Assembly: GCA_047975265.1 (NCBI GenBank)
Contig: JBKEDE010000042.1
Location: 16,543-80,542, forward strand
DNA from: Flavobacteriales bacterium
Lineage (GTDB): Bacteria > Bacteroidota > Bacteroidia > Flavobacteriales > UJ101
DNA: 64,000 nucleotides
Direction of reading: 5' to 3'
Part shown: positions 1 through 64,000 of the stretch, piece by piece
How positions within the stretch are numbered: the stretch's first letter is position 1
Layout: each line of letters starts with the position of its first letter
Program-made: the position numbers and the translations under genes
The notes under the pieces: generated by a model
Database searches by the model: none
Seen by the model: the letters and a program-made list of their open reading frames with translations, nothing else
Told to the model about the DNA's origin: nothing

Positions 1-746
1 ATTCTTCAAATAGTTCAGCAGGATTAATTTTAAATTGTAGCATTTGAGCAGTCTTTCTACCTCCGTCACCGCCTTTTCTCTGCATTGTAATTCTACCTAT
101 TTTGAAATTCCCTCTACTTGTTATTTCTATTTCTCCATTACCAAAAAAGTTTAAACAGTAATTCATTGGCTTTAGAACCCACCTTGCAGAATTATCTACT
201 TTTTGAGCAACTAGCATCCATTCAGCTGAAAACTTTCCTCTTCCTTTCAAAATATCGCTTATAATAAGTGATTTGTTGTTATTTAGCCAATTAAGTAGTA
301 TTTTTTGGTCAGACTCACTAAATTCATTAGCAAATGTTCTTCTCAAGTCCACTCGGGTTTTGAATTAATGGTAAAATTTCTCCAGTATATTGTTTTAATA
401 GATTAGAAACGTTAGTTGGTATATTCCACATCTCAATATACTTATCAATCCATCTTTTATCTATTTGATTAAACCCTTTTAAATTACTAACAAGTTTAAC
501 TTGAATGTTTTCTACATCAATAGCTTCTTTTAGCTTAATAGTAATTTGTACTTGTATGTCAGCTTTGAATCCAGACAGCACAACGGCTTTAACATATTCG
601 ATTTCTTTAATGTCATATTGCATTAAACTCAACCAATGCTGATCCTCAGTATCAGTTTGCCAATTGTTGAATTTTTGAACTATGTCCTTCTCGTTCTTGA
701 ATCCGTTTTTGGCTGTTTGAGAGCCTAACTCTTGATTGTCTGTCAT
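1..746 (-). pseudogene. Type II restriction endonuclease, presumed GCGC-specific (HinP1I/MspI-like), split by a frameshift; 3' end runs off the window
   Basis: ORF 327..746 (139 aa) stops at 327. The frame offset by one nt is open from 364 to position 1 (about 121 codons: ...LRRTFANEFSESDQKILLNWL...GRITMQRKGGDGGRKTAQMLQFKINPAELFEE). It lies directly downstream of, and overlapping, an M.HhaI-like methyltransferase. The two parts together give about 247 aa. Confidence 0.6.
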
Positions 747-1746
747 TGTATTGAATTGTCTTTGATATTTCTTTTAAAATAAATTGTAATGTATTAATAG
801 AAACACTATTTCCAAATTGTTTTTGAGCTTCGGTTATACTTTTGGGTAGAATAAAATCTTCAGGAAACCCTTGAATTCTTGCACATTCTCTTGGTGACAA
901 CTTTCTAATTATATCGCCTATTTTATACAGTCCTGTTTTAGAACCTACACCACCTCCGTGTGCGGACAAAGTAATTGCATGACCACTTGGATGATAAATT
1001 CTTTCTCCTTGACCTCCTTTATTTACTTTACCTATTTGAATAGGTTTGTTTGGTAGGTCAATTTCATTGAAAATGTTTTTTGTCAGTTTATATTCTTTAT
1101 AAATAGATATATCTTCTCTTTCAATGATTTTAGCATTGTCAGGTTTTGACTCTAAAATTTCTTCAAGTGAAGAAAACAAATTAAGATTAGGAAAAAAAAA
1201 CTTAACCTGTTTAAAATCATTTTTGTTAAAACCAACTATATAAATTCTTTCTCTATTTTGAGGTAGACCAAAGCTACTTGTATTTAAGACCTTATAAAAA
1301 ACTTTATAATTCAAACTTTCAAGTGTTTCAATTACAATTTTTAATGTGTTACCATTATTATGTCTTACAAAATTTTTCACATTTTCAAGTAAAAGAATTT
1401 TTGGTTTATGATAATCGACGATACGAGCTATATCAAAAAATAATGTTCCTCGAGTATCTCCAAATCCTTTTTGTTTACCGGAAATCGAGAAAGCTTGACA
1501 AGGAAAACCACCACATAATATATCGTGCTTCGGTATTTCTTGCTCTTTAATTTGAGTAATGTCTCCTTTGGGTTTTATATGATGGTTTAATTCATAAACT
1601 TTCGATGCTTTTTTATCTATCTCAGATGCAAAAACACAATTAGCTCCAAATGATTCTAAGGCGTAATGAAAACCACCAATTCCAGCAAAAAGGTCAATAA
1701 AATTTAAACCTTTTAATGTTTTATTATGGTTCTCTATATTTAGCAT
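652..1746 (-). CDS. DNA (cytosine-5)-methyltransferase, M.HhaI-like (predicted GCGC)
   Basis: C5-MTase motifs are present: FIDLFAGIGGF (I), GGFPCQAFS (IV), ENV (VI), QNRERIYIVGF (VIII), GNSVSI (X). It is collinear with M.HhaI as I recall it, including the target-recognition region (KGGQGERIY...ITLSAHGGG). Confidence 0.95.
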   Translation of the reverse strand: MLNIENHNKTLKGLNFIDLFAGIGGFHYALESFGANCVFASEIDKKASKVYELNHHIKPKGDITQIKEQEIPKHDILCGGFPCQAFSISGKQKGFGDTRGTLFFDIARIVDYHKPKILLLENVKNFVRHNNGNTLKIVIETLESLNYKVFYKVLNTSSFGLPQNRERIYIVGFNKNDFKQVKFFFPNLNLFSSLEEILESKPDNAKIIEREDISIYKEYKLTKNIFNEIDLPNKPIQIGKVNKGGQGERIYHPSGHAITLSAHGGGVGSKTGLYKIGDIIRKLSPRECARIQGFPEDFILPKSITEAQKQFGNSVSINTLQFILKEISKTIQYNDRQSRVRLSNSQKRIQEREGHSSKIQQLAN

Positions 1747-2053
1747 ATTTTCTTTTATGTAAAGATAGTGATTTTAGTGTTATTTATAATTACACCCAAT
1801 GACCTTGCTAAACGCAGTGGCGTTCCGGATTTGTATTATTGGGTGAATTTATTTATAAAATAATAGAAATGCAAATAAAACGTTGCAAAATTACTTTTAG
1901 CGTATGTTAGAACTCGTTTTCGTTTTCTCTCAAGTAGCAGTTAAGCTGGAGAGTAAATATTTCTGAGTAATTTGGTTTGGGAGATTCTGAGTATGCAAAT
2001 TTATAATTCTTAAAGAGAATTCGGAATTCTATTTTGAGAAAATATTAATATCG

Positions 2054-2061
2054 TATCTTTG
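2054..2061 (+). promoter_or_regulatory. Bacteroidota -7 promoter box TAnnTTTG (TATCTTTG) upstream of ruvB
   Basis: Exact match to TAnnTTTG, only 6 nt before the ruvB ATG, which implies a leaderless or near-leaderless mRNA. Confidence 0.45.
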
Positions 2062-2067
2062 TTTTGA

Positions 2068-3129
2068 ATGGAAGAATATTTAGACCCGGATAAAGCACAT
2101 TTTCCTTTGGAGGATTTAGAATTAGAAAAACGTCTGCGTCCGCAGTTATTTGATGACTTTGCGGGGCAACCGCAAGTAATTGATAATCTAGAAATCTTTG
2201 TAAAAGCAGCAAATCAACGAAAAGAAGCCTTGGATCATGTGTTACTTCACGGTCCTCCCGGATTAGGAAAAACAACCTTAGCTCATATCATCGCCAACGA
2301 ATTGGGAGCCGGAATCAAAATTACTTCAGGTCCTGTATTGGATAAACCGGGCGATTTAGCAGGACTTTTAACCAACTTGGAAGAACGAGATGTATTATTT
2401 ATTGATGAAATCCATCGATTGTCTCCTATTGTAGAAGAGTATTTGTACTCGGCAATGGAGGATTATAAAATTGATATTATGGTTGAAACCGGTCCTAATG
2501 CACGTTCGGTTCAAATTGATTTGAATCCGTTCACATTAATTGGAGCTACAACCCGTTCAGGTTTGTTAACAGCACCTATGCGGGCTCGTTTTGGAATTAA
2601 TTGTCGTTTGAATTATTATAATTCAGAATTATTAAGTTATATTATTACAAGAAGTTCCGGTATTTTAAACGTTCCCATTCATGAAGAAGCCTCTTTTGAA
2701 ATAGCTGGCAGAAGTAGAGGAACACCCCGTATTGCAAATGCTTTATTACGGCGTGTGCGTGATTTTGCTCAAATAAAAGGAGACGGTACCATTGATAAAA
2801 AAATTGCCCAATTTGGGTTAAATGCGTTGAATGTCGATCAAAATGGATTGGATGAAATGGATAATCGGATTTTAAGCACCATCATTGATAAATTCAAAGG
2901 AGGTCCGGTAGGAATTACCACCATTGCAACAGCGGTGGGAGAAAATGCAGGAACTATTGAAGAAGTGTATGAACCTTTTTTAATTCAGGAAGGCTATTTG
3001 ATGCGAACGCCAAGAGGAAGAGAAGCCACTGAATTGGCTTATAAACATTTAGGAAGACCTTTGAAAGAACAACAAGATAAAAATAAAAATTCAGGAGGAT
3101 TAAACTCTCCTGAATTTCCTCTGTTTTAA
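2068..3129 (+). CDS. ruvB: Holliday junction branch migration DNA helicase RuvB
   Basis: Walker [24 protein letters not shown], and typical RuvB N-terminal and winged-helix C-terminal sequence. Confidence 0.97.
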
Positions 3130-3130
3130 A

Positions 3131-4321
3131 TTATCCTTGATTAAAACCATTGGCTAAGGCAATTTCGAGAATGGATTTTTCTATGGCTTTCCCTAAATCA
3201 TCTTCGGTATTGGGATTGTCTTTTTGTTGAGTTTTTATAAATCCTGCTCTCTTTTTGGATAATTCTTTTATTTCCTTTTGAATTTTTTCTCTCTCATCCT
3301 TTTTCTTTTTGATGTATGCTTCTTTTTCTTCCTTTGTTCTTCCTTTGAGTTCTTCCGGTAAAGCGGTTTCCTCTAAATCTTCAAGAACAGCTTTGTTTTC
3401 TTCATATTTATCTACTAAATCCCATGAACTATTTTTGTAGGCATTCTTTTTTGACTTTGCAACGATTCTTTCTACCTTATTTTGTTTTGAAATACTTTCT
3501 GCATTACTATCTTGTACCGATTGCAATTCCTTTTTTTCGTAACCGATTGTTCCATAACCAACGTATGTATCATTTAATTTTGAGTTGTATAAATCGATTT
3601 GGTCATCATAAGGTGTTACGATATAATGTATTTTTCTATTGGAATCTATATTAAAATACTTTCCGTTTCCTAGTACAGCACCCTCTTTCCATTGCAAATT
3701 AATTCCTTCTTGTTTGTCTCCACAAAAAATAGTATTTACATAAATATTATTATGAACCACATCTGAAATAGCTTCTCTATAATCTACACCACCTTGGTTA
3801 AATCCTTCGTTACCAGCAATGTAAATCAATTTCATACTTTTTGTATTATCATCCCAATCTAACTGATTTTTAGAGGCTTTAATTACAGCACCACAATATT
3901 CATTTCCTCCGTTAGTTCTCAGAGCAAATAATTTTTCAGAAATTAAATCCAAGTCGGTCGTTAACGGAGTTACCTGACGGATATAATTCGTATCTTTTGA
4001 AAGTCCACTATTTCCGTATTCGTATAATGAAATTTGAATATCCGGTGAATGTCCTTTGTACTTTAAAGTGGTCAGCGTGTTGACAATATTCCATAATCGA
4101 GATTTTGCTTGGTCAATGAGTCCATCCATAGAGTTGGATGTATCCAATAACAAAGCTACCTGAATAGAATTTTCAGCTTTGACAGGAGTTTCAATCGGTT
4201 CTGTATCATTCTTTATCAAAACAATATTATCGGATTGTTTTTTAGGATTTTCACAAGAAAGCATCAAAAGTGGTAAAGAAGTCATCAAAACAACACTTAA
4301 TTTTTGGCTTAGATTTTTCAT
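3131..4321 (-). CDS. von Willebrand factor type A domain lipoprotein
   Basis: Signal peptide with lipobox (LMLSC), MIDAS motif DTSNSMDG, and a Lys/Glu-rich coiled-coil C-terminus. Confidence 0.8.
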   Translation of the reverse strand: MKNLSQKLSVVLMTSLPLLMLSCENPKKQSDNIVLIKNDTEPIETPVKAENSIQVALLLDTSNSMDGLIDQAKSRLWNIVNTLTTLKYKGHSPDIQISLYEYGNSGLSKDTNYIRQVTPLTTDLDLISEKLFALRTNGGNEYCGAVIKASKNQLDWDDNTKSMKLIYIAGNEGFNQGGVDYREAISDVVHNNIYVNTIFCGDKQEGINLQWKEGAVLGNGKYFNIDSNRKIHYIVTPYDDQIDLYNSKLNDTYVGYGTIGYEKKELQSVQDSNAESISKQNKVERIVAKSKKNAYKNSSWDLVDKYEENKAVLEDLEETALPEELKGRTKEEKEAYIKKKKDEREKIQKEIKELSKKRAGFIKTQQKDNPNTEDDLGKAIEKSILEIALANGFNQG

Positions 4322-4460
4322 ATCAATTCTACTTTTATGATTAATTTTAATCTAAAACTAAATCAAATCTTAATGTAAAAAACCGTAACTTGGTAAAATG
4401 TACTTTTGACTTGGTAAAAGAATCTTTTTGATTTAAAATTAATTTCTTACTTTGTAATAT

Positions 4461-6248
4461 ATGAATGTAAAAATTATATACAGCAGCTTATTTTTATTCT
4501 TTTTTACGTTTGCTTTTACACAAGATTTTCCGTCAAGAAAGAAAACGCAGGATATTAAAGCTGAAACAAAAAAACTACAAGGAGCTTTAGAAAATAATGA
4601 TTTAGAAGCTACCGCCAACAGTTATTTCAACTTAGGAACTACTTTTTACAACGAAAAAAAATATACTGAAAGCGAACGTTATTTTGTCCAATCAAAAGAA
4701 TTGTACTTAAAACTCCATGATAAAAAAAATGCTGCAAAAGCGGGAAGAGCGTTGGCAAAAACACAAGAAGCTCTAAAAAAGAAAACAGAAGCTGCTAAGA
4801 ATTATAAAGAAGTTGCTGATTATAAAGTTGATAAATCAAGTTATAAGATGAATCAAAACGATTATGGTAGGCTTACAGCTTCCAATAAATCAGAAGAAAA
4901 AGCAGCTATTGAAAATAATGTAATTTTACAGCAACAAGCCGGCAATGACATGGAGCTTGCTGAAAGTTATTCTAACTTGGCCGATTTTAATTTGAAAGAA
5001 AACAAGCCGGATTCTGCCATATCAAATTATACTCAAGCTTATGAAATTGTTAAAGACAAAGTTCCTGAAAAAGCCATTGGATATACCCAAAAAATTGCAG
5101 ATGTTTTGGTTAAAAACAATCAGGTTGATGAGGCGATTTCTTTAAAAGAAGAACTTTTGGAAAAAGATTTTGTTAAAGAAAATTCTGAATCAGAAGTTTC
5201 TGAATATCAATCATTAGCCAATTTATATTTAACCAAGCAGAATGAAAAAGAGGCCATTGATTTATTAAAGAAAGCCTATGCTGTTTCTATTGAAAAAGGA
5301 CATACTTTAGAAGCTCAAAAAAGTGTAAAAAAATTAGACAGTATCTATTCTGCTCATAATGATTACACACAATCTTTGGCTTTATATCAAGATTTTGTAC
5401 AACAATTGCCCCTTATTATTGAAAAAGATAATTCATTGTTGAATCAAAAATTATTAGAAGAAACAACGGAAAAAATACAACAATTGGAAGAAGAAAAAAG
5501 ATTGAAAGATGAGCTTATTCACAAAAAAAATCTTTTTAATTACAGTTTGTTGGGCTTTGTCGGTATTCTTATCCTTTTAATTGCCTTCATTTATTATACA
5601 CTCCAAAAATTAAAAATCAGAAATAAAAAAATTGCATTACAATCACTACGAAGAGAGATGAATCCTCATTTTATTTTTAATAGTTTAAACAGCATTAACC
5701 AGTTTATTGTAGAACATGATGAGCTGGAAGCCAATCGATACTTATCACAATATTCAAAATTAATGCGGAATATTATGGAATATTCAAAAGACGATTTTAT
5801 TTTATTGGATAAAGAAATTGAATTTTTAACCCATTATGTAGAATTGGAAAACAAGCGATTTAAAAATAAATTTGATTACACAATTGAAGTTGATTCAGCG
5901 TTACGAGCTTTTGAACGTTTAAAAATTCCCGGTATGCTTATTCAACCACATATCGAAAATGCTGTGTGGCACGGCTTGCGTTATTTAGATAAAAAAGGGT
6001 TTTTAAAAATTATTTTTTCCTTAAAAGAAAAACAAATTGTAGTAACAATTGAAGATAATGGAATTGGAATTGAAAAAAGTAAAGAACAGAAAACAGATCA
6101 TCAGAAACAAAGAAAAAGTCGAGGTTTAAAAAATACACAAGAAAGAATCGATCTCTTGAATCATTTATACAAAAAAAACATTTATTACACCGTTTCAAAA
6201 CCTCAACAAGGAGCGGGCGTATTGGTAACTATAAAATTTGATAAATAA
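4461..6248 (+). CDS. Sensor histidine kinase, LytS/YehU type, with N-terminal TPR-like region
   Basis: Signal sequence, TPR-like helical repeats and one TM segment (LLGFVGILILLIAFIYY). His_kinase motif NPHFIFNSLN and HATPase motifs IENAVWHG / DNGIGI. Confidence 0.85.
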   Translation: MNVKIIYSSLFLFFFTFAFTQDFPSRKKTQDIKAETKKLQGALENNDLEATANSYFNLGTTFYNEKKYTESERYFVQSKELYLKLHDKKNAAKAGRALAKTQEALKKKTEAAKNYKEVADYKVDKSSYKMNQNDYGRLTASNKSEEKAAIENNVILQQQAGNDMELAESYSNLADFNLKENKPDSAISNYTQAYEIVKDKVPEKAIGYTQKIADVLVKNNQVDEAISLKEELLEKDFVKENSESEVSEYQSLANLYLTKQNEKEAIDLLKKAYAVSIEKGHTLEAQKSVKKLDSIYSAHNDYTQSLALYQDFVQQLPLIIEKDNSLLNQKLLEETTEKIQQLEEEKRLKDELIHKKNLFNYSLLGFVGILILLIAFIYYTLQKLKIRNKKIALQSLRREMNPHFIFNSLNSINQFIVEHDELEANRYLSQYSKLMRNIMEYSKDDFILLDKEIEFLTHYVELENKRFKNKFDYTIEVDSALRAFERLKIPGMLIQPHIENAVWHGLRYLDKKGFLKIIFSLKEKQIVVTIEDNGIGIEKSKEQKTDHQKQRKSRGLKNTQERIDLLNHLYKKNIYYTVSKPQQGAGVLVTIKFDK

Positions 6249-6250
6249 AG

Positions 6251-6988
6251 ATGAAAATAAAATCTGTAATTGTAGATGATGAAGCTATTGCCAGAGAAGT
6301 ATTAAAAAAATACTTAATCAAATATTGCCCGCAAATAGAATTGCTTGGCGAAGCAGAAAATATTCACGATGCTGTTCCTCTTATTTTAGATCAAAAACCT
6401 CAGTTGGTTTTTCTTGATGTAGAAATGCCTTACGGAAACGCCTTTGATATTTTAGAAGCTACCAAATCACATACTTTTGAAACCATTTTTATCACCGCTT
6501 TTTCCGAATATTCTCTGCAAGCACTAAATATGAGTGCTACGTATTATATTTTAAAACCTATTGATATACAAGAACTTGTTACAGCTATTGATAAAGTTCA
6601 AAAAATCATTCAAAATCAACCGTATTCCAATCGAAACCAAGTATTGCTTGAAAATTTAAAACAATCTCCTGAAAAACAACAAATTATACTTCCTACACAA
6701 CAGGGTTTTGATGTGATGAAACTCAGAGACATTATGTATATTCAAGCGGATGGAAATTTTACACAAATTTATGCTGCAAACGGTGATAAAAAAATGGTCT
6801 GCCGATTTTTAAAATATTTTGAAGAATTGCTCAGTCATCCCTTTATACGCATTCATCGCTCTCATATTATCAATATTCATTATTTAAAATCGTATCACAA
6901 AGGAAAAGGCGGTTACGTTGTTATGGAAAATGGTGCTGAAATTGAAGTTTCGGTTTCTTATAAAGAACGCTTGTTAAATTGTTTCTAA
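6251..6988 (+). CDS. LytTR/AlgR-family response regulator
   Basis: REC domain (VDDE...DVEMP) plus C-terminal LytTR domain (IRIHRSHIINIHYL). It starts 2 nt after the kinase stop. Confidence 0.9.
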   Translation: MKIKSVIVDDEAIAREVLKKYLIKYCPQIELLGEAENIHDAVPLILDQKPQLVFLDVEMPYGNAFDILEATKSHTFETIFITAFSEYSLQALNMSATYYILKPIDIQELVTAIDKVQKIIQNQPYSNRNQVLLENLKQSPEKQQIILPTQQGFDVMKLRDIMYIQADGNFTQIYAANGDKKMVCRFLKYFEELLSHPFIRIHRSHIINIHYLKSYHKGKGGYVVMENGAEIEVSVSYKERLLNCF

Positions 6989-7043
6989 AAAATAAAATCC
7001 ACCCTAATTAAAATTAAAGTGGATGATAAGAATGGTCAATATA

Positions 7044-8066
7044 TTATTCGGCACTTTCTTTTAATTCTCCTTTAATCTGTGCCTTAATTTTTTCCTCCAA
7101 TTCTTCGGTCAATTCTTCATTGTCTTTTAATAATTCTTTTACGGAATCACGTCCTTGTCCTAATTTAATATCGCCATAACTAAACCAAGAACCACTTTTC
7201 TTTACAATGTTTAAATCCACTGCCAAATCCAGTATTTCACCTGTTTTAGAGATTCCTTCTCCATACATAATATCAAACTCAGCTGTTCTAAACGGAGGAG
7301 CTACTTTATTTTTTACAATTTTAACTTTTGTACGGTTTCCGACTACCTCATCGCCCGATTTAATTTGAGTACTTCTACGAATGTCCACACGAACAGATGC
7401 GTAAAATTTCAAGGCATTACCTCCGGTGGTCGTTTCCGGATTTCCAAACATTACGCCTATTTTATCACGTAATTGATTAATAAAAATGGCTGTACAATGT
7501 GTTTTTCCGATACTAGCAGTTAGTTTACGCATTGCCTGCGACATCAAGCGAGCCTGAAGTCCCATTTTAGAATCGCCCATTTCACCTTCAATTTCACTTT
7601 TAGGTGTCAACGCTGCTACAGAATCTATTACGATCAAATCCACAGCTCCTGAACGAACCAAATTATCTGTAATTTCTAAAGCCTGTTCACCGTTATCAGG
7701 TTGCGATATAATTAAATTTTCGATATCAATGCCTAATTTTTCTGCATAAAAACGGTCAAAAGCATGTTCAGCATCAATAAAGGCCGCTGTTCCACCTTGT
7801 TTTTGGCATTCTGCTATGGCATGTAAGGTTAGCGTTGTTTTCCCTGAAGATTCCGGTCCGAAAATTTCTACAATTCGCCCTCTTGGATATCCTCCTACTC
7901 CTAAGGCTAAATCAATTCCTATAGAACCTGTAGGGATAACTTCAACATCTAAAATCGGAGCGTCTCCCATCTTCATTACAGTTCCTTTTCCATAGGTTTT
8001 ATCCATTTTGTCTAAAACTAACTGAAGTGCTTTTTTCTTCGCATCGTTATCACTCATATTATTCAT
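7044..8066 (-). CDS. recA: Recombinase RecA
   Basis: [10 protein letters not shown] Walker A, and highly conserved RecA sequence throughout ([33 protein letters not shown]). Confidence 0.98.
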
Positions 8067-8397
8067 TTAAATTATTATAAAATTGTATCCAGATTGCCTT
8101 ACAAAGATAATCAAAAAAATGGGATTGTTGTTTAAATGCAACTATGTTAAAAAAACAATTTATTTATTCGTAACTTCTTGATTTTATGAAATAAATATTC
8201 AAAAAAATGAAAAATATCATGTAAATAAAAAATATCACATTATAAAATCTAAAGAAAATATTTATCTCATTGATTTACATTAAATTAAAACATTATTTAT
8301 TTTAATTTTTTTTATTATTTTTCAAACTTTCATCATAGTATTATTATTTCTTTATATTTTTTTAACAGTTTTTATTATTATTTTTTATATTAGTTTT

Positions 8398-8405
8398 TAT
8401 TTTTG
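8398..8405 (+). promoter_or_regulatory. TAnnTTTG -7 box (TATTTTTG) upstream of the OmpA-family gene
   Basis: Exact motif match 45 nt upstream of the ATG at 8451. Confidence 0.35.
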
Positions 8406-8450
8406 CAATAGATTCTGTCGAAATATTAACTTAAACAAATATTATATAAA

Positions 8451-9557
8451 ATGAAAAAAGTATTATTATCAGTATTTACCTTAGCAGGGATTATTGTATT
8501 TGCTCAAGCAGATGGGTTACCGGCTAACGCTGACGCAGGAAAATGTTATGCTAAATGTGTTACACCGGATGTATGGGAAGACCAAACAGAAACTGTTATG
8601 GTAAAACCGGCATACACTACTTTGGAAATTATTCCTACTCAATATGAAACCCGAACAGAAACGGTTGAAATAAAACCGGCTTCTAAAAAGTATATTTACG
8701 TACCTGCTGAATATAGAGAAGAAAGCGTTCCTTATGTAAAAAAGGAAGGATATAACCAATTAGAAATTATTCCTGAACAATTTTCACCTTCTTCACAAAC
8801 TGTTGAGATGCGTTCTGCTACAGAAGGATGGGAATTTAAAGGTTATAAAGCAGATTGTACCGGAGTTTCTAAAGAAGATTGTAGAGTGATGTGTTACTCT
8901 AAAACGCCTGCTGTATATAAGGATGTTCCTACACAAACGAAAGTAAAAGACCAAACAACTATTTCCAATCCGGTTTCTGAGCAAACAGCTGCTTATACAA
9001 GATTAGTAGAAGTTTCTCCTGCTCGTACCGATGTAATTGAAATTCCGGCTGAGTATAAAGAAATTACAAAAACCGTTTTGGTAAAAGATGAAACAACTAT
9101 TTCAACAAACCATGATGCAAAATATGAAACCGTTACAAAACGGGTGTTAGTTCAGCGAGGAGGTGCTACCGAATGGAAAGAAGTTCCTTGCGACGGTCAA
9201 GTAGCAGGGCAAATTTTACCAATTTATTACGATACGGCTTCTGCTGCATTACGTCCTAAATCAAAACAAATTATTGATGAATATATTTACTCTAAATTGA
9301 TTGCAGACCCAAATGCTACTGCTGAAATTTCTTCTCATACAGATTATAGAGGTGATGACGCCATGAATCAAGATTTATCTGAAAGAAGAGCTAAGTCTGT
9401 TGTGGAGTATTTAATATCTAAAGGTATTTCCAAAGATCGTTTGGTTGCAATTGGATACGGTGAAACAAAACCTGTTAATAACTGTACCAGTGCTTCTTCA
9501 GGTTGTTCAGCTTCTGAATTACAGAAAAACAGAAGAACCGAGTTTAGAATTTATTAA
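8451..9557 (+). CDS. OmpA-family peptidoglycan-binding protein with repetitive N-terminal region
   Basis: Signal peptide. Repeated P-A/E-x-Y...T-x-T/V modules (PAYTTLEIIP, PAEYREESVP, PAVYKDVP, PAEYKEITKT, AKYETVTKRV). C-terminal OmpA domain (SSHTDYRGDDAMNQDLSERRAKSV...NRRTEFRI). Confidence 0.85.
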   Translation: MKKVLLSVFTLAGIIVFAQADGLPANADAGKCYAKCVTPDVWEDQTETVMVKPAYTTLEIIPTQYETRTETVEIKPASKKYIYVPAEYREESVPYVKKEGYNQLEIIPEQFSPSSQTVEMRSATEGWEFKGYKADCTGVSKEDCRVMCYSKTPAVYKDVPTQTKVKDQTTISNPVSEQTAAYTRLVEVSPARTDVIEIPAEYKEITKTVLVKDETTISTNHDAKYETVTKRVLVQRGGATEWKEVPCDGQVAGQILPIYYDTASAALRPKSKQIIDEYIYSKLIADPNATAEISSHTDYRGDDAMNQDLSERRAKSVVEYLISKGISKDRLVAIGYGETKPVNNCTSASSGCSASELQKNRRTEFRIY

Positions 9558-9613
9558 ACACAACTGGTTGTTTTTCAGCTGTGTGTTTAAAACATATCTA
9601 TTTAAATAAAGAT

Positions 9614-9654
9614 AAAAACAATGGAGACGGACAAAAGTTTCCATTGTTTTTTTT
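9614..9654. terminator. Rho-independent terminator (bidirectional hairpin)
   Basis: 9-bp stem AACAATGGA / TCCATTGTT (9617-9625 and 9640-9648), with an A-run upstream and a T8 run downstream. Confidence 0.75.
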
Positions 9655-9766
9655 ATATTTTGAACTGATAAAATTAATAGATGCAAAAACTCAACAATAT
9701 TTACCATATGATAAAGCAAAACATTACCATTATCCTACAAAAAATATAGGATTGCTAATTAGTATA

Positions 9767-9810
9767 TTTTGGTGTAGCCAAGAAATTGCTGATGATTAGT
9801 GCAACACCTA
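9767..9810 (-). repeat. 44-bp perfect inverted copy of rodA coding segment 24055..24098
   Basis: The reverse complement of 9767..9810 (TAGGTGTTGCACTAATCATCAGCAATTTCTTGGCTACACCAAAA) is identical to 24055..24098. Identity ends abruptly on both sides. Confidence 0.9.
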
Positions 9811-10061
9811 AATTGTCTTTTTTCCTGCTCTTTGAAACAAGAAATAGCAGAGCAAGATAAGTTATTAATTAAGATTTTAGATGTAAATGTATGTGTTTGA
9901 ACTGATACGCCGATCTTTCTATTCATCCTGAAAATAAAAGCCTTATTACTTATGACGGTAAAATTGATAAAATAGATGAGTAAGATTGTATAAATCTACT
10001 AAGAAAGTGTTTTGATAAACGTTATTTTCAAAAATACATTACTTTTACTCAAAGAAAAAAT

Positions 10062-11330
10062 ATGATTTCCCATTTACAAAAACGAGATTTAAAACATCTC
10101 TGGCATCCCATAACACAGCATCAACTAATAGATAAACATTTAGTTATAAAAAAGGCAAAAGATGTTTTTTTATACGACGAAAATGACCGACCCTACATAG
10201 ATGGTTTTTCTTCCTGGTACACTTGTTGTTATGGGCATTGCAACGAAATTATTATTCAAAAAGCATATGAAAGTTTACAACAGTTTAGCCATATCCCTTT
10301 TGTTGGATTAACACATCAGCCTGCTATTGAACTTTCGGAATCGTTAATATCTATTTTACCTGAGAATCAGCAAAAAATATTTTTTTCAGAAAACGGTTCT
10401 ACGGCAGTGGATTTAGCTATTAAAATGGCACTGCAATATTTTCATAATCAAAATAGAAAAAGAACCAAAATTATTGCTTTTGAGAATGCCTTTCATGGTG
10501 ATACATTTGGTGCAATGTCCGTATCTGATTCACCTATTTATCATCAAGCATTTAAAGATTTTTTTATAGAAGTTATTCATGTTCCTACACCTAATGAGTC
10601 TAATTTTCCTCAAATCAGGGAACAATTTTATAAGTTGGTTTCTTCTCAAGAGGTTGCCTGTTTCATTTATGAACCTTTGGTTCAGGGAGCCAATTGTATG
10701 AAAATGTACGCCTCTTGTTTTTTAGATGAATTGATTCAAATGGCACAAAAATACCAAGTATTGTGCATTGCAGATGAGGTTATGACTGGTTTTGGAAAAA
10801 CAGGAAAAAAATTTGCTTCGGATTACTTAAAGACTAATCCGGATATTATTTGTTTGGCAAAATCGTTAACGGGCGGTATAACGCCGATGGCTTTAACAAC
10901 TTGCTCTGAAGAAGTTTTCAATGCTTTTTTAAGCAATGATATTACAAAAGGATTGATGCACGCCCATACCTATTCTGCAAATCCATTAGGATGCTCAGTT
11001 GCAAAAGCTTGTATCGATTTGTTGATTTCTGATGAAATGCAGCGTAATATTTCACGTATTTCATATCAAAATCAACTTTTTGCACAAGAAATTAAAAATC
11101 ATCCTAAGGTAAAGAACATTAGATCTTTAGGCGTGATTCTTGCTTTTGAATTTGATATTAAAATGGAACTATATGGAAAAAAGAGAGATAAACTATATCA
11201 TTTTTTTATGGAGCAAGGAATCTTTTTACGCCCTCTGGGAAATACCATTTACATTCTTCCGCCTTTTATTATTCATAACGAAGAATTAAACCACATATAT
11301 AATGCTATACGATTGTTATTAAGCGAATAA
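10062..11330 (+). CDS. bioA: Adenosylmethionine-8-amino-7-oxononanoate aminotransferase
   Basis: Class III aminotransferase. The N-terminus (HLWHP.TQ), ADEVMTGFGKTGK (PLP lysine region) and a length of 422 aa are typical of BioA. Confidence 0.88.
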   Translation: MISHLQKRDLKHLWHPITQHQLIDKHLVIKKAKDVFLYDENDRPYIDGFSSWYTCCYGHCNEIIIQKAYESLQQFSHIPFVGLTHQPAIELSESLISILPENQQKIFFSENGSTAVDLAIKMALQYFHNQNRKRTKIIAFENAFHGDTFGAMSVSDSPIYHQAFKDFFIEVIHVPTPNESNFPQIREQFYKLVSSQEVACFIYEPLVQGANCMKMYASCFLDELIQMAQKYQVLCIADEVMTGFGKTGKKFASDYLKTNPDIICLAKSLTGGITPMALTTCSEEVFNAFLSNDITKGLMHAHTYSANPLGCSVAKACIDLLISDEMQRNISRISYQNQLFAQEIKNHPKVKNIRSLGVILAFEFDIKMELYGKKRDKLYHFFMEQGIFLRPLGNTIYILPPFIIHNEELNHIYNAIRLLLSE

Positions 11331-11377
11331 AAAAAACGTAATACATTGATTAACAATATAATTACGGTTTTTATTTG

Positions 11378-11462
11378 TACTCGGGGCGGGACTTGAACCC
11401 GCACGGACGCAATGTCCACTGGATTTTAAGTCCAGCGTGTCTACCAATTCCACCACCCGAGC
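11378..11462 (-). tRNA. tRNA-Leu (anticodon UAA)
   Basis: Cloverleaf read by eye: acceptor GCTCGGG/CCCGAGT, anticodon stem CTGGA/TCCAG with loop CT-TAA-AA, long variable arm, T-arm GCGGG-TTCAAGT-CCCGC. CCA is not encoded. Confidence 0.9.
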
Positions 11463-11606
11463 ATCCTATATTTTTAATTCAGACGAATTTTAAATCTATT
11501 TTTAGAATATTTCTCGCTGTTTGCGGTTGCAAATATAAGTTAGTTTTTAGTTCCTCCAAAGTTTTTCAATATTTTTTTACCAACCGCAACAAAATTTACA
11601 TCTATA

Positions 11607-14204
11607 TTATTTTCCTAACATTTTTTTAATTTCATTCAGTTTCATCAATGCTTCTACCGGTGTTAAAGTATCAATATCTGTATGAAGAATTTCTTCTCGA
11701 ATACACTCCAAAACAGGGTCATCTAACTGAAAAAAACTTAATTGCAGATTATCTTCTGTAATTTTTTTTGTTTTTTCTTTTGTCTTTCTCTTCGAAGGTT
11801 TTTCTTCTAATGTATTCAGTATTTCTTCTGAACGTTTAATTACAAAACGAGGCATTCCTGCCATTTTAGCTACATGAATACCAAAGCTGTGGTTGCTACC
11901 TCCTTTTACTAATTTTCGTATAAAAAGAATACTTTGATCAATTTCTTTAACACTAACATTATAGTTTTGAATACGAGGAAAAGATAGGGTCATTTCATTT
12001 AATTCGTGATAATGCGTAGCAAAAAGTGTTCGTGCTTTTGTAGGATGTTCATGAATGTATTCTGAGATAGCCCAGGCAATGGAAATACCATCGTAAGTAC
12101 TGGTTCCTCGACCTATTTCATCCAAAAGAATTAAACTTCGTTCAGATAGATTATTTAAAATACTGGATGTTTCATTCATCTCTACCATAAAAGTAGATTC
12201 TCCCAATGAAATATTGTCTGAAGCTCCAACGCGGGTAAAAATTTTATCCACCAATCCTATTTCAGCATTTTTTGCCGGAACATAGCTCCCGATTTGAGCC
12301 ATCAAAACAATAAGGGCTGTCTGTCGAAGCAATGCCGATTTCCCGGACATATTTGGTCCTGTAATCATAATAATTTGTTGTTCCGTTTTATTAAGAACCA
12401 AATCATTTGCTACATAAGAATCTCCTATGGGCAACTGTTTTTCAATTACAGGATGGCGACCGTCTTTGATAATCAAATCAAAACCATTGTTCATGATTGG
12501 TTTTACATAATTATTTTCACGTGCAGCAATTGCAAAAGACATTAAACAGTCAATTTGAGAAATAATAGAAGCATTTAACTGAATCGGTTTGATAAATGCC
12601 AATAATTCAATTAACAGGTCATTAAAAATAGTGGTTTCCAATTCAAAAATCCGTTCTTCAGCTCCCAAAATTTTGGTTTCATACTCCTTTAATTCTTCTG
12701 TAATATAGCGCTCGGCATTTACCAAAGTTTGTTTACGAATCCACTCTTCCGGAACTTTATCTTTATGCGTATTACGTACTTCGATATAATAGCCAAAAAC
12801 ATTGTTAAAAGCAATTTTTAAACTGGGAATACCGGTATGTTCTGCTTCCCGTTCTTTTAGTTTTTCCAAATAATCTTTACTAGAAAAAGCCATCTCTCGC
12901 AAATTATCTAATTCTTCATTATATCCTTCTGCAACAACGTTTCCTTTAGAAATATTGTGAGGAGCTTCCAGATGAATTATTTTTTGTATTTTTTGGCGTA
13001 AGGTATCCAATGTTAATAGCTGATCTTTTAACGTGGCTATACTCTTATCCAATATAGTATTTAATACTTTTTCCAATTTTGGAATAATATCCAATGATTG
13101 TTTTAAAATTAATACTTCACGCGGTGTAATCCGTCCTGTGGCTACTTTCGAAACCAATCGTTCTAAATCAGCAATTTGCTCCACTAAAGAAATAATTTCG
13201 TAACTTTTTTCTTCATGTTTTAAAAATTGTGTTACAATATTGTGTCGCTGTTGAATAGCTAGTAAATCTTTTAGAGGCAATGCAATCCAACGTTTTAACA
13301 TGCGTCCTCCCATTGGAGAAATGGTTTTATCTATAACATCCAGAAGAGTAACCGCTTGATCATTTGGAGAGTATAACAACTCCAAATTTCGAATGGTAAA
13401 TCCATCCATCCAAATAAAACGATCTTCTTCTATGCGGGCAATATTGGATATATGCTGTGCTTTCTCGTGGTGTGTATCTGATAAATACGTTAAAACCGCT
13501 CCGGCTGCAATTGTACCCAATTTTAATTCTTGAATACCAAAACCTTTTAATGTTTTAGTATTAAAATGTTGTGTTAATTTTTCGTAGGCATAATCTTCTT
13601 GAAAAACCCAATCTTCTAATCCAAAAGAATAAAAACGCTCACCTATTAACTGTTCATAACGTGTTTTGTATTGTTTTTGATACAGAATTTCGCTCGGGTT
13701 AAATCCGTTAATCAGTTTTGATATATATTCTTCGCTTCCTTCAGCTACAAGAAATTCTCCGGTTGAGATATCCAAAAACGATATTCCCAATAGATTTTTA
13801 TTAAAATGAATCGAAGCTAAGAAGTTATTTGATTTGGAGTTAAGAACTTGGTCATTTAAGGTTACTCCGGGCGTAACCAATTCAGTTACACCACGTTTTA
13901 CGATTCCTTTTGTTGCCTTTGGATCTTCCAATTGATCGCAAATAGCTACCCGAAGCCCTGCTCGAACCAATTTAGGCAAATACGTATTTAATGAATGATG
14001 AGGAAATCCTGCTAATTCATTATCTGAATCAGAACCGTTAGAACGTTTGGTTAAAACAATTCCGAGTATTTTAGAACATTTTACGGCATCTTTTCCAAAG
14101 GTTTCGTAGAAATCGCCCACCCGAAATAACAGCATTGCATCAGGATACTTTGCTTTAATGGTATTGTATTGTTTCATTAACGGGGTTGCTTTCTTCTTGT
14201 CCAA
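11607..14204 (-). CDS. mutS: DNA mismatch repair protein MutS
   Basis: 865 aa, with the N-terminal mismatch-binding motif (GDFYETFG), Walker A GPNMSGKS and [12 protein letters not shown]. Confidence 0.97.
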
Positions 14205-14223
14205 AATGGTATGATTTTTCTAT

Positions 14224-14231
14224 TAACTTTG
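14224..14231 (+). promoter_or_regulatory. TAnnTTTG -7 box (TAACTTTG)
   Basis: Exact motif 30 nt upstream of the ATG at 14262. Confidence 0.4.
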
Positions 14232-14261
14232 CTAAGTTAAAGAAACGAATCTGATAATAAA

Positions 14262-14789
14262 ATGCGAAAATTAAAAAATAGCGAATTAAAACGTTTGAGC
14301 GTTCAAGAATTTAAAGAAACTAAGAAACTGCCTATAACAATCATTTTAGATAATATCAGGAGTCTTTATAATGTAGGGAGTGTTTTTAGAACTTCAGATG
14401 CTTTTTTAGTTGAAAAAATTTATCTGTGTGGAATTACGGCTTCTCCTCCTCATAAAGAAATTCAGAAAACAGCTTTAGGTGCTACGGAAAGTGTGGAATG
14501 GGAATATATTAGAGATATTATACCTCTTCTTGAAAAATTAAAACAAAAAAATTATCATCTTATCTCTGTAGAGCAAGCAGAAAAAAGTATAATGCTTCAG
14601 GATTTTAAGTTGGATAAAAATAGTTCGTATGCTTTAATTTTTGGGAATGAAGTAAAAGGGGTTCAACAACAGGTTGTTTCTAAGTCGGATACGGTTATAG
14701 AAATTCCTCAATTGGGAACAAAGCATTCGTTAAATATATCGGTTAGTGTGGGAGTTGTTCTTTGGGATTTTTCCAGAATCTTCTTATAA
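14262..14789 (+). CDS. TrmH/SpoU-family RNA 2'-O-methyltransferase
   Basis: SpoU motifs: NVGSVFRTSDAF, LIFGNEVKGV, IPQLGTKHSLNISVSVG. Confidence 0.85.
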   Translation: MRKLKNSELKRLSVQEFKETKKLPITIILDNIRSLYNVGSVFRTSDAFLVEKIYLCGITASPPHKEIQKTALGATESVEWEYIRDIIPLLEKLKQKNYHLISVEQAEKSIMLQDFKLDKNSSYALIFGNEVKGVQQQVVSKSDTVIEIPQLGTKHSLNISVSVGVVLWDFSRIFL

Positions 14790-14810
14790 TCTTTTAAATT
14801 TTCATATAAA

Positions 14811-14838
14811 AAAATCCCATTCAGCTGAATGGGATTTT
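14811..14838. terminator. Bidirectional rho-independent terminator between convergent genes
   Basis: Perfect palindrome AAAATCCCATTCAGCTGAATGGGATTTT with an A-run on the left and a T-run on the right. Confidence 0.75.
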
Positions 14839-14861
14839 TTCTATTTAGATAAATTCTTGTT

Positions 14862-16328
14862 TTAATTTGGCATAACCAATTTACGGTCTGATCTTAATAG
14901 TACTCTACGGTTTGCTCTGTGCTCATCGTTGGTACATTTAACTCCGTTATGACAGTGGTTAAGTATTTCAGATTCTCCTTTACCAACTGCTTGAATTTTT
15001 GAAGCAGCTGCTCCTTGAGATACTAAGTAAGCCTTAATAGCTTCAGCTCTTTTCTGAGATAATTTTTCATTATAAGCATCCGATCCTCTGGCATCTGTAT
15101 GACCTTCTAATACAAAATTAGCATCTGGGTTTGCAATAATAGCTCTTGCTGCTTTTTTCAATAGGTTGTTATACTCAGGATACCATCTTGCTTCGTTGTA
15201 GTAGAACTCAACATCAGATAAGTTAATTATATCTGTTTCAACAACTACAGGAAGTGGTTCTATCGGTGCTTTTTCAATAGGACATCCTTTACCTAAAGTT
15301 CCATTTTCTACACCAGGTACTACCACACACTTGTCTTCTAAATCAATAAATCCATCTAAGTCAACATCCAAAGCCTTACCACATCCATCAACACGTGCTC
15401 CCGCTAAAGTTCCTAATTCACAATCCCACTCATCACATACTCCGTCGTTATCTTCATCAATACATTCAAATCCTCCTGAAGCCAATACTTGTTGAGAATA
15501 TAGTGCTTGGAATGGATCGTACCATTTTTCATGTTCGTTATGTTTTCCAATTTTATAGATGATACCTAATGAATTAGTCCAAACATTATCGGAACCGTCA
15601 TTATCATTTCCATTCTTACTACTTACTCCTAAAATTGATGAACCATCCCACTGCTCATCTCCGGTCATTATATACATGGATTTCAATTCAAGATCAAGTT
15701 TTTGGCTTAATTTATACTGTAATCCTAATCCAACTTGAGAAAACATAGACTCAAAGCCCATGTCTACTTTGGTTAAATTTCCATCGGTAGTATGAAATCG
15801 ATTTGTCAAGTCATTATTACCTGTTACTTCATAACCGATAACACCTATTCCTCCATAGCCGTGTAATGCCCACGCATAACGCGATTTGTTATCTACTCTT
15901 CTAAAAATAGATGAAAAATTGACATCTGCTAATAAGGAAACAGCTTGATAGGATGTTTGTGTAGCCCAGTAATCTCCCGAAACAACTGTAGCAATATTAT
16001 CAGTTGTTTGAGACACTTGTCCCATCTGTCCTAATAATTGAATACCAAAAACATGGTTAATATGTTTTGTTATTCCTAATTGGACATCATAACCTAATTC
16101 ATTCTTTTCTCCTCCAAATAGTTTAAGGGAATTTAATTCTCCTTTAACACCCAATGCGGCTCCTCCATGCAAAGAAACAGACCAAGAATTGAATTTCCTT
16201 TGGTCTTTCGTAAACTTAACGTAATTTTCGTATTCCTGTTCACTACCGTAGTATTGTTCTATTTTTTCTTGTGCAGTAACACTGAACAAAACCCCTAAAG
16301 TCAGTAAACTCGATATAATTCTCTTCAT
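14862..16328 (-). CDS. OmpA-family outer membrane protein with thrombospondin type-3-like Ca-binding repeats
   Basis: Signal peptide and a beta-barrel-like N-terminal half. Asp-rich repeats (DEDNDGVCDEWD, DVDLDGFIDLED). C-terminal OmpA domain (EGHTDARGSDAYNEKLSQKRAEA...NRRV). Confidence 0.85.
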   Translation of the reverse strand: MKRIISSLLTLGVLFSVTAQEKIEQYYGSEQEYENYVKFTKDQRKFNSWSVSLHGGAALGVKGELNSLKLFGGEKNELGYDVQLGITKHINHVFGIQLLGQMGQVSQTTDNIATVVSGDYWATQTSYQAVSLLADVNFSSIFRRVDNKSRYAWALHGYGGIGVIGYEVTGNNDLTNRFHTTDGNLTKVDMGFESMFSQVGLGLQYKLSQKLDLELKSMYIMTGDEQWDGSSILGVSSKNGNDNDGSDNVWTNSLGIIYKIGKHNEHEKWYDPFQALYSQQVLASGGFECIDEDNDGVCDEWDCELGTLAGARVDGCGKALDVDLDGFIDLEDKCVVVPGVENGTLGKGCPIEKAPIEPLPVVVETDIINLSDVEFYYNEARWYPEYNNLLKKAARAIIANPDANFVLEGHTDARGSDAYNEKLSQKRAEAIKAYLVSQGAAASKIQAVGKGESEILNHCHNGVKCTNDEHRANRRVLLRSDRKLVMPN

Positions 16329-16369
16329 AGCTAACTTTTTTAATATTTAATTTTAACTTTTTTATTCTT

Positions 16370-17008
16370 TTAATCTAAAATCTTTACAAAAGTATAATTG
16401 TTATTTATACTGGCAAATATTTTTGATATAATTTTTTCTTTTACAGTAAAATTTTTTACAAAATCAATATTTGAAACATCTAATATTAAGATATTTAAGT
16501 ATGTGTGTTCTTTGATGTACTTCATATACGACTTGTTGATTTTATCTAAATAATTTCGGTTGATATTTTGTTCGTATCTACGTCCTCTTTTTTGGATGTT
16601 CTCCAATAATCGGTCTGTTGTTTGGTAAAGGTAAACATATAAATCGGGTTTTATCAAATCAGAATACATGATGTGAAAAAATTTACGGTATAATTTATAT
16701 TCATCTTCGGTTAATGTTATCTCTGAGAAGATAAGGGATTTAAAAACGTAATAATCAGCAACGGTCAGTTGTTTAAACAAGTCTCTGCTTAAAAGTTTTT
16801 CGTTTAGCTGCTGGAAACGTTCTGCAAGGAAAGACATTTCTAAAGGAAATGCATATTTTTCCGGAGCTTCATAAAACTTTGGTAAAAAGGGATTTTCTTC
16901 AAACTTTTCTAACACCAACTTAGCATCGTGTTTCTCGGCAATCATTTTAGCCAAGGTTGTTTTTCCGGAACCTATATTTCCCTCTATAACGATAAAGTTA
17001 TTTTTCAT
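16370..17008 (-). CDS. Deoxynucleoside kinase
   Basis: P-loop GNIGSGKTTLA, the ...EKFEENPFLPKFY motif, and a dNK-family length of 212 aa. Confidence 0.85.
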   Translation of the reverse strand: MKNNFIVIEGNIGSGKTTLAKMIAEKHDAKLVLEKFEENPFLPKFYEAPEKYAFPLEMSFLAERFQQLNEKLLSRDLFKQLTVADYYVFKSLIFSEITLTEDEYKLYRKFFHIMYSDLIKPDLYVYLYQTTDRLLENIQKRGRRYEQNINRNYLDKINKSYMKYIKEHTYLNILILDVSNIDFVKNFTVKEKIISKIFASINNNYTFVKILD

Positions 17009-17499
17009 AATATACTGACTTTATTCTTGTCATTACATGCTTTTAATAGTGCTATGACATTCTTGTTATACACAGGATGTATCTTTTGAGGACACAACTC
17101 TAACAATGGCATTAAAACAAATTTTCTATGATGCATACTAAGGTGCGGAATATTTAATATTTTTTGTCTATATAAAAAATCATTATAATAGATTATATCT
17201 ATATCTATGATTCTTGGCTGATATCCTTCAAAAAAAGAATTATGAACAGATCCCATTTTCTGTTCAATAATTTTAATTTTGTTTAACAATTGCAACGGAC
17301 TCATCTTTGTAAGCACTTCTATGGCATTATTTAGAAACAAATCCGATTCAAATCCCCAAGATTCTGAAGAATAAAAATTAGATGCTTGAAGAATTTTTCC
17401 TACATACACTTCAATATATTCTATGGCAGCTTCTATATTTTTCTTTTTATCTCCCATATTACTGCCTAATGATAAATATGTAACATTTTTTTGATTCAT
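17005..17499 (-). CDS. folK: 2-amino-4-hydroxy-6-hydroxymethyldihydropteridine diphosphokinase
   Basis: HPPK signature (YLSLGSNMGD...PRIIDIDII...HP...RKFVL.PL). Has a 4-nt ATGA overlap with the downstream kinase gene. Confidence 0.9.
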   Translation of the reverse strand: MNQKNVTYLSLGSNMGDKKKNIEAAIEYIEVYVGKILQASNFYSSESWGFESDLFLNNAIEVLTKMSPLQLLNKIKIIEQKMGSVHNSFFEGYQPRIIDIDIIYYNDFLYRQKILNIPHLSMHHRKFVLMPLLELCPQKIHPVYNKNVIALLKACNDKNKVSIL

Positions 17500-17524
17500 A
17501 TACTATAATAATGGTAAATTTAAA

Positions 17525-17532
17525 TACTTTTG
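17525..17532 (+). promoter_or_regulatory. TAnnTTTG -7 box (TACTTTTG)
   Basis: Exact motif 17 nt upstream of the sppA ATG. Confidence 0.45.
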
Positions 17533-17549
17533 CATAAAATTAAATAAAC

Positions 17550-19298
17550 ATGAAATCATTTTTTAAAACGGTATTGGCTGTTATTTTAGGATTAACAATT
17601 GTTATTTTTTTGCCGATTGTTTTTTTCGGAATATTCAGTGGGTTAAGCTCTGAAGACTCAAGCTACGATGTTGCCGAAAATTCCATTCTCGAAATCGATT
17701 TTAAAACACCTATCGTTGAAAGTTATGATGATATTCAATTCAGTTTTACAAATTTTGAACCAACAGACCGTTTGTCTTTTTATAGTTTATTGTCAGCTAT
17801 TCAAAAAGCTAAAGAAGATGAAAATATTAAAGGGATTTCTTTAAAATTAAATGGAAACACAACAGACTATGCCCAGGCACAAGCCATACGAAATGCCTTG
17901 CTTGATTTCAAGTCCTCCAACAAATTTGTTTACGCCTACGGAAACAACCTGTCTCAACGGGATTATTACATAGGCTCTGTTGCGGATTCTTTATTTGTTT
18001 CGCCTCTGTCCAATATTGAATTGACAGGAATTAGTGTTGAAATCACATTTTACAAAAAGCTTTTTGACAAACTTGGTATAGAATATGAAATTATTAAACA
18101 CGGTAAATATAAATCTGCTGTAGAGCCTTATTTTTTAGAGCAAATGACTCCGGAAAGTAAGGAGCAAACACAAATTCTTATTGACGATATATGGAAGAAC
18201 CTTTCTTCCGAAATGTCACAATCAAGAAATTTATCAATAGAACAATTTAACTTTTTGACTGACAGCCTGAAAGCGTTTAATGCTAAAAGTGCTCTGTCAG
18301 CCAATTTAATTGATGGAATCAAATATGAAGACCAGTATAAAAAATTGATAGGTATTGATGATACAGACAAAGAAAATGTTCAAAAACCTATCGTTTCTGT
18401 TTCCAATTATTTATTGTCTATTCAAAAACCTTTTAATAAAGATCAAATAGCTGTAATTTATGCTTCAGGAGCTATCACATCAGGAAATAAACCTGACGGC
18501 ATTCAAGATCAAAATATGATTAAAAAAATACGGACAGCTAAGAATGAACCATCGGTAAAAGCCGTTGTTTTAAGAGTTCATTCTCCGGGAGGAGATGTTG
18601 CTGCGGCTGAAAGAATTTTACATGAGCTTCGCCTTTTGCAAAAAGAAAAGCCTTTGATTGTGTCCTTTGGAGGTGTTGCTACTTCCGGAGGGTATTACAT
18701 AGCCGGAGCTGCTGATACCATTGTATCTTCGCCCAATACGATTACAGGGTCCATAGGCGTTTTTGGAGCTATTCCGAATGTAAAAAAATTAGCTGAAAAA
18801 ATAGGTGTAACTACGGATGTTACAGGAACTAATGCTAATGCTAACCTGTTTTCACTTTTAAACGGAACTACGCCCAAATTTAGAGAAGTTATTCAAGAGA
18901 GTATCGAAGATGTGTATGATTTATTTCTGAGTAATGTTGCCCAAAATCGTAAGGTTTCAAAAGCTGAGATTGATTCTCTTGCTCAAGGGCGAGTCTGGTC
19001 AGGAGTTAAAGCGAAAGAAAATGGATTGGTAGATGTTTTGGGAGGTTTAGATACAGCTATTACACTTGCTGCAGAAAAAGCGGGAATAGAAAATTTTGAT
19101 CTTCTTGAACTTCCAAAGAAAAAATCAGAGTTTGAATTGATTATGGAAATGTTTGGGAGAAAAGAAGGAATGGAAGTAGAGACTTTGATAGGTGAAAAAT
19201 TAGGACCTGAAATTTATAATTCATATAAAGAGTTTGATTATTTTAAAAATAGTGGCATTATCCATCTTAAAACACCTTATATCATTCAAATAAAATAA
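17550..19298 (+). CDS. sppA: Signal peptide peptidase SppA, 67K type
   Basis: N-terminal TM segment and two S49 peptidase repeats (VLRVHSPGGDVAAAE, GGVATSGGYYIA). Confidence 0.9.
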   Translation: MKSFFKTVLAVILGLTIVIFLPIVFFGIFSGLSSEDSSYDVAENSILEIDFKTPIVESYDDIQFSFTNFEPTDRLSFYSLLSAIQKAKEDENIKGISLKLNGNTTDYAQAQAIRNALLDFKSSNKFVYAYGNNLSQRDYYIGSVADSLFVSPLSNIELTGISVEITFYKKLFDKLGIEYEIIKHGKYKSAVEPYFLEQMTPESKEQTQILIDDIWKNLSSEMSQSRNLSIEQFNFLTDSLKAFNAKSALSANLIDGIKYEDQYKKLIGIDDTDKENVQKPIVSVSNYLLSIQKPFNKDQIAVIYASGAITSGNKPDGIQDQNMIKKIRTAKNEPSVKAVVLRVHSPGGDVAAAERILHELRLLQKEKPLIVSFGGVATSGGYYIAGAADTIVSSPNTITGSIGVFGAIPNVKKLAEKIGVTTDVTGTNANANLFSLLNGTTPKFREVIQESIEDVYDLFLSNVAQNRKVSKAEIDSLAQGRVWSGVKAKENGLVDVLGGLDTAITLAAEKAGIENFDLLELPKKKSEFELIMEMFGRKEGMEVETLIGEKLGPEIYNSYKEFDYFKNSGIIHLKTPYIIQIK

Positions 19299-19378
19299 AA
19301 TTATTTTCAGAAACTGAGTTTTTCAAAAAAAAGACATAAATTTACACGATTTATCAATTTTTAGAAAAAGAAACTAAT

Positions 19379-20404
19379 ATGGGGTTATTTGATTTCATGA
19401 CTCATGATATTGCAATCGATTTAGGGACAGCGAATACGTTAATTATCCATAATAATAAAATTGTGGTGGACAGTCCTTCTATTGTCGCCATAGATAGAAG
19501 GACTGAGAAGTTAATTGCCGTAGGGGAAAAAGCAAAACAAATGCAAGGAAAAACGCATGAAAATATCAAAACCATACGACCGTTAAAAGATGGTGTAATC
19601 GCTGATTTTGACGCTTCCGAAGGAATGATACGAGAATTTATCCGAAGTATTCCGGCTTTGAAAAAGCGTTTTTTTTCTCCTTCTTTAAGAATGGTCATTT
19701 GTATTCCTTCCGGAATTACTGAAGTAGAAAAAAGAGCCGTAAAAGATTCTGCCAGCCACATCAAAGCTAGAGATGTAAAATTAATTTATGAGCCGATGGC
19801 GGCGGCCTTAGGTGTAGGGATTGATGTTCAACAACCCAAAGGAAACATGGTTATTGATATCGGAGGAGGAACAACGGAGATTGCGGTGATTGCCTTAGGC
19901 GGAATTGTCTGTGATAAATCAGTTAAAGTTGCAGGTGATGTTTTCACGGCTGATATAGCTTATTATATGCGGACACATCATAATTTATATGTTGGAGAAA
20001 AAACGGCTGAAGAAATTAAAATTGATGTTGGAGCAGCTATAGAGGATTTGCCTCATCCTCCTGATGATTTGCCTGTGCAAGGGCGTGATTTACTGACCGG
20101 AAAACCGAAAGAAATTGTTGTAAGCTATAAAGAAATAGCCCAAGCACTTGACAAATCTATTCTTCGGGTAGAAGATGCTATTATGGAAACACTTTCCATT
20201 ACTCCACCGGAGTTAGCTGCCGATATTTATAATACAGGAATTTACATGGCGGGAGGAGGTTCTTTATTAAGAGGTTTGGACGAACGAATTTCTAAAAAAA
20301 CTGATTTGCCCGTCTATATTGCGGAAGATCCTTTAAAAGCGATTGTAAGAGGCACAGGAATAGCCCTTAAAAATATTGATAAATTTAGTTTCTTAATGTC
20401 TTAA
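19379..20404 (+). CDS. mreB: Rod shape-determining protein MreB
   Basis: Actin-fold motifs DLGTANT and DIGGGTTEIAVI, with high similarity to MreB along the whole length. Confidence 0.97.
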   Translation: MGLFDFMTHDIAIDLGTANTLIIHNNKIVVDSPSIVAIDRRTEKLIAVGEKAKQMQGKTHENIKTIRPLKDGVIADFDASEGMIREFIRSIPALKKRFFSPSLRMVICIPSGITEVEKRAVKDSASHIKARDVKLIYEPMAAALGVGIDVQQPKGNMVIDIGGGTTEIAVIALGGIVCDKSVKVAGDVFTADIAYYMRTHHNLYVGEKTAEEIKIDVGAAIEDLPHPPDDLPVQGRDLLTGKPKEIVVSYKEIAQALDKSILRVEDAIMETLSITPPELAADIYNTGIYMAGGGSLLRGLDERISKKTDLPVYIAEDPLKAIVRGTGIALKNIDKFSFLMS

Positions 20405-20418
20405 GACTAAGTTGAAGC

Positions 20419-21246
20419 ATGTTTCAAATTATACAATTTATACAAAGAAGAAGTCATTTTTTTGTTTTTCTTATATTAGAAATAGTTGCTGTTGCATTAA
20501 TAATCAGGAGTTATTATACACATACTATTTATTTTTTAAACTCAGCAAATTATATTTCGGGAAGTTTATATTCTGCTGAAAATAATTTTTCTAAATATCT
20601 TACGTTAGATTCTGAAAATCAAAAACTTTTAGAAGAAAATACTGTTTTAAAAAATAAAATTTCTATACTTGAAAATATAAATGCCTCTTCCGGAAGTGCC
20701 ATCCAAATTGTGGATTCTACCCAATTTCAACGGTACAAATACATTCCTGCACGCATTATATCAAACACGGTTTCAAAAAAGAATAATTATCTTAGTATTA
20801 ATAAAGGGAGACGAGACCAAATAACCCAAGATATGGCTGTAATTACAGACAAAGGCGTTATCGGAATAACCGATTTTACCACAAATAAATTTACTCGGGT
20901 GATGTCTCTTCTTAACGAAAATACGAGAATCAACAGCAATATAAAAAACAAAGGGGTTTTTGGAACTGTAGAATGGAATGGGGTAGATTATCGCTATGTT
21001 CAGCTTAGGGATATACCGAAGCACCTGAAGATCGAAATTAACGATACGGTTGTAACAGATATCCGTTCTAATATATTCCCTTCTGGAATACCTATTGGAA
21101 TTATAAAAGATTTTAAATTGGAAGAAGGAACTGATGAATACGTTGCCAACGTAGAACTTTTTGAAGATTTTGTAAAAGTTGAAAATGTTTATGTTGTAAC
21201 CGATTTTGATAAAATTGAAACCGACAGCCTGCATGTTAGACCTTAG
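20419..21246 (+). CDS. mreC: Rod shape-determining protein MreC
   Basis: N-terminal TM segment, coiled coil (ENQKLLEENTVLKNKI), C-terminal beta domains, and position after mreB. Confidence 0.88.
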   Translation: MFQIIQFIQRRSHFFVFLILEIVAVALIIRSYYTHTIYFLNSANYISGSLYSAENNFSKYLTLDSENQKLLEENTVLKNKISILENINASSGSAIQIVDSTQFQRYKYIPARIISNTVSKKNNYLSINKGRRDQITQDMAVITDKGVIGITDFTTNKFTRVMSLLNENTRINSNIKNKGVFGTVEWNGVDYRYVQLRDIPKHLKIEINDTVVTDIRSNIFPSGIPIGIIKDFKLEEGTDEYVANVELFEDFVKVENVYVVTDFDKIETDSLHVRP

Positions 21247-21754
21247 AAATCACATACAATTTATCATTACGGCTATACTTGTTTTACTGGCTCAGGTACT
21301 TATTTTTAGTAATACCAATCTGTTTTCGTGGCTGAACCCTTTAGTCTGTTCGCTTTTTGTATTTTCGTTTCCTACCCGCAACCGCATGAGTTTAATTATT
21401 TATTCATTTTTGTTGGGATTGTGTCTTGACAGTATGTTTAATACAGGAGGAATTAATGCTTTTGCACTAACGTTTATTGCCTATATTCGAGAACCTTTAT
21501 GGAGAAAATTTTCGTTAATACGAGAAGATAAAAACGCTCTTGCTATACGAACTAAAAATCCTAACATATTCTTTTTTAGTGTGCTCATTTTAATTTTCGT
21601 TCATCATTTTATTATTTTTTCAATTGAAAATTTTAATTTTGCAATGATTCACTACTTAATGCTTAAAATTTTATTGAGTAGTATCATTACTTTTAGTATC
21701 ATTTTGTTACTGTATAGTATTTTCAGAATTAAAATCTTAAATGGAGAAGAATAA
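21233..21754 (+). CDS. mreD: Rod shape-determining protein MreD (start uncertain: 21206 or 21233)
   Basis: Small polytopic membrane protein between mreC and mrdA. Confidence 0.7.
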   Translation: MLDLRNHIQFIITAILVLLAQVLIFSNTNLFSWLNPLVCSLFVFSFPTRNRMSLIIYSFLLGLCLDSMFNTGGINAFALTFIAYIREPLWRKFSLIREDKNALAIRTKNPNIFFFSVLILIFVHHFIIFSIENFNFAMIHYLMLKILLSSIITFSIILLLYSIFRIKILNGEE

Positions 21755-23702
21755 CACTGTATATCTTTTTTTTGTCGTCATTTTTATTTTTGTCGTCGTT
21801 TTTATTTTAAAATTAGCACAGTTACAATTATGGGATGATAAATACATCATATCGTCAAATAACCTCTCCATCCGAAAAAAGATTACCGTACCGGAACGAG
21901 GATTTATATACGATCGTACCGGAAAATTATTAGTAGCCAATAAACCATCGTATGATGTTAACTTAATATATGGAAAAGGATTAGGAAAAGATTTTGATAC
22001 CCTTGAACTCTGCAAACTCATTAAAATTGATACAGTTAAATTCAACGCTATCTTAAAAGATGCACGGTTTAAATATAACACACCCTACGCTTTAAGAGAA
22101 AATGTATCACAAGATGAGATTGCCCTTATACAAGAAAAAATACATCATTATCCTAATATCAAAATAGATAATCAAGGTTCTAGAGAATATTTGGTTAATT
22201 CAGGATACCACATTTTAGGGTATTTAAGAAAAATATCGCCTTCACAACTAAAAAAAGATACATTAGAATATTATAATCAAAATGACCGTGTCGGAAAAGC
22301 AGGTGTGGAAGCTTCTTACGAAAATGCTTTAAGAGGTGAAAAAGGAATTGAATATTTTAGGGTAGATAACAGAGGAAATACCATCGGATCTTATGAGAAT
22401 GGGGAACATAACAAAAAACCCATTTCAGGCCATGACATTACTTTAACCATTGATTTTAAATTACAGCAATATGCTGAAAAATTAATGCAAAATAAGCGTG
22501 GAGCTATTGTAGCAATAGACCCTAGCAATGGTGAGATTTTAGCTTTGGTTTCCTCTCCTTACATCAATCCTAAAGAAATGAGTGACCAAAACTTTAATCA
22601 TTATTTCTCAGTTTATAACAACGATACCATTTATAACCGCTTAAACAACAAAGCTGCTGCAGGACGTTATCCTCCGGGATCACCTTTTAAAATGCTGATA
22701 GGCTTGATTGCTTTACAAGAAAGCGTTATTCAGGATTCCATTCCCAAATACATTTGTAAGCACGGATTTCCTTTAGGAAGAGGAAGAAAAATCGGATGCC
22801 ATTGTGGCTATTATTACAGACCTATTCGAGTGGATCAGGCGATTGCCCGATCTTGTAATAATTTCTTTGCCAGCTCTTATCGCGACATTGTACGAAAATA
22901 TGAAAATGATTCAGTAGGAATTAACCAATGGCGTAAACATATGCAGAGTTTTGGATTGGATACTTGGTTTGGAAATGATATTCATGAAGGAAGTAGAGGA
23001 AGAATTCCTTCTGCCGATGTGTACAATCGTTATTACGGTTATTATTCTAAAGGTAGCTGGAATGTTATGGCATCTGTTTCAAACGGAATTGGACAAGGAG
23101 AAGTAGAGGTAACACCACTTCAAATGGCTAATTACATTGCCGCTATCGCCAACAAAGGATTTTATTATACACCTCATATCGTAAAAGCCATTGATAATAA
23201 ATTATTAACGGATTCGATTTATCGTCAAAAAAACATAACCTCTATTGATCCTAAATATTTTAATGCGATTATAAAAGGGATGCAAGGTGTTTTTGATTAC
23301 GGTACTGCCAGAAGTTTCCGCCATTCTAAAATTGCTATGGCAGGGAAAACAGGAACTTCGCAAAACCCTCAAGGTCAAGATCATTCTATTTTTACTTTGT
23401 TTGCTCCTGTCGATCATCCTAAAATTGCTCTTGCTACGATTGTAGAAAACGGTCATTACGGAGCTACATGGGCAGGTCCGATATCTTCTTTGATTGCTGA
23501 AAAATATTTAACGGATACCATCACGAGGAAGTACTTAGAAAAACGCATGATTGAAAAGAGTTTCTACTCTGAGTATAAAAAACAAGCCGATGATTATTAT
23601 CAAAAAATACAGGAAAATAAGAGAATTAGCAGGACTGAAACTCTTTTAAAGAATATAAAAGAAACGTTTGGATTAATTGATTTATTAAAAATAACTCATT
23701 GA
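21741..23702 (+). CDS. mrdA: Penicillin-binding protein 2 (elongasome transpeptidase)
   Basis: N-terminal TM segment, PBP dimerisation domain, and transpeptidase motifs SPFK (PPGSPFKM), SNG and KTGT. Confidence 0.92.
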   Translation: MEKNNTVYLFFVVIFIFVVVFILKLAQLQLWDDKYIISSNNLSIRKKITVPERGFIYDRTGKLLVANKPSYDVNLIYGKGLGKDFDTLELCKLIKIDTVKFNAILKDARFKYNTPYALRENVSQDEIALIQEKIHHYPNIKIDNQGSREYLVNSGYHILGYLRKISPSQLKKDTLEYYNQNDRVGKAGVEASYENALRGEKGIEYFRVDNRGNTIGSYENGEHNKKPISGHDITLTIDFKLQQYAEKLMQNKRGAIVAIDPSNGEILALVSSPYINPKEMSDQNFNHYFSVYNNDTIYNRLNNKAAAGRYPPGSPFKMLIGLIALQESVIQDSIPKYICKHGFPLGRGRKIGCHCGYYYRPIRVDQAIARSCNNFFASSYRDIVRKYENDSVGINQWRKHMQSFGLDTWFGNDIHEGSRGRIPSADVYNRYYGYYSKGSWNVMASVSNGIGQGEVEVTPLQMANYIAAIANKGFYYTPHIVKAIDNKLLTDSIYRQKNITSIDPKYFNAIIKGMQGVFDYGTARSFRHSKIAMAGKTGTSQNPQGQDHSIFTLFAPVDHPKIALATIVENGHYGATWAGPISSLIAEKYLTDTITRKYLEKRMIEKSFYSEYKKQADDYYQKIQENKRISRTETLLKNIKETFGLIDLLKITH

Positions 23703-23720
23703 ATGTAAGTTGTTTATATT

Positions 23721-25013
23721 TTGCAGAATAAAAGTAGAAATATCATTTTTAATATAGACTGGTTCGTTATCTTTCTATATATTTTAATTGCCGGGTTTGG
23801 AGTTTTGTCTATCAATGCTGTTGATCATGCTCACGCTTTAAAACAGATTATATGGGTTTCTACAAGTATTCCTATTATTATTATCACTTGTTCTTTAAAT
23901 CAGTCTTTTTACGAACGTTTTTCAGGCCTTTTTTATTTAATATGTATTTTATTACTTGCCGGATTATTTGTTTTTGGAGAAACTATTAACGGAGCTACGG
24001 CATGGTATTCCTTTTTTGGGTTTTTTAGTATTCAACCCACCGAATTTTCAAAAATAGGTGTTGCACTAATCATCAGCAATTTCTTGGCTACACCAAAACT
24101 GGAAATGAACAAACCGTCCACTTTATTCATTGCTTTAGGCTATTTGGTAGTTCCGTTAATCTTAATTAAACTTCAGCCTGACGATGGGTCTGTCTTGGTA
24201 TTTTCCGCATTTTTTATAGGATTATTGGTCTATCGCGTTTGGATGGTTAAGCAACTTTTTTTAATCGGAATTACTTTTTTAATACTATTCATTTTGGGGA
24301 TTGCCTACTCTGATCTTATCCAATATTTTTATAATAATTTCTATATTCTGATTATAGGAATTTCATGTATTACACTCATAATCTTTATTATTTTCAGATT
24401 TGTTTTCTATATTAACAAACCAACTATTTACTTAATGGCTGTTATGGGCATATTGTTCTGTATCGGAACTATTTTTGCATCCGAAGCCATTTTCAGCAAT
24501 TTAAAACCCCACCAAAAAGACCGTATTGAGATTTTATTTTTGGATGATACTAATAAAAAAATCAGAAATGAAAAAAACGGATATAATTTATATACAGCCA
24601 AATCGGCTATTGCTTCAGGAGAGTTGTACGGCAAAGGATATTTAAAAGGTGATATGCCTAAAGGGAACATTGTTCCGGAACAAGAAACAGACTATATTTT
24701 TACCGTAATCGGAGAAGAATGGGGTTTTATGGGTAGCTCGGTTTTTATCATGATATACGGAATCTTTTTATTACGGTTATTTTGGCTTGCACATAGGCAA
24801 CGTACAATATTTTCCAGTTATTTTGGTTATTCTGTTGCCGGCATTTTTACCGTACATTTTATTATAAATATTGCCATGGTTATGGGAATTTTTCCAACTA
24901 TTGGAATCCCTTTACCTTTTTTAAGCTACGGAGGTTCTTCTTTATGGGGATTTACTCTAATGCTTTTTATTATGATTCGCTTAGATGCTGAAAGAATGCA
25001 AGTTTTACGTTAA
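23721..25013 (+). CDS. rodA: Rod shape-determining protein RodA (SEDS glycosyltransferase); TTG start
   Basis: Polytopic SEDS-family protein (QPTEFSKIGVAL, PEQETDYIFTVIGEEWGF, PLPFLSYGGSS) directly after mrdA. Confidence 0.92.
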   Translation: MQNKSRNIIFNIDWFVIFLYILIAGFGVLSINAVDHAHALKQIIWVSTSIPIIIITCSLNQSFYERFSGLFYLICILLLAGLFVFGETINGATAWYSFFGFFSIQPTEFSKIGVALIISNFLATPKLEMNKPSTLFIALGYLVVPLILIKLQPDDGSVLVFSAFFIGLLVYRVWMVKQLFLIGITFLILFILGIAYSDLIQYFYNNFYILIIGISCITLIIFIIFRFVFYINKPTIYLMAVMGILFCIGTIFASEAIFSNLKPHQKDRIEILFLDDTNKKIRNEKNGYNLYTAKSAIASGELYGKGYLKGDMPKGNIVPEQETDYIFTVIGEEWGFMGSSVFIMIYGIFLLRLFWLAHRQRTIFSSYFGYSVAGIFTVHFIINIAMVMGIFPTIGIPLPFLSYGGSSLWGFTLMLFIMIRLDAERMQVLR

Positions 25014-25036
25014 AATCAAGATTATATTTTCCTATT

Positions 25037-26050
25037 TCAAACCACAGCAAATTTTTCTTCTACTAAATATTCTGCTATTTGAACAGCATTTAAAGCAGCT
25101 CCTTTTTTAATTTGATCGCCTACACACCAAAAAGCAATACCTTTCGGGTTAGTAAGGTCTTTACGTAATCTTCCTATATAAATATCATCTTTACCTGATA
25201 AAAACAACGGCATGGGATATTCCAAATTAGCCGTATTATCATATACTTTTAACCCTTTTGCTTTTGTAAAAGCACTTCTTACTTCTGCTATCTCTAAAGG
25301 CTCTTCTGTTTCAACCCAAATTGATTCCGAGTGAGCACGCATAACCGGGACACGCACACAGGTAGCACTTACCTCAATATCAGAATTCATGATTTTTTTG
25401 GTTTCATGATACATCTTCATTTCTTCTTTTGTATAACCATTTTCTGTAAATACATCTACCTGAGGAATTACATTTAATGAAAGTTGGTAAGCAAATTTTT
25501 CTATGGTTAACCTATCTCCGTTTGCCAATTGTTTCATCTGTTTTTCTAATTCTGCCATTCCTTGAGCTCCGGCTCCTGAAGCAGATTGATACGTAGAAAC
25601 ATGTACTCTCTCAATATGTGATAATTTTTCGATAGGTTGCAAAGCCACGACCATCAAAATTGTTGTACAATTTGGATTAGCAATAATATTTTTGGGTGTT
25701 TTTAAGGCATCTTCTGCATTCACTTCAGGAACAACTAATGGAACATCTTTATCCATTCTGAAAGCACTGGAATTATCAATCATAATTGTCCCGTGTTTGG
25801 TAATGGTTTCAGCATATTCTTTGGATGTATCTCCTCCGGCAGATGTTAAAGCAATATCGATGTCTTTAAAAGCATCATTATGTTTTAATTCTTGAACAGT
25901 TAATTCTTTTCCTTTAAATAAAAATTTTTGACCGGCACTTCGTTTTGAACCAAATAACACCAATTCGTCTAAAGGAAAGCTTCTTTCCTCTAAAACTTTC
26001 AAAAATTCCTGCCCTACAGCTCCGCTGGCACCTACAATCGCTACTTTCAT
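25037..26050 (-). CDS. asd: Aspartate-semialdehyde dehydrogenase (start taken at [10 protein letters not shown])
   Basis: N-terminal Rossmann motif [11 protein letters not shown], active-site region NPNCTT, QSASGAG. Confidence 0.93.
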
Positions 26051-26136
26051 TTTTATGGATTTGTTACAAAAGTACACAAAAAAGCAATCCAAGATTCTAA
26101 TTAAAATGCTTTTTACATATTTTCACAAACCGTTAA

Positions 26137-26646
26137 TTATTTAACTTTCTTATATAATGGGACAGTACTGCAAGCCTCACCATACATCAAACTTTTAACC
26201 ACCGGTTTTATTTTTTGTAATAAAAGAATATAAGCATTTTCAGGAATAGGTAAATTACGGCAACCTTTTATAATAACAGGTTTGTCTCGATAAGGTTCTA
26301 CATCCATTTCCCAAATAATATCATGAAACAAAACTTCTTCTAAACGGTCTAAATTACCTTGAACTACATATTTAGCATAATCTTGAAGGTGTAAAGCAAT
26401 TAACATAAAAGCCCACGAAGGAATAACGACCTCTGTAGAACACGTAAGTGCTATAAATTGATCTTTATATTGGCTCCAATTGTGCTGTTTTATTTTTTCA
26501 CGAAAATCCTTTTCCTTTAAAACCAAACCTTCATGCAACCATTGTGAAAGATCAAAAACAACACGTTTTTCTTTAGGATAAAAATCTTCCAAATCTAACG
26601 TTACTAAAGGACTTTTTTCTATTCTATTAACGACTTTTTTACACAT
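26137..26646 (-). CDS. DUF2480-family protein
   Basis: About 170 aa, with conserved blocks recalled for this Bacteroidota family (LDLEDFYP, ALTCST, PVIIKGC, MYGEACS.VPL). Confidence 0.7.
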   Translation of the reverse strand: MCKKVVNRIEKSPLVTLDLEDFYPKEKRVVFDLSQWLHEGLVLKEKDFREKIKQHNWSQYKDQFIALTCSTEVVIPSWAFMLIALHLQDYAKYVVQGNLDRLEEVLFHDIIWEMDVEPYRDKPVIIKGCRNLPIPENAYILLLQKIKPVVKSLMYGEACSTVPLYKKVK

Positions 26647-26772
26647 ATCATTCTACTTAGAATACCAAAAATACTAAAATTCTACGATAATCGATTGAAT
26701 ATTACGGCTGATCCAACAATACTAAAAATCATAACGTTGATAATTATTTTTTCTCATTCGATATGTTTTCTG

Positions 26773-26780
26773 TACTTTTG
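26773..26780 (+). promoter_or_regulatory. TAnnTTTG -7 box (TACTTTTG)
   Basis: Exact motif 14 nt upstream of the ATG at 26795. Confidence 0.45.
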
Positions 26781-26794
26781 AGAAAAGAAAAAGT

Positions 26795-27661
26795 ATGATT
26801 CAGTCCATGACGGGTTATGGTAAATCGGCTGTCCAGCTTCCTGAAAAGAAAATTACTATCGAAATCAAAACTTTAAATAGTAAACAATTGGATTTAAACG
26901 TTCGGATGCCTTCCTTTTATAAAGAGAAAGAAATTGAAATTCGTAAGCAGTTAGGAAAAAAATTAATACGTGGGAAAATTGAATTTAATTTTTACTCTGA
27001 ATTAACGGGCGTAGAAAAATCTCAAACCATTAATAAAAAAATTGCACGAGCCTATATTGATGATTTAAAGGAAATTACACCAACAGATAACGAAACAGAA
27101 TTGTTGCAAATTGCTATGAGAATGCCTGATACCACCACGTCTTCCCGTGATGAAATTAATGAAGAAGAATGGTTTCAAATTCAAAAAGTAATTGATGAAG
27201 CCATTGAAAATACAATTCAATTTAGAATAGATGAAGGAAGATCAATTGAGATAGATTTTAAAGAACATATTATAAATATCGGACATCTTTTAGAAAAAAT
27301 ACAACTCTATGAAATTGAACGAATTGAAAACCTTAAATTACGCTTAAAAGAAAAAGTAGAAGAAGTTGTTGGAAAAACCAATATTGATGAAAATCGATTT
27401 GAGCAAGAATTAATATTTTATATTGAAAAATTGGATATTAACGAAGAAAAAGTTCGATTAAAAAATCATTTGGATTATTTTATTGAGCAGCTAAATTCCA
27501 AAGATTCCAATGGTAAAAAATTAGGATTTATTACGCAGGAAATTGGTCGGGAAATCAATACTTTAGGCTCTAAATCGAATCATACCGAAATGCAAAAAAT
27601 AGTCATTCAAATGAAAGATGAATTAGAAAAAATCAAAGAACAAATTCTAAATTCACTATAA
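26795..27661 (+). CDS. YicC-family stress-induced protein
   Basis: N-terminus MIQSMTGYGK and C-terminal DUF1732-like block (QEIGREINTLGSK). Confidence 0.85.
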   Translation: MIQSMTGYGKSAVQLPEKKITIEIKTLNSKQLDLNVRMPSFYKEKEIEIRKQLGKKLIRGKIEFNFYSELTGVEKSQTINKKIARAYIDDLKEITPTDNETELLQIAMRMPDTTTSSRDEINEEEWFQIQKVIDEAIENTIQFRIDEGRSIEIDFKEHIINIGHLLEKIQLYEIERIENLKLRLKEKVEEVVGKTNIDENRFEQELIFYIEKLDINEEKVRLKNHLDYFIEQLNSKDSNGKKLGFITQEIGREINTLGSKSNHTEMQKIVIQMKDELEKIKEQILNSL

Positions 27662-27662
27662 A

Positions 27663-28229
27663 ATGAATCAAGGAAAACTCATTATTTTTTCTGCTCCGTC
27701 AGGTTCCGGAAAAACAACGATTGTACGTCATCTACTTCAACATAATTCTTCGCTATCTTTTTCTATTTCATGCACAACTCGTGAAAAAAGAAAACATGAA
27801 ATAAACGGAAAAGATTATTACTTTATTTCTTTAAGTGATTTTGAAAAAAAAATTCAACAAAATGAGTTTATTGAATACGAAGAAGTTTACAAAGATAATT
27901 ATTACGGTACATTAAAATCAGAAGTGGAGCGTATTTGGAAAGAAGGAAAGCACGTTGTCTTTGATATGGATGTTGTCGGCGGATTGAATATTAAAAAGCA
28001 ATTTGGAAATCAGGCATTAGCTATTTTTATACGACCCCCGTCTGTAGAAGAATTGCAACGTCGCCTCGAAAATCGCTCAACTGAAACTCCTGAAAAAATG
28101 GCTATGCGTATAGCCAAAGCTGAACAAGAAATGGCTCTTGCACAAAAATTTGATGTAATTTTAATAAATGATTGTTTAGAAAAAGCTCAAAAAGAAGCTC
28201 AGAAAATAATTAATAATTTTATTCTTTAA
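27663..28229 (+). CDS. gmk: Guanylate kinase
   Basis: P-loop SAPSGSGKTT, plus TTR..R..E..G.DY.F. Confidence 0.95.
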   Translation: MNQGKLIIFSAPSGSGKTTIVRHLLQHNSSLSFSISCTTREKRKHEINGKDYYFISLSDFEKKIQQNEFIEYEEVYKDNYYGTLKSEVERIWKEGKHVVFDMDVVGGLNIKKQFGNQALAIFIRPPSVEELQRRLENRSTETPEKMAMRIAKAEQEMALAQKFDVILINDCLEKAQKEAQKIINNFIL

Positions 28230-28240
28230 AATGATGAACC

Positions 28241-29074
28241 ATGTCAATACAGAATATTCATTACGTAATTGAAGGAAAAGGAATTCCTGTAGTATTATTG
28301 CATGGTTTTTTAGAAGATATAACCATGTGGGATGAATTTTCTACTAAATTGATTACACAACATACCATTATCAGAATAGACCTTTTAGGGCATGGAAAAA
28401 CAATTTCGCAAGGAGCTGTTTACAGCATGGAAGAACAAGCAAAACTTGTAAAGTCTGTTTTAGACCAAGAACAAATTTCAGAAGTCATTATAATTGGGCA
28501 TTCTATGGGGGGTTATATAACTTTGGCTTTTGCAGAACAATATCCCCAAATGGTCAAAGGATTTTCCTTATTTTTTTCTTCTGCAACAGAAGACAGCTCT
28601 AAAAAAAAAGAACAACGAAACCGATTGGTCGAACTTGTGAAAAAACAACGACAATCTTTTATTCAAACAGCTATTCCCAACCTTTTTCATAATCCTGACA
28701 AGAAACTGTTGCAGCCTTTTGTTGAAAAAACAAAAAAAATGGCTAAAAACGTAACTACAGAAAATATAGTAGCTTCTCTTTACGGAATGCGTTCACGAAA
28801 AGACCGAACGTCTGTTTTACAAACCAGCATTCCCAAACAGTTATTAATGGGGAGATTCGATACAGCACTAGATAGAAAATCACTTGAAAAACAAATAAAT
28901 ACCGCTTATAATTTAGAGTATAAAATTTTTGATACCGGACACATGGGACATTACGAAGCTCCAAAAGAAACGTTTACTGAAGTAAATACTTTTATAAAAA
29001 ATGTTGTTAGCCACTGGCATTTTACATTTTTTTATATAATCCGTTTGGAATTAATCTCAATAATTTGGCAATAA
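28241..29074 (+). CDS. Alpha/beta-fold hydrolase
   Basis: HGF oxyanion region and nucleophile elbow GHSMGG. The last ~17 codons overlap the convergent SDR gene. Confidence 0.8.
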   Translation: MSIQNIHYVIEGKGIPVVLLHGFLEDITMWDEFSTKLITQHTIIRIDLLGHGKTISQGAVYSMEEQAKLVKSVLDQEQISEVIIIGHSMGGYITLAFAEQYPQMVKGFSLFFSSATEDSSKKKEQRNRLVELVKKQRQSFIQTAIPNLFHNPDKKLLQPFVEKTKKMAKNVTTENIVASLYGMRSRKDRTSVLQTSIPKQLLMGRFDTALDRKSLEKQINTAYNLEYKIFDTGHMGHYEAPKETFTEVNTFIKNVVSHWHFTFFYIIRLELISIIWQ

Positions 29075-29735
29075 TCCACCATCTTTTGGTTACATATCCA
29101 ACACCTTTTTTCTTTTTTATAATTCCAAAAATCTGTCGGGCAGCTTTTTCCTTTGGTGCTACCCAAAATTGACCTTCTCCTTTAGCCATATCTGTATCAA
29201 CAAAACCTGGTCTTATGTCTGTCACATAAATTGGTTTTTTGGTTTTCGTTGCCTTTTGCCTTAACCCTTCCAAATAGTTGATTTGATACGCTTTTGATGC
29301 ATTATATGCTGGTGCAATTCTGCTACCTCGAATTCCTGCTATTGAACTTATAGCAACTAAATGACCTTTCCCTTGTTTTTGGAAATAATTAAAAGTCCAA
29401 TCGACAATTTCGGTAAATGCATTAACATTCAATAAGTTTGTTTTATTCTCGATTTTAAAATCCAATTTTTCGTTTAGGTCTCCAGTTCCAGAACTCAAAA
29501 TTAAAAGGTCAAGTCCGCCAATTTGGTTTGTCAATTCAGCTAATTTTATAGAATTATTTTCGGTTGTACAGTCAAATGAACTTATTGTATAATTGTATAG
29601 ATTACTTTTTTGTAATTTTTCTAATTCAGCTTTTCGTCTTCCAGTAACTCCAACTTTATATCCATTTTCAGTAAGAATTTTAGCAAGCTCATTTCCTATT
29701 CCAGAAGTTGCTCCAATTATTATTGCTTTTTTCAT
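29022..29735 (-). CDS. SDR-family NAD(P)-dependent oxidoreductase
   Basis: GATSGIG cofactor motif and YNASKAY catalytic motif. Confidence 0.9.
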   Translation of the reverse strand: MKKAIIIGATSGIGNELAKILTENGYKVGVTGRRKAELEKLQKSNLYNYTISSFDCTTENNSIKLAELTNQIGGLDLLILSSGTGDLNEKLDFKIENKTNLLNVNAFTEIVDWTFNYFQKQGKGHLVAISSIAGIRGSRIAPAYNASKAYQINYLEGLRQKATKTKKPIYVTDIRPGFVDTDMAKGEGQFWVAPKEKAARQIFGIIKKKKGVGYVTKRWWIIAKLLRLIPNGLYKKM

Positions 29736-29850
29736 TCAGTTTTGCTTGTGGCTAACGTCGGGGTTAAACGCAGTTGTTACGTTTGCAATATACGAAGTAA
29801 TTGAAAAAAGAGGTTGATTTCTGGTTGGATTCATTTTTTAAAAGAAGAAA

Positions 29851-29881
29851 AAAGCTGAAAGTTAAATATCTTTCAGCTTTT
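29851..29881. terminator. Strong hairpin terminator with A- and T-runs on both sides
   Basis: AAAGCTGAAAG-(8 nt)-CTTTCAGCTTT. On the minus strand it is followed by T6 and sits 15 nt after the stop of a 25-codon ORF. Confidence 0.6.
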
Positions 29882-30116
29882 TATTTAGTCACATCTTAAC
29901 AAATATGACGAATAATTTTAATTTGACTATATTTTCCAAACCAGTTCCTAACCACGTAATAGATTTTCATCATAAACACCTTTGTTTTAATAGATTTATT
30001 TTATAACGTCTCAAACCCGTACTACTACTACTATTTAAACGATACACACCCAAGTTAATGTAGTTTGAAATTTTTTCACACATTTGTATGGTATAATGAA
30101 AATCTTTAATGAAATT

Positions 30117-30809
30117 ATGAACAAATCTATACTATTTTTTTTAACCGTATTTTGCTTACTTATTTTCAGTTTGTCATCGTACGGACAGGTTGGGGTTGGT
30201 ACTGAGGATCCTCGGGGAACTTTCCATGTGGACGGTAAAAAAGACAACCAAACAACCATCACTACAGAACAGCAAGCTAACGACTTTATAGTAACTTCCG
30301 ATGGAGACGTTGGGGTAGGAACGATAATCCCTACTGCTAAGTTACACGTATTGGGAACAGCCAGGATTACAAATACTCCCGTTTCTGTTAATACAGAGGA
30401 TAAATACGTTGTTGTTGATGCCATTGGAAATTTAAAGTCCAGAGTGAGTCCTACTGTAAGGATATCATCCCTGGCAGAAGAAGGTATAACGGATTTAACC
30501 AATGCCACAGATGAAAGTTTATATGATTTCTATTTTATAGAAAATAGTCATACCGTAACACTACCAAAATCTAATCCTGTATTCGAAGGACGATTACTGA
30601 GGTTTTATATACGTGGAAACGGTGCTCCGAACGTAACCTTTAATAAAGTTTATGCCCCTTACGATGCTGCCAATGTTATGCCTTCAGGATGGACTTATAC
30701 TGGAGAAGGTCCCAGCAGAAATCTGCATATTACAGGTCAAGCTAATCGGTTTAATTTTGTAGATTTTTTATGTGATGGTGGTAACTGGTTTCCAGACAAT
30801 AGAAATTAA
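30117..30809 (+). CDS. Secreted hypothetical protein with tail-fibre-like VGVGT...LHV repeats (start taken at MNKSILFF)
   Basis: Signal peptide. Two copies of G-x-VGVGT-x2-P-x4-(F/L)HV-x-G. No recognisable catalytic motif. Confidence 0.55.
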   Translation: MNKSILFFLTVFCLLIFSLSSYGQVGVGTEDPRGTFHVDGKKDNQTTITTEQQANDFIVTSDGDVGVGTIIPTAKLHVLGTARITNTPVSVNTEDKYVVVDAIGNLKSRVSPTVRISSLAEEGITDLTNATDESLYDFYFIENSHTVTLPKSNPVFEGRLLRFYIRGNGAPNVTFNKVYAPYDAANVMPSGWTYTGEGPSRNLHITGQANRFNFVDFLCDGGNWFPDNRN

Positions 30810-30992
30810 TTTTTATAATACTACAAAAAAAATCGGGTTTCATATCTGTCTCATGGAAATATTTGCAAACTTTTGGACATTTAAGACACAAAACCTTGCA
30901 AGAAAAAACAAGGAAATTAATTGTTAATTTATTAAAAACCAAAATATTAAGATATTTTCTTGGTGCGACTATTTAGTTGTATATAAAATATA

Positions 30993-33812
30993 TTATCCTA
31001 CGATATTAATAATCTTGTTTGGAATAATAATGATTTTTTTTGGTTTTCGTCCATCCAAATATTTTAAAGTGCGTTCATCGGTTATGATTATTCTTTCTAT
31101 TTCTTCTTTAAGCATATCCAACGGAAGATTTATTTTAAAACGCATTTTACCGTTAAATGAAACCGGATATTCTTTTGAGCTTTCAATCAGCCATTTTTCT
31201 TCAAAAACAGGAAAATTAGAAAAACTAACGCTTTCTTGATGACCTAGTTTCAACCATAATTCTTCAGTGATGTGAGGTGCATAAGGTGAAAGTAGAATAA
31301 CCAATGGTTCTAAGATATTGCGTTTGTTACACTTTAATTTTAGTAAATCATTTGTTGCAATCATAAAAGTACTGACTGAAGTATTGAATGAAAAATTTTG
31401 AATATCTTCATCTACTTTTTTAAGAGCTGTGTGCAAAATCTTCATCTCTTCTTTTGTAGGTTTTTCTTCTGAAACAGAAAAATGACCATCAGCATGGTGG
31501 AATAGTTTCCAAAATTTCTTTAAAAACCCAAACACACCACTTAATCCATTGGTATTCCAAGGTTTTGCTTGATCAATAGGACCTAAAAACATTTCGTACA
31601 AACGCAAGCTGTCTGCTCCGAATTCTTTGCAAATATCATCCGGATTTATAACGTTATACCAGCGTTTTGACATTTTTTCAACTTCACGTCCTACAATGTA
31701 TTTTCCATCCTCAAGAATAAATTCAGCCTCTTTAAATTCAGTAATCCAATTTCTTAATTTATCTAAATCGATTTCATCAGAAGAGTTAACAAAATTTACA
31801 TCAACTCTAATCTCTTCAGTCTCATATTCAGACTTTAAACCTTTTGAAACATATTTTTTAGTACCCGATATTCTATAAACGATAGCACTCGTTCCCAAAA
31901 TCATTCCTTGATTAATCAGTTTTTTAAAAGGTTCGTCTGTAGGTGCAAAACCTCTATCAAACAAAAATTTATTCCAAAACCGCGAATACAATAAATGTCC
32001 GGTAGCATGCTCACTGCCACCAATGTATAAATCTACATTTTGCCAATAGTCTAAAGCCGACTTACTTGCAAATTCTTCTGAATTATCAGCATCCATATAA
32101 CGCATCCAATACCATGATGAACCCGCCCAGCCCGGCATGGTGTTCAGTTCTAAAGGGAAAACCGTTTGATGATTTATTTTATCATTGGAGACCACTTGAT
32201 TCGAAACAGTATCCCAAGCCCAAGTAGGAGCATTTCCTAAAGGCGGTTGTCCATCTTCCGTAGGTAAATATTTTTCAACTTCCGGTAAGATAATGGGAAG
32301 ATATTTATTATCAATCATTTGAGGCATTCCGTCTTTATAATAAACAGGGAATGGTTCTCCCCAATAACGTTGCCTGCTAAAAACAGCATCACGTAAACGG
32401 TAATTGGTTTTTCCTTGTCCAAAACCGTGTTTTTCTAATTCATAAATAATGGTTTTTGTAGCTTTTTTAATAGTTAAACCATTTAAAAAATCTGAATTTA
32501 TTAATGTAACACGACCTTCCTTTGCTGTATAAGCTTCTTTTGAGATATCGGTGTCAGCAAAAATATTTTTTATGGGAATATCGAAATGTTTAGCAAAAGC
32601 ATAATCACGCTCATCACCGCAAGGTACTGCCATAACTGCTCCGGTTCCATAACCAACTAATACATAATCTCCAATCCAAATGGGAATTTTTTCGTTGGTA
32701 AACGGATGACAGACATAAGCCCCTGTAAATTGCCCGGAAATAGTTTTGATATCAGCCATACGGTCACGTTCCGAACGTTTGGCAGTTTCTTTTATATAAT
32801 TTTCAACTGCTTCTTTATATTCCTCTGTTGTAATATGTTGTACAAGTTCGTGCTCAGGAGCTAATGTCATAAAAGTTATGCCAAAAAGGGTATCAGGACG
32901 TGTAGTAAAAACTGAGATTTTAGAGGTGGAATTTATAATTTCAAATGCTATGACAGCTCCTTGAGATTTTCCTATCCAGTTACGTTGTGATTCTTTTAAA
33001 GCATCTGTCCAATCGATTGTTTCTAAGCCTTGTAATAAACGTTCGGCATAAGCAGATATCCGCATAGACCATTGTGTCATTTTCTTACGAATGACAGGAT
33101 AACTTCCACGTTCGGAAACTCCGTTTATAATTTCATCATTTGCCAGAACAGTACCCAAGGCAGGACACCAATTTACTTCAGTATCTGCCAGATACGTCAA
33201 ACGGTATTGTAGTAAAATTTGTTGTTGTTGTTGTTGAGAGAACATTTTCCATTCATCAGCTGAAAAAGAAATAGCATTTTCATCACACGCAGCATTTACC
33301 GTTGTATTTCCTTCCTTTTCAAAATGTTTGATAAGGGTTTCTATTTCCTCAGCTTTATGCGTATCGTTGTTATACCAGGCGTTGAACAATTGGATAAAGA
33401 TCCATTGAGTCCATTTATAATACGAAGGGTCAGAAGTTCGAACTTCACGAGACCAATCAAATGAAAAACCAATTTTATCCAACTGATTGCGGTAAGTATT
33501 GATGTTGGTTTCTGTTGTTATTGCAGGATGTTGTCCTGTTTGAATGGCATATTGTTCTGCAGGAAGACCAAAGGAATCATATCCGGCAGGATGTAAGACA
33601 TTAAATCCTTTTAAATGTTTGTAACGAGCATAAATATCTGAAGCGATATAACCTAACGGATGTCCCACATGTAATCCTGCTCCTGAAGGATACGGAAACA
33701 TATCCAAAACATAAAATTTGGGTTTGTTTGAATGATTTATTGCTTTAAAAGTTTGTTTATCAGCCCAATACTTTTGCCACCGTTTTTCGATTTCTCTGAA
33801 ATTGTATTCCAT
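30993..33812 (-). CDS. leuS: Leucine--tRNA ligase
   Basis: Class I motifs HVGHP (HIGH) and KMSKR (KMSKS). 939 aa. Confidence 0.97.
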   Translation of the reverse strand: MEYNFREIEKRWQKYWADKQTFKAINHSNKPKFYVLDMFPYPSGAGLHVGHPLGYIASDIYARYKHLKGFNVLHPAGYDSFGLPAEQYAIQTGQHPAITTETNINTYRNQLDKIGFSFDWSREVRTSDPSYYKWTQWIFIQLFNAWYNNDTHKAEEIETLIKHFEKEGNTTVNAACDENAISFSADEWKMFSQQQQQQILLQYRLTYLADTEVNWCPALGTVLANDEIINGVSERGSYPVIRKKMTQWSMRISAYAERLLQGLETIDWTDALKESQRNWIGKSQGAVIAFEIINSTSKISVFTTRPDTLFGITFMTLAPEHELVQHITTEEYKEAVENYIKETAKRSERDRMADIKTISGQFTGAYVCHPFTNEKIPIWIGDYVLVGYGTGAVMAVPCGDERDYAFAKHFDIPIKNIFADTDISKEAYTAKEGRVTLINSDFLNGLTIKKATKTIIYELEKHGFGQGKTNYRLRDAVFSRQRYWGEPFPVYYKDGMPQMIDNKYLPIILPEVEKYLPTEDGQPPLGNAPTWAWDTVSNQVVSNDKINHQTVFPLELNTMPGWAGSSWYWMRYMDADNSEEFASKSALDYWQNVDLYIGGSEHATGHLLYSRFWNKFLFDRGFAPTDEPFKKLINQGMILGTSAIVYRISGTKKYVSKGLKSEYETEEIRVDVNFVNSSDEIDLDKLRNWITEFKEAEFILEDGKYIVGREVEKMSKRWYNVINPDDICKEFGADSLRLYEMFLGPIDQAKPWNTNGLSGVFGFLKKFWKLFHHADGHFSVSEEKPTKEEMKILHTALKKVDEDIQNFSFNTSVSTFMIATNDLLKLKCNKRNILEPLVILLSPYAPHITEELWLKLGHQESVSFSNFPVFEEKWLIESSKEYPVSFNGKMRFKINLPLDMLKEEIERIIITDERTLKYLDGRKPKKIIIIPNKIINIVG

Positions 33813-33952
33813 GTTCTACTGTCTAAATATATAAACCGTTGATCGTTAAATGCCCTAACAATTCAGGACTATATGTAGTGTAGGATTTCGAAGCCGAAAA
33901 CTTTCACCTTTGCACTGCTGTAAGTCCAAACGGTTTTTCAACTGCTAACTTA

Positions 33953-33979
33953 CGAAAAAAAACGGTTTTTAACCGTTTT
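33953..33979 (-). terminator. Rho-independent terminator on the minus strand, ~180 nt after the peptidase stop
   Basis: Stem AAAACGGTT / AACCGTTTT with a 3-nt loop, followed on the minus strand by T8. Confidence 0.6.
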
Positions 33980-34160
33980 GGAGACGAGAGGAAAGGACAA
34001 ATGTTCAACTTTGTACTTAACCCGCTATTTTGCCAATACATTGTTGGCTGTAGGCGTTTTGTTTTTCGGAGTTTTTCGATTTCTGTTAATTGAATAGTAT
34101 TATGCTAATTCTTCATCACAATAAGTGAAAGCAATACATTTATTTTCATTATCTTCTTTC

Positions 34161-36371
34161 TCAAAAAGTTACTTTCATTTTCATTTCTTTACCGTTGCGT
34201 TTCACAGTAACTTCGTGGGTTTCTCCGGAATTGATCTTCGATAGACATTCCATATAAGAATAGACTTCTTTCACTTCGCATTTCCCAATTTTGGTAAGAA
34301 CGTCTCCGGTTTCTATTCCCGCATTGGCTGCAGGTCGGTTTTCCGAAACACCGTCAATGTGCAATCCGTCCGTTGTATCGGCATAACTTGGCATAATTCC
34401 CAAAGTAACTTTGTATTTTGGAACGGCTTTCGATGGTGAAATTTTTGTTTTCGTAAATGGAATTTCTTTTTCTTCCGCCAATTTTTTAGTTAAACCAAAA
34501 ACGTAATTCGTGATGAGTTTCATCCCGTCAAAATTAATTTTTTCCGTATCATCACTTGGTTTGTGATAATCTTCGTGCGTTCCTGTGAAGAAAAATAACA
34601 CCGGAATATCTTGTAAATAAAAACTGGTGTGGTCAGAAGGTCCAACGCCCGAATCATCCAAAGCGAGATTGAATCCTGCCGGTTTGTATTTTTCCACCAA
34701 ATCTTTTAAAATAGGGGAAGTACCGATTCCTCCGATATTCAATACTTTATCTTTATTCAAACGACCAACCATGTCCATATTCAACATAAAAATCGGTTTT
34801 GGATATTTTGTTTTTACCGTTTTTGAAAATTCTTTAGAACCCATCAAACCATCTTCTTCACCGGAAAATAAAACAAAAACATAATTGGCTTTTTCTTGGG
34901 TTTTGTTTTTGGTAAACATTCTAGCCAATTCCAAAACAGCAGAAGTCCCCGAAGCATTATCATCCGCTCCATTGTGAATTTGTCCATCAGAATTCATGAG
35001 CGTTGAGTTGTGATGCTCGTTTAGTCCGAGATGATCGTAATGTGCCCCGATAACAATGGTTTTATCCACTTTATTGTCTAAATAACCCATTACATTGTGT
35101 CCCTTCATTTTTACGGATGAATGGTCATTGTGAGGATTAAGTTTAACAGAATATTCAAAAGGAAGAACTTCTGTTTTTAACCCTAGTTTTTTTAATGATT
35201 TTTCTAAGTATTTTGCTGCTTTTTTCTCACCTTCACTTCCGGTTAATCGTCCTTGTAACTCATCAGAAGCGAGATAGGAAACATATGTTTTTATATGATT
35301 TTTGTTTACCAATTCAGCTGGATCGCTTTCAACCCAATCGGCGATGAAGACATTAGTTTCATGCTTTTTTCCAGCTTGTCGATTACTGCTGAAAACCAAT
35401 TTTTTCCCATTAGGAGAAAACATCGGAAAGGCATTAAACTCACTTTCATACGTAATTTGTTTAAGATTTTTTCCGTCAATATCAATCATATATAATTGAA
35501 AATCATAGCCTCTTGTGGAATGATGATTGCTAGAAAAAATAATTTTCTTATCGGAAGGATGAAAATACGGCGACCAATTGGCTTTTCCAAGATGCGTGAT
35601 TTGTTTTAAATTACTTCCGTCAATATTCATCGTATAGAGTTCCATTTGCGTTGGAGCTACGAGATTTTGAGCGAGTAAACTTTTATACTCCTTAATATCC
35701 TCGGCTGTTTTTGGTCTCGAAGAACGAAAAACCAATTTTTTGGAATCGTGAGAGAAAAATGCTCCGCCGTCATAACCCAGACCAAAAGTGAGTTGTTCCA
35801 AATTTTTTCCGTCGATGTCCATTCGCCAAAGTTCCAAATCACCACTCCGCATAGAAGTAAAAACAATGTATTTTCCGTTGGGAGAAACTACCGCTTCGGC
35901 ATCGTAACCTTTTTCATTAGTGAGTTTTTGGGTGATCTTACCATTCAAATCAGCAATGTAAATATCGAAATCGGTATAAATTGGCCAAACGTATTTTCCG
36001 TCTTTTCTCGGTTTTGGTTTTGGCGGACACGCTTTGTTTCCTTCGTGTGTGGAAGCGTAGAGAATATGTTTGCCATCGGGCATAAAGAAAGAGCAAGTTG
36101 TTCTTCCGTTTCCGGTGGAAATCAGTTGTAAATCTTTGGTAGAAAATTGATTTTTATTCAAATCAAGAAGATAGATTTGGTCGCATTCTGCTCCAATTTC
36201 AGAATTGGTAACTTGTAATGTTAAGGCATTTCCTTTTGGAGAAAAATAGGCTTCGGCATTATCACCGCCAAAGGTGAGTTTTTTCAAGTTTTTAATATTG
36301 GATTCTTGGGAAAAAATGGTGATGGAAAAACTTAAACTGATTATACTTAAAAATAGATTAATTTTATTCAT
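34161..36371 (-). CDS. Fusion protein: TolB-like beta-propeller repeats + M28 aminopeptidase + PDZ domain (start taken at MNKINLF)
   Basis: Signal peptide and repeated WD40-like/TolB blades (SP.GK.I.F.S.R). M28 metal-ligand blocks (NGADDNASG, FSGEE.GL.GS). C-terminal PDZ-like GDVLTKIG. Confidence 0.85.
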   Translation of the reverse strand: MNKINLFLSIISLSFSITIFSQESNIKNLKKLTFGGDNAEAYFSPKGNALTLQVTNSEIGAECDQIYLLDLNKNQFSTKDLQLISTGNGRTTCSFFMPDGKHILYASTHEGNKACPPKPKPRKDGKYVWPIYTDFDIYIADLNGKITQKLTNEKGYDAEAVVSPNGKYIVFTSMRSGDLELWRMDIDGKNLEQLTFGLGYDGGAFFSHDSKKLVFRSSRPKTAEDIKEYKSLLAQNLVAPTQMELYTMNIDGSNLKQITHLGKANWSPYFHPSDKKIIFSSNHHSTRGYDFQLYMIDIDGKNLKQITYESEFNAFPMFSPNGKKLVFSSNRQAGKKHETNVFIADWVESDPAELVNKNHIKTYVSYLASDELQGRLTGSEGEKKAAKYLEKSLKKLGLKTEVLPFEYSVKLNPHNDHSSVKMKGHNVMGYLDNKVDKTIVIGAHYDHLGLNEHHNSTLMNSDGQIHNGADDNASGTSAVLELARMFTKNKTQEKANYVFVLFSGEEDGLMGSKEFSKTVKTKYPKPIFMLNMDMVGRLNKDKVLNIGGIGTSPILKDLVEKYKPAGFNLALDDSGVGPSDHTSFYLQDIPVLFFFTGTHEDYHKPSDDTEKINFDGMKLITNYVFGLTKKLAEEKEIPFTKTKISPSKAVPKYKVTLGIMPSYADTTDGLHIDGVSENRPAANAGIETGDVLTKIGKCEVKEVYSYMECLSKINSGETHEVTVKRNGKEMKMKVTF

Positions 36372-36448
36372 TTTTAATAAAAATTGGTTCTTGATACACA
36401 AAGATAGCGATTTTAAAAAGGTTATTTAAATAAAAGTTTTACTAAAAA

Positions 36449-36472
36449 AGACCATTCAAAATGAATGGTCTT
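36449..36472 (-). terminator. Rho-independent terminator of pruA
   Basis: Stem AAGACCATTC / GAATGGTCTT, followed on the minus strand by a T-run. Confidence 0.7.
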
Positions 36473-36496
36473 CCCTTTAATTTAACAGGTTAGAAA

Positions 36497-38230
36497 TCAC
36501 CAATTTTTGGTAAAATCTTTTCCTATGTCTTTTAATTTATTTACGACATTTTTGACTTCTGCTTCTACCGTTTGAACCGTTTTTTCAACAGTTTCAACAG
36601 CACTATCTTCCAAAAAAGGATAACGATAATCTGTTGGTGAAATAAACGTTTCTTTAATAGTGCGAGGAGATACCCAACGCAATAAATTTTGAGCCGAACC
36701 GGCTTTATCATTTGTTCCGGAAGCACGTGCTCCTCCAAAAGGTTGTTGTCCTACAACGGCTCCGGTTGGTTTGTCGTTGATATAAAAATTACCTGCCGCA
36801 TTTACTAAAGCTTTTGTAGCATAATCCGCAGCATATCGGTCTTGAGAAAAAATAGCACCGGTTAAAGCATAAACAGATGTTTTATCAATTAAATCCAATG
36901 TTTCTTTCCAATTTTTATCTTCGTAAACATAAATGGTAATAACCGGTCCGAAAATTTCATTTACCATAGACTCATATTGAGAATTTGTAGTTTCAATAAC
37001 CGTTGGGTGGATAAAATACCCAATAGAATCATCACAAGTTCCTCCGATAATAACATTGGCATCAGTACTTTCTTTAGCACGATCTATAAAACCTTTGATT
37101 TTGTCAAATGATTCTTGACTGATGACGGCGTTGATAAAGTTTCTAAAATCTTGCGTAGTACCGACTTTAAAAGATTCTATATCTGTTTTTACAAAATCAC
37201 GTACTTCTTTCCAGATACTTTTCGGGATATAGGCACGTGAAGCTGCCGAGCATTTTTGCCCTTGATATTCAAAAGCTCCACGGGAAATGGCGGTGGCTAC
37301 TTGTTTTGGATTTGAAGAAGGATGAGCAAAAATAAAATCTTTCCCACCGGTTTCTCCTACAATACGAGGGTAGGTTTTATAAATGTCGATATTATTTCCA
37401 ATTTGTGTCCAGAATTTTTTAAAAACATGGGTAGATCCCGTAAAATGAATCCCTGCAAAATCAGGATGTTCAAAACATATTTTGGTAGTTTCAACAGGAT
37501 CTGTTAAAATCATGTTAATCACACCGTTAGGTAATCCGGCTTCTTTAAATACTTCCATAATAACCTGAGCAGAGTAAACTTGCTTGTCAGAAGGTTTCCA
37601 AACGACAACGTTTCCCATCATAGCCATGCATGAAGGCAAATTCCCTGCAATAGCAGTAAAATTAAACGGTGTTACAGCGTATAAAAATCCTTCTAACGGA
37701 CGATATTCAACACGATTCCATATCCCCGAGGAAGAAATGGGTTGTTCGCTATAAATTTCTGTCATGTATTGTACATTAAACCGTAAGAAATCAACAAATT
37801 CACAAGCCGAATCAATTTCTGCTTGGAAAGCATTCTTACTTTGTCCAATCATGGTAGCAGCATTTATTTTTGTACGATACTGCCCGGCAATTAATTCTGC
37901 CGCTTTTAAAAAAATAGATGCACGATGTTCCCATGTCAGATTTGACCATTTTTTGCGAGCTTCTAAGGCAGTTTCAATAGCTTTTTTTACATCATCTGAA
38001 TTTCCTTCATGATAAAAACCAACGGTGTGTTGGTGGTCATGAGGCGGATGAATGGAAATTTTATTTCCACTACGCACTTCATCTGCACCAATATATTGCG
38101 GAATATCCACAACATTGTTATACATTTCTTTGTATTTAGCTTGTAGCTCTAATCGTTCAGAATTTCCCGGAGCATAACTATTTATAGGTTCGTTAACGGC
38201 TTCTGGGACGTAGTAAATTCCTTTAGGCAT
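36497..38230 (-). CDS. pruA: L-glutamate gamma-semialdehyde (1-pyrroline-5-carboxylate) dehydrogenase
   Basis: Aldehyde dehydrogenase family (ETGGKD, GQKCSA catalytic Cys). The P5CDH-type C-terminus ...TDYRYPFL is followed by an extra ~35 aa. Confidence 0.88.
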   Translation of the reverse strand: MPKGIYYVPEAVNEPINSYAPGNSERLELQAKYKEMYNNVVDIPQYIGADEVRSGNKISIHPPHDHQHTVGFYHEGNSDDVKKAIETALEARKKWSNLTWEHRASIFLKAAELIAGQYRTKINAATMIGQSKNAFQAEIDSACEFVDFLRFNVQYMTEIYSEQPISSSGIWNRVEYRPLEGFLYAVTPFNFTAIAGNLPSCMAMMGNVVVWKPSDKQVYSAQVIMEVFKEAGLPNGVINMILTDPVETTKICFEHPDFAGIHFTGSTHVFKKFWTQIGNNIDIYKTYPRIVGETGGKDFIFAHPSSNPKQVATAISRGAFEYQGQKCSAASRAYIPKSIWKEVRDFVKTDIESFKVGTTQDFRNFINAVISQESFDKIKGFIDRAKESTDANVIIGGTCDDSIGYFIHPTVIETTNSQYESMVNEIFGPVITIYVYEDKNWKETLDLIDKTSVYALTGAIFSQDRYAADYATKALVNAAGNFYINDKPTGAVVGQQPFGGARASGTNDKAGSAQNLLRWVSPRTIKETFISPTDYRYPFLEDSAVETVEKTVQTVEAEVKNVVNKLKDIGKDFTKNW

Positions 38231-38404
38231 AATGATTCTTCTTTTATTATTTTATAAAACGAGGCTCTAATTTACAATGAAAATTTTAGATAACGAAATG
38301 TATTTTGACGATTCAGGAATTAAAAACGATGGTTCGGCTGTTTTTAATTGGAATGCAGGAAGCAAGAAAAGATATTTGCAGTATAATTTAAAAATCAGTA
38401 AGAC

Positions 38405-38803
38405 ATGAAAACAATTTTTTTAATCATCAGTTTAGGATTAAGTTTTGTAACTTTAAATGCTCAAGAAAAAGTTCAATTGGCATTAAATTTTGAAAATATA
38501 ACAGAGAAAGGAAATCTTATGGTGGCTGTTTTTGATTCGGAAGAAGGATGGGAAAAGCATCAGCCTATTGAAGCAACACAACATCTTACAGAAAAAAAAT
38601 CTGAAACAGTTTATTTTAAGATTCCAAAAGGTATTTACGGGGTAGCTGCATTTATTGATACAAACGGAAATCACTTTTACGATTTTGGCAAAGAAATTTA
38701 TACTTTTTCAAATCAGTATATTCCGAGAGAAAATCCTACTCTTGAAAAATTTGCCATAAAAGTAAATCAAGATGAAGAAATTACTTTAAAAATGACGAAA
38801 TAA
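38405..38803 (+). CDS. DUF2141-family secreted protein
   Basis: Signal peptide and the pattern LMVAVFDSEEGW... typical of DUF2141. Its stop overlaps the kinase start (ATAATG). Confidence 0.65.
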   Translation: MKTIFLIISLGLSFVTLNAQEKVQLALNFENITEKGNLMVAVFDSEEGWEKHQPIEATQHLTEKKSETVYFKIPKGIYGVAAFIDTNGNHFYDFGKEIYTFSNQYIPRENPTLEKFAIKVNQDEEITLKMTK

Positions 38804-39801
38804 TGAATCCGTATATCAAAAATATTTTAGTAGCTCTTTTTATTGCTTTTTTCACATCATTAATTGTTTATTTTATTCATAATCAATATTTTAAAATAAA
38901 TTATGTGCCATACGCTTTTTTTTGGTTGATAATTGCTGCATGCTTTACCATTCCATCGATAATACTTGCAAAAGCATTGGATTTTTACTTTCCGTGGGGT
39001 CAATCTAAAAATAGACTATGGATTACTATTTTTATGAATTTGGTATTGATTACTTTTCTATCGATAATCATTTCCTATTATCAAGTTAAATGGCTTGAAA
39101 ATCCTTCTATAACATGGTCTGAGTATATGGAGGACGGACGTTCGAAAATAGTTTTTTACGGGCTTATGGCGACACTTTTTTCTTTCTTTTTCCATGCCAA
39201 AGGTTTTTACGAAGCTCTGGTAAAAAGCAATGAGCGAGAAATAATGCTTATTGAAGAAAAAAAAGAAACCGAGCTAAAGGCTTTAAAAGCTCAAATGGAT
39301 CCTCATTTTTTATTTAACAATCTAAATGTTTTGTATGCCCTAATTGATGAAAATCCACCAAAGGCACAAGAATTTGTAGCAAAACTCTCAAAAGTATATC
39401 GCTATGTATTGGAAGCCAAAGATAAAAAAACAATTTCTTTGAAAGAAGAAGTAGATTTTGCCAAACAATATTTCGGGTTATTGGAAAAACGTTTTGAAAT
39501 GGCTATTCGGTTAGAAATTAAATTAGAAGATTTAAAGAAAAAAATAGTGCCGCTTACTTTACAGACTGCTTTGGAAAATGCAGTAAAGCACAATGATTTT
39601 ACAGAAGAAAAGCCTTTGATAATTAAAATATTTGAGAAAAAAAATTCTCTTTTTATCGAAAATAACTGTCAAAAAAAAGAAGTGCATTATTGTGGTAAAA
39701 CAGGTTTAAAAAATTTATCAAAATGCTATGAATTATTAGGCAACCTATTGGAAGTGGAACAAACAAACGAAATATTTAGGTTGAAAGTACCTTTACTATG
39801 A
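38803..39801 (+). CDS. Sensor histidine kinase, LytS/YehU type, 4-TM sensor
   Basis: Four N-terminal TM helices, His_kinase motif DPHFLFNNLN, and ATPase block LENAVKHN. Confidence 0.85.
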   Translation: MNPYIKNILVALFIAFFTSLIVYFIHNQYFKINYVPYAFFWLIIAACFTIPSIILAKALDFYFPWGQSKNRLWITIFMNLVLITFLSIIISYYQVKWLENPSITWSEYMEDGRSKIVFYGLMATLFSFFFHAKGFYEALVKSNEREIMLIEEKKETELKALKAQMDPHFLFNNLNVLYALIDENPPKAQEFVAKLSKVYRYVLEAKDKKTISLKEEVDFAKQYFGLLEKRFEMAIRLEIKLEDLKKKIVPLTLQTALENAVKHNDFTEEKPLIIKIFEKKNSLFIENNCQKKEVHYCGKTGLKNLSKCYELLGNLLEVEQTNEIFRLKVPLL

Positions 39802-39817
39802 TGTAATTTGTATTGAG

Positions 39818-40549
39818 ATGAAAACATTAATTATTGAAGATGAAAAACCCGCTGCCCGTCAACTACATAAAATGGCTCAACAGAACGGGTTGAGCGTAGT
39901 AGGAATCGTTCATTCCGTAGTAGAAGGAAAAAAATGGTTTAAAATAAATGAGCAACCGGATTTAATCATTTCGGATATTCAGTTGGGCGATGGATTAAGT
40001 TTTGATATTTATAAAGAATTTGATTTAAAAAGTTTTATTCTTTTTATTACAGCTTTTGATCAATACACGCTAAAAGCCTTTAAATTAAATAGTATTGATT
40101 ATTTATTAAAGCCTGTAACAAAGGAAGATTTTAGAAATGCTATTGAAAAGTTTAAATCATATCAAAAGCCCTTTGGGTTTAACCAATTTGAACGATTATT
40201 CAGACAAAAAGAGGCTTATAAAGAGCGTTTTGTCGTAACGATTGGACAACAACTTAAAATCATCAGTATTGACGATATTGATGGTTTTTCTTCTGAAAAT
40301 AAAACGACGTATCTTCATACTGAAAACAGACGTTATTGGATTGAAGAATCATTGGAAGAACTGGAGAATATTGTAAACCCAACCTCTTTTTTCAGAGTCA
40401 ACAGACAATTCATCATTAAAATCACATCTATTGAAAAAATCACATCCTATACTAATTCTCGATTGAAATTACAAGTAAAATCAATCGAGGAGGAAATGGT
40501 TGTGAGTAGAGAGCGAGTTAAAAATTTTAAAAACTGGATTGGAAAATAA
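39818..40549 (+). CDS. LytTR-family response regulator
   Basis: REC domain (IEDE...SDIQL) and a C-terminal LytTR domain (FFRVNRQFII). Confidence 0.9.
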   Translation: MKTLIIEDEKPAARQLHKMAQQNGLSVVGIVHSVVEGKKWFKINEQPDLIISDIQLGDGLSFDIYKEFDLKSFILFITAFDQYTLKAFKLNSIDYLLKPVTKEDFRNAIEKFKSYQKPFGFNQFERLFRQKEAYKERFVVTIGQQLKIISIDDIDGFSSENKTTYLHTENRRYWIEESLEELENIVNPTSFFRVNRQFIIKITSIEKITSYTNSRLKLQVKSIEEEMVVSRERVKNFKNWIGK

Positions 40550-40560
40550 AACAGGTAAAA

Positions 40561-41805
40561 CTATTCTCTTGAAAAAATACGACTTATACCAATCAATAAA
40601 TCATAACGTTGCCCCCAAGGACGATAGTATAAAAGTGTGTGGTATAAATTGGTTGTTTGCCAGTAATTTCCTTCGGGTTCTTCGTTAATAATTTCATACG
40701 TTTCTTTTTTAGTAAAGGTATATTGATAGTTATATGTTCCCTGTTTTAAAAGCATATTTAATTTGTAATAACGGTTTACTTCATCAAAAACCATTTTATT
40801 TTGCTTGGATAATTGCCAATCATTAAATGCTCCAGTTACATAAATATCAACCTCTTTTTTAGGGTTAAAAAATTCCAATGCAAAATGAACATCGATATAA
40901 TCAGCTTGTGTATCAATATTATCTTCAGCCATTTGATCTACAGTTCTGATATAGTAACCGCCTTCATAATCAGGCTCATTAATATATCCGGTATGAGTAC
41001 GAGGCTGGTCAATCATTAAATAATGATGGTAAATGCTGTCATGCTCAATATTGTTGGTGGTCAGAGCCTTAGCATCTCGTTTTTTAGTGTCTAACCATCG
41101 GTATTCATTTCCTGCCCAAAAAGTGTAGTCAATGGAATTAAACGTTAGTTTTTGGTTGTTTACAAAATCAGGATTTAGATTATACAAAGCATCGTTCCAG
41201 TTGTTATTTTTAATAACCATTGCCCAGACATCTTGAATATTACGAGTCAAATCATACCGTTGTGAATTAAAAACAGCATCAAAAGAAATCGTTTGAGTTT
41301 CATTGGCTTTTGTTCTTCCTTGCGAAATGACAGACTGAATTCCTACACCGGATTCGTAAACGGCAAACCGCTTGGTTATAATGGGTTTTTTAGGATTTGT
41401 TTGATAAATTTTAATGACATAATTTCCTGAAAGTCTTATATTTATTTTATTATTAGGAAAAGCCAACCGATAATGTGTATATTTCAATGATGTATTAAAG
41501 GATTGTTTGTAATCAGAAATAAAATCTTGTTTAAATCCTACCATATAATCTGTACGAAAGGCACTGGTGGGTTTCCAATCGTGAGTATAACGTTCAATTG
41601 TGTAATTATAGCGTTTGTAAGTTCCATCCAAATCGTCAAATTTTAAAATGAGTTGTTCCCCTAATTGAATAATGGGTGTATTATCATTGGTTTTAGGATT
41701 GAATAACACAACTCCACCAATATTTTTGGGAGGCACAACCGGCTTAAACGTTTGTGAAAATAGAAATGAAGTAAAAAACAGTAAAAAAAAATTAAATTTT
41801 ATCAT
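40561..41805 (-). CDS. Conserved Bacteroidota secreted protein, possibly DUF5103 / T9SS plug-like (start taken at MIKFNFF)
   Basis: Signal peptide and a size of ~415 aa. The family assignment is from memory of its composition and its adjacency to rlmB, not from a search. Confidence 0.45.
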   Translation of the reverse strand: MIKFNFFLLFFTSFLFSQTFKPVVPPKNIGGVVLFNPKTNDNTPIIQLGEQLILKFDDLDGTYKRYNYTIERYTHDWKPTSAFRTDYMVGFKQDFISDYKQSFNTSLKYTHYRLAFPNNKINIRLSGNYVIKIYQTNPKKPIITKRFAVYESGVGIQSVISQGRTKANETQTISFDAVFNSQRYDLTRNIQDVWAMVIKNNNWNDALYNLNPDFVNNQKLTFNSIDYTFWAGNEYRWLDTKKRDAKALTTNNIEHDSIYHHYLMIDQPRTHTGYINEPDYEGGYYIRTVDQMAEDNIDTQADYIDVHFALEFFNPKKEVDIYVTGAFNDWQLSKQNKMVFDEVNRYYKLNMLLKQGTYNYQYTFTKKETYEIINEEPEGNYWQTTNLYHTLLYYRPWGQRYDLLIGISRIFSRE

Positions 41806-41839
41806 TATGATTGCAAAAATTAAATAATATTCGTTATAA

Positions 41840-42595
41840 TCATCCCATACGCTGTCGTACACATTCGTATAAAAAAGCCCCACACGCCACCGAAACATTT
41901 AAAGAACCTGTTTTGCCATACATGGGTAATTTAGCTGTTTTTTGGGCGGTTTTTATGTATGATAAAGATACACCGTTCTCTTCACTTCCCATAACAAATG
42001 CTGTTGGAAGTTTAAAATCTAAATCATACAGCATATGATTGGTTTTCTCGGAAGCAGCAACTACTTGTATTCCATAATCTTGAATGTATTCTATCACAAT
42101 TTTTAAATCGGATTCTTTACAAATAGGAATGTTGTAAATCGCTCCGGTAGAGGTTTTAATAGCATCCGCATTAATAGGTGCGGTGTTTTTTTTAGGAATG
42201 ATAATAGCATCCACTCCGGTACACTCTGCTGTTCGAACAATCGCACCAAAGTTTCGAGCGTCAGTTATTCGATCTAAAATAAGCAAAAGAGGTATTCTAC
42301 CTTCTTCATACAATTTTGGTAAAATATCTTCTATTTTATGAAAATCAATAGGAGAAATAAAAGCAACAATACCTTGATGGTTTTTTCTGGTAAAGCGATT
42401 TAAACGTTCGACAGGCACTTGTTTTGAACTAAGATTGTATTTTTTTATTAAACCTTTCAGTTCTGCATAAATCTCACCTTTCAATCCGGTTTGGATAAAT
42501 AAGCTGTCTATTGTTTTTCCACTGTTGATGGCTTCAATTACCGGACGTAGTCCAAAAACCATATTATCTTGTTGCATAATTCTGCTTTTAATCAT
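41840..42595 (-). CDS. rlmB: 23S rRNA (guanosine-2'-O)-methyltransferase RlmB (TrmH family)
   Basis: N-terminal SpoU_sub_bind region (GLRPVIEAI) and SpoU motifs (DARNFGAIVRTAE, VMGSEENGVS, LNVSVA). Confidence 0.85.
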   Translation of the reverse strand: MIKSRIMQQDNMVFGLRPVIEAINSGKTIDSLFIQTGLKGEIYAELKGLIKKYNLSSKQVPVERLNRFTRKNHQGIVAFISPIDFHKIEDILPKLYEEGRIPLLLILDRITDARNFGAIVRTAECTGVDAIIIPKKNTAPINADAIKTSTGAIYNIPICKESDLKIVIEYIQDYGIQVVAASEKTNHMLYDLDFKLPTAFVMGSEENGVSLSYIKTAQKTAKLPMYGKTGSLNVSVACGAFLYECVRQRMG

Positions 42596-42629
42596 AACAA
42601 AATTAGTTTTTTGAAACGATTTTTTAAAA

Positions 42630-44072
42630 TTATCTGAATTTAAAATCCATTAATTTGAATATATAAACACTTCCGATGAAAAGAAAAGAAAAACTACTGC
42701 ATTTTACTAATAAATTGAGTAAAGATGTTTCCATTTGAGGGATGCTGTAAGCAATTAAAAAAGCGATTAATCCTAAAACTCCAATTTTTATTGTTTCGAT
42801 GGAAAAAGGAAGAATTTTATATTTGGTATAAATAAAACCCATTTTTATAATATTAAATAAAACAAGAGCAATCAAAGAAGCAACGGCAGGTCCGGTAATT
42901 CCTGTTTTTTTAATTTCCAAAAAATAAAAATTCAATGAAATATTTAAAACGGCTAAAATTAAAACGGCTATAATATTAAACTTGTAATATTTGGAATAGG
43001 CAATAATTTGATCATTAAAACCACAAGAAATACTAATCCAGCTTCCTAAACTTACCAAATAAACAACATTGTAACCCGCTTTTAAACTATCTCCTTGCGG
43101 AATAAGGTCAAATAAATCTTGTATTCCTAAAACAATTCCGCCAAAAAACAACAACCCGAAAGCAAAGAGAAATAAAGAGGTTTTTTTATATAAACTCTCT
43201 AATAAATCAAGCTGATTTTTGGTTAAGAAAGAAGTGATTTTAGGTGATGAAATACTGTAAACAGCCATAAAAGGAATGGTGATGATGGTTCCAAAAGAAA
43301 AACATATAGAATAAATACTGTTATCTTTAAATTCTAAAATAGAAGGAATCATCAGAGTATCAATTTTGAATGTTAGTAAACTTCCAAAAGAGGCAAGAAA
43401 TGTAAAAAACCCAAAGTTCAACATGGATTTCAGCGTTGTTTTATCCCATGATTTTGGAAAAATTTGAATTTTTGATTTTTCAAATTTCTGAAGATATAAG
43501 AGGAGTAAAAGGACAATCACACCATAACCTATAATAAAAAAAAGGAGCATTTGTTTTTTATCCATAAGAATAAAATAGCCGCCCAGTAAAAAAGAAACAA
43601 TGATATTTATACGAGGTAAAAACCGTTCAAAAATAGAGGGTACAGCTACGGAGTTATAATTAGAAATATATTTTACTAAAAGTTGGCTGTAACCCAAAAA
43701 CAATCCTAAAAACAGGCTGTAAAAAGCATACTCGGTAAATTCTTTGTTTTTGATAATGTTCCAATCAAGAATATATTTTTGATTTAATAAAAAGAAGATT
43801 AGAAAAACACAAAAAATAGTACTGGTAATGAAGAATCCAATCCCCAACAGCCCTTTTTTCTGCTTAAAAAGAGGGAAAAATTTTACCATCATAATGGCAC
43901 TTCCAAAAAGAAATAATTGAGCAAAAAATTCACCTGCAGTTAAAACAGAACGTAAAATACCATGTATTTCCAAATTTTCCGGATACAAAAATAATGAGGC
44001 TATAATACTCAAAAAAGTACCCAAATAACTCATAATGGAAAAACCCAAAGATTGTTTGGCAATCGTATTCAT
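42630..44072 (-). CDS. Polysaccharide/oligosaccharide flippase (MOP/Wzx-like)
   Basis: 480 aa with about 12-14 predicted TM helices, adjacent to a glycosyltransferase. Confidence 0.7.
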   Translation of the reverse strand: MNTIAKQSLGFSIMSYLGTFLSIIASLFLYPENLEIHGILRSVLTAGEFFAQLFLFGSAIMMVKFFPLFKQKKGLLGIGFFITSTIFCVFLIFFLLNQKYILDWNIIKNKEFTEYAFYSLFLGLFLGYSQLLVKYISNYNSVAVPSIFERFLPRINIIVSFLLGGYFILMDKKQMLLFFIIGYGVIVLLLLLYLQKFEKSKIQIFPKSWDKTTLKSMLNFGFFTFLASFGSLLTFKIDTLMIPSILEFKDNSIYSICFSFGTIITIPFMAVYSISSPKITSFLTKNQLDLLESLYKKTSLFLFAFGLLFFGGIVLGIQDLFDLIPQGDSLKAGYNVVYLVSLGSWISISCGFNDQIIAYSKYYKFNIIAVLILAVLNISLNFYFLEIKKTGITGPAVASLIALVLFNIIKMGFIYTKYKILPFSIETIKIGVLGLIAFLIAYSIPQMETSLLNLLVKCSSFSFLFIGSVYIFKLMDFKFR

Positions 44073-44111
44073 ATATCACAACAAGTGTAAGACAAATTTA
44101 GGATATTTGAT

Positions 44112-44119
44112 TAATTTTG
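44112..44119 (+). promoter_or_regulatory. TAnnTTTG -7 box (TAATTTTG)
   Basis: Exact motif 18 nt upstream of the ATG at 44138. Confidence 0.4.
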
Positions 44120-44137
44120 AGGAATTAAATTAGATTT

Positions 44138-45316
44138 ATGAAAATTTTAATGGTTTTAGAAAGAGAATTTCCTGAAGACGAACGAGTTGAAAAAGAGGCT
44201 CTATCTCTAATAAAAGCAGGATATGAAGTTCATTTAGCTTGTTATACACTTCAAAATCGTGCTTCCATAGAAAATTATAAAGGAATCCAAATTCATCGAA
44301 AACCTATTTCTAAATTTTTATTAAAAAAAGCGAGTGTAGCAGCATTAAAATTGCCTTTTTATTTCAAGTTTTGGAAAAATTTTGTACAAAAAATTGTAAA
44401 TGAAAAAAAGTTTGATGTGATTCATATTCATGATTTGCCTTTGGCAAAAATAGGGTATGAAACAGCTAAAAAAAATAATTTAAAACTAATTTTAGATTTT
44501 CATGAAAATTGGGCGGGGCTTCTTTCCGTATCCGCACATACCAAAACTTTATTAGGAAAAGTTTTAAGTTCCAATACACAATGGGAGAATTATGAAACAG
44601 CGTATTGCAAATTAGCAGACCAAATTTTGGTAGTCGTTGATGAAGCAAAAGACCGATTGGTTGAAAAAGGAATTGAAAAGAAAAAAATAAAGGTTGTTTC
44701 CAATACGATTTTGCTTCCTTTAAATATTAAAAATAAAGAAAAATATGATGTCTATACGTTTGTTTACGCCGGAGGAATAACGTATCACCGAGGGCTTCAA
44801 TATGTTTTGGACGGATTAGCTCTTGTAAATCAAACATTTTCAGATTGGCAGTTGATATTAGTAGGTTCCGGGCGTTATGTTAAAAATTTAAAAAATCAAG
44901 TCAAAAAATTAAAATTGGAAAATCAAGTTTATTTTTTAGAGCATCAACCGTATTATAAAATGATGGAATACATAGCCGGAGCAGATTGTGGACTAATTCC
45001 ACACATTAAATCTTCACATACCGATCACACCATTCCCAATAAACTTTTTCAGTATATGTATTTAAAAAAGCCGGTATTGGTTTCCAATTGTAAACCTCTT
45101 GAACGCATTGTGAAAGAATGTAATAATGGATTTGTTTACAAATACAATCAGCCTAATCAGTTTAGTGAAAAAGCTTTGAAATTAATTCACGGCAAATATG
45201 ATAATTTTGAAGAAAATGGTTACCAAGCTGTTCTTAAAAAGTATCATTGGGCAAAAGAAGAAGAAAAACTTAAAAAAAGTTATACGGATTTAAATTTAAA
45301 AGAATTATCTTATTGA
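44138..45316 (+). CDS. Glycosyltransferase family 4 (GT-B, group 1)
   Basis: N-terminal GT4-like domain and the C-terminal Glycos_transf_1 pattern (E....L.P..........PNKLFQYM...KPV). Confidence 0.85.
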   Translation: MKILMVLEREFPEDERVEKEALSLIKAGYEVHLACYTLQNRASIENYKGIQIHRKPISKFLLKKASVAALKLPFYFKFWKNFVQKIVNEKKFDVIHIHDLPLAKIGYETAKKNNLKLILDFHENWAGLLSVSAHTKTLLGKVLSSNTQWENYETAYCKLADQILVVVDEAKDRLVEKGIEKKKIKVVSNTILLPLNIKNKEKYDVYTFVYAGGITYHRGLQYVLDGLALVNQTFSDWQLILVGSGRYVKNLKNQVKKLKLENQVYFLEHQPYYKMMEYIAGADCGLIPHIKSSHTDHTIPNKLFQYMYLKKPVLVSNCKPLERIVKECNNGFVYKYNQPNQFSEKALKLIHGKYDNFEENGYQAVLKKYHWAKEEEKLKKSYTDLNLKELSY

Positions 45317-45492
45317 TCGTCGAGAAATTTTGAGCTACATGTCCGTCTCGCTTTCGGCTCTTATCATCTACTTTTACTTGACCTAAAGATAACTGCTGCG
45401 ATAGTCAAGAAGATAATATCTTGAAGATCATGACCTTTTGTTCGTTCAACACGAGTATCTTCCAAAGATGAAAAGTGTTCAATTGGACTCAT
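45300..45492 (-). mobile_element. Relic of an ISAs1-family transposase gene (N-terminal ~33 codons joined to a C-terminal ~30 codons; internal deletion)
   Basis: On the minus strand from ATG 45492: MSPIEHFSSLEDTRVERTKGHDLQDIIFLTIAAVI (the ISAs1 N-terminal pattern H.S...D.R......H.L.DI..LTI.AVI). A second frame gives VDDKSRKRDGHVAQNFSTINKIILLNL (like the ISAs1 C-terminal ED.SR.R.G.....NFS.I..IALNLL). Confidence 0.55.
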
Positions 45493-45626
45493 ATTAGTTT
45501 TTATTTCAAAGAGAGACCTTTTTAAACTTATATACAAGCCTAGTTATAAACAATGAGTGTAAATAATTTAGATGCGTTTGCCCTGATATTACACGCAAAA
45601 AATTACGTGAAATGTATGAAAAAATG

Positions 45627-45634
45627 TAATTTTG
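45627..45634 (+). promoter_or_regulatory. TAnnTTTG -7 box (TAATTTTG)
   Basis: Exact motif 31 nt upstream of the accD ATG. Confidence 0.4.
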
Positions 45635-45665
45635 TCTTTACAACTCATTCAAAAGAACAAATAAA

Positions 45666-46514
45666 ATGGTTTGGTTTAGACGAAATAAAAAAAATATACA
45701 GACACCTACTGAAGATAAAAAAGATTTACCAAAAGGATTATGGTACAAAACGCCCAGTGGAAAAATTATTGATACAGAAGAATTGCAAAACAATTTGTAT
45801 GTAAGTCCTGAAGACGGATATCATGTAAAAATTGGAAGTAAAGAATATTTTGAAATTCTTTTTGACAATAATGAATTTAAAGAATTAAATCCAAAACTGG
45901 AAAGTAGAGATCCTTTAAAATTTGAAGATAAAAAAAAATATACAGACCGTCTGAAAGAAGCCAAAAGCAGAACGAATTTAAAAGATGCTATCCGAACGGC
46001 TTATGGTAAAATTAACGGACATGAAACAGTCATAGCTTGTATGGATTTTTCTTTTATCGGAGGTTCGATGGGATCTGTAGTAGGTGAAAAAATAGCTCGT
46101 GCCATTGATTTTTGTATTGAGAATAAATTGCCGTTTTTATTAATCTCCAAATCAGGCGGAGCTCGTATGATGGAGGCTGCATTTTCTCTAATGCAAATGG
46201 CTAAAACATCTGCTAAATTAGCCCTACTGGCTGAAGCTAAGCTTCCTTATATTTCTTTACTGACAGATCCTACAACAGGCGGTGTAACAGCTTCTTATGC
46301 AATGTTAGGCGATATCAATATTGCCGAACCCGGAGCTCTGATAGGCTTTGCAGGACCTCGTGTAATAAAAGAAACTATTGGGAAAGATTTGCCTGAAGGA
46401 TTTCAGACCTCAGAATTTGTTTTAGAACATGGATTTTTAGACAAAATCGTACATCGAAAAGATTTAAAGAAAACCATCAGTGATTATTTGGAAATCACGT
46501 TTTATAATGATTAA
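45666..46514 (+). CDS. accD: Acetyl-CoA carboxylase carboxyltransferase subunit beta
   Basis: Typical AccD sequence ([35 protein letters not shown]). It lacks the Cys4 zinc ribbon. Confidence 0.92.
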
Positions 46515-46554
46515 GAAAACAACTTGATTTAGAAATTTTCTTATTATAATTTAT

Positions 46555-47005
46555 TTAGCTCAATAACGACTTTACAATCTGTGAAATCATTTTTCCATCT
46601 GCTTTTCCTGCTAATTGCTTTGTTGCTACACTCATTACTTTTCCCATATCACGAGGGGTTTCGGCACCAACTTGAGTGATAATTTCTTTTAAAACAGTCG
46701 TTATTTCTTCCTTTGATAATTGTTTGGGCAAAAATTGCTCTATTACTTTTAGCTTGTGCTAACTCTTCTTCTGCCATTTCGCGAGCTTCTTGTGCTATAA
46801 ACTGTTCTGCTGCTTCCTTTCGTTGTTTTACCTCTCTTTGCAAAAGCTTTAATTCATCTTCTTCAGAGAGCTTTCCTTGGGCACCTTCTTCTGTTTTAGC
46901 TTTTAATATAGCTGTTTTTATTGCTCTTAATGATGCTAATGCTACTTGATCTTTTGATTTCATAGCAATTTTTAATTGCTCCATCACATTTTTTTCCAAA
47001 CTCAT
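46555..47005 (-). pseudogene. GatB/YqeY-domain protein, interrupted by a +1 frameshift in an A4 run
   Basis: The N-terminal frame (MSLEKNVMEQLKIAMKSKD...EELAQAK) ends in nonsense. The shifted frame continues as a typical YqeY C-terminus (VIEQFLPKQLSKEEITTVLKEIITQVGAETPRDMGKVMSVATKQLAGKADGKMISQIVKSLLS*). The junction is at 46747-46750. Confidence 0.75.
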
Positions 47006-47035
47006 TTTTAACAATTTAAAAGTCCATTCTTTATA

Positions 47036-48748
47036 TCAATCTACATTATCATGAAGAAACGAATTGTTCTCACGAATTTGAAGTTCATCTTGCGAGTCTT
47101 CATTTAATGTTAATCGTGAACGGTTGTTTGTTGAACTGCTCTCCGATAACTCCACACCTTGTCTTTTATAAGCAGGTACACGTTCAAGATCTTCTATATT
47201 TTTAATATTTTGCTTAAACTTATAATTAAATGATTTTAATTTATTTTTGCGGTCTTCTATTGTCTTCGGTGTATTTTCTTTAGAAAGTTCGCCGTTTTTT
47301 TCAATGGTTTTCTCCGTTTCAACCGTTTTTACTTCAAATCCGGATTCTATCAACTCATCTGTTGCTACTTCGATTTCAACTTCTTGATTATTAAACGATT
47401 GATTATTATCAAATTCTAAATCAAACGAAAATTCTTCTTCATGCTCTTTTTCTACTAAAATAATTTCTTCTTGTTCCACATCAGGATCAGGAGGAGCAAG
47501 GATTATTTCTTCCTCTTCTTCAAACAAAGTATGTACTACACGATTTTCAGGTTGTTTTGGCAATTTAGATTCTTCTCCAAAAAGATTTTTTTGTTGGTTA
47601 TATTGTGTTTTTTGTTCTACTCTATTTTGTGATGGAGGCATTTTTAAAATCGGATTTGTCTCATCATTTTCTTTTACTGCGGGTGTTGGTTCAGGAGATA
47701 ATGTTTTTGTAACAGGCTGATCCTCTAGCAAAGTATGAATTGTTTTCTTTTCTTCACGAGAAAATTTTTGTTCTCCGGCAGGAAACCCGGTAGCTACAAC
47801 CGTAACACGAATAGCATCATCTAAATCTTCATCTTCTCCAATACCCATGATAATATTGGCATTGTATCCTGCTTCGGTTTGAATATAATCATTAATAATT
47901 CCTATTTCGTCAATTGTAATTTCCTCACTTCCGGAGACGATTAACAACAATACGTTTTTAGCACCGGTAATTTTATTGTTATTCAATAAAGGCGAATCCA
48001 ACGCAGCAATAATAGCTTCTTTTGCCTTTTCAGTACCCGATGCTACGGCAGAACCCATAATAGCTGTTCCACTATCTGCCAAAACCGTTTTGGCATCGCG
48101 TAAATCAATATTTTGTTTGTAATGATTGGTAATTACCTCTGCTATTCCCTTTGATGCAATTGCCAAAACTTCATCTGCTTTAGAAAAGCCTGTTTTAAAT
48201 CCTAAGTTACCATACAATTCTCTCAATTTATCATTGTTGATTACAATTAAAGAATCTACATTGTCTTGTAATTCTTCAACACCTATTTCGGCCTGCTCCA
48301 TCCTTCTGTTCCCTTCAAAATAGAATGGCACCGTTACAATTCCAACCGTAAGAATTCCGGACTCTTTTGCCATTCCTGCAATAATCGGAGCAGCTCCTGT
48401 TCCGGTTCCTCCTCCCATTCCTGCGGTAATGAACACCATTTTTGTATTGGTATCCAAAATAGCTTTTACTTCTTCAGCACTTTCCAATGCAGCTTGTTTT
48501 CCTACCTCAGGATTAGCTCCCGCTCCTAATCCTTCTGTTATAGAAGCACCTAATTGAATTTTATTGGGGACAGGACTATTGTTTAACGCCTGAGCATCCG
48601 TATTACAAATTACAAAATCAACACCAGCTATTCCTTCTTCAAACATGTAATTGACTGCGTTGCTTCCTCCACCTCCAACACCAATTACTTTAATTGATGC
48701 TGATTTATGTTTTGGTAAATCAAAAACGATTCCTTGATTATGGCTCAT
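47036..48748 (-). CDS. ftsZ: Cell division protein FtsZ
   Basis: GGGTGTGAAP tubulin signature, a long acidic linker, and the conserved C-terminal peptide. Confidence 0.97.
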   Translation of the reverse strand: MSHNQGIVFDLPKHKSASIKVIGVGGGGSNAVNYMFEEGIAGVDFVICNTDAQALNNSPVPNKIQLGASITEGLGAGANPEVGKQAALESAEEVKAILDTNTKMVFITAGMGGGTGTGAAPIIAGMAKESGILTVGIVTVPFYFEGNRRMEQAEIGVEELQDNVDSLIVINNDKLRELYGNLGFKTGFSKADEVLAIASKGIAEVITNHYKQNIDLRDAKTVLADSGTAIMGSAVASGTEKAKEAIIAALDSPLLNNNKITGAKNVLLLIVSGSEEITIDEIGIINDYIQTEAGYNANIIMGIGEDEDLDDAIRVTVVATGFPAGEQKFSREEKKTIHTLLEDQPVTKTLSPEPTPAVKENDETNPILKMPPSQNRVEQKTQYNQQKNLFGEESKLPKQPENRVVHTLFEEEEEIILAPPDPDVEQEEIILVEKEHEEEFSFDLEFDNNQSFNNQEVEIEVATDELIESGFEVKTVETEKTIEKNGELSKENTPKTIEDRKNKLKSFNYKFKQNIKNIEDLERVPAYKRQGVELSESSSTNNRSRLTLNEDSQDELQIRENNSFLHDNVD

Positions 48749-48795
48749 AATATATTGTTTCTGTATTGTTTCAAATTAATTTTTCATTGATTTTA

Positions 48796-50181
48796 TTATT
48801 CCGCTTCATTAAACATTTGACGAAATTTTTCTGCCCACCGCTCAAAAAATGTGATACTTTTAGGTTCTCTTTTTATCTCTTTTCCTACTTCATCCTGAAA
48901 TCCTTTTACAGATGTGTTTTCTGTTACAGCTGATTGTCCAAAATTATTTGTAACCTTCTCTACTTTAGATTGTATTTCTTCTACAACTTTATCAGCTTCC
49001 GTTGATTCATAAACGTTAAATTTTCTTTCTAATCCTTTGATTAACAGTCCGGCTGCTGTTGCAAATTCAGGACTTGACAAACTTTCGTTTTGTCCTCCAG
49101 CTAAATGTTCATTAGGCAATCCTATCCGAACATCCATTCCTGTAATAAATTCCGTTAACAAACGAATGTGTTTCAACTTAGAACCTCCTCCAGTCATCAC
49201 AATTCCGGCTATTAATTTTTTCTTTTGCTCTTCATGACCGTAATTTTTAATCTCCAAATACGCTTGCTCCATTATTTCACGTACGCGTGCGTTAATAATT
49301 TCAGATAAAGTTCTTAAAGAGATTTCTTTAGGCTCTCTTCCTCTTAATCCCGGAATGGATACAATATCCGATTCGGAGTTTTCCTTAGGCCATGCCGAAC
49401 CAAATTTTATTTTTAACAATTCTGCTTGGCGTTCAATAATAGAACAACCTGTTTTAATATCTTCTGTAATAATATTTCCTCCAAACGATATTACGGCTGT
49501 GTGACGAATAATATTATCTTTAAAAATGGCAATATCGGTTGTCCCGCCTCCAATATCGATTAAAGCAACTCCGGCTTCTTTTTCTTCATATCCTAATACG
49601 GCTTCAGCAGATGCCAAAGGTTCTAATGTGATGCCTGCAAGATTTAAGCCCGCACTTTTTATACATCGTGCAATATTTTTGATGGAAGACACATGTCCTA
49701 CGACCACGTGGAAATTAGCTTCCAATCGACGTCCATACATCCCGATTGGCTCACGGATTTCTCCTTGACCATCTACTTTGTACTCTTGTGGTAAAACATG
49801 TATGATTTCTTCACCCGGTAGCATAACCAACTTATGTACCTGATTAATTAATCGGTCAATATCATCTTCATCAATCACTTCTTCGTTATTTTCGCGTGTG
49901 ATATAGTCACTGTGTTGCAAACTCCTGATATGTTGTCCGGCTATTCCAACCACTACATCTTTTATTTCAATTCCTGAAGACCGCTCAGCCTCCTGAACAG
50001 CCTCTTGAATGGAGTTAATGGTTTGCGTAATATTACTGACTACCCCCCGATGAACTCCTAAACTTTTGGCTTTTCCTATGCCTAACACCTCTACTTTTCC
50101 GTGTTCGTTTTTATGTCCTACAATCGCTACAATTTTAGTAGTTCCTATATCTAATCCAACTGAAATGTTTTGATAATCCAT
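48796..50181 (-). CDS. ftsA: Cell division protein FtsA
   Basis: Actin-like ATPase motifs (DIGTTKIVA, DIGGGTTDIAIF), upstream of ftsZ. Confidence 0.95.
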   Translation of the reverse strand: MDYQNISVGLDIGTTKIVAIVGHKNEHGKVEVLGIGKAKSLGVHRGVVSNITQTINSIQEAVQEAERSSGIEIKDVVVGIAGQHIRSLQHSDYITRENNEEVIDEDDIDRLINQVHKLVMLPGEEIIHVLPQEYKVDGQGEIREPIGMYGRRLEANFHVVVGHVSSIKNIARCIKSAGLNLAGITLEPLASAEAVLGYEEKEAGVALIDIGGGTTDIAIFKDNIIRHTAVISFGGNIITEDIKTGCSIIERQAELLKIKFGSAWPKENSESDIVSIPGLRGREPKEISLRTLSEIINARVREIMEQAYLEIKNYGHEEQKKKLIAGIVMTGGGSKLKHIRLLTEFITGMDVRIGLPNEHLAGGQNESLSSPEFATAAGLLIKGLERKFNVYESTEADKVVEEIQSKVEKVTNNFGQSAVTENTSVKGFQDEVGKEIKREPKSITFFERWAEKFRQMFNEAE

Positions 50182-50184
50182 AGA

Positions 50185-50907
50185 TTATTTTTTTTCTGCA
50201 ACTATTTGGTTTTTATACTGAAGGTTGATTCTTTTGTATTGATCAAATCCTATTTTCGTTAAATATTGATCGTAAAAAAGTTTGAGTTTCGTAAATTTTT
50301 GGTCAAAATCTTCCAAATTTCCAAACCCGATATCAAACCCACCTTTATTAACTTTTAAAATAAACGAATTTTTCGCCTCTTTTTTTACTCCTGTGATATT
50401 TTTTTTCAACAAGTTATCCCCATTAATAAACGTTACTAAATTCACCAATGGTTTATATTCTGCGGAGTCTATCTTCCCTTCTACGATCAATGCATTAATC
50501 GAGTACACATCTGACAAAGGAATTTTTTCGTAATCCTCTGTAATATAATATTCTGCTGTCCTATTTTTCACTCGAACAACAGGTCTTTTTTGTACAATTT
50601 CAGTTATTAATTCTCCTTTAGGCGTTTTATAAACATCTGCTTTTTTTACAAATGGATTTTTTGATAACCAAGCCTCAATACTATCCACCTTTATATCATT
50701 TATTTTGGCAGAATCTAACTTCATGTTTTTCGTGATTATTAAACGGACTATACTGTCGTTAATGAAATCACTACCATCTTTACTTATGTTTTTAGAATAA
50801 ATTTTGACAATAGTACGTTCTTGGTTTTTCCGAATCATAAATCCTGATAAAACCAAAAAACCGATCAAGCTGATTAACGCGAATATGTAGGGTATTTTAC
50901 CTTTCAT
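50185..50907 (-). CDS. ftsQ: Cell division protein FtsQ
   Basis: Bitopic protein with an N-terminal TM segment and a POTRA-like region, positioned between murC and ftsA. Confidence 0.8.
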   Translation of the reverse strand: MKGKIPYIFALISLIGFLVLSGFMIRKNQERTIVKIYSKNISKDGSDFINDSIVRLIITKNMKLDSAKINDIKVDSIEAWLSKNPFVKKADVYKTPKGELITEIVQKRPVVRVKNRTAEYYITEDYEKIPLSDVYSINALIVEGKIDSAEYKPLVNLVTFINGDNLLKKNITGVKKEAKNSFILKVNKGGFDIGFGNLEDFDQKFTKLKLFYDQYLTKIGFDQYKRINLQYKNQIVAEKK

Positions 50908-52240
50908 TTAACCATTTTTTTATAGGTTCAACCAAAGTATCAATATTGCCTGCTCCTACGGTAAGCAAAACATCAAAATTCTTTTCCTTTATCTTATGAT
51001 CGGTATTTTCTAATGTTCCGATTTCCTTTTTTTCAAGGTTAATTTTTGATAATAACCATTCCGAAGTAATTCCTTTAATAGGAGACTCCCTAGCCGGATA
51101 AATGTCCATTAAAATCAATTCGTCTGCCCGGGCAAGACTTTTGGAAAAATCTTTGGAAAAATCTCTCGTTCTACTAAATAAATGTGGTTGAAAAACTACC
51201 AATAATTTTTTATTTGGAAACATTTCTCTTACCGCATCAAAAACGGCATTCAATTCAGCTGGATGATGAGCGTAATCATCAATATAAACCACCTCTTTGT
51301 TGTAATGAACTGAAAAACGACGCTTAATTCCTTTAAAAGTTTGAACTGCCGCTCGAATTGCTTCAAAATCCAGCCCTGTTTCTAATGATGCGGCAATAGC
51401 TGCCAACGCATTTTCAATATTATGCCGACCGGGCAAATACAGTTTGAAATTTTTATATATACTTTCTTTATTTTTTACGTCAAAAATAAAAGCTCCGTTT
51501 TCTATACGGATGTTTTGTGCCATAAAATCAGCTTCTTCTTCAATAGCATACGTAATCCCTTGTATAGGCAATCCTTTTTTAGTGATTAAAATTCCTTTTT
51601 TGGGCAATTTATTTACAAAATCCTGAAAAGATTTTTTTAGTTGGTCATGCTCTCCATAAATATCCAAATGATCGGCATCCATAGAAGTAATTACAATAAT
51701 ATCAGGAGATAATTTTAAAAAAGAACGGTCAAATTCATCGGCTTCTACAACCGAATACCGATTGCCTCCTAAGATTAAATTAGAATTATAATTTTCACAA
51801 ATTCCGCCTAAAAAAGAAGTGCTTTCCATTTTATTCTCATGCAAAATATGACCCAGAAGACTGGTTGTAGAAGTTTTTCCGTGTGTTCCGGATACTGCCA
51901 AACAAGTTGTATTCTCTGTTATAAGTCCAAGTATTTCAGACCGTTTATATAATTGAAAGCCTCGTTTTTTCAATTCATTTCTTTGAATATGATCATGGGG
52001 AATAGCCGGCGTAAAAACAATGAATGAATTTTGTAAGGTTATTTCTTTCGGAATTGTCTCAACGGCATCTTTATACGTAATGGAAATTCCTTCCAATTCT
52101 AATTCTTGTGTTAAAACAGTTGAGGTTTTATCATAGCCAAAAACTTCTTTCCCGATGGATTTGAAATAACGTGCCAAAGCACTCATCCCAATTCCTCCAA
52201 TCCCAATGAAATAAACGGTATGTATATTTTCTAAATTCAT
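50897..52240 (-). CDS. murC: UDP-N-acetylmuramate--L-alanine ligase
   Basis: Mur ligase motifs (GIGGIGMSALA, GTHGKTSTT). Confidence 0.95.
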   Translation of the reverse strand: MNLENIHTVYFIGIGGIGMSALARYFKSIGKEVFGYDKTSTVLTQELELEGISITYKDAVETIPKEITLQNSFIVFTPAIPHDHIQRNELKKRGFQLYKRSEILGLITENTTCLAVSGTHGKTSTTSLLGHILHENKMESTSFLGGICENYNSNLILGGNRYSVVEADEFDRSFLKLSPDIIVITSMDADHLDIYGEHDQLKKSFQDFVNKLPKKGILITKKGLPIQGITYAIEEEADFMAQNIRIENGAFIFDVKNKESIYKNFKLYLPGRHNIENALAAIAASLETGLDFEAIRAAVQTFKGIKRRFSVHYNKEVVYIDDYAHHPAELNAVFDAVREMFPNKKLLVVFQPHLFSRTRDFSKDFSKSLARADELILMDIYPARESPIKGITSEWLLSKINLEKKEIGTLENTDHKIKEKNFDVLLTVGAGNIDTLVEPIKKWLNER

Positions 52241-52258
52241 TTATTTTAAAAAGCCATT

Positions 52259-53377
52259 TTATACATTATTTTTCTCTAAAACTTTAAAAATTTCATCCAC
52301 GATATCTTTTGTTGCACGGGGTTTTCCTAATTTCTTGATATTTTCTCCCATCTGCTTTAATTGTGCATCATCTTGCATTAATTTTAAAACAGTTGGCACT
52401 AACTTTTCATCAGCTACGTCATCTTTAATTATAACCGCAGCTTTTTCTTTTGCCAAAGCTTCGGCATTTTTGGTTTGATGATCTTCAGCCGCCCAAGGCA
52501 ACGGCATCAAAACTACCGGTTTTCCTTCCAGACACAACTCTGAAATAGCAATGGCTCCTGCACGTGATACAATTAAATCAGCTGCAACATAAGCCATTTT
52601 CATTTCGTATATAAATTCTAAAATTTTAATATTATTCGACTGAAGATTTTTATCATTACTCAGGCTTTGAAAATCATTACTTCCGGTTTGCCAAATCAAT
52701 TGAACCTCTGAATTTTTAATTTTTTCAATTTGTGCTTTCCATGCATTATTTTTATTTCGAGAACCCAAACTTCCTCCTACGGATACTATGGTTTTTTTTC
52801 CTTCTTCCAATCCGAAAAAAGCTAACGCTTCTTGTTTGGTTGGTAAATCTTGAAAGATTTTTGCACGCACGGGATTTCCGGTTATAACGACATTATTATT
52901 CTTAAAAATTTTATCCAATCCGGTATAAGCCACACAAATTAAAGCTGCTTTTTTTGCCAATTTTTTATTGGTGATACCCGGATAAGAATTTTGTTCTTGT
53001 AGAATAGTAGGAATTCCTTTTTGAGAAGCTGTGTATAAGACAGCACCTGAAGCAAATCCACCTGTTCCAATTACAGCATCGGGTTTAAATTCTTGTATAA
53101 TTTTTCGAGATTTCCATAATGAACTAACTACTTTAAAAGGAAATTTTATCAAATCCAGTGATAATTTCCGACTCAAACCTGAAATCCATAAACCTTCGAT
53201 TTCATAGCCTGCTGCCGGAACTTTTTTCATTTCCATTTTATCCTCAGCTCCTACAAAAAGAAATTGTGCGTTGGGTTCACGTTGTTTTATTTCATCTGCA
53301 ATTGCAATTGCCGGATAAATATGCCCTCCGGTTCCACCTCCGCTTATAATAAATTTATGCGATTTGACTAAATTCAT
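52259..53377 (-). CDS. murG: Undecaprenyldiphospho-muramoylpentapeptide beta-N-acetylglucosaminyltransferase
   Basis: GGGTGGHIYPA N-terminus and a GT28 C-terminal domain. Confidence 0.95.
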   Translation of the reverse strand: MNLVKSHKFIISGGGTGGHIYPAIAIADEIKQREPNAQFLFVGAEDKMEMKKVPAAGYEIEGLWISGLSRKLSLDLIKFPFKVVSSLWKSRKIIQEFKPDAVIGTGGFASGAVLYTASQKGIPTILQEQNSYPGITNKKLAKKAALICVAYTGLDKIFKNNNVVITGNPVRAKIFQDLPTKQEALAFFGLEEGKKTIVSVGGSLGSRNKNNAWKAQIEKIKNSEVQLIWQTGSNDFQSLSNDKNLQSNNIKILEFIYEMKMAYVAADLIVSRAGAIAISELCLEGKPVVLMPLPWAAEDHQTKNAEALAKEKAAVIIKDDVADEKLVPTVLKLMQDDAQLKQMGENIKKLGKPRATKDIVDEIFKVLEKNNV

Positions 53378-54515
53378 TTCGTATCATTCTTTCGTTTTGT
53401 AATTCTTCTTTAGATTTTATAGCTCGACTTACACTTAATATAACTCCAAAAGCAAAACAGGTTATCCAAATGGAAGTTCCTCCGGCACTTATCATGGGTA
53501 ATGTTTGTCCCGTAACCGGAATTAAATTTACGGCAACTGCCATATTTGAAAAAGCCTGAAACAGAATGGGTAATCCGACGGACAAAATAAGCAATGTTCC
53601 GAAAAAAGTGTGAATTTTAGTTACATTAACCAATATTCGCCATAAAATCAATATGTATATAAAGATTAATAAAATTCCACCTACAGCACTGTATTCTTCT
53701 ACAATCAGAGCATAAATAAAATCTGATGATGCCTGAGGCAACTTGTACTTAAAATGGCTTTGTCCCGGTTTGGGTAAACTAACCAGCCCTCCGTTTACAA
53801 TAGCTGATTTTGCTATATATACCTGATAATCTTCATCAATATCTTTGTCTCGATCAACAAAGCGTTCTACTCGATTCTTCCAAGTTTCAACACGGTTTGG
53901 AAAGGCTTCAGGAAAGGTATAAGCCAACGTAATAAATAACGTTGCTAATAAAATCATAGAACCCATCACCATTGCTAAATATTTAACCGGATAGCCTCCT
54001 ATAAAAAGCAATATACTGACCATTCCAAAAACCAATAAAGCGGTAGAACCGTTTGCCGGAAAAATTAATCCGACAATAATTAAAATCGGTGTTATTAAAG
54101 GTAGTAATGTTTCTTTAAATGTTACTTTTCTATCTTTTATTTTAACTAAATACCGGGCAACGTACATCATCAGAATAATTGAAGCCAATGTTGAAGTTTG
54201 AAATCCAATACCCAACCCCGGAATTTTCAACCATCGTGAAGCATTGGCTCCTTCCATTGTAGTTCCTTGAATCAGGGTCAAAAACAATAATATAATCACG
54301 ACGGGAAGAGCCAAGACTGCAATTCCTCCAAAATACTTATAATCCACATAATGCGTAAAATAAACAATAATAAATCCTATAATTAAAAATATTAAATGTT
54401 TTAACGGACTAATTTCTCCTGCCGAATATACAGGCAAAAAAGAGAAAATAGCCAAGAGCAATATAAACGCCCATAAGTATTGGTCGCCTTTTATATTAGT
54501 TAAGAATGCTTTCAT
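53355..54515 (-). CDS. ftsW: Cell division SEDS protein FtsW
   Basis: Polytopic SEDS family (SDFIYALIVEEY, PMISAGGTS), positioned in the dcw cluster. Confidence 0.9.
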   Translation of the reverse strand: MKAFLTNIKGDQYLWAFILLLAIFSFLPVYSAGEISPLKHLIFLIIGFIIVYFTHYVDYKYFGGIAVLALPVVIILLFLTLIQGTTMEGANASRWLKIPGLGIGFQTSTLASIILMMYVARYLVKIKDRKVTFKETLLPLITPILIIVGLIFPANGSTALLVFGMVSILLFIGGYPVKYLAMVMGSMILLATLFITLAYTFPEAFPNRVETWKNRVERFVDRDKDIDEDYQVYIAKSAIVNGGLVSLPKPGQSHFKYKLPQASSDFIYALIVEEYSAVGGILLIFIYILILWRILVNVTKIHTFFGTLLILSVGLPILFQAFSNMAVAVNLIPVTGQTLPMISAGGTSIWITCFAFGVILSVSRAIKSKEELQNERMIRNEFSQIA

Positions 54516-54541
54516 TTTATTTGATGGCTGACTTCATATTT

Positions 54542-55876
54542 TTATAATTTTCGCACTTGTTCTTTAAATTGATTTCCTCTATCCTCGTAATTCTGAAATA
54601 AATCAAAACTTGCACAAGCCGGCGATAGTAAAACCGTATCACCTTTTTCACCTAAAGCATACGCAAACTGTACGGCATCTCGCATACAATTTGTTTCTAA
54701 GAGATAAGACGTTAATCCGTCAAAATTTTCTATTAATTTTAAATTATCTTTTCCCAGGCAAACAATCGCTTTGACTTTTGTTTTTACCAAATCTAAAATT
54801 TCGGTATAATCATTTCCTTTATCTGTTCCTCCTACAATCCAAACAACGGGTGTTTCCATACTGTCTAAAGCATAGTATGCTGCATTTACATTTGTTGCTT
54901 TGGAATCATTTACAAAATGAATTCCATGAATTGTCAATACTTTTTCCAAACGATGTTCTACTGCTTCAAAATCGGACAGACTGTTTTTTAAAGATGCTTT
55001 TCGCACATGTAATATTTTGCTTGTAATTCCGGCAGCCATCGAATTAGAAATGTTGTGTTTTCCTTGTAATGCTAAATCTTCAATTTTCATTGTTATGATG
55101 TCGTCAATTGTATTTATTATTATTTCTTTTTCAGTTGCAAAAGCACCTTTTTGTACTTGCTCTTTTAATGAAAAAGGTATTTTTTGTGATTTTATATTTT
55201 TTGTTTCTATGGCTTTTTTTATTTCCTGATCATCTTGGAAATAAATAAAAAAATCCTCTTTCGTTTGATTCATGGTTATTCTCAATTTAGAATCAACATA
55301 ATTTTTCATATTATAGTCGTAACGATCCAAATGATCCGGAGTGATGTTTAAAAGTATTGCTATATTAGGTTTGAAATGGATGATTCCATCCAATTGAAAG
55401 CTGGATAACTCCAATACATAAAATTCAAAATCATTTTCAGCTACTTGCCACGCAAAGCTTTTCCCAATATTTCCACCCAATCCTACATCAAATCCGTCTT
55501 GTTTTAAAATATGATAAATCAATGATGTGGTGGTGGTTTTTCCGTTGCTCCCCGTAATGGCGATAATTTTAGCTTTTGTATAACGACCGGCAAATTCAAT
55601 TTCAGAGATTACGGGTATTTGTTTTGATTTTAATTCTTGAATCAATTGGATATTATCCGGTATCCCGGGACTTTTTACTACTTCATCCGCTTTAAATATC
55701 TTCTTTAATGAATGTTGTTTTTCTTCAAATGCAATCTTTTTACGAATTAAAACGGTTTTGTATTTTTCCTGTATTTCACCTTTATCCGAAAGGAATACTT
55801 CAAAACCTTTTTTTTGTGCCAAAACTGCAGACCCGACACCGCTTTCTCCTCCTCCTAAAACAACGATTTTTTTCAT
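54542..55876 (-). CDS. murD: UDP-N-acetylmuramoylalanine--D-glutamate ligase
   Basis: N-terminal GGGESG Rossmann motif and Mur ligase GSNGKTTT. Confidence 0.95.
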   Translation of the reverse strand: MKKIVVLGGGESGVGSAVLAQKKGFEVFLSDKGEIQEKYKTVLIRKKIAFEEKQHSLKKIFKADEVVKSPGIPDNIQLIQELKSKQIPVISEIEFAGRYTKAKIIAITGSNGKTTTTSLIYHILKQDGFDVGLGGNIGKSFAWQVAENDFEFYVLELSSFQLDGIIHFKPNIAILLNITPDHLDRYDYNMKNYVDSKLRITMNQTKEDFFIYFQDDQEIKKAIETKNIKSQKIPFSLKEQVQKGAFATEKEIIINTIDDIITMKIEDLALQGKHNISNSMAAGITSKILHVRKASLKNSLSDFEAVEHRLEKVLTIHGIHFVNDSKATNVNAAYYALDSMETPVVWIVGGTDKGNDYTEILDLVKTKVKAIVCLGKDNLKLIENFDGLTSYLLETNCMRDAVQFAYALGEKGDTVLLSPACASFDLFQNYEDRGNQFKEQVRKL

Positions 55877-55879
55877 CTC

Positions 55880-57118
55880 CTATCTTAGTTTTAGTGTAAT
55901 AACAGCTATGGACGCCAAAATAATACCGACAATTAAAAACCGTGTAACGATTTTACTTTCATGATAACCTTCTTTTTGAAAATGATGATGAATAGGAGCC
56001 ATTTTAAATAATCGTTTTCCTTCTCCGGATTTTTTCTTTGTGTATTTAAAATAGAATACCTGCAACATAACGGATAGATTTTCAATAAAAAAGATTCCGC
56101 ACAAAACCGGAATAAGCAATTCCTTACGTTCTGTAATTGCTAAAACCGCAATAATACCACCGATGGTCAAACTTCCTGTATCTCCCATAAAAACTTGAGC
56201 AGGAAAAGTATTGTACCATAAAAATCCGATTAAACCACCCAGAAGTGCCGCACAAAAAACTGTTAATTCTCCCAGATTAGGGATGTACATGATATTCAAA
56301 TAATCAGCAAAAATCACGTTGCCCGACAGCCATGCAAATAAAGCCAACGTTGCCACAATAATAGATGAAGAACCTGCTGCCAAACCATCAATGCCATCCG
56401 TTAAATTAGCTCCGTTGGAAACGGCTGTAATGATGAAGATTACAATCGGGATGAAAACCAACCAAGCATATTCTTTTAAATCTTTATTAATCCATGTTAA
56501 AAAAACGGCATAATCAAACTCGTTATTTTTTAAAAACGGCATATTGGTTTTTGTTGATTTTATTTCTTCTGTGAAATAATGCCTTTGAATCTGACCGTTT
56601 TCTGTAATTTCAATTTTTCTTTCATGGGAAGGTAAGTTTTCTTTAACCACCACATTTTGATTAAAATAGAGTGTTGTTCCTACAATTAATCCTAAACCGA
56701 CTTGTCCCAATACTTTGAATTTTCCTGCAAGTCCTTCTTTATCTTTTTTAAAAACTTTTATATAATCATCCAAAAAACCAATTCCTCCCATCCAAAGTGT
56801 TGAAATAATTAATAGAATTGTATATACATTTGTTAATTTAGCAAATAAAAGTACGGGGAGTAAGGTGGCTAAAATAATGATAACTCCTCCCATCGTCGGT
56901 GTACCTTCTTTTTCTTTTTGTCCTTTTAGTCCTAAATCGCGAACCAATTCACCCATTTGTTTTCGTCTTAAAAAATTGATGATTTTTTTTCCAAAAATCA
57001 GTGCTATAAACAAGGAAAACATAAAAGCCATGCCTGCACGGAAAGTTATAAATTTAAACAATCCTGCTCCGGGTATTTGGAATTGTTGCTCTAAATATTC
57101 AAATAAATGGTATAACAT
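55880..57118 (-). CDS. mraY: Phospho-N-acetylmuramoyl-pentapeptide transferase
   Basis: Conserved MraY blocks ([28 protein letters not shown]). Confidence 0.96.
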
Positions 57119-57123
57119 TTTCT

Positions 57124-58587
57124 TTATCGGTTTAGTTGTTTTAATAAATCTTTTGAAATTCGAAAATCATCAAATTCAGTTCTCACACCATTTGTTTCTT
57201 GATATGTTTCATGACCTTTCCCTGCAATTAAAATAATGTCTCCTGATGTGGCTATTTTAATAGACGTTTTAAGGGCTTCTTTTCGGTTGATGATACTGAT
57301 GGTTTTGTTAAAAAATTGAGGCTGAACTCCGGCTTCCATTTCTTTGATAATCGTTTCAGGGTTTTCAGTACGCGGGTTATCCGAGGTGAAAATCACCTGA
57401 TTGGATAACTCACAAGCAACAGCCGCCATAATGGGTCTTTTTGTCTTATCACGATTTCCTCCACAACCAACAACTGTAATCACCTGTTCATTCCCCGTCC
57501 GAATATCGTTTATGGTATTTAAAACATTTTTTAATGCATCCGGTGTGTGTGCGTAATCTACTATGGTTACAATTCCTGTTTCTGATACATTATACTGGAA
57601 ACGACCTTGGACATTTTCTAACTTTGAGATTACGGTTAAAATTTCCAATTCATTTTGTCCTAATAACTTAGCAATGCCAAAAACCACCAAAAGATTATAA
57701 GCATTAAATCTGCCTACCAGCTGAGTCCAGACTTCTTGGTCATTAATGGTCATTAGCATCCCGTCAAAACGGTTTTCCAATAATTTTCCTTTAAAATCAG
57801 CCTCCGTTTTTAAAGCATAGGTAAATTTTTTGGCAGATGAATTTTGTAACATTATTGCACCGTTTTTATCATCTGTATTAGTTAATGCAAAGGCAGATTT
57901 AGGAAGATTATCAAAAAATGTTTTCTTAGTATTCAGGTATTCTTTAAACGTTTGATGATAATCTAAATGATCATGTGTTAGATTTGTGAAAATTCCTCCT
58001 GCAAATTCCAAACCGGCTATTCGCTTCTGATGAATCCCGTGTGAACTCACTTCCATAAAAGCATAATCACAACCTGCTTCAACAGCCTGAGCCAAATATT
58101 TATTGGTAGTTATCACATCCGGTGTTGTATGGGTTGCCGATATTATTTCTTTTCCGAAACGCACTGAAATAGTTGATAACAAGGCGGTTTGATATCCTAA
58201 TTCTTGAAATAATTTATATAATAATGTTGCTGTAGTTGTTTTTCCGTTTGTTCCCGTAATTCCGATTAATTTTATTTTTTGTGAAGGATTATCATAAAAT
58301 TGAGAAGCAACGACTCCTAATGCTTCTGCACTATCATTTACGGCAATATACGTGATTCCGTTTGTTATTTTTTCAGGAATTTTTTCACATAAAACAGCAA
58401 TTGCTCCTTGTTGGATTGCTTTATCTATAAATTGGTGACCATCAACCAAAACGCCTTTTAAAGCAATAAAAAAAGTATCTAATTCCACTTTTCGGGAATC
58501 ACTTTCTAAATTGTTTACAAAAATATCTGTTGAGCCTACAACTTGTTCAACGGAAACTTTGTATAATATGTCCTTTAATTTTTTCAT
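57124..58587 (-). CDS. murE: UDP-N-acetylmuramoyl-L-alanyl-D-glutamate--2,6-diaminopimelate ligase
   Basis: GTNGKTT P-loop and a DNPR motif (SDNPRTE), which indicates meso-DAP specificity. Confidence 0.93.
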
Positions 58588-60557
58588 TAGTTTAAAATTA
58601 AGGTTACATTTTGTCCTTTCTTAATTTTTTCCCCTGGTTTTAAAGATTGTTCAACCACGCTCCCAACACCTTTATAATGAACTTTTAGCCCTGCATTTTC
58701 TAATAATGCAACAGCATTGCTCCCTTTTTCATGAATAAGATTAGGCATTGAGATTATTTTTTTTGTAAAATCGAGTTCTTTTTCTTTTAGTATTTCTTTT
58801 TCAATATTTACCAATTGAGGACTTTTATCTAAATTTCGTTCGGGGGCATTTACATAAACCCTACGTGTAATTTCTTTAAAAACAGGACCGGCAATCAAAC
58901 CTCCGTAATAGCCTTTGCTTTTATCAGGTTCTGTAATGGTTACAATAGCAGAATAGCGTGGATTGTCTGAAGGAAAATATCCACAAAAAGAGGCTATGTA
59001 TTGTACATTTCCGGAGGCATAACCTGTTTGACAAGTCCCTGTTTTTCCGGCAATAGCATAACCTGTTGTGTTCAAGGGTTTTCCCGTTCCGTATTCTACA
59101 ACGCCTCGCAACATAGCTTGTGCTTTTTTTATGGTTTCTTTTGAGGCTATTGAAGGATTTATTACTTCCGGTTCATATTTTTTTTCAATTTTACCTCCGG
59201 ACCGTATTTCCTTTAAAAACAAAGGTTTTATCATTTTACCATTGTTGGCTACAGCATTATAAAAAGTTAAAACTTGGATAGGCGTTAATTCTACACCATA
59301 ACCGTATGCCATCCAGGGTAGCGAAAGACCGCTCCATGTTTCCTTTTGATCAGGATGAGGAACTAAAGGCTCTCTTTCTCCTTGAATGTCCAATCCTAAT
59401 TTTTGATGTAACTTCCATTTATACAAACGATTAACAAAATCCTCAGGATGGTCTTTATAATTATCGTACACGAAATGTACCGTTCCTACGTTTGATGATT
59501 TTTCAAAAATTTTCATCATGGAGATTTCTCCATAACCACGTCCGCCATTTGAATCTCGGACTTTTGCATTATGAATCGGCATAGTCCCTGTCGGTTTTAC
59601 TGTCGCTGTATCAGCAACTCCATCATCCAAACAAGCCATTAAAGACATTAGTTTAAAAGTAGATCCGGTTTCTGTACGTTCCGCTATGGCATAATTTCTA
59701 ATATCCCGATAATTTCCTTTTCGATCTCTTGTTAAATTAACCAGTGCTTTTACTTCTCCTGTTTTAACTTCCATCACGACAACAGAACCGTGATCGGCTT
59801 TATAATATTCCAACTCTTTTAACAATCCGTTATACGCCACATCTTGAATTGCCGGATCAATGGTTGTAATAACATCAAAACCATCTTGAGGCTCAACTCT
59901 GCTTTCATCATTTAGCGGGCGTGATTTTCCTTGAACATTGATTCTCAATTCTTTTCCGTCTTTTCCTTGTAAAAATTCGGTATAAGCACCTTCCAATCCA
60001 ATTTTTCGACCGTTTTCTACACGACCAATAGTTCTACTCCACTTATTGTTAATTACTACACGTTCGTTTTTTTCAGAAACAATCAGTCCGTTTTTTGTAC
60101 TTTTCCGACCTTTAAACATCGGGAAATTTCGTAGTCGTTTAATATCACCGTAGTTTAAATCTTCAAACAACAATACGTACTGAGATTTTTTTGCTTTTTG
60201 TTTTGAAAATAACCGCAAATATTCTTGTTTGCTTTTCTTTCTGAAACTTTTTGATAAGGAATCAGCCAAAGCATCTTTATAGAAATCAACCGTATCTTTA
60301 TTTGTCCGGTCATAAAACGTTTTAAAATCAATGGCGACTTTGTATTTTGTAACGGTTGTCGCCAAAAGAGTTCCGTCGGAAGCGTATAAATTTCCTCTTT
60401 TAGCAGGAATGGTATATTCTGCAATATTGTCCTTGTAATTGTTTTTTTCATTGATTTGGATAGAAAGGAGTTTTACTCCGACTCCCACAAAAAGAATCAG
60501 TAGCAAAGCTCCTATTAAATAAGCTCGATTTAATATGGTTTTTCTGCTCTTAATCAT
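58587..60557 (-). CDS. ftsI: Penicillin-binding protein 3 (FtsI) with C-terminal PASTA domain
   Basis: TM anchor, transpeptidase motifs STFK (GSTFKL), SN, KTGT, and a C-terminal PASTA-like ~60 aa. Confidence 0.9.
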   Translation of the reverse strand: MIKSRKTILNRAYLIGALLLILFVGVGVKLLSIQINEKNNYKDNIAEYTIPAKRGNLYASDGTLLATTVTKYKVAIDFKTFYDRTNKDTVDFYKDALADSLSKSFRKKSKQEYLRLFSKQKAKKSQYVLLFEDLNYGDIKRLRNFPMFKGRKSTKNGLIVSEKNERVVINNKWSRTIGRVENGRKIGLEGAYTEFLQGKDGKELRINVQGKSRPLNDESRVEPQDGFDVITTIDPAIQDVAYNGLLKELEYYKADHGSVVVMEVKTGEVKALVNLTRDRKGNYRDIRNYAIAERTETGSTFKLMSLMACLDDGVADTATVKPTGTMPIHNAKVRDSNGGRGYGEISMMKIFEKSSNVGTVHFVYDNYKDHPEDFVNRLYKWKLHQKLGLDIQGEREPLVPHPDQKETWSGLSLPWMAYGYGVELTPIQVLTFYNAVANNGKMIKPLFLKEIRSGGKIEKKYEPEVINPSIASKETIKKAQAMLRGVVEYGTGKPLNTTGYAIAGKTGTCQTGYASGNVQYIASFCGYFPSDNPRYSAIVTITEPDKSKGYYGGLIAGPVFKEITRRVYVNAPERNLDKSPQLVNIEKEILKEKELDFTKKIISMPNLIHEKGSNAVALLENAGLKVHYKGVGSVVEQSLKPGEKIKKGQNVTLILN

Positions 60558-60874
60558 TTTTTTAAAACCAATTTAAACGGTTGGACTTCAGATACTTTCA
60601 AGCTGTCTTTTTCGGCCATTTTAATCACTTCCGATTCTGTTTTCATCCGCATTAATTGTTTGTGCAAATCGGTATATTCTGATTTTAATTCCGTAATTTC
60701 TTTGTTTAGTTGTATTCCTGTAACAACTTTTTTTTCAATCAAATGAATACTATAAATCATGATAACAGCTATTCCGGCAAGAAAAAGAACAAAATACCAA
60801 TTTTTGGAAGCTCCTTCTTCCACTAGAAACTTCCCTTTTAAAATGTCGGTAATGGATATTTTCTTTTTAGCCAT
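60554..60874 (-). CDS. FtsL-like cell division protein
   Basis: 106 aa with a single TM segment followed by a coiled coil, positioned between rsmH and ftsI. Confidence 0.6.
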   Translation of the reverse strand: MAKKKISITDILKGKFLVEEGASKNWYFVLFLAGIAVIMIYSIHLIEKKVVTGIQLNKEITELKSEYTDLHKQLMRMKTESEVIKMAEKDSLKVSEVQPFKLVLKK

Positions 60875-61772
60875 TTTTTTCTGCCACTCTTAATTTCGCA
60901 CTTCTTGCCCGATTATTTTCTTTTATTTCTTCTTTTGAAGGAAGAATAATCTTTCTGTTAATTTGTTTTAAAGGAATATCTGTCTTGCCGTATAGATCAA
61001 CTTCAGGTTGCCCTTGAAACAGTCCTGTTTTGATAAAACGCTTTACCAAACGATCTTCTAAAGAATGGTATGAAATCACCACCAATTTTCCTTTTGGCTT
61101 TAGAATCTGTATGGCTTGAACCAACATTTCCTTTAAAGCATTCATTTCATCATTTACTTCAATTCGAAGTGCTTGAAATACTTGGGCTAAGTATTTGTTT
61201 TGTTTAAACTTCGGGATTTCATCTAAAACAATTTTTTTTAAGTCATTTGTTGTCGTAATCTTTGTGTGTGTTCTAAAATTCACTATTTTTTTTGCAATTC
61301 GATATGAATCTTTTAACTCTCCATAATAATAGAATACTTTAGCCAAATCTTCTTCTGTATAGGTGTTTAAAATCATTTTGGCATTTTTTTCTGCCTTTTG
61401 ATTCATTCGCATATCCAATTCTCCTTCAAATCGGGTAGAAAAACCGCGTTCAGCTGTATCAAATTGATAAGAAGAAACGCCTAAATCTGCCAAAATACCA
61501 TCTACTTGGTTTATCCCGTACATCCGAAGAGCGTTTTTTAAAAATCGGAAATTTTGATTAACCATCGTAAAACGAACATCATCAATTTTATTTTTCAAAG
61601 CATCCTGATCTTGATCAAAAGAAAATAATCTTCCTTTTTCTTTAAGACGTACTAAAATCTCTTTGGAATGCCCTCCTCCTCCAAAGGTAACGTCTACATA
61701 AACGCCTTCTTCATCTTTTATAAGTAAATCAATACTTTCTTTTAATAAGACTGAAACATGATATTTACTCAT
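60867..61772 (-). CDS. rsmH: 16S rRNA (cytosine1402-N4)-methyltransferase
   Basis: HVSVLL..., DVTFGGGGHS, ISYHSLEDR. Confidence 0.95.
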   Translation of the reverse strand: MSKYHVSVLLKESIDLLIKDEEGVYVDVTFGGGGHSKEILVRLKEKGRLFSFDQDQDALKNKIDDVRFTMVNQNFRFLKNALRMYGINQVDGILADLGVSSYQFDTAERGFSTRFEGELDMRMNQKAEKNAKMILNTYTEEDLAKVFYYYGELKDSYRIAKKIVNFRTHTKITTTNDLKKIVLDEIPKFKQNKYLAQVFQALRIEVNDEMNALKEMLVQAIQILKPKGKLVVISYHSLEDRLVKRFIKTGLFQGQPEVDLYGKTDIPLKQINRKIILPSKEEIKENNRARSAKLRVAEKNG

Positions 61773-62223
61773 TTTCTAAACTTCCCATTACTTCCTCAGC
61801 TAAATCAGCAAAAGAATCTTCTGATTCAACCAAAGCGTGTTCATATTTTTCTTTATCCCAAATCTCAATGATGTTTACCGCAGATGAAACGACAATTTCT
61901 TTTTTTATGTCTGCAAAACAAATTAGATCTTTAGGAATCAGTAACCGCCCATTCGCATCTATTTCAATAGGTTTTACACCTGCCGTAAATTTTCGGATAA
62001 AATCATTATTCTTCTTTACAAACCGATTCAGTTTGTTGACTTTTCCCATTACTTCACTCCATTCATTTATAGGATATAATTCCAAACAAGGCTGAAAAAC
62101 AGAACGTTTCAAAACAAAACCATCTGATAATACGCTCAGCAACTGCTTTTTTAGTGCTGAAGGAATTGTCAGACGCCCTTTTGCATCTACTTTGCATTCA
62201 TATACTCCTATCAAACTGAACAT
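61765..62223 (-). CDS. mraZ: Division/cell wall cluster transcriptional regulator MraZ
   Basis: Two SpoVT/AbrB-like repeats with D.KGRL..P and DANGRLLIP. Confidence 0.93.
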   Translation of the reverse strand: MFSLIGVYECKVDAKGRLTIPSALKKQLLSVLSDGFVLKRSVFQPCLELYPINEWSEVMGKVNKLNRFVKKNNDFIRKFTAGVKPIEIDANGRLLIPKDLICFADIKKEIVVSSAVNIIEIWDKEKYEHALVESEDSFADLAEEVMGSLENE

Positions 62224-62245
62224 GTTATCAAACTAAATTCTCATC

Positions 62246-62253
62246 CAAAGTTA
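62246..62253 (-). promoter_or_regulatory. TAnnTTTG -7 box (TAACTTTG) of the dcw promoter
   Basis: Exact motif on the minus strand, 22 nt upstream of the mraZ ATG. Confidence 0.45.
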
Positions 62254-62264
62254 TGACTTTTATT

Positions 62265-62291
62265 CCACTTTTTACCACTTTTTACCACTTT
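62265..62291 (-). promoter_or_regulatory. Putative MraZ operator: three direct repeats AAAGTGG at exact 10-bp spacing
   Basis: The minus strand reads caacAAAGTGGtaaAAAGTGGtaaAAAGTGGaat, 42-68 nt upstream of the mraZ ATG. Confidence 0.6.
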
Positions 62292-62365
62292 GTTGATAAC
62301 TTTTTTCATTTTGCACCTTAAACACATTCTTATAATTTTGTTCATGTATAGTTTAAAAAAATATA

Positions 62366-62373
62366 TACTTTTG
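62366..62373 (+). promoter_or_regulatory. TAnnTTTG -7 box (TACTTTTG)
   Basis: Exact motif 18 nt upstream of the ATG at 62392. Confidence 0.45.
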
Positions 62374-62391
62374 TAAAAAGAATGCATCCGT

Positions 62392-63165
62392 ATGCTTTTT
62401 AAAATAAAAAGAAAGAAGAGATACACTTACATAGAAGAGGGCGAAGGGCATCCTATTGTATTGTTGTATGGGTTAATGGGAGGACTTAGTAATTTTAATG
62501 AAGTACTTGATTACTTCAGCAAGAGAGGATTCAGAATTATTATCCCTGAACTTCCTTTATATACTTCTACAATTTTGACCAATAAATTAAGCGTTTTTTC
62601 CAGATTTGTCAATAACTTTCTTAAAGCCTTGAATATAGAACATGCAACGCTCATTGGAAATTCATTGGGCGGTCATATTACTTTGATTACAGCTTTAAAA
62701 TATCCTGAAAAAGTACATTCTTTTGTTTTAACAGGCAGTTCAGGATTGTATGAAAAATCTTTTGGAGAATCTTTTCCTAAAATTAGTAATTATGAGTATG
62801 TTAAAAGAGGATGTCAAGGTGTTTTTTACAATCCCGACATAGCAACAAAAGAAGTGGTTGATGGTGTATATGCTACGTTAAATGATCGAGCAAAAGCCTT
62901 GAAAATCATCTATATTGCCCGTGCTGCAATGCGACATAATATGGCAAATGATTTAAAATACTTGAAACAACCTGCTTTAATTCTTTGGGGGAAACAAGAC
63001 CCGATTACTCCACCGGAAGTTGCTGAAGAATTTCATTCAAAATTACCCAACAGCGATTTGGTTTGGATTGATAAATGCGGGCATGCCCCTATGATGGAAC
63101 ATCCGGAATTGTTTATTCAGCATTTAGAAGAATGGCTTAATAAAACGGTAGTGAAAACAGTTTAA
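62392..63165 (+). CDS. Alpha/beta-fold hydrolase
   Basis: Nucleophile elbow GNSLGGH and a C-terminal catalytic His region ([10 protein letters not shown]). Confidence 0.8.
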
Positions 63166-63182
63166 TCAAAGTCTTGTTTTTT

Positions 63183-63797
63183 ATGGAAATACAAAAAGCA
63201 GAATTTATTATCAGCAACACTGATTATAAAAAATCTCCTGAACCCAATAAACCTGAATACGCTTTCATAGGAAGATCCAATGTTGGTAAATCTTCTTTAA
63301 TCAACATGTTAACCAATCAAAAAGGATTGGCTAAAATTTCAGGAACTCCGGGAAAAACACAATTAATCAATCATTTTTTAATTAACAATACTTGGTATTT
63401 AGTTGATTTACCAGGTTATGGCTATGCTAAAGTTTCTAAAAAAACACGCCAAAAGTTTAATACTATCAATACTCAATATATTTTAAACCGTTATAATCTT
63501 ATTAATCTTTTTGTTCTGGTTGATTCCCGCCATGAACCTCAAAAAATAGATTTGGAATTTATGACGTGGCTTGGCGAAAATGAAATACCTTTTTCTATTA
63601 TTTTTACCAAAATTGATAAACTCGGAAGCTCTTCCTTACAAAAAAATATCATCCAATATCAGAAAACACTTTTGAAACAATGGGAAGAAATGCCAAAATA
63701 TTTCACATCATCGACGACTTCAAAAGTGGGAAAGACAGAAATTCTAAATTATATAGAACTTATTAACGAGCAAGTTTCAGATCAGTTTAATATGTAA
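63183..63797 (+). CDS. engB: Ribosome biogenesis GTP-binding protein YihA/EngB (ATG at 63183 preferred over TTG at 63174)
   Basis: G1 [13 protein letters not shown]3 DLPGYG, G4 TKIDK. Confidence 0.9.
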
Positions 63798-63810
63798 TTA
63801 AATACATTTT

Positions 63811-64000
63811 TCACCTCATTCCGGTTTTCGGTTTCTTTTTTCGTTTGCCCCACCAGATTAAAAAGCCTGTAATAGGCAATGATGTTGCTATAATACCGGC
63901 TAAGAAAGATGATAATTTACCTATTTGTCCCCACCATTGCCCCATGTGCAGTTGCCAAACTATATTTTGAACTTTTTTATTTTTTATGTATTTCTTATCT
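63811..64000 (-). CDS. PepSY-associated TM-helix protein, C-terminal fragment (5' end outside the window)
   Basis: The minus-strand frame is open to the window edge: ...WQLHMGQWWGQIGKLSSFLAGIIATSLPITGFLIWWGKRKKKPKTGMR*, the typical PepSY_TM C-terminus. Confidence 0.6.
   Translation of the reverse strand, partial: DKKYIKNKKVQNIVWQLHMGQWWGQIGKLSSFLAGIIATSLPITGFLIWWGKRKKKPKTGMR

Follow-up and report, generated by a model that had tools for sequence, protein, structure and literature searches.

An exact 44-bp inverted copy of a rodA segment at the seam between an ompA-family gene and bioA in a Flavobacteriales genome: a probable templated insertion

The inverted templated-insertion signature is mostly documented in yeast and human genomes. 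Among small RNAs, DicF is a defined transcript that acts with Hfq through short, imperfect pairing at the translation start. Short inverted templated insertions at breakpoints are a signature of template switching of the MMBIR type, whose best-characterised events copy from within ~100 bp (PMC8421209); templated inverted insertions are likewise a signature of fold-back repair at breaks (PMC11724301). The spacers of host-associated bacteria hold junk left by gene loss (PMC3164680), and species-specific sRNAs have been shown to evolve from non-syntenic, rearranged intergenic regions (PMC4350180). Here we compare with these systems a spacer found in the window (the whole stretch of 64,000 nucleotides that was analysed), which comes from a Flavobacteriales bacterium; of its named relatives, Flavobacteriaceae bacterium UJ101 and MAGs from the UJ101 family of GTDB stand nearest.

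The first-pass annotation had called the reverse complement of positions 9767-9810 identical to an internal segment of rodA at 24055-24098, and the two indeed agree at 44/44 nt (100%), forming inverted copies 14.2 kb apart. A short-word blastn search of the 504-bp spacer against the rest of the window returned this match at E=1.2e-19, all other matches in that search being of at most 13 nt with E>=0.39; the only 31-mers that occur twice in the window belong to the 44-bp repeat and to a terminator palindrome at 14809-14840. The ends of the repeat are as abrupt as had been described, with identity dropping to background at both edges and unrelated sequence in the flanks. The spacer itself spans 9558-10061 (504 bp), between the OmpA-family gene (PF00691) and bioA (PF00202), as annotated, and the copy read in the rodA sense continues ...ATPK-YTN-stop, again in agreement with the earlier reading. 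The statement that the spacer lacks a credible ORF also stands, with the amendment that a DUF4251 gene has left its 3' end in the right third (9867-9983). Both the terminator hairpin (9614-9651) and the T6 run (9818-9823) are present where they had been placed; the small hairpin has the arms given for it (ATCCTA at 9732-9737 and TAGGAT at 9747-9752), but its loop is of 9 nt and not the N7 loop of a hairpin at 9732-9750. The 44-mer is moreover a quasi-palindrome: GGTGTTGC-N22-GCTACACC closes positions 3-40 with a DNA MFE of -4.7 kcal/mol, so that the ends of the 44-mer coincide with the base of a hairpin. The features needed for what follows are these:

8451..9557, plus strand: OmpA-family outer-membrane protein gene, 368 aa, PF00691; left flank of the junction
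9614..9651, no strand assigned: intrinsic ompA terminator with a 15-bp stem and two T-rich flanks
9652..9766, no strand assigned: AT-rich ompA-side spacer, with the left breakpoint at its right end (~9746-9766)
9767..9810, minus strand: junctional patch, an exact 44-nt copy of rodA codons ~112-126, rodA-sense on the minus strand
9811..9866, no strand assigned: 56 nt of uncertain origin (D1), with a 9-bp hairpin preceded by T6
9867..9983, plus strand: DUF4251 3' remnant, a pseudogene of about the last 40 of 164 codons (blastn, tblastn, Pfam)
9984..10061, plus strand: bioA leader with the probable proximal promoter TACTTTTA (~10041-10048, read by eye)
10062..11330, plus strand: bioA, adenosylmethionine-8-amino-7-oxononanoate transaminase, PF00202; first gene of the collinear block
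23721..25013, plus strand: rodA, SEDS glycosyltransferase, PF01098, 430 aa; last gene of mreB-mreC-mreD-pbp2-rodA
24055..24098, plus strand: source segment inside rodA, encoding G-V-A-L-I-I-S-N-F-L-A-T-P-K

To the right of the copy, the closest syntenic relative is GCA_040777565.1, one 27.7-kb contig of which carries orf64-DUF4251-bioA-tRNA-Leu-mutS-trmH-ompA484-dNK-HPPK-sppA-mreBCD-pbp2-rodA in the order and orientation of the window at 9.9-25 kb; the amino acid identity between the two is 81% for BioA and 79% for RodA. In this genome the DUF4251 gene (164 aa) is intact, with 51 nt between its end and bioA, and it is the 3' end of this gene that survives in the window. A blastn comparison of the corresponding region (L012:730-932) with window 9867-10099 gave 67% identity (E=1.7e-24), a tblastn search with DUF4251 residues 112-164 matched window 9810-9980 (E=3e-8) with three in-frame stops, and the Pfam model PF14059 (DUF4251) matched just 9891-9965, at profile positions 110-133 of 133 and E=0.17. 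Within the remnant, 9880-9905 is a replaced, unalignable stretch of 26 nt with a TGA at 9903, and 9906-9983 retains 78% identity to GCA_040777565.1, as against 80% for bioA; this coding-like identity suggests either a recent loss of function or a retained promoter function. The interval 9811-9905 is much more diverged from that genome than 9906-9983. D1 (9811-9866) is 29% identical to it in a MAFFT alignment, and searches of the rest of the window, of the fetched loci and of viral contigs returned no match to D1; a weak DUF4251 similarity reaches into D1 by tblastn, with stops at 9858 and 9870, and the Pfam model does not cover it. The bioA leader aligns with the 51-nt DUF4251-bioA spacer of GCA_040777565.1 and includes a sigma-70-like site on the plus strand (10012-10040). 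Since the proximal promoter region of bioA seems to be conserved with that genome, the copy probably does not lie in the bioA leader.

The left side has a different affiliation. The OmpA orthologues are 88% identical in Flavobacteriaceae bacterium UJ101 and 82% identical in GCA_024449705.1, and in both relatives the genes after ompA are an ORF of 77-79 aa, an FtsX/MacB-type gene (minus strand) and namZ; bioA follows in neither. The post-ompA spacers of these two genomes align, if weakly, with window positions 9615-9745: identity is 62-66%, and the E of 1e-3 comes from a very small search space. No remnant of the small ORF that follows ompA in the relatives was found in the window spacer, and the ompA-side spacer (9652-9766) has no homology to the region upstream of DUF4251 in GCA_040777565.1. 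As a side observation, the neighbouring ompA gene of UJ101 is tandemly duplicated, the copy pair being listed as 100% identical over a 300-nt reference.

As the ompA-side similarity extends to ~9745 and the DUF4251 remnant begins at 9867, the seam can be placed at ~9746-9866, with the 44-mer inside it. The 44-mer is found at the breakpoint between segments that are non-adjacent in relatives, and it is an exact copy, with abrupt ends, of the same genome's own allele. On the evidence of these alignments, the 504-bp spacer is a lineage-specific rearrangement junction, and it is a mosaic of the ompA terminator, the ompA-side spacer, the rodA patch, the 56-nt D1, the decaying 3' end of DUF4251 and the bioA leader. 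We consider the 44-mer to be, probably, a templated “filler” insertion of recent date that was introduced in the course of illegitimate recombination or repair. Under this reading, an illegitimate recombination would have joined the region downstream of the ompA-family gene to the middle of the DUF4251 gene upstream of bioA, deleting the 5' two-thirds of the latter, and the patch would have been copied in inverted orientation from the genome's own rodA into the seam. Most likely, either the copying proceeded by replication-based template switching of the FoSTeS/MMBIR type or a hairpin-protected single-stranded rodA fragment was captured in break repair.

Against a templated insertion stands the distance of the rodA template, which lies 14 kb from the patch, the best-characterised events reaching no further than ~100 bp. 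The order of events may also have been more complex: as the remnant has stops and the unalignable 9880-9905, the truncation of DUF4251 may predate the perfect patch, and in that case the patch arrived later, was homogenised by gene conversion or is under selection. No rodA-like copy was found outside rodA in the loci fetched from relatives (L002, L006, L007, L011-L014). Viral contigs and JGI metagenomes likewise contained 0 matches each to a wobble-degenerate pattern of the rodA segment, and the pattern's sole match in the fetched loci was the Logan twin (see below) of rodA itself.

The allele carried by the copy bears on both its source and its age. The translation of the source segment runs IGVALIISNFLATPK / GVALIISNFLATPK. 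At this site, RodA has L-M-I-G-N-F in most close relatives and L-I-I-G-N-F/Y in two; the Ser of the LIIS of the window occurs in none of the close RodA relatives compared. As the spacer copy carries these lineage-specific LIIS residues, it derives from the lineage's own rodA allele; and since LIIS is specific to the lineage while the RodA protein is otherwise typical, rodA is the donor, its lineage allele having been copied. With respect to age, bioA of the window is 80.2% identical in nucleotides to that of GCA_040777565.1, with K4 = 0.78 at fourfold sites, and a neutral patch as old as the split would be expected to show ~22 differences from rodA; the number observed in the 44 nt is 0. Under neutrality, the copy would date to approximately the last 14% of the branch (95% bound). 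Because it is young enough, its perfect identity needs no selection. The rodA patch is probably both recent and devoid of a dedicated function.

The sharpness of the match also bears on a reading in which a longer stretch of rodA had been duplicated in inverted orientation and this partial paralogue was then eroded by deletions until the 44-mer alone was left. Where spacers contain gene fragments, these are commonly what is left of decaying pseudogenes (PMC3164680), and the tandem duplication of the neighbouring ompA gene in UJ101 would be in keeping with such an origin. However, decay would leave graded homology, in place of 44/44 identity falling to background at both edges; a word-7 blastn search of the spacer against the window detected nothing collinear beyond the 44 nt; and a fragment whose ends lie at the base of a hairpin is more readily explained by a discrete piece having been copied or captured than by erosion. 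We regard a decayed duplication as very unlikely.

To examine the gene content, every ORF of at least 150 aa was given an identity, drawn from Pfam, from precomputed annotation or from its translation. The 60 ORFs checked comprise housekeeping genes, among them ftsW of the dcw cluster as a second SEDS gene, and ORFs without a Pfam match; genes for a transposase, an integrase, an invertase or a reverse transcriptase, and cas genes, are absent from this set. Several classes of elements were considered and rejected. A mobile repeat (MITE, IS end or REP) does not fit, there being only two copies in the window, one of them coding sequence, and no significant TIRs flanking; a 146-nt inverted-repeat element of a relative, considered in regard to MITEs, is absent from the window. 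A CRISPR self-targeting spacer or RNA-guide locus was dismissed for lack of flanking direct repeats and of cas, TnpB or reverse-transcriptase ORFs, and a search for a plasmid origin of the spacer returned no match. The shorter repeats around the seam were equally set aside. The 13-mer ATTTTCAAAAATA (10024-10036 = 24044-24056), which abuts the rodA source, has the wrong geometry for template-switch microhomology, and both of its copies are ancestral, similar sequence being present in the bioA leader and rodA of GCA_040777565.1. The 12-mer at 9865-9876, the reverse complement of 24158-24169, lacks collinearity with the 44-mer, and a match of this kind is expected by chance; the 9-nt imperfect inverted repeats 9756-9764 / 9863-9871, taken as ends of an invertible or mobile unit, are at chance level in AT-rich DNA and are also inconsistent with the contig ends described below.

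Independent data on the junction were obtained from the Logan per-sample k=31 contigs of SRR30067263 and SRR30067251, which are crab-gut DNA metagenomes of PRJNA1141481. The contigs of both samples are identical or nearly identical to the window, and two from SRR30067263 (L001 and L008) are exact substrings of it. The ompA-side contig of SRR30067263 runs through the first 30 nt of the spacer copy and stops there, where a branch would end a contig at k=31. On the rodA side, the contig terminates precisely with the repeat, its final base being 24098; from these ends it follows that the left junction is real in the reads of SRR30067263 and that the 44-mer branches there. The exact RodA protein is not on record in the Logan assemblies, which is consistent with rodA being broken at the repeat. 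The suspicion of an assembly artefact is thereby answered for one side: the left junction recurs in an independent k=31 assembly, but the right junction, between 9810 and 9811, is in no retrieved contig. Logan contigs covering 9797-9870, sought via small ORFs, are also not on record. The bioA-mutS contig starts exactly at 9871 in both samples, which carry slightly different strains; one of the two has four SNPs relative to the window in mutS, and both differ from the window at the homopolymer 11328-11335 (A7 vs A8). Nothing in the window accounts for a k=31 break at 9871, and its likeliest cause is a structural polymorphism in 9811-9870 or a co-assembly problem. The start at 9871 coincides with the start of the DUF4251 homology (9867). 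An RNA-seq explanation of the contig ends (a start at 9871 and termination after the copy) was discarded, the runs being DNA metagenomes.

These ends raise the question of a chimera, in which the junction of the ompA side with the copy (R') is real and the path from R' through 9811-9870 to bioA was threaded through strain variants in a co-assembly. The project behind related samples used MEGAHIT co-assemblies of many crab guts (bioRxiv 10.64898/2026.04.24.720673), and the gap in retrieved Logan contigs over 9797-9870, together with the start of the bioA contig at 9871 in two samples, points in this direction, as do the rodA-side contig, which crosses the repeat from end to end as though only one sequence led into it, and the homopolymer difference shared by both samples. 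De Bruijn assemblers, however, invent no junction k-mers, and therefore R'-D1 and D1-9871 must occur in some reads. Moreover, the flank to the right of the copy is not rodA, so that this is no simple mis-join through the repeat, L001 and L008 match the window exactly, and 250-nt reads could span the whole seam. A chimeric path thus appears highly doubtful.

The same branching enters into the proposal that the repeat is a recombination switch, with 9811-24054 inverting reversibly to give a phase-variable cell shape, or with the window representing one state of a recent inversion. The copies have the inverted orientation that this would require, their length is at or above the minimum for RecA-dependent exchange, and the per-sample assemblies branch at the repeat; this branching at k=31 is uninformative on orientation because all four junctions are shared. 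Against the switch, what lies between the copies is collinear with GCA_040777565.1 and runs in the same direction. As the order and orientation of bioA...rodA are the same in both genomes, the present orientation is ancestral, and an inversion of 9811-24054 is therefore not supported. Additionally, no invertase or site-specific recombinase is present among the 60 ORFs checked, and an inversion would truncate RodA after codon 126, destroying the gene for the rod-complex peptidoglycan polymerase. GC skew, tried as a test for a past inversion, tracks gene orientation and was uninformative. We therefore see next to no likelihood of a switch. The recombination scar suggested by the first-pass annotation survives as a seam that truncates DUF4251 and joins it to the ompA region, and is not supported as an inversion of 9811-24054. 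The 44-bp inverted copies could occasionally recombine, serving as an accidental substrate for a RecA-dependent inversion that splits rodA.

The other function that had been proposed is an antisense regulator of rodA. A trans-encoded RNA would pair with the rodA coding sequence, elicit RNase III-type cleavage and tune the level of RodA and with it cell shape. We judge such a regulator, which would be transcribed from a promoter of its own or by read-through of the ompA terminator, to be very unlikely. What commends it is the perfect 44-nt complementarity to the rodA mRNA and the fact that the copy is identical to rodA while the neighbouring 9811-9905 is poorly conserved or possibly polymorphic. 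It also lies downstream of an OmpA-family gene that may be well expressed, such that modest read-through could matter. There are precedents as well: new sRNAs can arise in rearranged intergenic regions (PMC4350180), and DicF-ftsZ exemplifies control of this kind over a cell-envelope or division gene (PMC5069750).

The signals that would accompany such an RNA were nevertheless not detected, and beyond complementarity the promoter, terminator, fold, Rfam and relatives were all negative. The plus strand of 9400-10200 has no exact Bacteroidetes -7 box (TAnnTTTG), motif scans being weak evidence, and no sigma-70-like site precedes the copy, the sole one on the plus strand (10012-10040) lying downstream of it. 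A strong terminator stands 115 nt upstream of the copy; this hairpin, at 9614-9651, is the sole terminator-like site in 9400-10200, where shuffles predict 0.1. The T6 at 9818-9823 has no hairpin before it and instead precedes the hairpin at 9820-9860, the terminator scan finding just 9614-9651. The folds of the plus strand are not above those of shuffles (z = +0.69, -0.27, -0.30 and -0.76), and no Rfam family rises above noise. A structured sRNA was accordingly rejected, the minus-strand value of z=-2.6 stemming from two small hairpins unrelated to the 44-mer; so was a known RNA family, Rfam having given tRNA-Leu alone at gathering thresholds and terminator-like noise at E<=1. The weak Rfam matches at 9614-9651 are noise of this type. 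A spacer copy conserved in related genomes and co-varying with rodA, which had been put forward as a check, is not seen in the loci fetched from relatives, and in GCA_040777565.1 the site is occupied by an intact gene. The absence of the copy from these loci, its youth, which makes selection unnecessary for its identity, and the pseudogene and rearrangement seam, which accounts for its position without function, all argue against the regulator.

An intermediate possibility is that the scar has been, or is being, co-opted, with antisense read-through lowering RodA or a reversible inversion switching rodA off. This is very improbable; if true, it would amount to a newly born elongasome control in this crab-gut lineage of Flavobacteriales, and the preservation of the 44-mer beside poorly conserved, perhaps polymorphic flanks would reflect selection. 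As a possible side effect of a templated insertion, transcripts reading through the ompA terminator would include a perfect 44-nt antisense to the rodA mRNA. If the templated-insertion reading holds, spacers can acquire a “perfect antisense” match that has no regulatory function, and this locus may serve as a cautionary case.

Comparison with the known systems places the locus as follows. It shares with the invertible switches and shufflons of Bacteroidota the inverted repeats that bracket a segment; it differs from them in that no recombinase is nearby, the segment comprises 14 kb of housekeeping genes, one repeat sits in an essential-type gene, and inversion would inactivate a gene and not swap promoters or gene ends. 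If transcribed, it would resemble the DicF sRNA of the Qin prophage, which acts on ftsZ, as a trans RNA complementary to a core morphogenesis mRNA (PMC5069750); unlike DicF, the pairing would be 44 nt, perfect and deep in the coding sequence, the host belongs to Bacteroidota, and the public data found for this organism are all DNA metagenomes. With rearrangement-born sRNA genes it has in common a non-syntenic intergenic region produced by rearrangement, whereas transcription and a promoter were demonstrated there and neither here. Were the patch transcribed and found to affect RodA, it would represent the birth of an antisense regulator from a repair scar.

The DUF4251 gene, truncated at its 5' side and bordered on the left by a weakly similar stretch that contains in-frame stops, is typical of decaying pseudogene spacers; the rodA piece sets the locus apart from them by being perfect and sharply bounded. 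The best explanation for the rodA patch is one more case of a mutational signature that is already known. As in MMBIR/FoSTeS and fold-back repair, an exact inverted copy of tens of nucleotides from the same chromosome lies in a seam, with a second short stretch of unknown origin beside the copy (PMC8421209, PMC11724301). The differences are that the template is 14.2 kb away, as against ~100 bp, and that the setting is a bacterium, with the insertion fixed in a natural lineage, in place of yeast or human cells. If a templated insertion is the right reading, the locus would be a clean natural bacterial example of a short inverted templated insertion at a rearrangement seam, which, without being of broad significance, would be a marker of how the highly rearranged genomes of the UJ101 family are reshuffled.

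Window positions 9797-9870, which overlap the right end of the 44-nt segment at 9767-9810 (the exact reverse complement of rodA 24055-24098), are missing from the per-sample k=31 assemblies (Logan contigs) of both crab-gut metagenomes, SRR30067263 and SRR30067251, and the bioA contig starts at exactly 9871 in both. The shared absence and common contig start suggest either a structural polymorphism or a problem of co-assembly immediately to the right of the 44-nt segment. Elsewhere in this region there is strain variation: the homopolymer at 11328-11335, just 3' of the bioA stop codon, is A8 in the window as against A7 in both samples, and SRR30067251 differs from the window by four SNPs in mutS (12459, 12834, 12881 and 12893), positions at which SRR30067263 is identical to the window. 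The Logan contigs also break at the palindrome listed below, which looks like a bidirectional terminator without a loop.

Features of the window considered here
652-1746, minus strand: C-5 cytosine DNA methylase gene (PF00145), adjoining ruvB
14809-14840: perfect 32-nt palindrome, AAAAAATCCCATTCAGCTGAATGGGATTTTTT, between the convergent genes trmH (plus strand) and ompA484 (minus strand)
~24010-24030: T-rich run at rodA codons ~97-104, site of an extra Phe codon

Within the remnant of the DUF4251 gene left of bioA (9867-9983), a 26-nt stretch at 9880-9905, GATGTAAATGTATGTGTTTGAACTGA, stands in place of 23 unrelated nucleotides of the syntenic relative GCA_040777565.1 and is flanked by two well-aligned anchors; it may have arisen by local slippage or be a second small patch. 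The bioA leader (10024-10036) and rodA (24044-24056) share an identical 13-mer, ATTTTCAAAAATA, which in rodA directly abuts the source of the copied segment. Since the relative has similar sequence at both sites, both copies look ancestral, and the match seems to be a coincidence; nor does it fit a simple template-switch geometry. RodA of the window carries an extra Phe (WYSFFGFFSIQ versus WYS-FGSFSIQ in all close relatives), a lineage-specific insertion of one codon in the T-rich run, which precedes the copied rodA segment by about 25-45 nt.

No restriction-enzyme partner for the methylase was identified among the window ORFs scanned, and its neighbor, ORF 3131-4321 (396 aa), is without a Pfam match. 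At the ompA-family locus of the isolate Flavobacteriaceae bacterium UJ101 (CP016269), two tandem copies (10001-11107 and 11313-12419 of the extracted locus) are listed by the repeat finder as 100% identical across a reference of 300 nt that begins 15 nt upstream of each gene, which suggests a recent duplication or gene conversion.

In GCA_040777565.1, the block orf64-DUF4251-bioA-tRNA-Leu is flanked on both sides by an inverted repeat:

Locus positions 1-146 and 2786-2931 (contig JBEVUX010437099.1): 146-nt inverted repeat, arms 97% complementary

This repeat is absent from the window, and the copy that separates tRNA-Leu from mutS represents an insertion by comparison with the window. Because terminal inverted repeats (TAGCTAAATTGATATAAAATG...) are apparent in that copy by eye, it looks like a MITE of ~150 nt.
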